64,000 nt of DNA from Neoechinorhynchus agilis (taxonomy: Eukaryota > Animalia > Acanthocephala). The DNA lies in contig CM121341.1 in assembly GCA_051530055.1 (NCBI GenBank), positions 12,068,784 through 12,132,783 of the forward strand. The letters run 5' to 3'. Made by a program: the position numbers and the translations under genes. Shown here one piece after another: positions 1 to 64,000 of this stretch. Each line of letters begins with the position of its first letter. Within the stretch, counting starts at the first letter, position 1. A model generated the notes under the pieces. It was not told the origin of the DNA. It worked only from the letters and a program-made list of their open reading frames with translations, and did not search any database.

Positions 1-648
1 CATAAAATAAATTTTTGTTTTTCTAATAATCGACGAAAATGTGGAAAGTAACTATTCTTTATTCCACGGATTTACAGCGGAAACGGATTTTTTAAATAAC
101 ATAAATTTGTTCGATGAATTTTTTTGTATGTTATGCTAATTGTTTGAGCGTTTTACTGGTTTTCCGTCTCACGTTGAAGACGTTTCGCAATACACAAAAT
201 GATATGCTCATTTAACTGAAATTAAGTTCGGCAAACGCATAAATTTGCAATTTCATTGTTAAAACGCATTGCTATTGGCTGAGAAGCAAAATATGCAATG
301 TCTATCGAGAAATCTTCAGCGCATCACAAAGTATTCAAAAGTTTAAGACATTATTAATCGACACCGAATAAAACAATTACGCATAATGCTTACCCACAAT
401 CGCATGTGAATTACTCAAGGTCTCAAAGTTATGATTAGAATTTGCTAGCGATTAAAAAATGCCCGCTTGCTGCCTGTATCTTTAATAAAGTTTTAGTTTG
501 CCAGCGTGATGTGTAGAGCAAACAGGGTGCGATAATCATTCAATTAATTTTCTTATTTTTAAGCCACCATTCTCACGAACACTAAAATTCTCGCATATCG
601 ACATCCGTATTTATTTACAACTAAAATCTCTACTCAATGGATTCTTAG

Positions 649-1149
649 TCATGAAGTCCGTTCCCCAGTCCACTTTCGAATGTATTGTAAGTCCGTATTG
701 AGCTGTTGTAACATTCTCAATAAGACGGGCGATTGTGACAAGCCAATTAAGTACCAAGTGTAATTTAACATGGCTTCACTTTTAATATTGTTATTGTTAT
801 TCGTCATTGATGACGGATTAAGCTCAATTTGTTTCACAGTTTTCGATCTTTTGCTTGCCGGTCGTTTATCGCTATCGGTATTGATTTTTCTTTTTCTATT
901 ACCGGTCGTCATCTCGTCTTTAGCCAGATTTTTTCGTGATCGTCCAGAATGTAGTTTACCGAAAACACTGAAGTCCACAATCTTCCCTAAATCGTCCTTA
1001 AACTTCATCGTAGCTGTTTTTTCCATTTTATCCGTTCCAGGAACGCTACGTAGTAATTCAGGATTACTGTGAATAAATGTTTGTAAATCAAAAGAGGATG
1101 TTGATATCTGCTTTAAGTTGACTTTGTTTGGATCAGTTATATCTTTCAT
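649..1149 (-). CDS. Unknown 166-aa ORF with a basic NLS-like stretch; has a degenerate tandem paralog at ~1290-1990
   Basis: Open ORF containing RKRK...KRPASKRSK. Segment 668-780 recurs, diverged, at 1507-1615, where the same frame (TWYLIGL.QSPVLLRML..LNTDLQ.IRKWT) carries stops. Confidence 0.35.
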   Translation of the reverse strand: MKDITDPNKVNLKQISTSSFDLQTFIHSNPELLRSVPGTDKMEKTATMKFKDDLGKIVDFSVFGKLHSGRSRKNLAKDEMTTGNRKRKINTDSDKRPASKRSKTVKQIELNPSSMTNNNNNIKSEAMLNYTWYLIGLSQSPVLLRMLQQLNTDLQYIRKWTGERTS

Positions 1150-3074
1150 GATAGTTTATAATATCTGAAGAGAGCTGGAATGTTTGAGTTGGATACAGTT
1201 ATTTGGACAACTGAGCTGCAGATCAATTGAGGATTTTGTTATAAAGTTAGAAAGGGATGAAAGCGTTAACAAAGTATTTCAGTCTTGATAAGAGAGGATG
1301 TAATAGCCGATATCTATAAATATTGATTAACAATCAAATCAATATTAGCAATCACGAATATTTTGATGCCTAATATTTGCAACATCGATTATTTATCATT
1401 GAGGCTCTTTTTTTGGACTGTTGATACTTTACTGGAACAAAATAGTACTTTAATGTTGTCTTTATTTTTCAGATCTTCGAGTTTAAGGTGCAGTTTTTTG
1501 GTCCACTTTCGGATGACTTGTAAGTCCGTATTGAGCTATTTCAGCATTCTCAATAAGACGGGCGATTGTATCAAGCCGATTAAATACCAAGTGCAATTAA
1601 ATATGGCTTCACCTTGACACTAGTGGCGGATTAAACTGGATTTGCTAATTTTGCGGTCTTCGATTTTTTCATGAGCGGTTGTTTTCCATGATTATTATTG
1701 ATTTTTCGTTTCCTATTGCCAGGGGTCACCTTGTCATTCTACTCTTCCTAATCAAGATTTTTTCTTTCTATGGTAGCTGCCCTTTTTTGATCAGTGGCTT
1801 CAATGCTTCTAATAACTTGGAATCATTATGAATGAATGGTTGTAAATTAAAGGCGGTGGAGAAGGGCAGCAGTAAAAGTATTCTTATTGAGAAGGAATTC
1901 CTTGTAATGGTGTTTGTGGATGCCGTTAAAAAAGGAGTCAATCAAAACATCAAAAGCTTAAAGGTAACGGGATAGGGATTATCCCTGGGTACCTGGACGT
2001 ATAAGGCTAGAACCAAATTCCGCGACTCCTCTAAGTCAACGCGGGATTTCTCTAACCGTTAAATCGCAATTTCATTCTTCAAATTCCAATAAAGGACGAA
2101 GACATTCTTCATAGACCTTTCCAAAGAAAGCGTTTGGCTTGCTCCAACGACTAATTTTCTTTTTAGGTTCATTTATTCCTTAATCTGAAAAAATATTTGA
2201 TATAATTGAGCTGTTACATTAAACCTCTTTTTTTCAAAACGTCGAAAGCGTCGATTTCTACTCGACCGTCATCGTCTACTTTCATAAAACTCGTCACTGA
2301 CAAAGATTCGAGAGCATATCGCTTCACTTTTCAAAGTAAAAATAAACTCTTTACTGAGAATCCGGAGGGATATACAAACCCATAACAGTATGATTTTATG
2401 CGCTTCCATGAACAATATCGGTGGGCTGTATGCCCAAGGAAAAATTATCAGCCGTGAAAAGGGCCTCACTTAGGCACAGAATAGATGTAACCGGCCAGCC
2501 AGACTAAAAAAGACAAAACAAAAAATCAAATCCGTGCGCCTGGATTATGATACCGATTCGAAAAATGCGTACGTATTGAACGTAATCCTTTTAATGGCAT
2601 TTCGATTAATGTCTTTGTTCGACACCAAATTAATTCGATAAATTTTCAATCGTACTGTTCATGGTGTTTATTCTGCCTTCTGCAAATTAAATTTAGGCAT
2701 AAATCCGTTGCATCAATCAAAAATATTCCCGGATTTTTCGAAGTTTTCAAAACCAAAGGGCAAATGCTCCGGACTACCGATCTGATTCTAAACAAAATCC
2801 TTCCACGTCCATTTTCCGCTCCAGGTCATTCTATCGCTCCATGGATTATTTAGTAAAATGAGGTTGAGGCAACCAAAAATCTACAGGGCTCAATGCGTTT
2901 CCCATTGCCATCATTGTCCTTTGTCCCTTCACTGTAATCGTCCACGACAACTTCGATTCTCGTGCCATATTCGTTGAAGCGAAAACGAAAAACGTCGAAT
3001 TATTGTTTATCTGCGAAGCCTTAACAACGTGACGTCGTGAACTCAAGGGCTGTTCTGTGGTCCATCAAAACAGA

Positions 3075-3140
3075 GATCGAAATACCGCTGAAGAGAGGAA
3101 ACCTACTGATGAGCCCCGCCTCCTTACAAACTCATAATCG
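3075..3140 (+). mobile_element. Truncated copy of the tRNA-SINE/hammerhead family
   Basis: GAAATACCGCTGAAGAGAGGAAACCTACTGATGAGCCCCGCCTCC matches the copies at 14.2 and 49.0 kb; the cleavage-site strand is deleted. Confidence 0.7.
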
Positions 3141-4260
3141 TATGGTTCAGGGTTTAAGTTTTTCAATCACCTCAACAAGAATTGCACCCATGTATCTTTG
3201 GGTGTTGTTCAAAGAACGCGGTAGTAAATTTTGGAGTGAATTGCAGGTTCGTTCGGGTGGGAATATCCTGTCGGGGGATGTCCATTCTGTTGGGGATTCG
3301 CGGATATTGTTTGCAGAAGAGCTTGTGAGGTTGGGTCTTTCCTCTGGTTCATTTCTGGTCATGATATCCGAGAAGATTGAGCAGTGTTGAAAAAGGATCT
3401 GAAGTGGAGGGGGTGCGAGGTATAGCAGGATGAAATGAATTGGGATTACGAGTGTTGTGCTCATGTTAAAAGGAGAATAAAATGTGGTAAAAATTGTAGT
3501 AATAGAGAAGATAGGCGTTTTGATTGTTTGAAGAAATTTTATTAAGGCATTCAGTGAGCGGGGGAAAATCAACAGTGCAAATTTTAGATGCTCTTCTATG
3601 AAACATTTCAAGGCGACGGATTTTTTATTTAGACAGATTGCAAAAGACGGGATAACCGTAGGTGAGGGAGGCTAAAATAAAGTTGTAGTAAAATTTGGAG
3701 AGGTCGGACGAGGGGTTCCTAAATTGTGGAGACGTTTGAGGAGGTAAATTTTAAAGGGTCTTGCGCTCGAGGTAGAGTGAAATGTGCGAGTCCCATTTCA
3801 GATTTGATTGAAATTGGAGACCCGGAATTCTGAGGGATATAACTCGTAGGATGTTATTTGGAAACCCTGTCTTCAACGGCCCGCCAACATGTTGAATTGT
3901 CACTTGAACGAATTTTGGAGGAAAAGAAGTTTTTGCTGGCGACAAGTATTTTGTTAGAGCTATTTGTAAATGAGGAAAGTCTAGGTGGTTATTGCAGTGG
4001 GTCTTAGAAGCTTGCTTTTGAAGAAGTTTTAAGATGGTGGTTATCCATGGCGGAAATGTGATGATCACGTTTATCCCAGACGGGTAAACGGGGAGATTTT
4101 ACACGCTGTGGCGGGATGGAGGGAGTGATAAGGGCCAAGGAGTGGTCACAGATCGCGGGACAGGGAGTTTAGAGGCGGATGAGTAGGTGTCGATATTTGT
4201 GAACACTTTGTCAAGACGTGTTGGGAAGTCGAGGAAATAGTTCATCGAAGTCCCCTGCGT
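3140..4260 (-). mobile_element. Degenerate non-LTR retrotransposon (LINE) 3' region
   Basis: RT thumb-like translation (IPGLQFQSNLKWDSHI). The 3' segment recurs at 16950-17640 (-), 35345-35660 (+) and 52160-52290 (+). Confidence 0.75.
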
Positions 4261-4329
4261 GACGTGTGTTCATGTGAGTATATATACACGTTTTATTTAA
4301 AAGAAGAAGCACAAGTCACCGAATCTTAA

Positions 4330-5130
4330 GTTGTTTTTGTCCGCTCCTTCATCCGAATCAATTCGCATTTGGAGGATTGAGCAGTGGAAAATGTTGGGGC
4401 GACGCAAGTGTTGTAAGTGTGTGTAAAAGGAGAAATGTGTGGTAGAAATTGAAGAGGAGGAAGAGCATCGAGGCGCTTTGAGTGCTTTTGAAAGATTAGA
4501 GAGAGGTGTTTTTAAAGGTACGAGTTTGGAGGAGCAGATTAGAGCGCACCTCTCTTGTGAAATGTATTAAGTTTTTGAATTGATTAGAAGAAAAATTGCA
4601 GAAGGTAGGATTTGCGTAGGTGAGCGTCGGTGGGATGGCGGACATATAGTACTTAAGGTCTTTGGAAGATAATCGAAGGAATCTTAGCCGTTTAAGAAGA
4701 TAGAGCTTAATGGGCCCTTTTTGTGGCGAAATTGATATGTGCTTGTCCCATTTTAGATTTTCTTGAAAATGAAGACCAAGTATACGAACAGAAGAGACAC
4801 GATTGATAGGAAAAGGACGCGGTTGACCGGAAGGGCTATTTGAGATTGAAGGGACGATTTCGAAGCACTTAGTTAAGTTAAGGGTAAGACATTTAGCGGA
4901 GCAAAATGTTTGAACGTGAGAAATCTCGTTATAAGTAATTGAGAGTGAGAGGGAGTAAAGATTTGCAAAATGAAAAAGTATTGTCCGCGAAGAGCTTCCC
5001 TGCTTTCTACAATCCTCGATAAGCTCCTCATAAACCTGATTTCTCAGGCGCAAAAATCTATCTAAAGCAATTGATTCGTTAAGACCATTTGCTATAAAAG
5101 AAAACTTTAATGCGACGCTGGCCAACAAAA
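4330..5130 (-). mobile_element. LINE RT C-terminal/thumb fragment
   Basis: CLTLNLTKC...VRILGLHFQENLKWDKHI...LYLLKRLR...LTYANPTF. The 3' end resembles 60200-60420. Confidence 0.85.
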
Positions 5131-5524
5131 ATTCTATGAATCAAAACGCCATCGCTTACCAGAATTTTCCAAAGGATAAGTTAGTTTGCTAATAACAATT
5201 TTGCTATTGATTTTCATTTGCTTCTCCATGAAGACCGCAAAGATATTACGAATGCGATTGAGATGATAAATTTTCACCCTGTAAATAATTTTGTTTTCCT
5301 AACCGACATTTGAAGGTCAGAGTCCAATGAAAATTGGCAAACTATACTTAACGGTAGCGAAAGCAAAATAAAGTCACATGAATTCAACGCATTACTCTTA
5401 GTTTGATTGCGGATAGAATAATGAAGTATTTATATGATTATTTCATAGAACTCTAAAGCCGCTACATTTTTCATATCTTATACACACACAAAAGTCGACT
5501 CAACGCAATTAACGAACAGTTTTC

Positions 5525-8500
5525 TCATTCCTTGTTAAGGTGAGCGATCATATTGAGAGAAGTTGCTCTACCAAACTGTTGTTGTTGAGTTTGCTGTTGA
5601 AGACTATAAATAGCCTGTAAGATTTCCTTTGGAACATTGCTTCTCTCTTGATCAGTCAAATTAATATCATTTAAATAAGCCCACAGCCCAACAGCTAAAT
5701 TCTTTTCTTTTTGGAGAATACGAGCCAATTCGGTTGTAGGAATGCGAAACAATAACGGAATGGAGTGAGGCTGACAGATTTGACAACATTTAATAAATCC
5801 TTCCCAGAGTTTCGGATACTCCCATAACCTCTTTTCGACGATAAATGAATCGAGAAGAGTCATTATATCTTTAATTAAATGCTGGTTAGTATTGATGGTC
5901 TGGATGATAGTACGAAGAAGTAGGAATGGAGCGTTAGGCAGTTCCATTAATCGTTTAATAGTCTCAAGAAGTACAGAATCTTTAAAAATAGAACTACGAT
6001 TGAAGCATAGTTTGGTAGCTGCAAGGATGTTTTTTATTCGATTAGGAGAACTATCAGCAAACGGCGCGATTGTGTGAAGTTTAAAGAACAACTCTGACGG
6101 ACTATAATTAGGATTTCTCCAAAGTCTTTCAAAAGCTTGTCTGATCTCACTTTCACTGCTCATGGTGTCAACAATTCGTTCAACGAATACATCTGCCTTT
6201 TCATGATCCACCGAAGTGAGGATCGGTAACAAAAGCCTGTGATCATTGGGGTCGGATTCGTATAAAAGTTGAACTTTTTCACGAACGCTATCAGGAAGTT
6301 CCGTCTCTTCAGATAAAATCATCAAGGTCTTAATTAGGAAATTGCGTGCCTCTAATGGGCACACCTGAACGAGTTCAACGAGCTCTGGTTTATTAGAATC
6401 GATGCATTGTATAGGTTCGTCTATCATTGAGAAAAGGCAATCGGATATTTTTGGGCATTTTAACGAACCGAATATCATCGCTAGTTCGAGAAGTAGCGAA
6501 GGCTTTTGAATGAGCCAATTGAGAAACAGAGAAGCGGATATCTCTACTATAGTACGAATTTGTTCGTCGGTTTCGTTAGAGTTCACATGCAGACGATGAA
6601 GGTAGTGGAGTTTGCGAACGGCGACCTCTTCGATTTTTTCGAGGATTTGCTCAATATCGATTAGTTGGCGTTCATCGTGAAGCGAAACAAGTTGATGAAT
6701 GGCGCAGTTACGAACCTCTCGAACCTGGGAACCTGTTAAGTCGATTATTTGATCCAGGCATCGGTATCGAATAGGTCTCCGAGTAATCATTAATTCGCGC
6801 AGAGTTGTAAGAACACTTGAACATTTCGCTATGTCTTCACAGGAATACCTCGCTAATGATGTCATAACACTCTCGGTGATATATGGCGCAGAAAGGATTG
6901 TTCGGGCGAACACACGATCCTTTTGATCGCATCTTTCTTGAAGATTATCCAGAATTCGACTTAGAGCATCCTCGTATTTGGTCTCATCCCGGCGACTCGG
7001 TCGATTTGTTGTCTCTGGTTCCGTTTGTTCGTTCAAGAAATTGTTTAAACGTGCATATTCATGAAAAATCCAGTTCATCATTAAATCAGTTCGTGATGCC
7101 ACATCATTGAACAAATATTCTTCGTAGATATCTCTATAAGATTGACCAAACATCACAATCAATGAAGTCATTATTCGTCGCCGGACGGCAACACCTCCGA
7201 AAATTCTAGCAGTATCTTCAGTGTTCAAAACCCTTCGAAATGCATCCATGGCCATTCGGTTCATCTCGTCATAGGGCATCGTACGTGTAACATCAGCCAG
7301 ACGAAACTCCTTAGAAGAAAGTTTCTTTAGATTAGTACCAGGTTCATTAAGGTCACCTATTCCCGACGAAGATCCGATCACTTCAACCGAGTCATAATCC
7401 AATCCGTACAAGTGTTGTAAGCCCTCAGGTCTAGGTAATTGTTCATAACTCGTCTGAATCGCTTGATCCTCTTGATGAAATAAAGCAAATCCACGTCCGA
7501 GACCTAGTGAGTTTAAACGAGCACCGATGAGACGCGCGAGTCGATGAATTTGATCAGGAACACTCATCATTTCCGATGGAATGTATGAACTTAAAAACAC
7601 GGGGGGAACGTGGTCATCCGACAATTTTACGATATTTCCCATTATAAGTTCTACTACGTTTGGCAGAGTCAGAGATGGAAGTATGTCTGCGGCTGTAATG
7701 TCTATGCTGTTCACTTGTTCCATAACCATTTGGGGATTATTAGTCCGAAATGTAGAACTATCTTCGTCCATAGAATCGCTGTGTTTGGTTCCAGAACGCG
7801 TTCGAACTGACAATATTTTCGCTATTTCGTTCTTATCCAGCCCTAACGCTGATAGAACTATGATCAGATGCTGGTGATGTGGTGCACTTTCAAGTGTTCT
7901 AAAAAGCTCTTCGATCTTCATGAGCATCATTTTTTTAAGCATTTTGATTTGAGTCAACGAGTAGTGGACCGGAATTGTGTACCATATTGTTTCGAGTGTT
8001 TGAACGGCAAGTAAGAGCTTGTAGACGACGATAGATCATAATAAAATAGAAGAAATAAGCGATTTCTTGCGGGATTGTAAGAAGAAATTAAAGTAGACAA
8101 AAATTACGTAGGTTTTTGTGTGGTATTTTAATTTGAGACGGGTTAAAACTTTAAAGAGTAATTGTAAATTTAACCGAATTTTTTAAACTGTTAAGCAATA
8201 AATCCACATAGACTTAACGAGCTTAGAGTAAAAACGCTCTAAAAATCAATTGGAATTAATAGCTGATTGCACAAATGTTCCGCCCTCGCCGATTATGATC
8301 ATGGTTAGTCCTAGTGTCCGGATGATTTAAAGTAATATTGCAAATAGTCTCGACGCACACAATCAGATTGAGTGGGGTTATTGAATCCAATTGAGAAAAT
8401 GCAATTAATCGATTAAAGATAGCTTTTCCTTCCAATGCCAAATCCTTTTTACAGAGGAGCCCATGCTCACTGCTAATATGATCCAGACAGAACAAATTCA

Positions 8501-9077
8501 GTGGAATTGGTCCAATTCCAAGATACATGGATCCATCATTTAAGTCATTTTTAGACGATTGCGATTGAACCACGCAAATCATTTCCATAAACTTAATTAC
8601 ACAGATGCGGACACCGGGGTCGGAACTATTAATCAGAGATAATATGTATTCTTTTATCCCTTGCAGTTTATTCCATGCATTCTTCACCAGATCAGGAATA
8701 TGCCTCATCTTGGCAATCCACTTCAGACCCAATCGATAAATGTATCGACCAACACATATAGATTTCTTCACAACACTTATGTCGGGGTCATATAGTAAAG
8801 GCTGAAAGTTCTCGACGACCCTGATCAGAACTTCTGTATCGCATTTACAGGCTTCCTCGATAAATGCAACAACGGCTCTCCGCATCGCACTATTGCGGTC
8901 GTTTTGATATATCAGAATTTCATCGAGGAAATTATCCAACAGTGAAGGACTCATCCTCATTATAAGATTCTGAGCTTCTGTTAATTTTTGAATCCGTATA
9001 GAAATATCTATGTGAATCCCGACTTCCTTAACCAGTTGAGCAATTCGTTCATGATTCTCTGCAGTTTGGAAGATCAT
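5525..9077 (-). CDS. SYMPK: Symplekin; exons 9077-8313 and 8020-5525, joined by an inferred non-canonical intron
   Basis: N-terminal LLDNFLDEI...RRAVVAFIEEACKCD...VVKK and C-terminal LWEYPKLWEGFIKCCQICQPHS match symplekin. AVQTLETIWYTIPVHYSLTQI, just upstream of the 810-aa ORF, continues the homology. Confidence 0.93.
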
Positions 9078-9278
9078 CTAAAATTGAGAATAAAAAGAAT
9101 AATCTCTTTTAGGAGTAGTAGGTGGCTTATTGTCATCAAAACTAACTAAAATGTACACTCATTAAGTTGAAATTAAGACCAGAAGCGCATTAAACCTATG
9201 TCTTAAGGGAAGATAAACGTTTTCGGCGATAATCAATGCATTGCGTTTAAATAATCGCATGAAAAGATCAATGCTCAT
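9078..9278 (-). CDS. Small two-exon ORF abutting the symplekin ATG (upstream micro-cistron or a symplekin N-terminal extension)
   Basis: ATG at 9278 and a 54-nt GT-AG intron at 9195-9142. The spliced ORF MSIDLF...KPPTTPKRDYSFYSQF ends in TAG at 9080-9078, directly followed by ATG at 9077. Confidence 0.35.
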
Positions 9279-9675
9279 TTCGTATCGGACCAAATCTACC
9301 AACAAAAGAAGAAATTCAATTTAATAGAAAACGTAATGGGCGCAATAAAAAACCAAGATTTCTAAAGTAAATTGAACCATTTTTCTGCTCTTAATATTCT
9401 TAATGATTCCATCTTCCTCTATGATGTTAATGGCATCATTTTTTTGATTGTTTACCAAAAATAACAAAATCTGCGAAAACGTTTTTTTCCGGACAATATT
9501 TTGTATAAGGATCTCTATTTTTGAGAGCATTAATTATACAATTGAAAAATAGACTTCATAGCTTGTTATTCGATCTTGATTTTTATTAAAAAAAATCACA
9601 CAAACCTTTTAATAGTGCCTTAATGTCGAACTTTAAAAAGAAGATCGAATGGACAGTACGTTTAGAGGCGTGAAA

Positions 9676-9800
9676 GTTTACTTGTTAATTTTCGGCCTTC
9701 GCGTAGGCCTTCTTCAGTCTGTTGTTTTCGAACTTATATTTTTCTCCGAAAACAATAGACTGAAGAAGGCCTACGCGAAGGCCGAAAATTATCAAATAAA
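9676..9800. ncRNA. Palindromic element with a minimal hammerhead ribozyme on each strand
   Basis: CTGAAGA-A-GGCC-TACGCGAA-GGCC-GAAA-AT-TA-TC on + with an inverted copy on -; followed by AATAAA. Confidence 0.7.
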
Positions 9801-10399
9801 TCAATTATTATAATTCGCTATAAAAAAGTAAATGATGAACATCTTTACAAAAAGATTACTAATCAGCAAGAGATAAATTCTACACTTTGATCATTCATAA
9901 AAAATTGACATTAATTTATTCGCATCTTTAAGGTACTCAACTTTAAGTTATTGCTTCTCATAAATTATTTCGATAATAAATCGATTTGGATAAATGTTCC
10001 CACACTTTCCCTGTGGTTTGCCGATCCGATTTAAAAGTAATCCACAGTCGGATTAAACTACGCTGAATGCATGACCGAAATGTCAAAAATTTACAGCTTT
10101 GCAAAAGCGCGAATTTCCAAGAAAAGATACTCATATCCACGTTAAAATCTAATAAAAAATCCCGAAATCCAGATCTTTATTAAAATTTCGTTAAATATCC
10201 ACACAATACTTCATACTTTCTTCCGTATTTATGACGTTCTCTGATAATCGTTATCCATATGAAAGTCGACCTCAATACTAGAATAAATTTGTCGAATACA
10301 TAGTAAAAACTTGCAAACAATCGCTAAAGAACATCCGAGGCGGTAGATCGAAATATTAAATCAATAAATTCTTAATTTCATTTATCTCTCCTATCGACA

Positions 10400-11900
10400 A
10401 ATAACAATGAATTATCTTTTCAACACTGGAATAAATCTTGTTGTTGTTAACAATTAACCCCACGATTCATCTCAGTTATTGTAAGCCTTCTCACCCGCCC
10501 ACCCATCATCCTTCACCTTTAACGAACACCCTCGAACATCTCCCCCATTCCAAAAACTCGAAGAATAAGCGACTTCCCAGTTTCTTTGATTACGTGCAAT
10601 TCCACCGGCGCTCGAATAACCACAAAGGTCAATCTTCCAGCCCTTCCGCATTAAAACTCTCTTTCTCCCAAATCAAGTTAATAATCATCGCTCTACCCCT
10701 ACTCAAAATCACCACAAATCAACCCGTCCAATCGTAGCTGATTCATACAAAGTCTCAAACCTAAACTCATTTCACTCAAATTTTCTAGTCGCCCCCGGAC
10801 TTCTCTCTTTGCGATTATCAATCGTTCTTTATCGGCATCCCGTAACGATTCCTCCCTTAACCCACCACCCGCAACGAACAACGCAACCCCAATCTCCCTC
10901 ACATCCGCACCCGATTTCCCGAAATCCAAAATTCCCTTCCCCACCATTTTCTGCTCTAATATTCGTCGCCTCCATCCTAAACTAGATGAAATCTCACTCA
11001 TTTCATCTACCTCAAAAGCCGACGTAGTCATCTTAACATAAACGTGGCTTATCTCCTCAGTCAACAGCAATCCAGCAATCCTTCCCGGGTACTCCTTCTT
11101 TCATACATAATGCGATGGCCGTCCAGGAGGGGGATCTCAATTTACGTACGGCAATCGCTACTTTAACCCTTTATCTCTCAGACTGTCTTCAAAACCCCCA
11201 TTTAGAATTCATCACAGTCCATTTCATAGCTCCTCTGAGAAACGGCTTTAGAGAACTCACCATTGCTGTCGTCTGTCGCCCTCCGGCCCCCCGACCTGAG
11301 TCCTCCTTGCTCCAAATTGACCCTATGATGGAGCTCATAAACTCCACAAATTCGCACCATTTCTTAATTGCAGGGGATTTCAATAATCTATATCCTCTTC
11401 TACCCTTCTCCGAGTTGCGTCAACTTATTGACTTCCCAACTCTTCTTGACGCTCACCTCGACAAAGTGTTCACAAATATCGACGCCTACTCATCCGCCCC
11501 TAAACTCCTTCCCCCCCGCGAACTCTGGCCACTCTTCGGTCCTTATCACTCCCTAAACCCCACCTCAGCGTATGAAATCTCTCTGTTTACCCGTCTGGGA
11601 TAAACGTTATCATCACATCCAAAATTTTATAAAATTGTTTAACTCTAACATCCGTACATACCACTCTGACAACACAAATGACCCTCCCTTGGCCATGCCC
11701 TCCCTAACCTCAATCATAGAAAATTCCCTAGCTTCTTCAATTCCCAAGAAATTTATTAGGATCTCCAACCACGACCCTTTCTACAAAGGCAAGCTTCTGA
11801 GGCCCATCGTAATAAATGCCCGGACTCTCCCCGTTTACAAAAAGCACTTAAGAATAAAAAACTTATCGCCCGCAAAAACTTCCTTTCCTCAAAATCCACG
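10400..11900 (+). mobile_element. Internally deleted LINE (CT-rich 5' region, APE endonuclease remnants); close copy at 58520-60420
   Basis: APE motifs in translation: ADVVILT*TWL, VCRPP, LIAGDFN, LDKVFTN. Long near-identity with the 58.5-59.9 kb region. Confidence 0.85.
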
Positions 11901-11905
11901 ATTTT

Positions 11906-11975
11906 GTGTTTGGACGAAAATTTCAATTATTTACGGACCACAAGCCTCTGGAATACATTTTTGGACGGCAGCGAA
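11906..11975 (+). mobile_element. Ty3/Gypsy RNase H micro-fragment
   Basis: FGRKFQLFTDHKPLEYIFG is the hallmark Gypsy RNase H motif. Confidence 0.75.
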
Positions 11976-11984
11976 GTTTAGGAA

Positions 11985-14050
11985 AGGTGGCGAAACGTTC
12001 TCTCTCTCGTCAATCGTCAACGTTCTCTCTCCCGTCAATCGTCAACGTTCAACGTTCTCTCTCGTCAATCGTCAAAGTTCAACGTTCTCTCTCGTCCGTC
12101 ATAAACACTTGCAATCAATGTCGAGGCCAAAGCGCTCAACCACCAAGCTCGTCCCCTGTGACATGAACGATTGTCCGGTTAAAACTCAAATATTTGTCAC
12201 AAATACTTGGGCAGCAGGCAGGAAATTTATTTGCGGTTTCTGTACTGCCGCCTTGCTCAAACCGTGTTCTCCGGTTTCCCTCCCCCTTTCCCAATAAGTA
12301 CTCAAACACTAACCACTTCCAAACCCCTAATTCCCAACCCCTTCCATCTTCAGTTTCCCCAACCCAAACCTCCTCTTCTCTCTCGCTTCACTCTTTAAAT
12401 ACTGTCCACCCACCCTTAGCTGTCGGCGCCCTCCAAGACTCCTCTCCACACTCAAATTCAACTTGTCTTCAACAATCTTCTTCCTTCCTTAATTCCGTTC
12501 CCATAATCTCGCATACCCCTCTTCCCTCGTCCCTGCATTCTAAGTCTCACTCTGCTCCGCCATTAAAACCGAACCCCCTTCCTCCTCGGCCTCATCTAAA
12601 TCTTCCACCTCCTCTCTAGCATCCCGTACTGCTAGAAAAAACCATAAACCCCTCCCATCCTTCTACGATTACGCTTCAACGTTAGCCCCATCAAAACCTA
12701 CCACCTTCTCTTCTGTACCTCGATTTTCCAGTAAAAAGCACACACCCCTACCATCCTTCAACGACTACGTTAAGCATCACTCGCCTCGTAAATTAACTCC
12801 TCCTAAATCCTCTCATCCTTGCCTCCACTCATCTCTCATCTGCCTAAAACCACTAATCCGCACCCTACGAAATCTGGAAATTTTCGCTTCGCCCCTCAGG
12901 AGCGAAAAATACCTTGGACGCTCACACTACCTCACCTCTTACCACCACCTCTTCAACTCCCAATATCCTCTTCCCCCGAGTTCATCCCGCATGCACAGTT
13001 TCCACCCTTATGGTCCCTACACTCAAATCACCCCTTACTACAGTGTCTACCAACGAATCCATAACCCCCTAACAATCCCATCGGTCAAGCCCCATCCCTT
13101 CTCTTCCTGCGCAGCTTCAACCCTCTCCGTCAGTGTCCACCCCTCATGTCCCTTCTAAACATCCCTTTCCAATAATCTTTTATTCTAACTGTTATATAGT
13201 GAGCGATGGTGACACGCACTGCGCGTCCGATCGATAATGACCAAACGATGTTTGGGGGTGTGTGCGTTTGTTTTTTTGCAGTTGGTCAGGTTTTGAAAAA
13301 ACGTTAATAAAACTTATCATGAAGAGTGAAGATACTTCACTAACATCCGCAGCTTCCTCCCCAAACTGGATGAGCTCCATATAGTTGCCTCTTCTTGCAA
13401 CGCCGACATCATTGTAATTACGGAAACATGGCTCTCACCCCATAGCAAATTATCTGCCTTCCTTCCAAACTTTCAAGCTTTTCACCTCACAAGAGACTTC
13501 CGAAACAGGGGAGGCATATCGATCTTCATCCGCGCCTCTCTCCCTTACGAGTGCTCTTCACCCTACCTTTTCATCACCGGCGATCTTGAATGGCTTCACA
13601 TCCAACTTCATCTCCCCCTCCGCAATGACCAACGTGAGATCTCTATCGCTGGCCTTTATCGCCCTCCTTCTTCAAACATCCCCAACACACTTTAACAAAT
13701 AGACCACCTATTTACTGACCTACTTTCCACTTCCTCAAATCACTTCATCATATTGGGCGATTTTAACAAACTGCCGATCCCGCCCTCCCTCTCTCATCTT
13801 TCCCAACTCGTTACTTTCCCAACACGATTCTCCTCCCGCCTTGATAAAATTTTCTCAAATATCAGGCAATACTCGTGCACTACCAAACCCCCCCGATCGC
13901 CTCGTATGACCATTGTTCCATCCTTCTCTCCCCCATCATCACCTCAAAAACGTTCCTTTTCCGACCCCTACGTTGTCTGGGATAAATGTGATCATCATAC
14001 CCAATCCTTTGCTGTATGTGTCAATTCTCTTATCACGCAAAACTGCTCTA
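11985..14050 (+). mobile_element. LINE 5' portion: tandem 5'UTR repeats, ORF1-like start, APE endonuclease pseudogene
   Basis: About 4 copies of ACGTTCTCTCTCGTCAATCGTCA at 11995-12100; Cys-rich ORF from ATG 12119; NIRSFLPKLDEL...DIIVITETWL; ILGDFN; LDKIFSN. Confidence 0.8.
13190..13339 (+). mobile_element. 150-bp solo LTR inserted in the LINE endonuclease
   Basis: TG...CA termini (TGTTATATAG...TACTTCA), exact 5-bp TSD CTAAC (13185-13189 and 13340-13344), internal AATAAA. Removing it restores IFYSN-IRSFLPK. Confidence 0.8.
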
Positions 14051-14199
14051 CCATCTTTGGCACTGACCCCTTGATTGCAGTGGGCTCTTTCATTCAATTT
14101 TAGACAATCCCTTTCTTGTCCGGCTTATTTATTTAGGCATAAAGCCAAACTAATTACATCAGAGAAGTGATATAACCACATAGTCTCTAATGCACGGTT

Positions 14200-14379
14200 A
14201 AGAGTTTGTACATTCCTCCGGATCCTCAGATACCTCCAGGAGGCGGGACTCATCAGTGAGTTTCCTCCCTTCAGCGGTATTTCGTCCCCTTTGGCTGTGC
14301 GTCATTAGTGGTAACGGATTCGAACCACTTGACCCCTAATCGGGATCATGGGCATTAGTCCACTTGACCACCTCGACAC
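14200..14379 (-). mobile_element. tRNA-derived SINE carrying a scrambled-order hammerhead ribozyme
   Basis: Box A (TGGTCAAGTGG) and box B (GGTTCGAATCC), then GGGAC-GAAA-TACC ... CTCA-CTGATGA-GTCCC ... GGTA-TC-TGAG. Confidence 0.8.
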
Positions 14380-14559
14380 AACTACGAAATGTCAAAATCA
14401 GCCAGTTCATCGGCTCAGGGATAGCGCCGTGTTCTATATTTTTAAGTTTCACTGGCAAGCCGGTATGTTATGATCATTCAATTTTAGACAATCCCTTTCT
14501 TGTCCGGCTTATTTATTTAGGCATAAAGCCAAACCAATTACATCAGAGAAGTGATATAA

Positions 14560-14690
14560 CCGTTCTTGGCGCAAAAAATAAGCATTGCGGTGCAGCGGGG
14601 CAATGCGGCTAGCATTTTGGCCAGCGCCGATGAATGGGAGCGTTGATGAAACTATAAATTATGTATGTTCGAAAAAAATGTTTTGTTAAA
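14560..14690 (+). mobile_element. CRE-type (RLE) non-LTR retrotransposon 3' fragment
   Basis: LAQKISIAVQRGNAASIL C-terminal motif. Confidence 0.75.
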
Positions 14691-14705
14691 AAAAAGTTTG
14701 AATCT

Positions 14706-14954
14706 TTAAAAAGCAATGTCAATATTATCAAAAGCTTTAGAAATATCGAAGGCGATAAGAATGTTTGTTGACTTGGGGTGACTAAGAAGGTTATCTATTA
14801 TTTGAGCAATCGCAGTATGAACAGATTTCTCTGAGAGGAAACCATGGCAGCCCTCATCAATAAGGTGATGTTTAAAAGAAAAATCCATTATAATTTTGGC
14901 CAGAACTCGCTCGTATATGGAAACAAACGAATTCTGAATGGAGATAGGTCTCAC
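14706..14954 (-). pseudogene. Non-LTR RT core fragment
   Basis: RPISIQNSFVSIYERV...HGFLSEKS...AFDISKAFDNI. Confidence 0.85.
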
Positions 14955-16949
14955 ATCACTAGGTGAAGAAACAGCCCTGCCTTTTTTTACAGAGAAATAT
15001 TCTCTTCGCTATGTTTATCTGAGACCATTCATCAGGGGACGCTGCCAACATGTGCTCAGCTAAGGAAGTGATAGTTGATTGATTGAGAACGTTGGTGGCT
15101 TTGAAACAGGAGGGAGAACCATTGTTGGATGTAAGATTTCTTGAACCCCGCCAAATGATAAAATCATTCCGGCGTAAATCAAAACGACGAGGCTTAATTT
15201 GAATAAAATTATTGAAGACCGGGACATTACTTGCTCCGTTGCAATGTTCAATGCAAAGAGCGCTAATAACATTACCCCACCCCATGCAACCAAGGAGAGG
15301 AATAATGCATAAAATGGCTAATTCGCTTACTGTCGCAAGCTATTTGAAATCGAGTTCTACAGGGCCAGTATAAAGAGGACCAAAACTTAATCGACTCCCG
15401 ATCATCGATTGCCTTAGCCATAAAAAGTTGTCTGCCATACAGGGATAGTACTTTTGGTTTCTGTATTTTCGACCCGATACTTCTCGTGACCGTTGTCAAA
15501 TCGGGTCACTAGCTGTGACCACAAATTAATTTAAGTCCTTGAGCTGTTCAAAAGCGCCAAAAGTGAAAGCAAAATTTATGGCAGCGTTAAAGTTGTTGAT
15601 GTTTGCACGAAGTATTAAAAGCTACTAAGACGAAAGTTTCGAATTCCGTGCAAATTATTGCGCACGCTGTTTAAAATGGTTTAAGCGACCTTATTTAAGC
15701 ATTATGACCGAAGGAAAATCTTCTGTACCTTTCAAAAGGATAAATGACGACAATTAAAAATCTCACAATTGGAATTTTTAAAAGATGGTAATAAACTTTT
15801 ATTAAAGTTGCACTCTGCACTTTTGAAATTTTGCAAATTAATCAACACCTTAAATTTTTTCTAATAATTCTGAACTTCAAACTTAGTCCGTTGAGAAATA
15901 AGGTTACTAAATAATGATTAATTTTTACAAAACACCAACTGGTGTTAGAGGGGCGATTTCGGAATAAAATATTCACATTCATAAACGCTTGAGATATTTG
16001 TCTCTATCTATTTTTATCTCGCTCCTTCAAAATATATTAACTGCGACAGGTTTATTACCGGTGTTCGGTAAAGCTTTGACGCCGGAAACTATTAGCTGCT
16101 ACAGATTATTCAATTCTTTTCGTGGCGCAGCGTCGAAATGAGCGAAACTGTCGTCGGAGGCAACGAAAGCGTCAGTCGAAGCCCATCACCGTGGTGGGTA
16201 CGGACTGTTCATGTGGCGCTGACAGCCATGAGCCCTTTGGTCCAGCTATTTCAGATAAGAGGACTACGAACGCAGGTAGATAGGATTATGCTATGCAATA
16301 TTTATATAGCTCCCCGAAAGGTGTCTTGGTTTAAAAAGAATAAAGAAAGATGGTTGACTGAATGGCAGCCTGATATTATTTTAGGAGATTTGAATTCTAA
16401 TGGGATGTCTTCTTTTTCGCATTAGAATACAGTATATGATTTTCAACCCTTCGTTTCATAATTATACGAAACAAGCTCACACGTTTTTAGATGTGATGCT
16501 TACTAAAAAAACCTTAGATCTATCGGTAACGACGAAGGGTCAATTTTTTAACAGCTCGGGGGCTGGATTAAAGACTTTACTTTGCAAATATTTTTTAAAT
16601 AAAATGTCTTTTGTATATTTTAGACCTCTGATTTTATGATTCGCATTATATCCGTGAAAACAATTAAATCCATCTAAATATTCCACCGTTATGACATTTT
16701 CAAAAAAATCATAAAAAGTAATCATTTGGCATATAAAAAAACAGGCGATGTAAAGAAATTATTCATTAAAGTTTCAGTTTCAATTAGCGATGTTTGATAA
16801 GCACTTGACTGAAGAAGGCCAACGAAAGGGCGGAAAAGCTTCAATATAAATCTTTTTCTGAATCAAACATCGCTAATTGAAACAGAAAAAAAGGGTTTCA
16901 ATAGTTTTTACATTTTGCAATCACGTTATTTATCATCAATACAAATTTC

Positions 16950-17640
16950 TCTTCACGTTTATTGACAATACAAAGAAACATTTAGGAGGACCATGTACCT
17001 TTGGGTCCTCATAAACAGTCGAGTTCTGATTGGAAAATGAAACTGGCTATTGATTTTGGAGTGAATTGCGAGTCCGGGCGGGTGGCAATATCCTGTCGGG
17101 TTGGCAGGTCCGTTCTGGTAGTAGTTCGTGTTTATTTCTTGCAGGAGCGCTTGTAGAGTTGGTCTTTCCTCTGGTTCATTTCTGGTCATGATATCCGAGA
17201 AGATCGAGCATTGTTGAAAAAGGAGCGATGACACAAGGAGGTGCGAGGTATAGCAGGATGAAATGAATTTGGATTACGAGTGTTGGGCTCGTGTCAAAAG
17301 GGAGCGACATGTGGAAGAAATTGTGATGGTAAGGTTGAGAGGCGTTTTGATTGTTTAATGAAAATTGCATCAAGGCATTCGGTGAGAAGGGGAAACTAAG
17401 TTGTGCAAATTTTAGATGCTCTTTTGTAAAGAATTTCAAGACGGCGGATTAGCGATTGGGAAAGATTGCATAATAAGAGGTAACCGCAGGTGAGGGATGG
17501 TAAGATAATGCAGAAGTAAAATTCGTAGAGGTCGGGTTAATTGATTAATAAATGTCGGAGGCGTTTGAGGAGATAAATTTTAAAAGTGTTGTGCTTGAGG
17601 GAGAGAGTGGTGTGCGAGTTCCCTTGGTCAGCGATAATAA
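16950..17640 (-). mobile_element. LINE 3' fragment inside the foldback element
   Basis: Homologous to 3140-3780. Confidence 0.75.
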
Positions 17641-18154
17641 ATAATTATATTGTCCAATTAAATCATTGTAATTTCACGTTCATCAATCAGCAACGGACAA
17701 AACACAGAAAATCCGAAGAATATCCCGTGAACGGACAAAAAAAATCAATATTGATTTTTCTGAATCGAATCAAGCATCCAGTGGATCAGTTTGAAGGCAT
17801 AAAATATCGTTTTAGTACCGCATTGTTGTTTGATTGACGCAAGTGGCCTTAGCCGGAAACTTGAAGAACCGGCATCAATCACGAGAACATTCTTGATTAT
17901 TTGGAAGTTAAAAATAACTTTCAGACCTACGATTTTAACCTTTTTTATGAGCAGTGTAAAGTTAAATCCTGCGCCACGAAAAGAATTGAATAATCTGTAG
18001 CAGCTAATAGTTTCCGGCGTCAAAGCTTTATCGAACACGGGTAATAAACCTGTCGCAGTTAATATATTTTGAAGGAAACAAGACTAAGGACTCTGCAAGA
18101 TAAAAATAGAGAGCCTCTAAAGGCAAATATCTCAAGCGTTTATGAATGTGAATA

Positions 18155-20356
18155 CAGTGGATTCCGCTTAATTGGGACACCGCTTAATCGGGACAGCCGC
18201 TTATTTGGGACAAATCTCAAAGAACGAAAACCAAACCAAGAAACCAATAGTAAATTTGTATATTTAATTGGGACAACATTCCACTTAATTTGGACAGTAA
18301 ATTTAAGATTTTAGTACAGTAGAGTATCTATTAACTGATTTTGTTTTTACTGAGTTTTGGTTTAACCGAGCCGCTGCAGCGGAAAAACAAACACAACCCC
18401 CTCCTAAATCCCGGGAAAGCCAGAAAGACGGCTTCTTTCTGAACCCGACTCCCGCCTTTTATAAAGCCGTGGCGGCCTCATATCCACATTTGCAATCTTT
18501 TACATCCGAGCCGGTGCAGCGGACATTCGATTATCAATCACCTCCCGCGTGAACAACGCGTGAAGCTATTTTTTGTCAATTGTATTTTTAAAAAAATTTA
18601 CCCTTTCTAAAATGCCAAGGAACGATTTGTCACTTAGCAATAAAATTGCCTTGCTTGATAAAATAAAAAGCCAGCCGCTTAATACCAGTTATCGTCGGCT
18701 CGCTGAGATAACTGGTGTACCAATTCGAATTACAAGAAGGACAGGCAGGGACACCCAAAAGAAAACGTGAGGGGAAGGATCCAGACGTTGAAGAAGCACT
18801 GGATCAATGGTTTTCTATTGTTAGTGGCAGAGGCGTAAATATGAACGGTCCAATATTGAAGGCGAAGTCAGAGGAGTTCGCTAAAAAACTGGGCCGCAAC
18901 GATTTCAAAGCAACTGATGGTTGGTTATCGCGATGGAAAGCAAGGCACGATATTAAATTTAAAAAAGCGCACGGTGAAAAGACCAGTGCCGACAAAGAAA
19001 GTTCGGAACAGTGGAAGATTACAAAAATTCCTACCTTTTTAAAGAATTTTTGTGCTGATGACATTTACAATGCTGATGAAAATGGCTTCTATTACCGTGC
19101 TACGTCAGACGGTTCCTTACGCTATAAACATATTGCACTGTCTGGTTATAAAAAGGAGATGGACCGCATTACTGTGTTATGCTGCGCAAATATGTCAGGT
19201 ACTGACAAACGAAAGTGCCAGACCTCGATGCTTTAAGGGGTTAAGAGTGGAGGGATTACCAGTGTAGTACTATGCAAACAAAAATGCGTGGATGACTTCT
19301 GATATTTTTCGAAATTCGCTGACCAGTTGGGACAAAAATTTACAACTTAAACAAAGAAAAATTTTGCTGACTGTTGACAATTGTGTCGCACACCCTCATT
19401 TAGACAATCTACGAAATATACATCCGGAATTTCTTCCTCCTAACACCACATGCTTAGTGCAACCAATGGACATGGGTGTAATCAAAAATTTGAAGACTTT
19501 CTATCGTGGAAAATTGGTTAATTTCATATTAGAATCCATTGATGAAAACCTATTAACAAGTTCCACAACAGCCAGAAAGAGTAGTTCCCAAATTAACCTT
19601 TTGCAAGCAATACAGTTTGTCGCTGACAGTTGACGAGCTATAAAAGCCACCAATATACAGAACTGTTTTGCTAATTGCGGCTTTAAACCTTTGGATATTT
19701 TAGAAATTTTTAACAATGAAGAAAATGAGGATATGTTACCAGTTCCTGTTATTAACTCAAGAATTTTTAGCTATAGATAACAATTTACCATGCTACGATG
19801 AAAATGAGGACTGTGAGGATTCAATTGTAGAAAGTATTAAATCTAAACATGAAAAATTAGACGAAGATGAAGACGATTATGATGAATCACCTGTGCCAGT
19901 GACTAACCAGGAGGCAAAAAAGTGTATGGCCGTGTTACAAAGTTATTTTATGCAGGAAGGAAATGAAGGAAGCCCTACATCTGCACTGAACATCTGTGCT
20001 GATTTTGTAGAAGCCAACTGTCACAAAAACAAAAGACAAACTACACTTGACTCATTTTTCCATTGAATTAGTATGTATCTACCAATTAAATATTTTATTA
20101 ACGATTTTTTTAGTTTTATAATACATACATATTCATAATATATTATGTACCTATATATAAAGTTTTCAAGAGTTTATAAAATAAAATTATTGAAAAATAT
20201 GCATTGTTTAATTTTGTGTGTTACTGGTTAATGACCTTGTTCCCAAAACCAATCAAATTAATTTCTTTAAAAGTGAACTTCGCTTAATCGGGACAGACGC
20301 TTAATTGGGACAAAAAGCCTCGGTCCCGATGTGACCCAATTAAGCGGAATCGACTG
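18155..20356 (+). mobile_element. Full-length pogo/Tigger DNA transposon with a frameshifted transposase
   Basis: 22-bp TIRs CAGT(G/C)GATTCCGCTTAATTGGG and TA TSD. CENP-B HTH (LDQWF...GWLSRWKARH) and DDE motifs DENG, TVDNC and PMDMGVI lie in three frames. Confidence 0.95.
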
Positions 20357-20899
20357 TATTTTATTCCGAAATCATCCTTCTAACACCAGTTGGTGTTTTG
20401 TAAAAATTAATCATTGTTTAGTAACCTTATTTCTCAACGGACTAAGTTTGAAGTTCAGAATTATTAGAAACAATTTAAGGTGTTGACTAATTTGCTAAAT
20501 TTCAAAAATGTAGGGTCCAACTTTAATAAAAATGTATTACCACCTTTCAAAAATTCTAATTGTGAGATGTTTAATTGTCGTCATTTATCCTTTGGAAAGG
20601 TACAGAAGATTTTCCTTCGGTCATAATGCATAAATAAAGTCGCTTAAACTATTTTAAGCAGCGCGCGTAATAATTTGCACGGAATTCGAAACTTTCGTCT
20701 TAGTAACTTTTAATACTTCTTACAATATAGTTGCCTCCCTTAGTTAACTCGATCTAATCTCTATAAATCAGATTATCGTTTGGCATTCATCGGAGGAGCT
20801 TAATCGACGATATATAATCAGTATTCTCGAATTGAAGCATGATTGTTTCTATGCACTGGATTCCGATGATTCAAACCAAAGGACATCGCACTAGTTCGA

Positions 20900-21080
20900 A
20901 TGTTACGAAAACATTGAAAAGATATCCAATTTAAGATGCGAGTTCAGCAAAGACTCAGAGTGCTGCGTGTGCTTGGAAACCTACTGATTCGGAGCAATTC
21001 GTTTTTTGCAATTTTGAACTGTTTCGGGCGTTGTCTATGCGAACGCGGATAAATATACTTCCCAATTTGCCGGTGAATCC
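20900..21080 (+). pseudogene. Decayed RING-finger coding fragment
   Basis: ECCVCLETY*...CFGRC...FPICR across frames, with stops. Confidence 0.4.
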
Positions 21081-21759
21081 CGGATTCTATTTTCGACAGT
21101 ATTTTGTGGCCCTCAAAAGAGAATGAACGATCGGCTTTAATAAAGGTCTTGCATGAAATCGATGTGGCAAATCAAAAAGTTGAAGGTAAAATCAATGCAG
21201 AAGCTTTTTGAGGTGATAAAAGTTGCCATGGATAAAAGTAAATACGTTAAATTGCACTTCGTTCTCTCTATTTCGGGACTGATACAAGGGTCTTTTCTGA
21301 TTTATTATTCACGTCAATGATTGGAACTTTCCTAGTATGAGATTGGTGATTTTGTACAATTAGCCGTGAGCAGTCGAAGAGCAAGGAACAATATATTCAT
21401 TTTTGGAGCCGAGGTTGAAATATGAAGCTAGAGATAACAATGAAGCCTATAATTTGCGCTTAAATTTTTGCATAAATTAACAGAGGCCTTGAAGCATCAA
21501 TTTTTTATGTTTGCATTATTTCCTGATTTACTAGTAAATTAGAAAGACTATTTTTCTTCTGATTAGTGTATAAGTTAAGTAATTGGCGTCTAGTAGCGAA
21601 AAATCATAATTTTTGTCAAATCGGAATCGAAATAAAAAGTTTGAAAACGTCAACGATATTCTGATACCAACTTATGGCAGCGGTTTTCAAAAAATTCAAA
21701 CTTGGATGTTTAAATGTTGAGCAGATAGATGCAGTCTTATCATAAATTTGGGAAGAACA

Positions 21760-22180
21760 TTTGGCACATTGCAGCAAGACCTTAATTTGTCCGCAATAGA
21801 AAACGAATAATTTTAAAGGGTTTATATCTTGGAATCCCTGGAGGTGCAGCCAGTGCAGCGAAAGGGAGGAAGATACGAAAATATAAAGAATTAGCAAGGC
21901 CCACTATTTTGTCCCCTTCGGAGTAGAGACGTGTGGAGCGCCTGGCAGCTCGGCACTTACCCCGCTCTAGGATCTCTCGAAGAAATTGAGAGAAACGACC
22001 GGCGACGCACGAGCAGGTGTATTCCTGCGACAAAATATCTCGCTAGCAGTACAACGGGGCAATGCTGCCAGCGTGATAGTGACAGCCGAGGAAGGAGAGA
22101 TGCTTTAATTCGGCGGACGGTGGTGATTGCACGTTTTGTACTTTATGTTATTTTTTCCCAAAGTTCCACTGCAGTAACCA
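21760..22180 (+). mobile_element. CRE-type RLE domain fragment
   Basis: KIRKYKEL..FVPFGVETCGA...FLRQNISLAVQRGNAASV. Related pieces at 48660-48780 (-) and 52330-52560 (+). Confidence 0.8.
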
Positions 22181-22389
22181 TAAATATCAATTTAAGAACA
22201 TTTCCATTAAATCGTCGCCGAAATTTGCATGCGCTCAATACATGGGCAATCAAAGTCAAAACAGATACGGTATTATACAGGAGGCTTCGATTCTGCATAC
22301 CATTAAGTACGAATTACGATCACAGAGGTTATTGGATGGATGTGATAGATGGAAGATTTATTAAAAGTTCTATTTAACAAGATGTAAAC

Positions 22390-25300
22390 ATGCACGACTA
22401 TCTCGGTCTACGCAACCCTGATCCCTTCCCGAATTTGATTTCTTCTGAACTGAAACATGTTCTAGACTCCATCAATAAAAACTTCTGCCCTCAGTAAAAT
22501 TACAACCATAGCTCCACCTCGGACTTCACTCAAATTATCACTCCCACAACTGGCACTTCTGTCAGCTTTCCAATATTCTCCTTAGTTTCGTTATATGAAG
22601 TCCTCCAACATCTCGAGAAATTACCTCAAAATAGGTCCCTCAATCCGAAATCATCAACTGAACTCCTAGCTGCATCATCCCCGAACTCACAGACTCTCTG
22701 ACCCTAATTATAAATCGCAAGTTTTTATACACCGAATCATCGAAAAGTGTTTTAAATCTCGCCTTCTTCCACTTCTTAGCAATATTTTATCGCCCCTACC
22801 ATTCGGCTTTTCGCACAAATCTTCTGCATCCGATGCCCTACTTTGCATTTTAACACGCTCCTACGCAACCTTGACAATAATCCCTCTCACGTCAACCGTC
22901 ACATTCAACTGGACTATAGTGATCCTCCTTCAAAAAAATGAACATCGGATTTCCACCGAATCATCGAAAAGTGTTTTAAATCTCGCCTTCTTCCACTTAG
23001 CAATATTTTATCGCCCTTACCATTCGGCTTTTCGCACAAATCTTCTGCATCCGATGCCCTACTTTGCATTTTTAACACGCTCCTACGCAACCTTGACAAT
23101 AATCACTCTCACGTCAACCGTCACATTCAACTGGACTATAGTGATCCTTCTTCAAAAAATGAACATCGGATTTCCACCGAATCATCGAAAAGTGTTTTAA
23201 ATCTCGCCTTCTTCAACTTCTTAGCAATATTTTATCGCCCCTACCATTCGGCTTTTCGCACAAATCTTCTGCATCCGATGCCCTACTTTGCATTTTTAAC
23301 ACGCTCCTACGCAAGCTTGACAATAATCCTCTCACGTCAATCACATTCAACTGGACTACTATAGTGATCCTTCTTCAAAAAAATGAACATCGGATTTCCA
23401 CCGAATCATCGAAAAGTGTTTTAAATCTCGCCTTCTTCCACTTCTTAGCAATATTTTATCGCCCCTACCATTCGGCTTTTCGCACAAATTTTCTGCATCG
23501 GATGCCCTGCTTTGCATTTTTAACACGCTCCTACGCAACCTTGACAATAATCCCTCTCACGTCTACCGTCACATTCAGCTGGACTATAGTGATCCTTCTT
23601 CAAAAAAATGAACATCGGATTTCCACCGAATCATCGAAAAGTGTTTTAAATCTCGCCTTCTTCCACTTCTTAGCAATATTTTATCGCCCCTACCATTCGG
23701 CTTTTCGCACAAATCTTCTGCATCCGATGCCCTACTTTGCATTTTTAGCACGCTCCTACGCAACCTTGACAATTATCCCTCTCACGTCAACCGTCACATT
23801 CAAATGGACTATAGTGATCCTTCTTCAAAAAAATGAACATCGGATTTCCACCGAATCATCGAAAAGTGTTTTAAATCTCGCCTTCTTCCACTTCTTAGCA
23901 ATATTTTATCGCCCCTACCATTCGGCTTTTCGCACAAATCTTCTGCATCCGATGCCTTACTCTGCATTTTTAACACGCTCCTACGCAACCTTGACAATAA
24001 TCCCTCTCACGTCAACCGTCACATTCAACTGGACTATTGTGATCCTCCTTTAAAAAAATGAACATCGGATTTCCACCGAATCATCGAAAAGTGTTTTAAA
24101 TATCGCCTTATTCCACTTCTTAGCAATATTTTATCGCCCCTACCATTCGGCTTTTCGCACAAATTTTCTGCATCCGATGCCCTACTTTGCATTTTTAACA
24201 CGCTCCTACGCAACCTTGACAATAATCCCTCTCACGTCAACCGTCACATTCAACTGGACTATATATCCTTCTTCAAAAAAAAACATCGGATTTCCACCGA
24301 ATCATCGAAAAGTGTTTTAAATCTCGGCTCTCTTCCACTTCTTAGCAATATTTTATCGCCCCTACCATTCGGCTTTTCGCACAAATCTTCTGATGCCCTA
24401 CTTTTAACACGCTCCTACGCAACCTTGACAATAATCCCTCTCACGTCAACCGTCACATTCAACTGGACTATAGTGATCCTTCTTCAAAAAAATGAACATC
24501 GGATTTCCACCGAATCATCGAAAAGTGTTTTAAATCTCGCCTTCTTCCACTTGTTAGCAATATTTTTATCGCCCCTACCATTCGGCTTTTCGCACAAATT
24601 TTCTGCATCGGATGCCCTACTTTGCATTTTTAACACGCTCCTACGCAACCTTGACAATAATCCCTCTAACGTCAACCGTCACATTCAACTGGACTATAGT
24701 GATCCTCCTTCAAAAAAATGAACATCGGATTTCCACCGAATCATCGAAAAGTGTTTTAAATCTCGCCTTCTTCCACTTAGCAATATTTTATCGCCCCTAC
24801 CATTCGGCTTTTCGCACAAATCTTCTGCAACCGATGCCCTATTTTGCATTTTTAACACGCTCCTACGCAACCTTGACAATAATCCCCTCTCACGTCAACC
24901 GTCACATTCAACTGGACTATAGTGATCCTTCTTCAAAAATGAACATCGGATTTCCACCGAATCATCGAAAAGTGTTTTAAATCTCGCCTTCTTCCACTTC
25001 TTAGCAATATTTTATCGCCCCTACCATTCGGCTTTTCGCACAAATCTTCTGCATCCGATGCCCTACTTTGCATTTTTAACACGCTCCTACGCAACCTTGA
25101 CAATAATCCGTCTCACGTCAACCGTCACATTCAACTGGACTATAGTGATCCTTCTTCAAAAAAATGAACATCGCATTTCCACCGAATCATCGAAAAGTGT
25201 TTTAAATCTCGCCTTCTTCCACTTCTTAGCAATATTTTATCGCCCCTACCATTCGGCTTTTCGCACAAATTTTCTGCATCCGATGCCCTACTTTTCATTT

Positions 25301-27943
25301 TTAACACACACCTACGCAACCTTGACAATAATCCCTCTCACGTTAACCGTCACATTAAACTGGACTATAGTGATCCTTCTTCAAAAAAATGAACATCGGA
25401 TTTCCACGGAATCATCGAAAAGTGTTTTAAATCTCGCCTTCTTCCACTTCTTAGCAATATTTTATCGCCCCTACCATTCGGCTTTTCGCACAAATCTTCT
25501 GCATCCGATGCCCTACTTTGCATTTTTAACACGCTCCTACGCAAGCTTGACAATAATCCCTCTCACGTCAACCGTCACATTCAACTGGACTATAGTGATC
25601 CTTCTTCAAAAAATGAACATCGGATTTCCACCGAATCATCGAAAAGTGTTTTAAATCTCGCCTTCTTCCACTTCTTAGCAATATTTTATCGCCCCTACCA
25701 TTCGGCTTTTCGCACAAATTTTCTGCATCGGATGCCCTACTTTGAATTTTTAACACGCTCCTACGCAACCTTGACAATAATCCCTCTCACGTCTACCGTC
25801 ACATTCAGCTGGACTATAGTGATCCTTCTTCAAAAAAATGAACATCGGATTTCCACCGAATCATCGAAAAGTGTTTTAAATCTCGCCTTCTTCCACTTCT
25901 CAGCAATATTTTATCGCCCCTACCATTCGGCTTTTCGCACAAATCTTCTGCATCCGATGCCCTACTTTGCATTTTTAGCACGCTCCTACGCAACCTTGAC
26001 AATTATCCCTCTCACGTCAACCGTCACATTCAAATGGACTATAGTGATCCTTCTTCAAAAAAATGAACATCGGATTTCCACCGAATCATCGAAAAGTGTT
26101 TTAAATCTCGCCTTCTTCCACTTCTTAGCAATATTTTATCGCCCCTACCATTCGGCTTTTCGCACAAATCTTCTGCATCCGATGCCCTACTTTTCATTTT
26201 TAACACGCTCCTACGCAACCTTGACAATAATCCCTCTCACGTCAACCGTCACATTCAACTGGACTATTGTGATCCTCCTTTAATAAAATGAACATCGGAT
26301 TACCACCGAATCATCGAAAAGTGTTTTAAATATCGCCTTCTTCCACTTCTTAGCAATATTTTATCGCCCCTACCATTCGGCTTTTCGCACAAATTTTCTG
26401 CATCGGATGCCCTACTTTGCATTTTTAACACGCTCCTACGCAACCTTGACACAATAATCCCTCTCACGTCAACCGTCACATTCAACTGGACTATAGTGAT
26501 CCTTCTTCAAAAAAATGAACATCGGATTTCCACCGAATCATCGAAAAGTGTTTTAAATCTCGCCTCTTCTTCCACTTCTTAGCAATATTTTATCGCCCCT
26601 ACCATTCGGCTTTTCGCACAAATCTTCTGCATCCGATGCCCTACTTTGCATTTAACACGCTCCTACGCAACCTTGACAATAATCCCTCTCACGTCAACCG
26701 TCACATTCAACTGGACTATAGTGATCCTTCTTCAAAAAAATGAACATCGGATTTCCACCGAATCATCGAAAAGTGTTTTAAATCTCGCCTTTTTCCACTT
26801 CTTAGCAATATTTTATCGCCCCTACCATTCGGCTTTTCGCACAAATCTTCTGCATCCGATGCCCTACTTTGCATTTTTAACACGCTCCTACGCAACCTTG
26901 ACAATAATCCTTCACGTCAACCGTCACATTCAACTGGACTATAGTGATCCTCCTTCAAAAAAATGAACATCGGATTTCCACCGAATCATCGAAAAGTGTT
27001 TTAAATCTCGCCTTCTTCCACTTAGCTATATTTTATCGCCCCTACCATTCGGCTTTTCGCACAAATCTTCTGCATCCGATGCCCTACTTTGCATTTTTAT
27101 CACGCTCCTACGCAACCTTGACAATAATCCCTCTCACGTCAACCGTCACATTCAACTGGACTATAGTGATCCTTCTTCAAAAAAATGAACATCGGATTTC
27201 CACCGAATCATCGAAAAGTGTTTTAAATCTCGCCTTCTTCCACTTCTTAGCAATATTTTATCGCCCCTACCATTCGGCTTTTCGCACAAATCTTCTGCAT
27301 CCGATGCCCTACTTTGCATTTTTAACACGCTCCTACGCAACCTTGACAATAATCCGTCTCACGTCAACCGTCACATTCAACTGGACTATAGTGATCCTTC
27401 TTCAAAAAAATGAACATCGTATTTCCACCGAATCATCGAAAAGTGTTTTAAATCTCGCCTTCTTCCAGTTCTTAGCAATATTTTATCACCCCTACAATTC
27501 GGCTTTTCGCACAAATTTTCTGCATCCGATGCCCTACTTTGAATTTTTAACACGCTCCTACGCAACCTTGACAATAATCCCTCTCACGTCAACCGTCACA
27601 TTCAGTTGGACTATAGTGATCCTTCTTCAAATGAACATCGGATTTTCACCGAATCATCGAAAAGTTTTTAAATCTCGCCTTCTTCCACTTCTTAACAATA
27701 TTTTATCACCCCTACCATTCGGCTTTTCGCACAAATCTTCTGCATCCGATGCCCTACTTTGCATTTTTAACACGCTCCTACGCAACCTTGACAATAATCC
27801 CTCTCACGTCAATCGTTCACATTCAACTAGACTATAGTGATCCTTCTTCAAAAAAATGAACATCGGATTTCCACCGAATCATCGAAAAGTGTTTTAAATC
27901 TCGCCTTCTTCCACTTCTTACAATATTTTATCGCCCCCCCCCA

Positions 27944-27980
<37 letters not shown>

Positions 27981-30900
27981 CTTTTCGCACAAATCTTCTG
28001 CATCCGATGCCCTACTTTGCATTTTTAACACGCTCCTACGCAAGCTTGACAATAATACCTCTCACGTCAACCGTCACATTAAACTGGACTACTATAGTGA
28101 TCCTTCTTCAAAAAAATGAACATCGGATTTCCACCGAATCATCGAAAAGTGTTTTAAATCTCGCCTTCTTCCACTTCTTAGCAATATTTTATCGCCCCTA
28201 CCATTCGGCTATTCGCACAAATCTTCTGCATCCGATGCCCTACTTTGCATTTTTAACACGCTCCTACGCAACCTTGACAATAATCCCTCTCACGTCAACC
28301 GTCACATTCAACTGGACTATAGTGATCCTCCTTCAAAAAAATGAACATCGGATTTCCACCGAATCATCGAAAAGTGTTTTAAATCTCGCCTTCTTCCACT
28401 TCTTAGCAATATTTTATCGCCCCTACCATTCGGCTTTTCGCACAAATTTCTCTGCATCGGATGCCCTACTTTGCATTTTTAACACGCTCCTACGCAACCT
28501 TGACTAATCCCTCTCACGTCAAACGTCACATTCAACTGGACTATAGTGATCCTTCTTCAAAATGAACATCGGATTTCCACCGAATCATCGAAAAATGTTT
28601 TAAATCTCGCTTCTTCCACTTCCACTTCTTAGCAATATTTTAATGCCCCTACCATTCGGCTTTTCGCACAAATCTTCTGCATCCGATGCCCTACTTTGCA
28701 TTTTTAACACGCTCCTACGCAAGATTGACAATAATCCCTCTCACGTCAACCGTCACATCCAACTGGACTACTATAGTGATCCTTCTTCAAAAAAATGAAC
28801 ATCGGATTTCCACCGAATCATCGAAAAGTGTTTTAAATCTCGCCTTCTTCCACTTCTTAGCAATATTTTATCGCCCCTACTATTCGGCTTTTCGCACAAA
28901 TTTTCTGCATCCGATGCCCTACTTTGCATTTTAAACACGCTCCTACGCAACCTTGACAATAATCCCTCTCACGTCAACCGTCACATTCAACTGGACTATA
29001 GTGATCCTCCTTCAAAAAAATGAACATCGGATTTCCACCGAATCATCGAAAAGTGTTTTAAATCTCGCCTTCTTCCACTTAGCAATAATTTATCGCCCCT
29101 ACCATTCGGCTTTTCGCACAAATCTTCTGCATCCGATGCCCTACTTCCACTTCTTAGCAATATTTTATCGCCCCTACCATTTCGGCTTTTCGCTCAAATT
29201 TTCTGCATCGGATGCCCTACTTTGCATTTTTAACACGCCTACGCAACCTTGACAATAATCACTCTCACGTCAACCGTCACATTCAACTGGACTATAGTGA
29301 TCCTTCTTCAAAAAAATGAACATCGGATTTCCACCGAATCATCGAAAAGTTTTTTAAATCTCGCCTTCTTCCACTTCTTAACAATATTTTATCGCCCCTA
29401 CCATTCGGCTTTACGCACAAATCTTCTGCATCCGATGCCCTACTTTGCATTTTTAACACGCTCCTACGCAACCTTGACAATAATCCCTCTCACGTCAACC
29501 GTCACATTCAACTAGACTATAGTGATCCTTCTTCAAAAAAATGAACATCGGATTTCCACCGAATCATCGAATAGTGTTTTAAATCTCGCCTTCTTCCACT
29601 TCTTAGCAATATTTTATCGCCCCTACCATTCGGCTTTTCGCACAAATCTTCTGCATCCGATGCCCTACTTGCATTTTTAACACGCTCCTACGCAACCTTG
29701 ACAATAATCCCTCTCACGTCAACCGTCACATTCAACTGACTATAGTGATCCTCCTTCAAAAAATGAACATAGGATTTCCACCGAATCATCGAAATGTGTT
29801 AAATCTCGCCTTCTTCCACTTCTTAGCAATATTTTATCGCCCCTACCATTCGGCTTTTTGCACAAATTTTCTGCATCCGATGCCCTACTTTGCATTTTTA
29901 ACACGCTCCTACGCAACCTTGACAATAATACCTCTCACGTCAACCGTCACATTCAACTGGACTATAGTGATCCTTCTTCAAAAAATGAACATCGGATTTC
30001 CACCGAATCATCGAAAAGTGTTTTAAATCTCGCCTTCTTCCACTTCTTAGCAATATTTTATCGCCCCTACCATTCGGCTTTTTTCACAAATCTTCTGCAT
30101 CGATGCCCTACTTTGCATTTTTAACACGCTCCTACGCAAGCTTGACAATAATACCTCTCACGTCAACTGTCACATTCAACTTGACTACTATAGCGATCCT
30201 TCTTCAAAAAATGAACATCGGATTTCCACCGAATCATCGAAAAGTGTTTTAAATCTCGCCTTCTTCCACTTCTTAGCAATATTTTATCGCCCCTACCATT
30301 CGGCTTTTTTCACAAATCTTCTGCATCCGATGCCCTACTTTGCATTTTTAACACGCTCCTACGCAACCTTGGACAATCCCTCTCACGTCAAATCATCACA
30401 TTCAACTGGACTATAGTGATCCTCCTTCAAAAAAATGAACATCGGATTTCCACCGAATCATCGAAAAGTGTTTTAAATCTCGCCTTCTTCCACTTCTTAG
30501 CAATATTTTATCGCCCCTACCATTCGGCTTTTCGCACAAATTTTCTGCATCGGATGCCCTACTTTGCATTTTTAACACCCTCCTACGCAACCTTGACAAT
30601 GATCACTCTCACGTCAACCGTCACATTCAACTGGACTATAGTGATCCTTCTTCAAAAAAATGAACATCGGATTTCCACCGAATCATCGAAAAGTGTTTTA
30701 AATCTCGCCTTCTTCCACTTCTTAGCAATATTTTATCGCCCCTACCATTCGGCTTTTCGCACAAATCTTCTGCATCCGATGCCCTACTTTTCATTTTTAA
30801 CACGCTCCTACGCAAGCTTGACAATAATCCCTCTCACGTCAACCGTCACATTCAACTGGACTACTATAGTGATCCTTCTTCAAAAAAATGAACATCGGAT

Positions 30901-33350
30901 TTCCACCGAATCATCGAAAGGTGTTTTAAATCTCGCCTTCTTCCACTTCTTGGCAATATTTTATCGCCCCTACCATTCGGCTTTTCGCACAAATCTTCTG
31001 CATCCGATGCCCTACTTTGCATTTTTAACACGCTCCTACGCAACCTTGACAATAATCACTCTCACGTCAACCGTCACATTCAACTGGACTATAGTGATCC
31101 TCCTTCAAAAAAATGAACATCGGATTTCCACCGAATCATCGAAAAGTGTTTTAAATCTCGCCTTCTTCCACTTAGCAATAATTTATCGCCCCTACCATTC
31201 GGCTTTTCGCACAAATCTTCTGCATCCGATGCCCTACTTCCACTTCTTAGCAATATTTTATCGCCCCTACCATTCGGCTTTTCGCACAAATTTTCTGCAT
31301 CGGATGCCCTACTTTGCATTTTTAACACGCTCCTACGCAACCTTGACAATAATCCCTCTCACGTCAACCGTCACATTCAACTAGACTATAGTGATCCTTC
31401 TTCAAAAAAATGAACATCGGATTTCCACCGAATCATCGAAAAGTGTTTTAAATCTCGCCTTCTTCCACTTCTTAGCAATATTTTATCGCCCCTACCATTC
31501 GGCTTTTCGCACAAATTTTCTGCATCCGATGCCCTACTTTGCATTTTTAACACGCTCCTACGCAACCTTGACAATAATCCCTCTCACGTCAACCGTCACA
31601 TTCAGTTGGACTATAGTGATCCTTCTTCAAAAAAATGAACATCGGATTTCCACCGAATCATCGAAAAGTTTTTTAAATCTCGCCTTCTTTCCACTTCTTA
31701 GCAATATTTTATCGCCCCTACCATTCGGCTTTTCGCACAAATTTTCTGCATCGGATGCCCTACTTTGCATTTTTAACACGCTCCTACGCAACCTTGACAA
31801 TAATCCCTCTCACGTCAACCGTCACATTCAACTAGACTATAGTGATCCTTCTTCAAAAAAATGAACATCGGATTTCCACCGAATCATCGAAAAGTGTTTT
31901 AAATCTCGCCTTCTTCCACTTCTTAGCAATATTTTATCGCCCCTACCATTCGGCTTTTCGCACAAATTTTCTGCATCCGATGCCCTACTTTGCATTTTTA
32001 ACACGCTCCTACGCAACCTTGACAATAATCCCTCTCACGTCAACCGTCACATTCAGTTGGACTATAGTGATCCTTCTTCAAAAAAATGAACATCGGATTT
32101 CCACCGAATCATCGAAAAGTTTTTTAAATCTCGCCTTCTTCCACTTCTTAACAATATTTTATCGCCCCTACCATTCGGCTTTTCGCACAAATCTTCTGCA
32201 TCCGATGCCCTACTTTGCATTTTTAACACGCTCCTACGCAACCTTGACAATAATCCCTCTCACGTCAACCGTCACATTCAACGGGACTATAGTGATCCTT
32301 CTTCAAAAAAATGAACATCGGATTTCCACCGAATCATCGAAAAGTGTTTTAAATCTCGCCTTCTTCCACTTCTTAGCAATATTTTATCGCCCCTACCATT
32401 CGGCTTTTCGCACAAACCTTCTGCATCCGATGCCCTACTTTGCATTTTTTACACGCTCCTACGCAACCTTGACAATAATCCCTCTCACGTCAACCGTCAC
32501 ATTCAACTGGACTATAGTGATCCTCCTTCAAAAAAATGAACGTCGGATTTCCACCGAATCATCGAAAAGTGTTTTAAATCTCGCCTTCTTCCACTTAGCA
32601 ATATTTTATCGCCCCTACCATTCGGCTTTTCGCACAAATTTTCTGCATCCGATGCCCTACTTTGCATTTTTAACACGCTCCTACGCAACCTTGACAATAA
32701 TCCCTCTCACGTCAACCGTCACATTCAACTGGACTATAGTGATCCTTCTTCAAAAAAATGAACATCGGATTTCCACCGAATCATCGAAAAGTGTTTTAAA
32801 TCTCGCCTTCTTCCACTTCTTAGCAATATTTTATCGCCCCTACCATTCGGCTTTTCGCACAAATTTTCTGCATCGGATGCCCTACTTTGCATTTTTAACA
32901 CGCTCCTACGCAACCTTGACAATAATCCCTCTCACGTCAACCGTCACATTCAACTGGACTATAGTTATCCTCCTTCAAAAAAATGAACATCGGATTTCCA
33001 CCGAATCATCGAAAAGTGTTTTAAATCTCGCCTTCTTCCACTTCTTAGCAATATTTTATCGCCCCTACCATTCGGCTTTTCGCACAAATCTTCTGCATCC
33101 GATGCCCTACTTTGCATTTTTAACACGCTTCTACGCAACCTTGACAATAATCCCTCTCACGTCAACCGTCACATTCAACTGGACACTTATCGAAAGCATT
33201 AAAATGCGTGGACCATTCACTCTTTCTTAGGGCCTGCTGCGAATTTGGTCTCAACTCGTGGCAGATCCGATGGCTCGATTCTTAACTTCACAATCGCAAA
33301 CAATGCATTCACCGCTGATCTACCTCCATGATCATCAAATCCCTCACGAA
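22390..33350 (+). mobile_element. LINE RT pseudogene that hosts the tandem array
   Basis: The left flank matches the LINE at ~59895-60170. The right flank continues the RT: LSKALKCVDHSLF...IRWLDS*LHNRKQC. Confidence 0.85.
22731..33184 (+). repeat. Tandem satellite of ~46 x ~225-bp units derived from LINE RT core sequence
   Basis: One frame of the unit reads DPSSKK*TSDFHRIIEKCFKSRLLPLLSNILSPLPFGFSHKSSASDALLCIFNTLLRNLDNNPSHVNRHIQLDYS; copies are highly similar. Confidence 0.97.
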
Positions 33351-35340
33351 AAATGAACGGAAGATTCGGTTTCGAGCGGTAATCCATATAACGACCCGTC
33401 AAGTTTTCTATGCCCTCTCGCAACATCAACAATTTTCTCTCTGTGTGATCATCAGCTCTCGGTACTGCGAATGCATTCCTTTCGAAATCAAAACGCGGTC
33501 GAGATCGCGAGACACACTAAGGTTCACAACTAGGCGGTGCATTAGCCTCTGCAGCAACCAGACGTTCCCCATCACGAACAGCTTTTACCCGTAGTTGGTA
33601 CGCTAAGCGCGCGACTGGTCCGGTTACACCGCAAGCAGCCTCATTGCTGAAATGCAGACTAATCATATCTGCGGTTAATGGACCAGCGTACCGTGTTTCT
33701 CGTTTCCTGGCTTCGGCTATCGGTCCATTGCTACGGAGGACACGGGCATTTGTGAGTAATACTGATGAGCTGTTATCAACGTTGCGATCGCGACAGAATG
33801 AATTGACCAACAGTCGCGTAATGTCTTTTGATTTCGTGGCATTGTACACCAATGTGGACAACGAGGGAGCAGTACGTGCGCTGGAGAAAAGGTTGAAGGA
33901 GAATGAAGATCTTGACCTCTTTGGTCTACTACCAGACGATGTTATTGGTCTGACACGATTGGTATTGAAGTGCAACCTTTTTCGTTATCGAAACCAGCTA
34001 TATAAGCAAGTTCGTGGTCTCGCAATGGGAAATAGTTTGGCTCCGGTATTGGCCATCCTCTACCTCGATGACCTGGAAAGACTGCACATCTATCCACATT
34101 TAGCGTCGAGTCAAGTTTACCTCCGCTATGTGGACGATGTGTTGCTGACCTTCACCGAGGATGATGAGGTCGATACCATTGAGTCACTATTAAATTCAAT
34201 GGACTCGAATAGGAGGATTCAAGTTACAAGAGACCAACCTTCGGACTACCTGCCATTCCTCAATCTCCGCTTCAAATCCGACGATGTGTCCAACTTCAAT
34301 TGGTATCGAAAGCCATGCAGGAAGTCGATTGTGATGCACCGAGATTCTCACCATCCTTGGGCGATGAAAGCGGCGATATACGCTGGTATGCATAAATCGG
34401 CAACCACCTGCTCATCGTCGTGGGACGCGAAGCGTGGAGCGGTGGAAGCAGTAAACAAGATCTTCGCGGACAACGGATATTCGACAGAGGAGATCGAAGG
34501 ATTCCAGCGAGAAGTGGAAAATAGAATTAGACGAGACGCTGGACCCATGAGGGAACGAAAGGACGATAGGCCGATCCTACGAATTCCGTACGTGAGTGAA
34601 ATGTTCACGAAGAGAGTTAAAGTACTGCTCAGGCAAGCAGGGTTGAATGTGCGTATTGTGCACAGAGGGTGTAGAACGCTGCGGAGGATGCTGACGAGAA
34701 CGAGGCATCATGAGGATCATCAGGAATGCCCTCGGTCGTGCCTAATGTGCAGATACGCAGCAGGTGCGAGGATGGACGAGGAGCGTCAGCAAGCCATTGA
34801 TCGTGACTGGAAGATGTGCGATCAGAGCAGTGTGGTCTACGAGATCCGGTGTGAACGGTGTCGGATTGACCGTGGCCACTTGGTCACGTACGTGGGAAAA
34901 ACAGAAAGGCCACTTCGCCAAAGAGTGGCCGAGCATGTACGAAACTCGTTGAACCCAAGTGCGCAATCGTATGTGACGACACCGTGGGCGAAACATTATT
35001 CGCGAGTCCACCCGGATGGAACAGTTCAGCTGTCCACGCGCATAATGTACAAAGCGCAAGATCCCGTCGAACTGTCGATAGCGGAAGCGCTGATCATATC
35101 CCGAGAGACCCGGGATCGTGAGGACTCTAGCGGGCATCGGTCGGACGGTAGGACACTCATTAACCAGAAGGATGAGTTGTCTGCCGTCATGAATCTCATG
35201 TGAACTTCCACTTCACTCGCATTGTAGATTACACCCTGAAGAAGCCGTTGGACGGCGAAAGCTAGGTGTTTCAATAAACTCTCTTTCAGTCGGATTGTCA
35301 ATCAAACAATCATCAATAGATAAAACATGCGACTGAACAA
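33350..35340 (+). mobile_element. Penelope-like element (RT + GIY-YIG) with a 3' pseudo-LTR
   Basis: ORF 33644-35203 has DFVALYTNV, GLAMGNSLAP, RYVDD and VVYEIRC..C...YVGKTERPLRQRVAEH. Confidence 0.95.
35231..35269 (+). ncRNA. Minimal Penelope-type hammerhead ribozyme
   Basis: ACACC-CTGAAGA-A-GCCG/CGGC-GAAA-GC-TA-GGTGT, then AATAAA. Confidence 0.9.
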
Positions 35341-36002
35341 CCAAGCAGCGCTTAGTAATCTTGAAATGTTTTAATTCATTTCATCCTGCTATACCTCGCA
35401 CCCCTCCACTTCAGCTCCTTTTTCAACACTTCTCAATGTTCTCGGATATCATGACCAGAAATGAACCTGAGGAAAGACCCAACCTCACAAGCTCTTCTGC
35501 AAACAATATCCGCGAATCCCCACCAGAACGGACATCCCCCGACGGGATATTCGTACCCGAACGAACCCGCAATTCACTCCAAAATGAAGAACCGAATTCA
35601 TTTAACAAATAAGAACTCGAGTGCTCACGATGACATAAATGTACATGGTTTCTCTGCTTTGAACAAAAAAATGTGTTATTGTTAATCCTTAATCGCCTAA
35701 TTTCCTAGTTTTTCATTTTTGAGTATTTGACCAATGTTGGCCGTTCAGTTGTAGGCGTCTTTTTCCGTTGTTCATCTTTTTGATACGAATTGGTGTAAAA
35801 ATGTTAAAACCCGGATAATTTGTATTCACCTGTACGCTTGGCGTTTTTACAAGAACACAAATACGGGAATCATGGTTTATTTGGGTCAAACGTATAAGAC
35901 AGAGACCTCAATTATCGGAATCTACATGTTTTTTAAAGTATTAGCGTTTAAAAGTGTTTCAAAACCCCTGCTCATTTCTCCCATAAACTACCTATTTTTT
36001 GT

Positions 36003-36530
36003 TTAACTTTCATGCCTAATGCAACTCAACAAAGCATCCCAGATCAATGTACAGGAACATACATAAGTCACCCTGAGATGGGTCGGTAAAAATCGAAAAT
36101 TGATATATTGAAGGAGTGGCCAGAATGTACAGTCCAACGCGTATAGCTTTACGATTTTGTTCTTCACTTCATTGCGAGCGTCCTGGTGACTTTCTCCGCT
36201 TAGAAGAGGCATTATATATAAGAATCCAACGCATAGAATAGGGGAGATTACTCCTTGGTCCAATAGGATTTTCCGAAAGATTTGCCTAGGGACAAATCGC
36301 CGATCCAACCAAGTGTACCAATAATGCAGAATAGGACCTTCCATAAGACCGATAATCAACATGTTTCTAGTGCGATCCCTGTCAATCAGGCTTTGTTCTT
36401 TCATTTGAACCCAATTCACTCGATGCTGTTCGGCCATGTCTCCCACTGCCATCAACGTTCCCGCCTGAGCACAGCTCAAGAGTACAGGGCCAAATCGGTG
36501 TCGGAATGTTGTCAGCATTCGAAGGAACAT
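36003..36530 (-). CDS. MPV17L2: Mpv17/PMP22 family protein, MPV17L2-like, single exon
   Basis: GTLMAVGD, GPILHYWYTWLD, KILLDQ..ISP, FWPLLQYINFRFLP..RVTYV. Confidence 0.88.
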   Translation of the reverse strand: MFLRMLTTFRHRFGPVLLSCAQAGTLMAVGDMAEQHRVNWVQMKEQSLIDRDRTRNMLIIGLMEGPILHYWYTWLDRRFVPRQIFRKILLDQGVISPILCVGFLYIMPLLSGESHQDARNEVKNKIVKLYALDCTFWPLLQYINFRFLPTHLRVTYVCSCTLIWDALLSCIRHES

Positions 36531-36616
36531 ATTTCTACAGATTTTCTAGAATGACTGCTGAAAAGGCAATTTAGAAGGTTTTTAGAATTGCTAAGAACAG
36601 AATAGAAAATCTTTTA

Positions 36617-39097
36617 TTAGCAGATCTCTTGACATCCGTGTAACTGAATTTTAGTGAACTTGTCAGACTTACGACCTATATCGTCGAGATCAGCGACGAC
36701 CTTTAAAAAGTGAGTGAAAGTAGAAGCTATTTAGTTTACTTACTCTTTTAGCGAGTAATTTTAAATGGGCGATCAAATCGCTGATTTCTTTTGCGGCTTT
36801 TTGAATATCGAGTCGGGTAATCTCGATCTCTTGTTCATGTTTGTTCAGTAGGTTTCTATGACGCTGGGAAATTTGTGCTCAGTTCGCAAGAATAAATCAC
36901 TGAACGCTGACAGAAATTGGTTAAAGAGGTCATTGGTTAAGCAGAACATCTTCTAATGGAATAATCGGAAATATAGATTTTTAAAATAAAATGGTGGTCA
37001 CAATTATTGGTAAATACAGTTCATTTCTTTTCCCGTTTTCTTTATAAAAACTCGCAGTTTTGTTTTAAAAATATATTCTTTAGCTATAGATAGTTATTGG
37101 TAGACATAATGGGAAGCTTGATCTTAATGTCGAGTGAAAGTAGAAACTAATAAAATCTATTTAGAATGTCTTTAAGTGAAAAGAGCTTTTGCAGTCTACA
37201 ATAATAAAATTTTAGCAACAAATTTCCCCGTGCCTTATAGCGATCAACTCGTGATAGATCCTTTTCCAAATCAGACATCCACATCTTTGCTCTTCGTTCA
37301 CTCTCACAAATGCAACATAGCTGAACAAAGCGATCGGATTCGAGACTAGCAATAAGCTCAGACAAATTCCGGATATCCTTTTCCGTGCTATCAGTATCTA
37401 TAAGCCACTCAAACATGTGATTGGCATCGTCCTCTAGACTCTGGATCAGTCGTGATTTGGAGAAAGCAAGCAGCTAAAAACCATGCATTGTGTTTGTGCT
37501 TTTATGGAGAAAAAGTCAAACCTGGTAAAGACCTACTTTGACAGAAGATCTGTTTGCAGAATCTCTAAGTATTTCTGGATTACGATCGCCATAGATCACT
37601 TTCCGTATTGAATCTAGGTAAGGGTTTTCGTCGTTTACGACAGCCCCTAGGTTTGATTTGCTCATGTGAGCATCGTATGACAGTATTACACGATGGGTTT
37701 TTCGTGAAGTTTCAAAGAAAATACGCCATCTATTAAATTAACTATAGTGATTTTCAAAACTTAAAAGAATCTGCGATCTATATTTCACTTTTCTTTGAAA
37801 TTAAAAGACTCAAAAACCTTGCCGAATAAACCCACTCGTGCTTGAAGCAACTTTTAAGCTGATCGTTTTGACGAAGAGCGTTGTAGTATCGATCGCACAA
37901 AACGAGCCGCTCCGAATGAAGACCAGCGATTTCTTCTATAATATCGACTCCTTCAATTCCAAGTCTCGATGCTTTCTTACGAAATGCTTCTATTGATCGA
38001 TTTAGCGCTATTGTCGATCCATTCTTTAGTTTTACACATTTCTTACACAACTCCGATTTTAGGTGGGTAAGGAAATTAAAGGATTTACCTCCAATGCACA
38101 TTGAAGACGCTTCATGTCATTTCTCGCCTTCTTTAAATCGTTATAATAGAGACTGTTCAATTTTTGAGTTTCATATACTTTTTTCAGATAAAATTTTAAT
38201 TATTTGAAGTGTAAAGTAAAACTTAACGTACTTAAATGCCCATTTGTGGATTTTAGATCATTACAGATTCGAATCCAGTCTTTAAGTAAGGGATTGGTGT
38301 AAGATCCGAACAGATTCGTTTTTCCTAATTCCTTGTCACTGATAAGATAATCACGGATTGCAAGACATTTGTGGTAGTCGAAGCCTTTAAAATGTTGCAA
38401 TGAGCCTTCAGAAATATTAAACGTTGCTTAGTTTTAATTTAAGAAGATAACGAAAAAGAAGTTCACACGGCTCGATGGTATTTAAAAAAGCGATCGTCAA
38501 TAAAGTTACTTAAACTGTGATTAAAGAACTCAAATTAGCACAGCGAAATGGGTTGCGGGGCATTTGACAAGGGACTTCCCACGTGCCAGACATTTTATCT
38601 CCTTGACAGAATAGGCGAAGCATGCATCAGACAATTAACTAACTCCATTTTTTCCAGTTTAAATTTAAGAGCATTCCCGGAATGGATTTTATACGATCTA
38701 TTGCCAATTTTATATTCACCTTTTCGTTACAAAGGAGGAAATTATAAATCGCTTAAAATCTCAGCCCAGTATCACGCAATGTTTCGATTTTCGCCTTGAT
38801 ACATTATCTTTCCACGCTAACAAAACAGCAAACGATGAGCAAGAACCGAGCATTTAATTATTACGATACTCGTTTATCTACATGGCGAATTTGAAAAAAC
38901 TTACACAATTCATTTCTGAACTCATAAAATTCAAAGGAAGAAGGTATTTGGCAGGTCTCCTTAATTTTTTTATAAGCAGTATAAAGTCGATCGATGACTG
39001 ATGAATCCACGAGAGATGCACCTTCTCTTTCAATAAAATCAGGCAAGCGTGAAAGGTGAACAACAAGAGTTTTAGTAGTTTTTCCTTTATCGATCAT
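36617..39097 (-). CDS. CDK5RAP3: CDK5RAP3 (C53/LZAP) homolog with ~8 exons; internal boundaries partly uncertain
   Basis: YHKCLAIRDYL...KTNLFGSYTNPLLKDW, ASRLGIEGVDIIEEI, ILRDSANRSSVKVGLYQ|LLAF. GT-AG introns of ~31-54 nt, one of 499 nt, and one ~370-nt intron with inverted-repeat ends. Confidence 0.85.
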
Positions 39098-39159
39098 CTG
39101 AATAAAAAAGAAAAAGTGGTGGTTAAAGGAAAACACAACGGTCAACAAAGAAAGAGAAT

Positions 39160-39829
39160 TTAAATATTTGTAGTCGGCACTATACTTCCATCGGATTCAA
39201 CGCAAAAGTCATACTTGTAAGTTTCGTTTGAAGCAAGAGCTGCTTCGATTGCAAGTTCTATTTCATCGTCGGGTGTATCCTCAGTTATGAACCCTTTACC
39301 GCCGAAGACAATGGATTCATCATTTTTGAACCTTTGGATGAATTCTTCAACGTTCCATTGAATGGCATCAATTTCTTCTTGTTGCTCTTCGCTCCCAACT
39401 CTTTGATGGACTTCCATTCTCTTTGATGTCAACTCACGATTTAAGGCTTCGTTTTCCATAAAGGCACCAGAATTCAACAGTTCGTGTAGTTCAGTGATTC
39501 AAGAACTAATCTTGAGTCATTGACGTAAACTAGTTTCACCTTCGGGCTTGTGAATTCGACCTTCTTTGGACGATGCTATGGCTGCTGCTTTAAACAGCTC
39601 TGCTATGGTTGCATATTTTGTCCGGTAAATCCGGTACCATACTTTAAGTTTTGCTTTTAAATCGTCAGGATCTGGTTTAAGGACGAGAGAGCCGTGATTC
39701 AGTTGAAAGGAAAGGGGTTGGGCCAAAGGATTTTAACGAAGGAACCTAATCAAGAGAAGAAATGTTGCTTTTTTTCAAAAAAAACCTGAAATCATAATTC
39801 AGGAATTGTGTCAGCATCGAATTATTCAT
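39160..39829 (-). CDS. MRPS26: Mitochondrial ribosomal protein S26-like gene with in-frame stops that need explanation
   Basis: DPDDL...WYRIYRT..ATI.ELF and FITED...IEAALAS.ETY.Y...V.SDGSIV resemble MRPS26. The two ORFs share one frame across a 48-nt hairpin. A 41-nt GT-AG first intron is plausible. Confidence 0.65.
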
Positions 39830-40719
39830 ATTTCTATCATTTAAAGTAATTTATTAGGTACCCCTGTGCCTTTATCAAAGTTACTTGTAAGTTTTTCTAA
39901 TGAGTAAAGGCACGACGCTCCGAAATATCGTACCTAATAAATTACTTCAATTTCTTCGATGATTTTTAAAATTAAACAAAGCGATTATCATGAGAACTAT
40001 CAATCCCCGTGCATTAATGACACTAGGAAAAGGTATTACAAATCTGACCAATCAAACGAAATGTTCCACCTTAAGAGATCCACAAATATCCCGAAAATGT
40101 GGAGCATACAACTTGATAGTCCATTTTATAAAGCAGGAAGGAGATTAATAAGGAGCGGTGGCGATCATTTGCTATAAAATCACCGGTTCTTCATCGCATA
40201 GTCGGTTTCCGAACATACCAATATTTGGACGCCGAAGGTCCCAGTCTGATTGGTCGACGCCTATGAACTAGTCGACGACTAATCGTCATCAGACATTTTG
40301 TAGAAATCTCCTTAAATACAAACATCCCTCAATATTAATCCAAAGATGAACACCTCGACGCAATTTTAATTCTATAAAAAGATTACGGATTTTCAACGAT
40401 ACCCAACAAACGCTTAAATCTTTCAAAAAGCGCAACAAACAACCACCCACCCAACAAGGCTACGTTCTTGTATCTCCAACGATCAACAAAGCACACAAGT
40501 CTGCTTCTTGAAGCATTTCTTTCTGCTGTGTCGACGAACGGACGAAGCTAACAAAATTTTAACAACAGACTGGTTTAGAGCATTTACCGATAAAATTCTT
40601 CCTCCAAAATCTTCGTTTTCGAATTTTCTAACGACCATTAAGTCCTAGAACGTTATCTACTTTGTGCCGTGTTGTTGGGGTCATGGCTCACTAATCGGGG
40701 TCAGGGAAGAGCATAAAAT

Positions 40720-40900
40720 CACGGTTATGAGTTTTGTACGCATCCCGTCCGGGTTACCAGATACCTCTTGAGAAGGAGGTGGGACTCATCAGTGAGTTTT
40801 ATCTTCTCTTCAACGAGGTATTCCGTCCTCTTTGGTTATGAGTCATCGGCGATAATGGATTTTAAACCCTTTTGACCCTGAAACAGGGATTCGGGAGTGT
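40720..40900 (-). mobile_element. Diverged second-subfamily copy of the SINE/hammerhead element
   Basis: GAGGAC-GGAA-TACCTC ... CTCA-CTGATGA-GTCCC ... GAGGTA-TC-TGG. Confidence 0.75.
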
Positions 40901-41078
40901 GATTCAGGGTTATTAAGTTATTGTATGCGCTGCCCTGACCCAGATCATCAGCCGAGTAAGGAATTTTCACAACACTTTTAGAAAAAAATGTAACCGGTTT
41001 GCCAGAAAACATAAAATAATTCAATACTTGTCCCACGGTCTAAAAACTGGAAGAGTTTGTTGTACATTCCATAGTTTT

Positions 41079-41185
41079 GCTGAGGTGGCCAGTGGACTTT
41101 AGGCCCGAATTACTGTTTGAGGGTCAAAAGGGTTCAAAATCCATTATCGACGATGCCTATAACCAAAGGGGACGAAATACCGTTG
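41079..41185 (+). mobile_element. 5' half of a SINE copy, truncated by the Penelope insertion
   Basis: Box A TGGCCAGTGG, box B-like GGTTCAAAATCC, GGGGAC-GAAA-TACC; inverted relative to 40830-40890. Confidence 0.75.
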
Positions 41186-42500
41186 TAGACCTGTTCGCAA
41201 CCGGAACACGGAATTCGGTAGACGGCACCAGATGAGTGTTGGCCATTCTTGGGACATATCAGTCCATGTAGAGTGCGTCCCCTCTTAGTGAATACATCTA
41301 CTCGCTTGGCCTCACATCCCGATTTTATGATGCGCTCCATTGTATGAAACGAGCGATCATCAGGAGATGGCAGCTCGACAAACATCGCTTCCTTTGTTGA
41401 CTTCGTTTCCTTGTTGAAGGTGTGGCGTACATTCCGAATGCACCGCACTGGGAGAGCGAACATTTGTCGTCGATACAGGGGGTGAAGATCTGGTTCCGAT
41501 ATTTGGATGACACGTTCTTGTTGATCGACCCGTCGGAGACGAACACGAACTGAATGGGATGGACAGTAATATTCAGTGGACGATCGAGGAGGAGGACCAT
41601 AGTACGTTTCCCGTCCTGGATGTAAAGATAGCCCGGTTAACCAGTGGAAAATACACGACCAGCGTATACCGAAAGAAAGGTATACCTGTGGGCCTTGTGC
41701 CATGGACATCAGCCCAACCTCGCAAATACAAAATTTCGAGGATCAGGTCACTGGTCCACCGCGCTCTTACACACTGTAGCGACGCTAGGCTGTGTAATGA
41801 GGAGATTGACTTCCTGAAATACCTATCAGGTCGATATGGCTATCCACTCCATCTTGTTGAACGGTGCATTCGGAATGTACGCCACACCTTCAACAAGGAA
41901 ACGAAGTCAACAAAGGAAGCGATGTTTTTCGAGCTGCCATTTCCTGATGATCGCTCGTTTCATACAATGGAGCGCATCATCAAATCGGGATGTGAGGCCA
42001 AGCGAGTAGATGTATTCACTAAGAGGGGACGCACTCTACATGGACTGATATGTCCCAAGAATGGCCAACACTCATCTGGTGCCGTCTACCGAATTCCGTG
42101 TTCCGGTTGCGAACAGGTCTATGTGGGACAGACCAATAATTTCAACCGACGAATGAACGAGCACAGGTCATCAATTGCACGTAATACGGACATCAGTTCC
42201 GCAGTGGTGACCCATGCAAAAAACACAGGTCACACTATCGATTTTAGTGGTGCGACTACCCTCGTTTGCAACGATTGTCGTTTCGATCGAATTATCGTGG
42301 AAGCCCTCTACATAGATGCTTTCGAAAGGTTCAATGGTAACAAGTCGGATTTCAAGCTGAGATTGAGACTTCCGCCGGATATTATTAGACACTAAGTGAT
42401 TGACAATCCCTGTTTGTGTTTTTCAGATACTGAAGAATATCCGAGATAGAGGATCGAAATATTTAATTTAATTAAATTTAATTACTTTCTCCACTCGAAC
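41186..42500 (+). mobile_element. 5'-truncated Penelope element with an inverted internal duplication
   Basis: ORF 41559-42395 has the RT thumb (FPVLDVKI) and GIY-YIG (AVYRIPCSGCEQVYVGQT). 41186-41455 is an inverted copy of ~41860-42120. A degenerate hammerhead lies at 42426-42460. Confidence 0.92.
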
Positions 42501-42949
42501 AAAACATTATTTCCAATAGTCCCGGTTAAAGACTCTTTTATTGTCAGCAAATATTTCGAAAGAGGATCAGTCATTGTTAAAGTATTGAGAAGTAATAAAA
42601 AAAGTTATGTAGCCTTTTCGCAATGAAGGTTAATAAAGGAATCTTTAACCGGGGATTATGTTCACCACCATTCAATATTTACCATCCCGAAAGATGCACA
42701 ATAGACTTTTCATAAGTTTAAATAGATCTAAAAAGTGAATTTTGGTTTTAAGTACCAACGAACGCGTCCTGTGCTCTACTTGTCGCACTTTTAATGTGTG
42801 AATTTCTTATAGAATTTCGGTTTACTTATATAAAAATGTGCATTTAATGGACTAGGAGTATTAATTGAATACCGTTCAACTTCTTCGATGATCTAATTTA
42901 ACAATAGTAATGAAATATGACTTTTCAATGATCTCAAAAGACATTTTAG

Positions 42950-43373
42950 GTTCACGTCCATTCCACTTTATCCGTCCAACAGAAAAACTAATAAGCTTCT
43001 TTATTTACATTTTCGTGAAAATCAACTAGCCGAAGACTCCAGGATCGTATTAACGATGTTTCCCATAGTTAGACTTCCTGTAAAGCAGAAACATCCGACG
43101 CATATCATTATGTATGCCACTGAGATTCCTTCTCTAAATAAAATATATGATAGCGAAACCGGTAAGGAATTTATCGATAAATCTGATATAAATCGAAATT
43201 GCGATTCTAAGCAGGAGGGTGCCGCCTATATTGCTTTCGCAGTGATTGAGATCGACACTGGTTATCCCTTAAGCGAAAATAAGAACCGTCTGACGGCCAC
43301 ATCGTTCAAAATGCGATTGAATTCCAACTTTTATTTCATGTTTTCTTTCCGAAAATTGACACATGATAAATAA
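42950..43373 (+). CDS. Unknown coding exon of ~140 aa
   Basis: The frame is open from a TTTTAG acceptor at ~42949 through the 43056-43373 ORF; no recognised motif. Confidence 0.35.
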
Positions 43374-43377
43374 TTAT

Positions 43378-44347
43378 CTATATTCTCGATCTTTCGCTAA
43401 CAAAATTTCCGCTTTGATGTCGCTTCGTTAACGTAAACTTCACATATCCACGCGAATTTATAAATTCCTTAGGAAGCCATAAAACGGCGAAAGCTCGAGA
43501 ATAAAGATATTTCCTTATCAAGTGTCAATTTTGAAAAAAATTTTGATTAATCAAACTTCTGGAAATCAAGTAGTATTTCACAAGAGTATCAATTTTTGGT
43601 TTGTTTAAAACGGTGGCTGAACGAATTTCTAAAAAAAGTGCAAATGTCTCATTGAAATTTTTTGCTAAAATCCCTACAATTTTAGGACTCATCTAAATGC
43701 TCAACAAAGCTCGATTAAATGCTTTCAACGGTTCTAAAACCGGTTTAAATGATCAAATTGCTGAAATTTCGCAGTGATTGAGATCGCCAGTGGATATTTT
43801 GCGGGTGATTTGAGAGCGTAAACCGCCTGTAATTTTTAGACTCACCTTAACGCTCTTAACGAATGAGCGACTCCTGCGAAGACGGATGCATTTGTAGCGA
43901 TCATAGCCGAGTACCAGAAACTCACTGTTCTTCTATCGAGCCACATCCAGTAAAGAACACTTAATGTGATCAAAACCGTGCAAAATTGAGCAAACGACGA
44001 GAAAGTGACTTCAGCGCAGAGTGAGTTCATTCCGATAAAGAACATTAGTGATTTGCAGGCTGTCATGATTTTCCGATTAAAAGACGGTTGTTTTTGTCCG
44101 TTTACCGGATAAGTCAGTGCTATCAATAAAGCTGCAAAAGAGCACATGAAAGGGATCGCAATGAGTTGGACTAAATGTTTTAAGGTTAAGTTATTAAACG
44201 GATCGACAAATAGAATACGCCTCCCCACAATGCCATGATCCCTTTTTTGTTGAGAACGCTCTCGTATTGGGTTATGACCATGCTGACGGTCATTATGAAG
44301 GCGATCGAGAATAGCCAAATCATCTTGTGGATCGAATCCGCCATCAT
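43378..44347 (-). CDS. INSIG: Insulin-induced gene (INSIG) homolog, 3 exons
   Basis: IPFMCSFAALLIALTYP, CKSLMFFIGMNSLCAEVTF, LSVLYWMWLDRR align with INSIG TM motifs. Last exon 43513-43378 (YLYSRAFAVLWLP) follows an AG|GTGAGT donor. Confidence 0.8.
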
Positions 44348-44649
44348 CGTCGGCTTCAGTGAGTACAAACTCACGCTTTTAACTTGGCCGCTGACTTAAA
44401 AGTGAGTCGTAATCGAGCCAGGATCGAACGATATATGTCCGTTTTTTTAGCTCGTACGTGCTAAATCATTTCAATTTAGCAAACCTAAACAACCAAAAGT
44501 GCTGGGTTTTTTTGTCGGAGAGTGAGTTTAAGTGCGGCGTGTCGGGGGGGGTAATGACACACTAAGGAATGATTCGCGAGATCCAAGTTGTCGTAACAAA
44601 GACGCAAACGAAGAATTGCGTGCTTTGCGTTTTACCATTTAAAAACGTT

Positions 44650-45260
44650 CTCTTTTTCATGATAAAGGATTTTGTTTGGATTAAACCCGTTTTGATCACT
44701 AATCAAATCGATTTGTGTCACATATTGAAGAATTCAAGGGTTATCCGATTAAAATAAGGACATTTTTTGCGCCGAAAGGATGTTATCTACTATAAAGGGG
44801 ACTGAAAGAGAAAACATTTTTAATCGTTTGTTTTATAGCCGTTCTCTTTTTTAATGATAAAGGATTTTGTTTGGATTCAACCCGTTTTGATCGCTAATCA
44901 AATCGATTTGTGTCACATATTGAAGAATTCAAGGGTTGTCCGATTAAAATAAGGACATCTCTTGATTAGATTCTAAATGACGGTATCTACTATAAACGAG
45001 ATTGAAAGAGAAAACATTTTTAATCGTTAATTTTATAGCCGTTCCCTTTTTGGCGACGAAGGATTTTGTAATCGATTTGTGTCAAATATTGAAGAATTCA
45101 AGGGCAATCCAATTAAAATAGGGAAGGGGAGAAAACATTCTTAATCCTAACTTTTATAGCTGTTCCATTGGAATGATAGAGGATTTTGTTTGAAGTAAAC
45201 ACTCTTTTATCGTTAATCGAATCGATTTGTGTCAAATATTCATGAACTTAAGGGTATTCC
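44650..45260. repeat. Degenerate tandem repeat, ~4 copies of a ~190-bp unit
   Basis: AAGGATTTTGT...AATCGATTTGTGTCA.ATATTGAAGAATTCAAGGG recurs at ~44665, 44860, 45060 and 45180. Confidence 0.8.
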
Positions 45261-45469
45261 GTAAGAGATTCGTATTTTTTTCCAAATTAATCCTTACAGA
45301 GTCCTATTCTCAAAAGGTTTTAATTTTACCGTTCTAAAACGATAATTGATTGCAAAGTTCCATCACTCCCTTGTTTTTGTCTCATTTCAAAACAAATCTG
45401 ATCAAAGCGAAGCGTAATTAGAAACGCATTATTCGTCATGGCACAGAATCTCGAATTAACGCGACATGC

Positions 45470-45595
45470 TGACGTCAGGACGATACAGATTTTCTCATGC
45501 TTCTTCCAGTTTGTGATTGGCTCTGAAGAAAAATGCTTAGCTCTGATTGGCTATAACATTAGTCTATGAAACTTTTATTAGTTTTTTTAATTGGT
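45470..45595. promoter_or_regulatory. Putative promoter with a CRE palindrome and three inverted CCAAT boxes
   Basis: TGACGTCA at 45470-45477; ATTGG at 45516, 45546 and 45590; lies between the divergent INSIG and ISYNA1 genes. Confidence 0.45.
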
Positions 45596-45959
45596 TGTTG
45601 TAAAGAAGTTGTTTTCGTGGATGCATTTTGTTTGGTGTGATATTGAGATTTATTAATTCCCTTTGTGACAATATTTCGTCCGTTTCGTAAGACTTCTTTA
45701 GGTTTTTTGGAAGTAGATGAATCTAAACTAATAAATCTCTATATCGCCAAACAAAATATAATTCCAATTAAGCAGTACGGCCTGTTCGATTTTCTGTAAT
45801 CAGAAGACTGCAAAAAACGAAGCAATTTTAATTCCTGGATTGATACTGAGCTGACGAAAGCAAATTTGTTTTCCTGATAGGTAAAATAGTGCAGGTATCA
45901 TTTGTGTTTTTTCTTTATCATTTTCTAAAGTTTCCCGTCTCCGTGTCGCACTTCGTAGA

Positions 45960-48271
45960 ATGTCACAATCTCTGATGGTGCATTCAGAATCGAACTGTTC
46001 AATAACCGATCGATACATTGAGTCTACTTACACCTACGAACACAGCATTGCACGAAAAACGGATGATGGACAGATCCGTGTAGCTACCGAGCGAGTCCCG
46101 ATGGTTATCCGAACAGACAAAACTGCACCTAAAAAATTAGGGGTTCTTATAGTCGGCATTGGTGGAAACAATGGATCAAGTCTGATCGCAATGCACTTTG
46201 CAAACAAGCGAAAGATTTCTTGGCGTACAAAGAACGGGGATCAACAAGCAAACTATTACGGTTCCTTGACTCAATCTGGAACACTTTATGTAGGATCAGA
46301 TTATGCAACCGGTAAACTTATCTACGCTCCTTTTCAATCATTTTTACCAATGGTTTGTCCGGATGATATCGTATTTGGAGGATGGGACATTCGAAGAGCT
46401 GACCTCTGGCTTGCAGCGAAATATGCCCGAGTAATGGACCCTGAAATGCTCGATAAAGTACAAAATGACCTTCAATCAATAAAACCAATGAAAGCCCTGT
46501 TCGACGTTCAGTTCGTCAATGCGAATCAAACAGAAAGATGCGATAACCTCAAATCCGGTTCACGATACGTACTCGTGGATCAAATCCGAGACGATATTAG
46601 ACAATTCAAAGCTGCTAATCGTCTCGATAATGTGATTGTTGTGTGGATGGCGAACACTGAACGGTATTGCGATGTAAGAAACGGACTGAATCTCACTGAA
46701 AGTGAACTTATGGCATCGCTAATAAGAAACGAATCCGAAATCTCTCCGTCTACTCTATATGGCATTGCTTCTGTTCTCGAAGGATGTGCTTACATTAACG
46801 GGTCGCCGCAAAACACTTTTGTTCCTGGTCTTATTGAATTGGCCGAACGTCTTCAAGTGCCAATAATTGGCGACGATTTAAAAACGGGACAAACAAAGGT
46901 GAAATCTGTACTTGTGGATTTCCTTGTTTCCGCTGGAATGAAACCTTTGTCCATTGTCAGTTATAACCATCTCGGAAATAATGACGGGCTTAATTTGTCT
47001 GCCTTCAAGCAGTTCAGAAGCAAAGAGGTAAGAGAGGTTAAGATAAAATTAAGCCGAAATTTATATCGATTGTTGTATTTTAGATCAGCAAAAGCAGTGT
47101 AAAGAACATCCGATTCCACCAATCATTTCTATGGCAGTTTTTCCGATTTGGGTTTACTTGTGTGTGGCTATAGTTTAGCATTTTGATATTCAACCTAACA
47201 AAATTAGAGAATAACATCGTAGATGGCCTTCTTCGACTCGAGTACTTATCGTAATCTTCTAGCTTTTAATTTTACCTTAAATTCTTAGCCATTAATAACT
47301 ATTTTGATCAAACGAAGGCGTAAACCTGTAGTGGTGCATTGAATATCAAAAACTCTAAGGTGCGTAATTTTAGGTTGAACTTTTAGTTAGGAGAGAAAAT
47401 ACAAGTGGATTTTGATCCAATAGTAATTTACACCATAGCAGTTTTTACTGAGCAAGTTTTCTATATCTCATGTGCTCGTGTTTTCGTGCAATAATTACAC
47501 CTAAGCTAATATTCGATTCCCAAAAAAGTAATTCTAAAATGACAGCCATGTCTAAAACTTCTTAAGTTCTAAAAAGGTATGTATTTGATAATAACGCCCT
47601 CTTCTTTAAAAAGCCGATCAGTGGAATACGATGTGAGTAGTTGACGACGCAATTCAAAGCAATCCTATTTTATATCCTCGAAAGTACGATAATGAAGCCA
47701 ATAAGTTATCGATTGACCACTGTATTGTCATAAAGTACGTCCCAGCCGTCGGAGACTCCAAGCGAGCCATGGACGAATACTACACGGAAATTGCTTGCGG
47801 CGGTCGCCACACTCTTGCGATTCATAATACATGCGAAGATTCTTTACTTGCAGCACCTCTAATACTCGATCTGATTCTCCTGACAGAACTCTTTTCTCGA
47901 ATGGCTTTTAGTTTGGACAAAGGTCAACATTGGTCTCAAATGCACCCAGTGTTCAGCGTTCTATCGTACCTATGCAAAGCTCCACTCGTTCCCGATGGTA
48001 CCCCAGTGGTCAATGCCCTCTTTAGTCAAAGAGCTTGCATTGAAAACCTGATCAGGTTTGTGGATTTCTTCATTTAAGGTTATTTCTGACATACTATTCA
48101 ACGAGAGTGATTTTTAGAGCTGCCGTCGGATTATCGCCGGTCAATCATATGATGCTTGAGTCTAAATTAGTCGAAATGGGCAAGATGCCAAAGCGTCTTC
48201 AAGAGAAATTATATCGAATGCGTGGAGCATGCGAACACAATCACGTACAAAATGGAGGAGATGCTCTCTGA
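45960..48271 (+). CDS. ISYNA1: Myo-inositol-1-phosphate synthase; exons 45960-47027, 47084-~47098, ~47637-48055, 48118-48271
   Basis: [69 protein letters not shown]. Confidence 0.97.
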
Positions 48272-48944
48272 AAAGAAAAATGGATTTTTTTAATAAATAA
48301 CTAACAGTTGGCGCAAGGCTGTACTTTATTACGCTTCTGAGTTTTCCAATCGGTGGGTTCAATTTGAAATCTTATAGACGTTCTAGGGATGATTTATGTA
48401 TTGTGAATCTTTCAGAAGACCATGTTTTCTGTTTATTGATAATCATATTGAGCTGCATGTCAAAATTAATAAGAAATCGATCAGTTCTATTTTAAAGACT
48501 TAATTTTAGCTCAGTTATGAGCATTAAGTAAGATTTCGTTGGATTTTAGGGCTCTCTGGAAACTCCCATGCCGCAATGTACATTTCTTAGAATGTGAATT
48601 GAGTTCAGTCAAAAGGAATAAAAATGATGCAGAAATCTTAGTAACTTTTAAATAATGATCAAATAAATGTATTCAATCAATCTTCATTTCTCGACAATTA
48701 ACACACTCACCACCTCCCGCCGAATTCCAGCTTTTGTCCTTCCTCGACCGTCGCCATCACACTGGCAGCATTGCACGATTAGCGCTCCCTTTTAGGAAAA
48801 TAATCAGGTTTTTGCGTTTGATCCTAACAAAATGATTTGTTTTTTATGAAGATTGGCCGGCCGGTAACTTATATCAATGTGTGGATCGCACGGCCCGCCG
48901 ATTTGGTTCAGAGAAGTAATTTAATTACTCAATGCACTGAACCA

Positions 48945-49134
48945 TCCGGTACGAGTTTGTACGCATTCCTCCGGATCCTCAGATACCTCCCGAGGAGGCG
49001 GGACTCATCAGTGAGTTTCCTCCCTTCAGCGGTATTTCGTACCCTTTGGCTGTGCGTCATTGGTACTAATGGATTCGAACCACTGGACCCTTAATCGGGA
49101 TCACGGGCATTAGACCACTTGACCACCTCGACAC
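48945..49134 (-). mobile_element. tRNA-SINE/hammerhead copy
   Basis: Near-identical to 14200-14379; the stem II' strand reads GGTAC in this copy. Confidence 0.8.
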
Positions 49135-49737
49135 AACTACGAAATGTACAAACTCAGCCAATTTTATATTTATTAATTCAAGGCCATTGAATTAGGATCT
49201 TTTCATGAAGATTGGCCAGCCGGTAACTTATATCAATGTGTGGCTGTTTATCACACGGCTGATAATTTTTTGGGCACACAGCCCACCGATTTGGTTCAGA
49301 GAAGTAATTCAATTACTCAATGCATTGAACCATTTGTGTTTCCCTCGTGCTTTTACTTGGATAAAGATTAAGTGGTTTTCATTAGAAACTTTAATTTCTT
49401 GATTAGTTGGTTAAATATATCTTTACCTTCCTAAGTAATCTTTCTTATCACCATTCTTGAATAGAATAAGCACAGTGCGAAATCTTTTATTGCTAGAATA
49501 TTTCGGATTTTAATCAAATCCATCTTCAGGGTGCCAATTGTAATGACGCAGAGACCAATGTGTGTTGACTTCTTTCGGGACATTATACTGTTAGTGTGGG
49601 TGTGTATGTTTTAATGTTACCCTGAAGATGGATTTAATATTATGGAAAGCCTCTTTTCCCAACACCCTCATGTTGAGGGATGAGCTGACGGACAGCGTTG
49701 CCCTCCTCTGATTCCCTTTTCAGACAACCGAAGAAAA

Positions 49738-49776
49738 GCTTCCTGACGAAGACGCAAGGCGTCGAAAATTTGAAGC
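49738..49776 (+). ncRNA. Minimal hammerhead ribozyme
   Basis: GCTTC-CTGACGA-A-GACGC/GCGTC-GAAA-AT-TT-GAAGC, then AATAAA; lies inside inverted arms 49455-49530 and 49818-49895. Confidence 0.85.
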
Positions 49777-49978
49777 AATAAACAAATAAAACACCCATTT
49801 TCCGTTCGATAATAAATCTGGAAGATGGATTTGATTAAAATCCGAAATATTTGAACAGTAAAAGATTTTGCAGTGTGTATATTCTATTCAAGAATAGTGC
49901 TAAGGAAAATTACTGAGGAGGGTGAATGTATATTTAACAAGTTGTTTTTGCCTACGCCGTTGCATTATTATCTTTTAT

Positions 49979-50531
49979 TTAATTATAAGATGAGAATTTC
50001 TTTTCACACTTCATGCCATAATATCCTTTCATGCATCTGCAGATATACGTTGTCGTCAAACTGGTGCATACTCCATTATTTAGGCATGGGTCCGGGGAGC
50101 AGTGATTCTTTTTAAATCCTATTTCTAAAAAATAATATATATTTTAATGGGTCAAAAATTGCAACATACGTGGTTTGTAGTCTCTGTTATAGGTAGATTC
50201 TGGACGTTGGATGGGAATCTGTACAGGACCACTTTGATGTTGATGCTTATTTTGATGGAAGTAAGGTCTGTGAGTGGTCGTGGTTGTCTTCTTAAGAAGA
50301 GCGGCAATGCCATTTTGAGCTAAGGGCTTTGGGGTCGTAGTTGTTTTCTTTTTGAACAAAAATCCTTATAATTCAAGATTATAGGAGAGTTCTGACGAAC
50401 GTAGGTAAAATACCTTCTGATGATTTGACATTAATGGCCAATATAGTGACCACTGCCAAAATGATAACTTTCTTTAAATGTAAGCATAATGAGATTTTTT
50501 ATATTGATGCACTGAAACTTACGGTATTCAT
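49979..50531 (-). CDS. Small secreted protein: signal peptide, Thr/Lys-rich linker, one C-terminal EGF domain (4 exons)
   Basis: Three GT-AG introns (~45-51 nt) give MNT|KVIILAVVTILAINVKSSE|GFLFKKKTTTTPKP...|...CSPDPCLNNGVCTSLTTTYICRCMKGYYGMKCE. Confidence 0.8.
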
Positions 50532-51381
50532 TGCAAACTTCTGGTATCTAGTTCTTTCAACGGTTTCTTACAACAAAGAAATTCCTTATATGCAATAGAT
50601 AAATGATGGAGATAAATGTCAGATCATTTGATGGATGTAGCTCGGAAGGGGGAAGACAGAAGTGATTATGCACAACGTTGATAGTTGTTATGGGCACCTT
50701 GTGCCATGTTATACGATGCAAAGGTTACGAATGATAACCTAAAAAGGTTTTTTTGCATTAAAAAAAAGCTAAAAGAGAATAATACTCCATAACTGCATTT
50801 TATATCTTGGAAGATTGATCGGTTTAGATGTTGTATAGAAATTCTAACGGAAATTATAGGTTATCTGGACTAAAAAAGAAGAATGCACGATCTGTGACCA
50901 TTTAGTGCTCAATTGCTTAAATTCTACGAATTAATTGCAGTCGATTCGTCGCGGTGGAGAATGATCCCGTTCGGGCAGACAGGAGTATATTGTTTAAAGA
51001 AAATAGTCACAAAAAGAAGAGTATCGATTTCGACGCAGAATGGTGTTTAAAGCTTGTCAATCATTTTCGACGGAATATGCGGTGAAAAGCTATGGATAAA
51101 AAGCATAATAAATGGGAAGCGCTGCGCAGAAATGGACAATGCATGACTATACCATTTGAAGCCGTCTTCTCTCAATGAAGTTGATGATACTCTCACACTC
51201 TCACATTTCACAGTCTTGATTTTAGTATCTTGAGCAGCAGAAATCCGATTGCGCTTTGGTAGTATAGTCTTCACTTCCTACAATTTAAATCGTCGCTACT
51301 ATTGTTTATAAGTTTGTCTTTACGACGTGGTTGCGCCCGAAGTAAGGTTCGAACACACGGTTATTTATTTTCTTTTTCTTA

Positions 51382-51541
51382 GTTTTGCCACCCCGGAGTT
51401 AAGTTCACTAATTTATTTCCGATATTTCGTCAGATATTACTTTCAAGTGCGAATCAATGACAAACCTTGGGAAAATGTCGGAATTATCCAACGTGAAATA
51501 TCGGAAATAAATTAGTGAACTTAAATTCGGGGTGGCAAAAC
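51382..51541. mobile_element. MITE with ~50-bp TIRs flanked by TA; diverged copy at 55571-55766
   Basis: TA-GTTTTGCCACCCCG...CGGGGTGGCAAAAC-TA. Confidence 0.8.
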
Positions 51542-52067
51542 TAACAAAAGAAAGTATCTTTTCCACCAAAGATAATAATCCAAAACAACACGGATATTTT
51601 TCCATCATTTTAACTACAAATGACAACTTATTCATTCATTACAATCCATTTATTTAATTATACTCGCAGCACCAATCACGATTCAGTATGCCAGCGGCGT
51701 TTTCTCACTGGACAGCCTTATTATTGTGGTAGCCGGTCACCTCCTCACCCGACAGCCCGATTCGTCGCATAGTTTAAAGGTGGACTTCCCCGGCTCTCCA
51801 TGTCTCGACCCGAGTTGCTCGAAATCGTCTTCATATCCCAATTCGACGTATTTTGCCGCTTTAGCCTGCGTTACTTTGATGGCTTGTTGGCTCTTTCCCT
51901 GATGTCAAAAGAAAATTATCACTCCAGGTTCCTCGCGAACACTCGAATTCTGATACTTTTTGAATTAATAATGACTTATTAAATCAATCGAAATATATAC
52001 ATTCGTCGACATGTGAGCAGGTACCGGGTTATATGATTAGGATCACTCTGTAAATAACTTTTTTTAT

Positions 52068-52106
52068 TAAAAACGTTTCAAACCTCGTAGGGTTCATCAT
52101 CAGTTT
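52068..52106 (-). ncRNA. Minimal hammerhead; degenerate relatives at 53850-53890 (+) and 56611-56648 (+)
   Basis: AAA-CTGATGA-T-GAACC/GGTTT-GAAA-CG-TT-TTT, then AATAAA. Confidence 0.7.
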
Positions 52107-52329
52107 GTAAGTTTAAAGATTGAATTCAACGTTCAAGATCTGTTTGGACATCAAAATTTAAATTATCATGAACCGGAGAAAAGACCCAACCTCACAATCT
52201 AACAATCTGTCCTGTGAATTCGAGTGTTCGAAGGAACCAAAGAAACATGGGTCCTTTGCTTTGTGAACTCGCACAAATAAAAGTGTTATTATATTGGTTG
52301 TTTTATGGCAGAGAAATTAAAATGATTTT

Positions 52330-52560
52330 ATTTTAGCTCCAGGATCTCTCGAAGAAATTGAGAGAGGCAACCGGAGACTCAAGAGCAGGCGTATTCCTTC
52401 GACAAAATATCTCGCTAGCAGTACAACGAGGCAATGCTGCCAGCGTGATGGCGACGGTCGAAGAAGGACAAAAGCTGGAATTTGGCGGGAGGTGGTGAGT
52501 GTGCTTCAAACAGACTGTTTGAATTGTTAAAAATATATATCTTTCGTTTATCAAAAAAAT
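52330..52560 (+). mobile_element. CRE-type 3' fragment
   Basis: FLRQNISLAVQRGNAASVMATV. Confidence 0.8.
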
Positions 52561-52856
52561 TTCTCCGCCAGAAAAAAACCGACGAGGTTCGAAATTTTGT
52601 GGCCACTTTTCTCTTAACCTCCCTGATATCGATTTATTGTAAATTTTAAAACAAAAACGATCGCATGCTTACATTCCATACAAAACATTGACTAACAATG
52701 CAACCAATGGGCGGTGCAATATAAAAGGAGAGAAAGTTAATTTTAGGTGGTATTTTAAATTATAGCAACAAAGCCTCTCACAACCCTGCCTCATAAAATA
52801 ATACAATTAATATATCATAATCGCTCAAATGCTTTTTAAGACCAAGGCCTTTTTGA

Positions 52857-53387
52857 CTACCTTGATCCCGATGTCCGCCTAGCCCTCGTTGGTGGAGCAC
52901 TGCGACGATTCCTCCTTGTGGAGTCATAAATGGTCGATGGATCAACATCAGTTGGTCGCTGCTGGCAAATATTCATGGAAAGATTAAGTGTCGGTAAGGA
53001 CGGAAAAGGAATTGTGGAGCGCGGACTTAAACTTCCAGCACTTTCCATTTCCTGTCTTTTTTCCTCAGTCGTTTTCGATTCTACAGGAATTGGGCTTTGT
53101 CCGACAGCGGTTAAATAGCTCGGTTTTTCACCTAGATTTGGTGGAGTGAATTTCTGAGAACTTTTCTTTGGCGAACTCAACCATATAATATCCGGCGATG
53201 GAGCCTTCGCTTGTACAACAGGAGAGTTTCCTTGTTTTGCCTTCTTTTCGGTAGCTGAATCTTGCTCTTTTTGTACAACCATTCGTTTCCGAGATCCCTC
53301 GTTAAAAACTTGCTTATTCTTTACCACTGGTATACCTCTGATCTCGTTGGTCGTAATATCATCGTAGATTACAAAACCTTGCTTCAA
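52857..53387 (-). CDS. Low-complexity Ser/Pro/Lys-rich exon, possibly a downstream exon of the DUF3715-like gene
   Basis: 176 open codons starting right after a TTTTTGTAG acceptor; same strand as 54610-55272. Confidence 0.45.
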   Translation of the reverse strand: MKQGFVIYDDITTNEIRGIPVVKNKQVFNEGSRKRMVVQKEQDSATEKKAKQGNSPVVQAKAPSPDIIWLSSPKKSSQKFTPPNLGEKPSYLTAVGQSPIPVESKTTEEKRQEMESAGSLSPRSTIPFPSLPTLNLSMNICQQRPTDVDPSTIYDSTRRNRRSAPPTRARRTSGSR

Positions 53388-53520
53388 CTACAAAAACTAG
53401 ATTCCTAGCGAGATGCACGACTAAACTTTTACGGTTTGCGATACCAACTGCAATCAGAGACCTGATTAATGTTGAAAACGAAGCATTTTTATTTTTGTAA
53501 AGATGCTCATCGTTTACTTT

Positions 53521-53686
53521 TTATTGCGAATTATCAAATTCGGCCTTCGCGTAGGCCTTCTTCAGTCTATTGCTTGTAAGTATTTAAATATGTAAGTTCG
53601 TCAACTTACAAGCAATAGACTGAAGAAGGCCTACGCGAAAGCCGGAAATTATCAAATAAATCAATTATTTGATAATTCGCAATAAG
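53521..53686. ncRNA. Palindromic double-hammerhead element, same family as 9.7 kb
   Basis: Inverted GACTGAAGAAGGCCTACGCGAA arms with outer IR TTATTGCGAATTATCAAA. Confidence 0.7.
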
Positions 53687-54094
53687 AGGGCATTTATATT
53701 TTATAGCTAAAAATGAAGTCATCATCACGAAAGAAACACAAAAAGCGGCGTTTCTTCTAATCAATATTAAATTTATTTTTGTTAGGTCTTTTTCGCTTGG
53801 AACGTTTTATTAAAGATGTCTAGAACTCTGTCGGTTTCATGGCCCCGAAACAAACTGACCATGAATGAGGGGAAGTTCGAGACGTCTTTAAGAAAACGTT
53901 TTCTAATTGGCGGGGTTAATTACCCGTCTCACCGGTACCTCGTCAAATATCGAAAATAGTATATTTAATTTCCACGATTTTAGAAGTATTCGCGTAGATG
54001 TAGATTTCAGCGATGTAATGATTAGCTCAAGTGATCGATAATTAGACTGGAAAATTTAATCAGAAGTACTTTAGATCTTGCCACTTTTTTGAAG

Positions 54095-54245
54095 TGTTTC
54101 TTATGGCGAAAAATTTGAAGGAATTTATTGTTGAATCCGAGATATTTCAGCCCTTGATAAAAGTAACAAACTTGCCAAGCTGAAATATCTCGGATTTAAC
54201 AACAAATTCCTTCACATTTTCCACCATATAAAAACATATTTATAT
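54095..54245. repeat. Hairpin/MITE-like inverted repeat with ~60-bp arms
   Basis: GAAGGAATTT.TTGTT.AATCCGAGATATTTCAGC and its reverse complement around a 27-nt spacer. Confidence 0.7.
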
Positions 54246-54609
54246 CCCGTTTTTACTCCATTTTTAAAGATGGGAATTGTTGCATTTTTCAAACCAATTT
54301 TCTATTTGCAAGCAGATATAAAAAGTTCACATTGGTATTGTAGACGTTGTTTAAAGATTGAATTGTTCATGTTTTTTACATGGCGGAAAATTGTTTTTTT
54401 CGCACTTGAATGCCGTGAATAAAACATTGAAACAACCTCGAAAAAAGCAACAAACTTGCCAAGCCGAAATATCTCGTATTATGATAAATTTTTCCGTCAT
54501 TCTTTACATTTATGATAATCGTTGAGGGACAAAAAAGATATAGAACTATGTAATAAAATATCTATTATCCCTGAAATTCTATCATTTTTAAAATTATAAA
54601 AAGATCCCA

Positions 54610-55272
54610 TTACCGTTGAAAACGAATTGAATCGAAGCAGGATTTTTCTAAAAAGGGACTATCAAGTTTCGCGCTGGTACCGTGCGTTTTATAGAACATA
54701 ACGGCAAATGGAAGCATCCTAGACGACGGAAGCCGATTAGACAGGTCCACGTACATGACGACTGGATTACTTTCAGCTCGATCAGTGGGAAGCGGCCTCC
54801 ATTCTCTTACCTTACAGACCAAAATATTCAGAATCCCATTCCGCCTCGTAATTTTTGCCCTATGAATATACTCGATCAGGGCGTCAAAATCAAAGAAAAG
54901 GTGGACGCCTTTGCTCACAGGACCCAGGGGATTTTTTAATGGTAAATGCTCAATATCGTGGCACGATATTTTCCCATGAGCAATGTTCTGAATTTTCACG
55001 GACGATTTCAATAATACAAACGTCAGAGCGTCCCATTTAATGAATGCAGCCGTAAAATCGTTCATTAGCTTTTCATTTCTAAGCAGAGTGACTCTCAAAA
55101 GTCGGTGAGGAAGAAGGTATTGTGATCTGCATGATGCCTTTATCCTTGAAACAAAGGCAGCTATTTCAATGGAGTTTACTCGTTCGTTGAGGCAGAATAC
55201 ATCGTTTTTGTGAACGATGCCAATTTGGGTGTTCATTCTATTCGTATTATTCATTGAGTAAAATAATTCCAT
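54610..55272 (-). CDS. TEX15/TASOR-like pseudo-PARP (DUF3715-like) domain protein
   Basis: LLRNEKLMNDFT, LGPVSKGVHLFFDFDALIEY, ILVCKV and RMLPFAVM parallel remembered TEX15/TASOR motifs (LVHNEDLEKNFT, LGNP..GIY.FRHVD.AL.Y, IIIFKV, RQCLPYAVV). Confidence 0.6.
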   Translation of the reverse strand: MELFYSMNNTNRMNTQIGIVHKNDVFCLNERVNSIEIAAFVSRIKASCRSQYLLPHRLLRVTLLRNEKLMNDFTAAFIKWDALTFVLLKSSVKIQNIAHGKISCHDIEHLPLKNPLGPVSKGVHLFFDFDALIEYIHRAKITRRNGILNILVCKVREWRPLPTDRAESNPVVMYVDLSNRLPSSRMLPFAVMFYKTHGTSAKLDSPFLEKSCFDSIRFQR

Positions 55273-57475
55273 TAAAAGAAAAAACAAATTCTTGGTCGAA
55301 CTATCATCGTGATTTCTTCCCGATAACGAATTTTTGATTATCGGTTCTTAAAGCAACACTTTCAAACGTGAATCTTCGATCGCGTTTTGGTGGCTTAGAT
55401 TAAATCTTTTAAGTTAATAAAACACTTCTCTAGAACACTGTGCAAAAGTAAAGCGGTTTCAATTTTTCTGCCGAACTTATGGTGGTCCAGTTAAAAGCGC
55501 ACAATTTTTGAATGTTTCTTTGGAAGATTTTAATATCGGATTTAATAAATCATTTCACTTTCTTTTGGTAGTTTTGGCACCCCCATTCGGTATCAAAAAT
55601 TCACTAATTTATTTCCCCGGTATTTCATCTCTCGAATAATTCCGAAATTTCCCCAAGATTTGTCATTCAGACGTCGTAAACGCTTAAAAGAAAAGACTAA
55701 TCTCGGACCCATGTCGGAATTGAAATAAATTAGGTAATTTTTGAATTCGAATGAGGGTGGCAAAACTACCAAAAGAAAGTCTTTTCCCCCAACGATAATA
55801 ATCCAAGACATTAAATCATATCAATTTCCACCATAATAAACAGAATTATCATCGATTTTTTGCCATCAGCCAATTTATTTGTACGATTAGAAAATACTCG
55901 ACAATTTTATTATTGTTAAATCTACGTTGAGATCCGTTTTAAACCGTTTTTCAAATCGTATTTCGACTTTGATAGTTTAAAATGTTGTGCGATTATGCAG
56001 TTTATAAATTCTCAATTATTTTCCATAAACCAATTAAATGATAGAATTAAAAATCCTTGAATAGATGCGATATTAAGTCGTATGTCGTTCAAATTTTGTT
56101 GAAAGGTTAAAAGGCTTACTTTTCTCATTAGGCTGCCAAGCTATCGAAAAGTTCCGGTCCGTAACATTGGTAATCGGGAATTAATGGACCTTTTCCGTGA
56201 ATATTATTTTTGCTTTCTCACATGGAATTGTGCGCTTTGTTTTTCAATAGCTTCTATCAAACACAAACTTAGATAATTTAATATTAAAGTTGAGCGATTA
56301 GTTATTTCTTTAAGAGCTATCACACTCAGAATTTATTTGTTGCGATTGATTTTTCGAAACTATTTCGTTCTGTACTCATTATCTGGAATTCGCATAAACG
56401 AATATATTAAAAATAAGTTATGGATGTTCTATAAAGACGATTCATGTTTTATTCTATCAATTACAAGTGCCTTATTGAATTTAAAATCCGTCTAAATATA
56501 ATAGAACTTGCTACATCGCGCTTTAAAATCACATTTCGCCGTTAATTAATCAGTGATATACTCATTCTATTTACAATGTCGATATGTGAGGAAGTACCTG
56601 GGTATTTGACAAACTAACGATGAATCCAACGAGGTTCGAAACGTCTTTAATAAATAATCATTTACCGGGTGAAGACTTCTTTTAAGATAGCAACACGATA
56701 AATTGCGCGTGATTATAATCAAAAACTTTTTGGATTGTCTTTGATCGACAATTTATTCAGTTACGATTGTCTGCCTCTGATTTCAGGTTCGGAACTAGAA
56801 TTATTTTTGAAAAAACACAGTATTTTCAAAGAGTCGTGCTTTTGTACGATATCTAAATACTGATTTGGGTAGTTTATTATTTAGCACTTTTAGAAAATTA
56901 ATTGCTCTTTTTTGCTACAAAAGTGTATTGTTTGGACGGCTTACGACACTATTTAATCCAAAGTTCTTTAAATTTACCTTTTCGTATTTTTTTCGAAACT
57001 GAAAATCTCAACTTTCACTGTGTTTATATTAGACATATTTCAATTTAAAAACGAAATGCAAAACGATTGGTAGTACGTTTACCAAATCTTCTTATTTCTA
57101 CAACGACCCAAGAAATGTGATTGGTGAAAGATGACTGTTTTCTGTTATAACCGATCGTCGACTTCTTTTAGGGTATATTTATCCATGGGATTTTTTTCTA
57201 TGATAATATTGGTTTTTCCTAAGGATTTATATTCTCGCCTTAACGTCTCATCTTTCCGTTTAAAGTTGGCGCTCATATTTTGATTGGTTGCTTGTTCCCT
57301 TTCGGCTACATTTTCCGTTCTACTTTTGACTTATAACAACAAAAAACGAATTTATCGCTCGTGTAGATAAAAGTGCATTGAAATAAAAAATACGCGGCTT
57401 ACCCCTACCTCACGTTTTCCACATTCGAACGTAAGGATAACCGAAACAATAGTTTTTAAGTGGTTTAAATTAAAC

Positions 57476-58056
57476 ATGAACACTATATTCATTGTCATGA
57501 TTGCTGTAGCATCCGGTAAGTGAGTGCCTACAACGCACAATTATATTTATAAAAATTTAGTGCAATCTTCGATTGAAGATACACCAAATAACGGTGGAAT
57601 GGAACACAAGTGTAAGTATTAGTTCAAATTCGTTTTGAATTTTTTAATTACAAAGTTCTTAGCATATGTAACGTATTTATTAATATGCTCACTAAAAACC
57701 TTTTGAGGATAAAAATCGATATAGCATTTATTACGCCATTTAATGCCCCACTTTCCTTTATTTGCTTATTTAGCCAAAATCGTAAATCGGGATGATACAT
57801 TCAAATCTTCAACTATGGGTAAACTTCCATTAAAAACAAATAACAGTTAGTGAATCATTTTGGAACTTTATTCATCGCTTTCCGTACTATAGATGTTCCT
57901 TCTAAGAACATTATTGACGCCAAAGATAATACTGATGGTTCAAAACTCAATGCCTTTGAAAAACGCGGCATTGAAGACGAAAATGTAGCAACGTTGAGAT
58001 GTATTCATAAAATATTTACCTTTTTTGCCGCACTAATTGTTATTTTTTATAGCTAA
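57476..58056 (+). CDS. Small protein with signal peptide and hydrophobic C-terminus (GPI-anchor or TM-like), 4 exons
   Basis: MNTIFIVMIAVAS followed by GTAAGT; phase-1 GT-AG introns join into ORF 57850-58056, which ends IFTFFAALIVIFYS. Confidence 0.5.
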
Positions 58057-58204
58057 AATAAACGAATTCGATTTTAAAAATGGAGAATGCACATCTTATG
58101 GATTAAATATATTTTTAAAACAATATATGAGCATAGATCGAACTCACATAACATCGCCTTGTTATGAATAACACTAAATATGTATAAAAACATTTTCTAT
58201 AATT

Positions 58205-58386
58205 ATTATTTTGGTGATAATAATCTCGGCAATAGCACATTTGATTTTGATTTATTAGAAATATTTTGCGAGGTGACCTCGCCTCATCAGTCATTGCTTG
58301 TAAGTTTTTAAAGGTCACCTCGCGAAATATATCCAATAAATCAAAATCAAATGTGCTGTTACCGGGATTATTATCACCAAAATAAT
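58205..58386. ncRNA. Palindromic element with ~75-bp arms and a hammerhead motif
   Basis: The minus strand reads GA-CTGATGA-G-GCGAGG/CCTCGC-AAAA; the opposite arm keeps CCTCGC-GAAA-TA-TA-TC. It shares the flank CTTACAAGCAAT with the 53.6-kb element. Confidence 0.65.
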
Positions 58387-58519
58387 ACTTTAACTAACCC
58401 GAAGGATTTTTTATCGATGATTTTCTATAATTTTCATGCATGTATCCTTTTTCAAATGCCCCATAAACTGTGCTGTTTTGCTCTTAGACATCGTGGTAAA
58501 GATGTCCATCCAAATTTTG

Positions 58520-60420
58520 GAAAAATCCCTTTAAACCTAGACCACGTCTCCTCAAAGTAAATTTTAATTCACCACTCGTAGTCTCCCTCTTTCCCAACAG
58601 GAGACAAACTTCTTACTTCACAACTTTCTTTTCGTATCTATCCACATAAGAACGCATCACAACCTCATCTTCCCAATATAATCCTCCACTTTAACGAACA
58701 CACTCGAACATCTCCCCCATTCCAAAAACTCGAGGAGTAAACGACTTCCCAGTTTCTTTGATTACGTGCAATTCCACCGGCGCCCGAATAACCACAAAGG
58801 TCAATCTTCCAGCCCTTCCGCATTAAAACTCTCTTTCTCCCAAATCAAGTTAATAATCATCGCTCTACCCCTACTCAAAATCACCACAAATCAACCCGCC
58901 CAATCGTAGCTGATCCATACAAAGCCTCAAACCTAAACTCATTTCACTCAAATTTTCGAGTCGCACCCGGACTTCTCTCTTTGCGATAATCAATCGTTCT
59001 TTATCGGCATCCCGTAACGATTCCTCCCTTAACCCACCACCCGCAATGAACAACGCAACCCCAATCTCCCTCACATCCGCACCCGATTTCCCGAAATCCA
59101 AAATTCCCTTCCCCACCATTTTCTACTCCAATACTCGTAGCCTCCTTCCTAAACTAGATGAAAGCTCACTCATTTCATCTACCTCAAAAGCCGACGTAGT
59201 CATCTTAACATAAACGTGGCTTATCTCCCCAGTCAACAGCAATCCAGCAATCCTTCCCGGGTACTCTTCCTTCCATACATACCGCATGGACCAATTTACG
59301 TACGGCAGGTTCTCTTCAAAACCCCGATCTAGAATTCACCGCAGTCTGTTTCTCAGAGGAGCTGTAAATGGCCTTAGAGAATTCACCATTGCTGGCGCCT
59401 ATCGCCCTCCGGCCCCCCGACCTGAGTCCTCCTTGCTCCAAATTGACCCTATGATGGAGCTCATAAACTCCACAAATTCGCACCATTTCTCAATTGCAGT
59501 GGACTTCAATAAACTATTTCCTCTTCTACCCTTCTCCGAGTTGCGTCAACTTATTGACTTCCCAACTCGTCTTGACGCTCACCTCGACAAAGTGTTCACA
59601 AAATTTCGACACCTACTCATCCGCCTCTAAAATCCCTCCCCCCCCCGAACTCTGATCATTCCTCTGCTCTTATCACTCCCTTCACCGCACCTCGGCGTAT
59701 TTCCTAGAAATTCATTAGGATCTCCAACCGCGACCCACCATGGATACCCCCATTCTGAAATTTCTTCAAAAGCAAGCTTCGAAGGCCCATCGCAATAACT
59801 CTCCAGACTATCCCCGTGGCTGCAAAAACTTCCTTTCCTTTAAAATTCGTTCAAGTTGCAATTCAACGTGGTGGCGGGCCGCCAAAGACTCAGTCTACGC
59901 AACCCTGATCCCTTCCCGAATTTGATCTCTTCTGAACTGAAACATGTTCTAGACTCCATCAATGAGAACTTCTGCCCTTGGTAAAATTACAACCATTGCT
60001 CTAGCTCAGACTCCACACAAACTATCACTCCCGCAACTGGCACTTCTGTCAACTTTTCAATCCCTTAGTTTCGTTATACGAAAACAGCATCTCAAGAAAT
60101 TACCTCGAAATTCGTCCTCTTAATCCGAAATCTCTAACTGGGCTCTTCGCTGCATCATCCCGAGATACTCCCTAATCTGCTCCGCCGAACTCGTCACCTC
60201 TCTCTAATCTTTCAAAAGCACTCAAAGCGCCTTCATTCCCTTCCTCCTCTTCAATTTCTACCACAGATTTCTACTTTTACTCAGACTTACAACACTCGCG
60301 TCGCCCCAACATTTTCCATCCTTCAGGTCCTCGCACAGCGCTCTATCTCCGCTCTTTCCTCGCTACTGCTCAGCCGTTTAAATGTGAATCGAATCAAAGG
60401 AAAGAGCGGAAAACAACAAT
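58520..60420 (+). mobile_element. Internally deleted LINE, sister of 10400-11900
   Basis: Long near-identity with 10.4-11.9 kb; the 3' part matches 22390-22730 and 4330-4500. Confidence 0.85.
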
Positions 60421-61059
60421 CAACAACGAACTTTTTTCCGAAAAGCTTAAATGTGATGTTATTTTATTGTTTACGTTATTTACTAACTATATATTCCATT
60501 TAGTTGGATGTACTCCCTAAAAAACTTTTGTTCTGTGCGCCAAATTTATTCGCCTAGGAGCAAGAAAGGGAATCTTGATACCTTAAAAACCGATGCCCCG
60601 CGGGATAATTCTTACAAACATTTTGTTACTTTCTTCCTAATCTCATGGCACGGAGATCAGCCTTCATCTTCTATACTGTCCATTTCTTATTTAGTAGTAT
60701 TTTCCAATTTTTTTAGAAAGTTTCATTTAATATTCTGTTCTCTATCTTTGTTGATTCCTTCCCTCCCGAAACCATTTCCTCAGGGAAGCCTTCAGCTCAT
60801 CATTTTCCTTTATTAATCCTATCATCTTTTACAGCCATTTCTTTTATAATCTTTTCTAATTCCATATTAAGATCGTGTAATTTGTCCTCCAACATTTTAT
60901 TGTAGGGTATTTCACTGAAAGTGTTATTAAACACTGACCATTCTGAATGAGCAGATGATTCAACTAACCGTTCCATTTTAAAATATTTTAATGCCATCGA
61001 GTAGAAACGCCTATATATCCCTCATGCGCCCCTCCACAATTGGGAAACTTAGGTTTATT

Positions 61060-63660
61060 CGATCGAGTTTTTCCTTCAAGGGATTCCACTCATTTTCTAT
61101 ACAAAGCAAGTTTTTCCTCCTCGAGATTTATTTGTAAACATGCAAATTTTCGAGGCCTCAACCTCCTTATCAAGCATCAAAAATCACATGTAGTAGTGGA
61201 GCTCATTTGATCCCTGGACGCAGGACCATCAATTTCCGAGGTGACCCTTCACCCTATGCGCTACTGCACCACTGAGGTTATTTGTCGGAAGGACAAGAGC
61301 GAAGTTGCTGTTGTTGTCTTCCATTGTCCTCTCCGCGTTGATGAGAAGAGCTTCCTTGATCAGCCTCCTTTGAAGCCCGTTCTCCACCATTTTCACCTTC
61401 GCTCCTCCGAAGTCGATTGTGTGGTCGTTTTGCACGGCGTGGTTGAAGATGGCCGATGACACGTCACTCCGTTTGAGTGCGTATTCATGCTGCATCATCC
61501 ATTATGACGAAATGGCCAGGGAGGAGAACCGGAGAAATCGGAGTAGGGCTAACATGTCAATGATGGAAAAGAACGCGATGAAAAGACTAAAAGAAGACAA
61601 GAGCATTAGAGTGTGTCGGGCTGACAAAGGAAAAGGATTAGTGGTACTAAACACCGAGGAGTACATCAATACAGAGATGGACATAATAAAACCTGATCAA
61701 TTTCAAGAATTCAAGAAAGACCCAACAAATATTAGGGAGTGCAGGTTCAACCAGTACCTGAGCGGACTAAAAGCGGCTGACAAGATCACAGAGAACTGGT
61801 ATACAAAGACGAGGTCAGCCAACGCGAAGCCAGGTTTTTTGTACTTGCTCCCAAAGTTACATAAACCGTTCTTGAAGGTCCGACCGGCTATTGCATCGTA
61901 CTCATCATACGGTCATAGTTTGGCAAAGGAAATCAACAATCTAATTCAGGGCCACGTCGAGATTCCAGCCTCTTACGTCAAGGACGGTCCGTTATTTGCA
62001 AAAATGATAAGAGGATACGATACTAGCAATCAGTTCCTTTGGACAGCAGACGGTACCGCATTATTCACTAATGTACCGGGAAATGAGGCTAAGAGGTTAG
62101 CCACGAACATACTGGCGGATCGAGGCTTAGATCCAAAGCTGGAAGTATACGAGTGGACTACACTGGTGGAATATTGCACGACCAAGTCTACTTTCGTATT
62201 TGAGGACAAGTTGTACGATCAGACGAATGGAGTAACGATGGGTTCATCGCTAGGTTCAGTGCTCGCCAACGTTTTCATGATCGAATACGAAAAAGAACTA
62301 TTGGTGAAGTTTCCACAAATCAAGGCTTGGTTAGCCTTGATTCAAAATGAAGCTGGAGAAACAGGTGAACAGGAAAAACCCGTCGATAAAGTGGATAATC
62401 ACCTCAGAAGACAGAAATGATCGGATCAGCTTCTTGAACGTCTACTTACAACGAAACGGAGCGTCGATTACCACCTCGTTATTCCACAAGCCTGGTATAG
62501 AGTGGGGTCCAACTCACTGAAAAAAATCATGGCTCCAATAGATATAAGGCTAACGCTGCCTGCAATCTATTCTGGAGAGCGCTGGAAATAGGGAGCAACA
62601 AGTATGTGACAAAAAAGAGCATAAACATCATCGAGCGGAAACTAAGAGACATTGAGTACCCAACCCACGTCATTAAGAAGGCATTGGCCCATGCAGAAGG
62701 AAAAAAAAGTAGCAGGAAAAAGGAAAAGAAGACAAGTTTAGCGAGAAGAAAACGGGATTCATCCGAGTTCATTACATTTCCCACATGGCGAAATCGACCT
62801 CGGTGAATATCATACCGTACCACTAGGCAGGAGTAAATTTGAACAGCGTTTCAAGTCGAAGCCGAGGCAACTCAAGGGCAATGATTGCGTGGTCTACTCT
62901 GTCCCCTGCAAAAACTGTGGCCATGTCTCTATATTGGACAAACGAAGCAGGGTATTTGGAAAAGAGCGCGGCAGCATGAATACGCACTCAAACGGAGTGA
63001 CGTGTCATCGGCCATCTTCAACCACGCCGTGCAAAACGACCACACAATCGACTTCGGAGGAGCGAAGGTGAAAATGGTGGAGAACGGGCTTCAAAGGAGG
63101 CTGATCAAGGAAGCTCTTCTCATCAACGCGGAGAGGACAATGGAAGACAACAACAGCAACTTCGCTCTTGTCCTTCCGACAAATAACCTCAGTGGTGCAG
63201 TAGCGCATAGGGTGAAGGGTCACCTCGGAAATTGATGGTCCTGCGTCCAGGGATCAAATGAGCTCCACTACTACATGTGATTTTTGATGCTTGATAAGGA
63301 GGTTGAGGCCTCGAAAATTTGCATCCTTGCAAATACATTTCGAGGAGGGAAAAACTCGCCGTATAGAGAAAACTTAGGTTTATCCTTGAAATTACAAACC
63401 TCTTTATTATGATTAGCTGAGCAGACACTTTGTTTCTTTATCACATAGAGATGTTGTATGTCCCCATTCTGAACAATTCGTGCACTGTGTTAGCAGGTAA
63501 TCACGGATCGGCAGATTTTCGAGGCCTCAACCTCCTAATCAAGCATCTTAAATCACATGTAGTAGGGGAGCTCATTTAATCCCTGGACGCGAGACCATCA
63601 ATCTCCGAGGTGACGCTCCACCCTATGCGCTACTGATCCGCGGAAGTTATTTGTCGGAAG
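61060..63660 (+). mobile_element. Penelope-like element with an inverted 5' pLTR/GIY-YIG duplication and an extra inverted pLTR downstream; frameshifted
   Basis: ADKGKGLVVLN, LYLLPKLHKP..VRP, GVTMGSSLG; GIY-YIG at 62870-63235. 61060-61490 is the reverse complement of ~62980-63410. Confidence 0.93.
63286..63325 (+). ncRNA. Minimal hammerhead with a U3:A8 core variant (second copy 61140-61178, minus strand)
   Basis: GATGC-TTGATAA-G-GAGG/CCTC-GAAA-AT-TT-GCATC. Confidence 0.75.
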
Positions 63661-64000
63661 AGCATTCTCACCAGGAGTTCCATGCCTTCTGAACTTGTGA
63701 AAAATATTAAACTATCCCATCAAGTATTTATTTGTTTCAAAATCTGAAACTCTCTGTGTTTGTTTAAGTTTCTAGGAACCATGAAATCCAGAAAATATCT
63801 CTTGACCAAATCATAACTGGAATTATTTATCATATCCTCTCTTTTCATGCGAATACTAGAATTCTCTTCTAATCTTGGAAGCCTCGGAATTACATCCTCC
63901 AATAAACGATTTTTTAATGACTGAGTACATAGGCGGAAGGCAGGTGATCCACTAAAATCTATAAGCATCTTTTTCTTCGCTTCGTTATTTATGAATTTCT

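What the first reader, a model, noticed from the sequence alone, without database searches (positions are those of the whole stretch)
8021..8312. Symplekin intron with no GT-AG solution; best fit is AG-AC with paired ends
Homology requires joining ...LNHPD(T) to KLLLAVQTLETI. No in-frame GT donor occurs before the stop at 8258. The only compatible AG acceptor (8018) would need a GC donor after ~15 non-homologous residues. Removing 292 nt as ACT|AGGAC...TCTAC|AAG restores the frame. The ends pair imperfectly (TAGGACTAACCATGATCATAAT versus the reverse complement TAGACGACGATAGATCATAAT), including a perfect 9-mer. Symplekin is an essential 3'-processing factor, and both flanking ORFs are otherwise intact.
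Basis: partly seen in the sequence, partly recalled or inferred. Interest (0 to 1): 0.75.

Follow-up and report, generated by a model that had tools for sequence, protein, structure and literature searches.

The report
Hairpin-ended non-GT intron in symplekin
The symplekin gene of the thorny-headed worm Neoechinorhynchus agilis is split by about 292 bases that have inverted-repeat ends and no usable GT start, so the gene works only if they are removed by unconventional splicing, and a second gene nearby is split the same way.

Summary
The window is Neoechinorhynchus agilis (Acanthocephala) chromosome CM121341.1. The minus-strand symplekin gene is two intact ORFs, 9077-8313 and 8020/8017-5525, separated by a stop-containing segment. 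No GT-AG intron keeps both frame and homology.

Removing 292 nt (AG..AC) or 295 nt (AG..AG, using the ordinary acceptor at 8019-8018) makes the Pfam N-terminal domain contiguous. It also gives the inter-helix loop the 36-37 residues seen in 44 of 49 symplekins. The GC-AG alternative adds 13 residues, scores lower and has a very weak donor. So the 5' end is non-GT in every homology-consistent solution, but "AG-AC" is only one of several allowed registers.

The 9-bp terminal inverted repeat is real (P about 0.004-0.014). Eight clear GT-AG introns in the window lack such repeats.

I found a second case. The myo-inositol-phosphate synthase gene carries a 538-nt insert with inverted-repeat ends and a 3-nt direct repeat. 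Its exact removal restores a motif that is ungapped in 117 of 117 homologues. A third hairpin-ended segment sits in CDK5RAP3, where GC-AG ends are possible.

Best reading: transposon-like, hairpin-ended introns removed without GT, as in Fritillaria and Amoebophrya. I found no report of this in Acanthocephala. I could not reach any RNA data. Public RNA-seq exists and would settle the question.

The parts
8313..9077 (-). Symplekin coding exon 1 (ATG at 9077-9075, ends ...CCG GAC ACT = P-D-T). In the genomic frame the ORF runs on into the insert to a TAA at 8258-8256.
   Evidence: ORF list. Pfam SYMPK_PTA1_N 1-144/229, 89.8 bits. In 208 library hits homology always ends at residue 256 or earlier.
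8021..8312 (-). Intervening sequence, 292 nt in the AG..AC register (AGGACUAACC...CGUCGUCUAC). It contains stops in all three frames and shows no homology.
   Evidence: Its removal makes the Pfam domain contiguous, 1-222/229, 96.3 bits.
8018..8020 (-). AAG. Either the first codon of exon 2 (Lys, 292-nt register) or the last 3 nt of the intron, which then ends in an ordinary AG (295-nt register). It is the first AG downstream of the pyrimidine tract.
   Evidence: Sequence. The 295-nt join scores 100.1 bits and gives the majority loop length of 36.
5525..8017 (-). Symplekin coding exon 2 (LLLAVQTLETIW... to the stop at 5527-5525). It holds the rest of the N-terminal domain and Symplekin_C.
8292..8300 (-). 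5' arm of the terminal inverted repeat (GAUCAUAAU, intron positions 13-21).
   Evidence: the repeat finder pair I12, 100% complementary. Paired in both the MFE and centroid folds.
8034..8042 (-). 3' arm of the terminal inverted repeat (AUUAUGAUC, 13 nt before the AC end).
8022..8060 (-). Pyrimidine-rich tract at the 3' end of the insert (GCUUAUUUCUUCUAUUUUAUUAUGAUCUAUCGUCGUCUA), with a possible CUUAU branch site. It contains no AG.
   Evidence: Read from the sequence. It resembles the 3' regions of the clear GT-AG introns of the window.
8269..8270 (-). GC of the only semi-canonical donor (TGT|GCAATC). This is the rival GC-AG solution.
   Evidence: Penalised.
47102..47639 (+). Second case: a 538-nt insert in the myo-inositol-1-phosphate synthase gene. 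GTA is repeated directly at both borders. Subterminal inverted repeat ACATCCGATTCCAC / GTGGAATACGATGT.
36864..37233 (-). Third hairpin-ended segment, between two CDK5RAP3 exons. An 11-nt perfect inverted repeat (GGGAAATTTGT / ACAAATTTCCC) lies 5 and 2 nt inside possible GC..AG ends.

Best explanation
The 292-295 nt at 8312-8021/8018 are a transposon-like intervening sequence with inverted-repeat ends. It sits inside the conserved N-terminal helical-repeat domain of an otherwise intron-free symplekin gene.

To make a functional protein the transcript must lose exactly this segment. The 5' cut falls after ...GAC ACT, where the intron begins AG, not GU. The 3' cut falls either at ...CUAC| or three bases later at the ordinary ...CAAG|.

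I infer that removal happens at the RNA level. On this reading the spliceosome uses a non-GU 5' site, and the terminal stem (9 bp plus an outer 4 bp) holds the two ends together. A normal pyrimidine tract marks the 3' side. In the AG..AC register the first and last bases form an A-C pair, which the catalytic centre tolerates.

It is not a one-off. Two more genes in the same 64 kb carry hairpin-ended segments of 370-538 nt, while ordinary introns here are mostly 43-88 nt GT-AG.

Shown: the gene structure, the lack of a canonical solution, the terminal repeats and the recurrence. Inferred: that the segment is excised from RNA, by which machinery, and at which exact bases.
For: Gene structure and exact-length requirement:
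- The joined protein aligns without a gap.
- Loop length is 36-37 in 44 of 49 symplekins, against 50 for GC-AG.
- Pfam bits: 295 join 100.1, 292 join 96.3, GC-AG 91.0, exon 1 alone 89.8, GT8354 85.8.

No canonical path.

Terminal inverted repeats beyond chance:
- Symplekin P=0.0044 (perfect 9-mer) or 0.014 (mismatch-tolerant score).
- MIPS P=0.0034.
- CDK5RAP3 P=0.003.
- Eight clear GT-AG introns in the window score at background level, 4-7.
- Both folds pair the ends.

Second locus: exact removal of 538 nt restores RSKEISKSSVVDD. This motif is ungapped in 117 of 117 homologues. The best GT-AG alternative deletes one residue of it.

The assembly was built largely from a pool of 50 worms (PMC12690905). 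This makes rare null alleles in two genes 39 kb apart unlikely.

The public annotation splits both genes exactly at the inserts, into 273+800 aa and 385+146 aa.

Precedents:
- Fritillaria AG/AC introns with inverted-repeat ends (PMC13326754, PMC11282704).
- Amoebophrya introners with 8-20 nt inverted and 3-5 nt direct repeats (PMC7789003).
Against: - I had no transcript evidence of any kind.
- The exact ends are undetermined.
- The 5' site has no resemblance to a U1-binding site.
- The three inserts share no sequence, and none has another copy in the window. A transposon family is therefore not demonstrated.
- Symplekin has no target-site duplication, and removing a TA-flanked element (290 nt) would not restore the frame.
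- The overall folds are not unusually stable (z = -1.09 and +0.83).
- A GC-AG solution exists. It falls in a loop where two homologues carry 3-residue insertions, and this protein has other lineage-specific insertions.
- The sample is one window.
Confidence: 0.5

Rival explanations
1. An ordinary U2-type GC-AG intron (8270-8018, 253 nt). The 5' part of the insert is exonised and adds 13 residues net (RTNHDHNRRGRNIC in place of K) to an inter-helix loop.
For: It is the only single-intron solution with accepted dinucleotides that keeps all homologous residues. The acceptor is the first AG after a good pyrimidine tract. The site is a loop where P0216 and P0246 carry 3-residue insertions. A GC..AG reading is also possible for the CDK5RAP3 segment.
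Against: The donor TGT|GCAATC lacks the -1 G and +5 G that GC donors normally need (established knowledge of GC-AG introns). All 8 clear donors in the window are GT, most of them preceded by G. A 13-residue insertion is without precedent among 49 symplekins. Pfam scores it 5-9 bits lower. It would leave one arm of a significant terminal repeat in the exon. The tail never aligns in 208 hits.
Confidence: 0.17
2. A gene-disrupting transposon insertion that is not removed. The assembled copy would be a null or decaying allele of symplekin, and likewise of MIPS, with function supplied by another allele or copy, or lost.
For: MIPS shows a textbook fresh insertion: a perfect direct repeat, inverted-repeat ends and exact empty-site restoration. 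The window is dense in mobile elements. Acanthocephalans lack many conserved genes (PMC12256650, PMC12690905). A gut parasite might not need MIPS.
Against: Both symplekin ORFs are intact over 1,086 codons with significant domain hits, although the insert shows no target duplication and its repeats are degenerate, which suggests age. Two or three such events in about 7 host genes of one window is far above any plausible load of null alleles. The assembly is largely a consensus of 50 worms. Symplekin is essential in the organisms where this has been tested (established knowledge).
Confidence: 0.15
3. Assembly or consensus error near the junction in a hybrid ONT/Illumina assembly of pooled worms. 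An indel or substitution would hide a real GT donor, for example GT at 8272, which is out of frame by one base.
For: The assembly is a MaSuRCA hybrid from pooled, polymorphic material. GT(8272)-AG(8018) would be a 255-nt intron if a 1-nt error were present (reasoning).
Against: Both flanking ORFs are error-free over 3.2 kb. That donor is also weak and would still add about 14 residues. An independent second locus shows the same kind of problem, with a direct repeat that an error would not create.
Confidence: 0.05
4. Use of a cryptic upstream GT donor (8354 or 8360) with AG 8018, which deletes 15-17 residues of the domain.
For: These are the only in-frame GT-AG pairs.
Against: They remove a conserved helix (LNLIVCVETICNITLNHPDT). 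The Pfam match breaks at profile position 133 and drops to 85.8 bits. The donors GTCGAG and GTGTGC are poor.
Confidence: 0.04
5. Removal at the DNA level (somatic excision of the element), or expression as two separate products, for instance spliced-leader trans-splicing at the 8018 acceptor.
For: The TIR-delimited element TAGGAC...GTCTA is exactly 292 nt, and its precise deletion restores the frame (reasoning). Spliced-leader trans-splicing is known in rotifers (own knowledge).
Against: Precise intragenic DNA elimination is not known in animals (own knowledge). The split would fall inside a single folded domain, at profile position 144 of 229.
Confidence: 0.04

Closest known systems
Non-canonical AG/AC and AG/AT introns of the tunicate Fritillaria borealis (Henriet et al. 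2019; PMC13326754; reviewed in PMC11282704)
   Same: The intron can be read as AG...AC. The last three bases are TAC (a YAY triplet). It has inverted-repeat ends of transposon type, G at +2 and +3, lies in a gene that otherwise lacks introns, and would need a U2-type spliceosome to accept a non-GU 5' end.
   Different: In Fritillaria about 95% of introns are non-canonical. Here at least 8 of about 11 introns in the window are plain GT-AG. There is no YAY triplet directly upstream of the 5' cut (ACT; CAC is one base off). There is no target duplication at symplekin. This is a different phylum, a protostome parasite. U2AF duplication and snRNA modification could not be examined.
Introner elements of the dinoflagellate Amoebophrya (PMC7789003)
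   Same: Inverted repeats of 8-20 nt join the two intron ends into a hairpin. Short direct repeats overlap the borders (3 nt at the MIPS insert). The terminal dinucleotides vary. The elements mostly cannot be grouped into families. Standard gene predictors break at them.
   Different: Those are protists that appear to lack U1 (no U1 snRNA was detected, and a U1 protein is marked missing), and there the non-canonical class is the majority. The symplekin insert has only a 1-nt border repeat.
Nonconventional introns of euglenids (PMC11282704, PMC12501133)
   Same: Variable borders, base pairing between subterminal positions that brings the ends together, and border repeats that make the exact cut ambiguous.
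   Different: The euglenid pairing sits at fixed positions (+4 to +6 with -8 to -6). Here the main stems start 12-13 nt (symplekin) or 4-5 nt (MIPS) from the ends.
U2-type GC-AG introns and U12-type AT-AC introns
   Same: A GC donor exists 42 nt inside the insert. An A...C terminal pair is shared with AT-AC introns.
   Different: The GC donor lacks the compensating consensus. No ATATCC 5' motif and no TCCTTAAC branch site are present.
Transposon insertions removed from mRNA by splicing (Tc1 in C. elegans, Ds/dSpm in maize; own knowledge, not checked here)
   Same: A DNA transposon inserted in an exon is tolerated because most of it is spliced out of the transcript.
   Different: Those cases use cryptic GT-AG sites and are usually imprecise. 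Here homology demands near-exact removal, for which no GT-AG pair exists.

Membership tests
U2-type GT-AG / GC-AG spliceosomal intron | GT (or GC) at the 5' end in a position that keeps the reading frame and the homologous residues | tested here: not met
   Enumeration of all donor/acceptor pairs. The only options are GC 8270 (+13 aa) and GT 8354/8360 (-15/-17 aa). All are penalised by loop length and Pfam score.
U2-type GT-AG / GC-AG spliceosomal intron | AG at the 3' end preceded by a pyrimidine tract | tested here: met
   CAAG| at 8019-8018 is the first AG after a tract of about 40 nt that is rich in pyrimidines. It is used in the 295-nt register, which scores best.
U2-type GT-AG / GC-AG spliceosomal intron | 5' site complementary to U1 (consensus MAG|GTRAGT) | tested here: not met
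   ACT|AGGACT and TGT|GCAATC compared by eye with the 8 clear donors of the window. They match at 4 and 3 of 9 positions, and neither has GT at +1/+2.
U12-type AT-AC intron | 5' ATATCCTT and branch site TCCTTAAC near the 3' end | tested here: not met
   Neither motif is in the insert (sequence).
Fritillaria-type AG/AC non-canonical intron | AG at the 5' end and AC or AT at the 3' end | tested here: inconclusive
   AG..AC is an allowed register. So are GG..CA, TA..TA and AG..AG. Only RNA can decide.
Fritillaria-type AG/AC non-canonical intron | YAY triplet as the last three intron bases and immediately upstream of the 5' site | tested here: inconclusive
   3' end TAC: met. Upstream triplet ACT: not met, since CAC is offset by one base (rule from PMC13326754, which describes the upstream triplet as 'often' present).
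Fritillaria-type AG/AC non-canonical intron | Transposon hallmarks: terminal inverted repeats, target duplication, repeated family | tested here: inconclusive
   Inverted repeats: met. Target duplication: absent. Other copies: none in 64 kb. The genome-wide check was not possible.
Fritillaria-type AG/AC non-canonical intron | Removal from mRNA demonstrated, and dependent on the U2-type spliceosome | not testable with these tools
   No N. agilis transcripts turned up in the protein searches I could run.
Amoebophrya-type introner element | 8-20 nt inverted repeat between the two intron ends | tested here: met
   9 perfect, 13 of 21 overall. MIPS 15 of 19. CDK5RAP3 11 perfect.
Amoebophrya-type introner element | 3-5 nt direct repeat overlapping the exon/intron borders | tested here: not met
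   Only 1 nt (A) at symplekin. Met at the MIPS insert (GTA).
Tc1/mariner-pogo-type MITE insertion | TA target duplication flanking inverted repeats, with an empty site that restores the host sequence | tested here: not met
   TA flanks exist (cac-TA-GGAC...GTC-TA-caag), but deleting the element plus one TA (290 nt) shifts the frame (reasoning). The same test is met at MIPS. The repeats of the window's own pogo-like element are unrelated.

The most novel reading that the evidence does not exclude
Neoechinorhynchus agilis, and perhaps acanthocephalans in general, carries a genome-wide class of transposon-like, hairpin-ended intervening sequences inside coding exons. These would be excised precisely from RNA without GT-AG ends, alongside an ordinary GT-AG intron population. 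I found no report of such a class in a protostome animal. It would also mean that part of the reported loss of conserved genes in these parasites is gene-model failure at such sites.
Probability: 0.35. Interest if true: 0.8.

Novelty: new member of a known kind. Interest (0 to 1): 0.6.

Why it matters
Introns that ignore the GT-AG rule and derive from mobile elements are known from very few lineages: Fritillaria, Amoebophrya and other dinoflagellates, and euglenids. They are central to the question of how new introns arise and how far the spliceosome can be stretched.

A parasitic worm with a 46-Mb genome that mixes ordinary short GT-AG introns with hairpin-ended non-GT ones would be a tractable new case. 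Both classes could be compared within one nucleus.

There is also a practical consequence. The public annotation cuts symplekin and MIPS in two exactly at these inserts. BUSCO completeness is higher in the transcriptome than in the genome, 54.9% against 47.1%. Claims of massive gene loss in acanthocephalans may therefore be partly inflated.

The question can be answered with data that are already public.

Tried and rejected
1. My first guess was that the window came from Fritillaria borealis. This was wrong. The MIPS protein is annotated as Neoechinorhynchus agilis and lies on the same 19.4-Mb record.

2. Canonical rescue. I enumerated every single GT/GC-AG and AT-AC pair and every two-intron GT-AG path. 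None fits the homology.

3. U12-type intron: the motifs are absent.

4. Known structured RNA: Rfam finds nothing at 7800-8500 or anywhere in the window.

5. Repeat family: neither this insert nor the other two has another copy in the window, and they are unrelated to each other.

6. Sampling more of the genome with a Penelope-like element protein as bait. This returned no N. agilis copies, so no genome-wide test was possible.

7. Closer relatives that might show the ancestral junction. An exhaustive HMMER search found nothing above 39% identity.

8. INSIG looked like another odd junction. It has a strong GT-AG intron (43845-43134), which the public model also uses.

9. Tandem duplication as the origin of the CDK5RAP3 segment. 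Only an 18-nt shared motif was found, so this is not supported.

10. Using the split BRAKER models as evidence against GC-AG. I judged this weak, because the same annotation also misses the C-terminal half of CDK5RAP3, which is reached through good GT-AG introns.

11. Literature. I found no paper on non-canonical introns or introners in Acanthocephala or rotifers.
Full report
**Where the window comes from.** The 273-aa ORF lies on NCBI record CM121341.1 of assembly GCA_051530055.1, 19.4 Mb. The neighbouring inositol-phosphate synthase is named [quoted passage not shown]. The organism is therefore an eoacanthocephalan, a thorny-headed worm within the rotifer clade. Its genome paper (PMC12690905) describes a 46.2-Mb assembly in three chromosomes. 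It was built with MaSuRCA from ONT and Illumina reads of a pool of 50 worms plus reads of single females, and annotated with BRAKER. That paper never mentions introns (0 occurrences) and uses splice/splicing only in its reference list. Window position W equals record position 12,068,783 + W.

**The observation.** On the minus strand, ORF 9077-8256 (273 aa) matches Pfam SYMPK_PTA1_N at profile positions 1-144 of 229. The long ORF ending at 5525 matches Symplekin_C at 1-181 of 182. The N-terminal domain is thus cut in the middle.
- Deleting 8312-8021 (292 nt) gives one 1086-aa ORF. It aligns across the junction without a gap.
- I enumerated every GT/GC donor between 8460 and 8256 against every AG between 8110 and 7900. 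The in-frame, stop-free solutions are GC(8270)-AG(8018), which adds 13 residues net, and GT(8354)/GT(8360)-AG(8018), which delete 15 or 17 conserved residues.
- Two-intron GT-AG paths need a 5-nt micro-exon or add 14-29 residues.

**How tightly homology fixes the removal.** An exhaustive HMMER search with exon 1 found 208 symplekins. None exceeded 39% identity, and the match never extended past residue 256, so the tail RTNHDHNRRGRNICAISY is never homologous.
- I aligned 49 diverse symplekins. The stretch from the helix before the junction to the NLP motif after it is 36 residues in 36 sequences, 37 in 8, 38 in 1 and 39 in 3. One sequence has 52, with the extra residues elsewhere.
- For N. agilis the 292-nt removal gives 37, a 295-nt removal gives 36, and GC-AG gives 50.
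- Pfam scores rank the same way: 100.1 bits (295 nt), 96.3 (292 nt), 91.0 (GC-AG), 89.8 (exon 1 alone) and 85.8 (GT 8354, where the match breaks).
- The data therefore ask for removal of 292 or 295 nt. In both cases the 5' cut follows ...GAC ACT and the intron begins AG.
- The 3' cut is either ...CTAC| (8021) or the ordinary ...CAAG| (8018). The latter is the first AG after a pyrimidine-rich tract of about 40 nt.
- Within the 292-nt solution, AG..AC and GG..CA give the same mRNA, and TA..TA gives the same protein. "AG-AC" is therefore allowed but not established.
- One argument favours it. The first and last bases would form an A-C pair, which is isosteric with the G-G pair of GT-AG introns (PMC13326754).

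**The paired ends.** A perfect complement of at least 9 nt between the first and last 30 nt occurs in 73 of 16,545 random 292-nt segments of this window. A score that tolerates mismatches gives 140 of 9,910. The MFE and centroid folds both pair the 9-mer and an outer GGAC/GUCU helix. The overall fold is not unusually stable (z = -1.09). Rfam finds nothing.

**What ordinary introns look like here.** I could define eight clear GT-AG introns in the window: two in MIPS, five in CDK5RAP3 and one in INSIG. Six are 43-88 nt and two are 499 and 712 nt. Their terminal-repeat scores are 4-7, which is background. The public model of INSIG uses exactly the intron I predicted. This genome therefore has a normal GT-AG spliceosome, and the symplekin segment is an exception rather than the rule.

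**A second case.** The MIPS gene (plus strand) runs 45960-47027, then a 56-nt GT-AG intron, then 18 nt encoding ISKSSV, then 538 nt containing stops (47102-47639), and resumes with VVDDAIQSN.
- GTA is repeated directly at both borders, so four registers give the same mRNA: GT..GA, TA..AG, AA..GT and AA..TA.
- Exact removal yields RSKEISKSSVVDD. All 117 homologues retrieved have this motif ungapped.
- The best GT-AG pair (47097-47637) would delete one residue of it.
- The insert has subterminal inverted repeats, 15 of 19 (score 11; 34 of 9,901 random segments reach this). The folds pair them.
- This is the anatomy of a DNA transposon inserted into an exon with a TA or GTA target duplication.

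**A third hairpin-ended segment.** It lies between two CDK5RAP3 exons (36864-37233), with an 11-nt perfect inverted repeat (30 of 9,832 random segments). GC..AG ends are possible there, and homology is too weak to decide.

**Do the inserts form a family?** The three inserts share no sequence, and none has another copy in the window.

**What it most likely is.** Two or three of about seven host genes in 64 kb carry such segments. The assembly is largely a consensus of 50 worms. Both symplekin ORFs are intact over 1,086 codons, although the insert looks old (no target duplication, degenerate repeats).
- Rare null alleles do not explain this well.
- The most economical reading is that these are transposon-derived intervening sequences which the worm removes from its transcripts, with the terminal stem bringing the ends together.
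- For symplekin I think a spliceosomal mechanism is likelier than an unknown one, because the 3' side looks like a normal 3' splice region.
- I put this reading at about 0.5. The alternatives are GC-AG with a 13-residue loop insertion at about 0.17, an unremoved disrupting insertion at about 0.15, and errors, cryptic donors or DNA-level removal at about 0.13 in total.

**Comparison with what is known.** The closest systems are the following.
- Fritillaria borealis AG/AC and AG/AT introns, which have transposon-type ends and a 3' YAY triplet.
- Amoebophrya introner elements, with 8-20 nt inverted repeats and 3-5 nt direct repeats.
- Euglenid nonconventional introns.

The symplekin segment shares the hairpin, a possible AG/AC pair and the 3' TAC. 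It lacks the upstream YAY triplet and a border repeat, and it coexists with a majority of normal introns. I found no report of such introns in acanthocephalans or rotifers. I therefore file it as a probable new member of the known kind "mobile-element-derived non-canonical introns", pending RNA evidence.

**Limits.** I could reach no transcript data. Attempts to sample more of the genome or to find closer relatives failed. The public annotation splits both genes at the inserts. That shows the practical cost of these segments, but it is only weak evidence about splicing, because the same annotation also misses exons reached through good GT-AG introns.

Noticed in passing
window 47102-47639 (+), MIPS gene 45960-48271: A 538-nt insert with a GTA direct repeat and inverted-repeat ends interrupts the catalytic-motif region of myo-inositol-1-phosphate synthase. 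It leaves an 18-nt exon between it and a 56-nt GT-AG intron. Exact removal restores a motif that is ungapped in 117 of 117 homologues.
   Followed up: yes
window 36864-37233 (-), CDK5RAP3 gene about 36620-39096: A 370-nt segment between two CDK5RAP3 exons has an 11-nt perfect inverted repeat next to possible GC..AG ends. The exact junction is unresolved because homology is weak. An 18-nt motif inside it recurs in the next small intron (36712-36729).
   Followed up: partly
L001 3001-3822 and 4151-6553; L002 10001-11214, 11810-12312 and 1819-3138: The public BRAKER annotation splits symplekin (273 + 800 aa) and MIPS (385 + 146 aa) exactly at the inserts. The 385-aa MIPS model reads through into the insert. 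The CDK5RAP3 model (239 aa) stops early, and the C-terminal half, which weakly matches Pfam positions 391-450 of 502, is unannotated.
   Followed up: partly
window 5525-9077 (-): Apart from the one odd segment, the 1086-codon symplekin gene has no introns. This contrasts with the many introns of vertebrate symplekin genes (own knowledge) and points to heavy intron loss in this lineage.
   Followed up: no
window 22730-33184: A satellite of about 46 copies of a 225-bp unit (93-97% matches within blocks). It is strongly C-rich on the plus strand (GC skew about -0.4) and open in one frame, which produces long artefactual ORFs.
   Followed up: partly
window 33521-35203, 41134-42395, 61111-63353: Penelope-like retroelement pieces: reverse transcriptase plus GIY-YIG-type endonuclease motifs. 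Two of them have long inverted duplications of 260 nt and 383 nt at 98-99% identity. Database relatives are at most 41% identical.
   Followed up: partly
window 18151-20360: A pogo/Tigger-like DNA transposon with 30-nt terminal inverted repeats (93%) and fragmented transposase ORFs (Tc5 HTH domain). Its ends are unrelated to those of the three inserts.
   Followed up: partly
window 9677-9800 and 53541-53644; 51374-51549 and 55557-55780: Two pairs of related foldback (MITE-like) elements in intergenic or intronic DNA. This shows that small hairpin elements are abundant in this genome.
   Followed up: no
window 10400-13200 and 58600-60500: C-rich stretches with Pro/Ser-rich ORFs lie next to fragments that look, by eye, like LINE-type endonuclease and reverse transcriptase (Pfam found no domain in the three ORFs scanned). 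The two regions share near-identical segments, for example the ORFs at 10699-11070 and 58874-59122.
   Followed up: no
window 39160-39498 (-): A short gene directly upstream of CDK5RAP3 weakly matches mitochondrial ribosomal protein S26 (E = 5e-4). CDK5RAP3's start codon follows a long pyrimidine tract and an AG, which might be a trans-splice acceptor.
   Followed up: no
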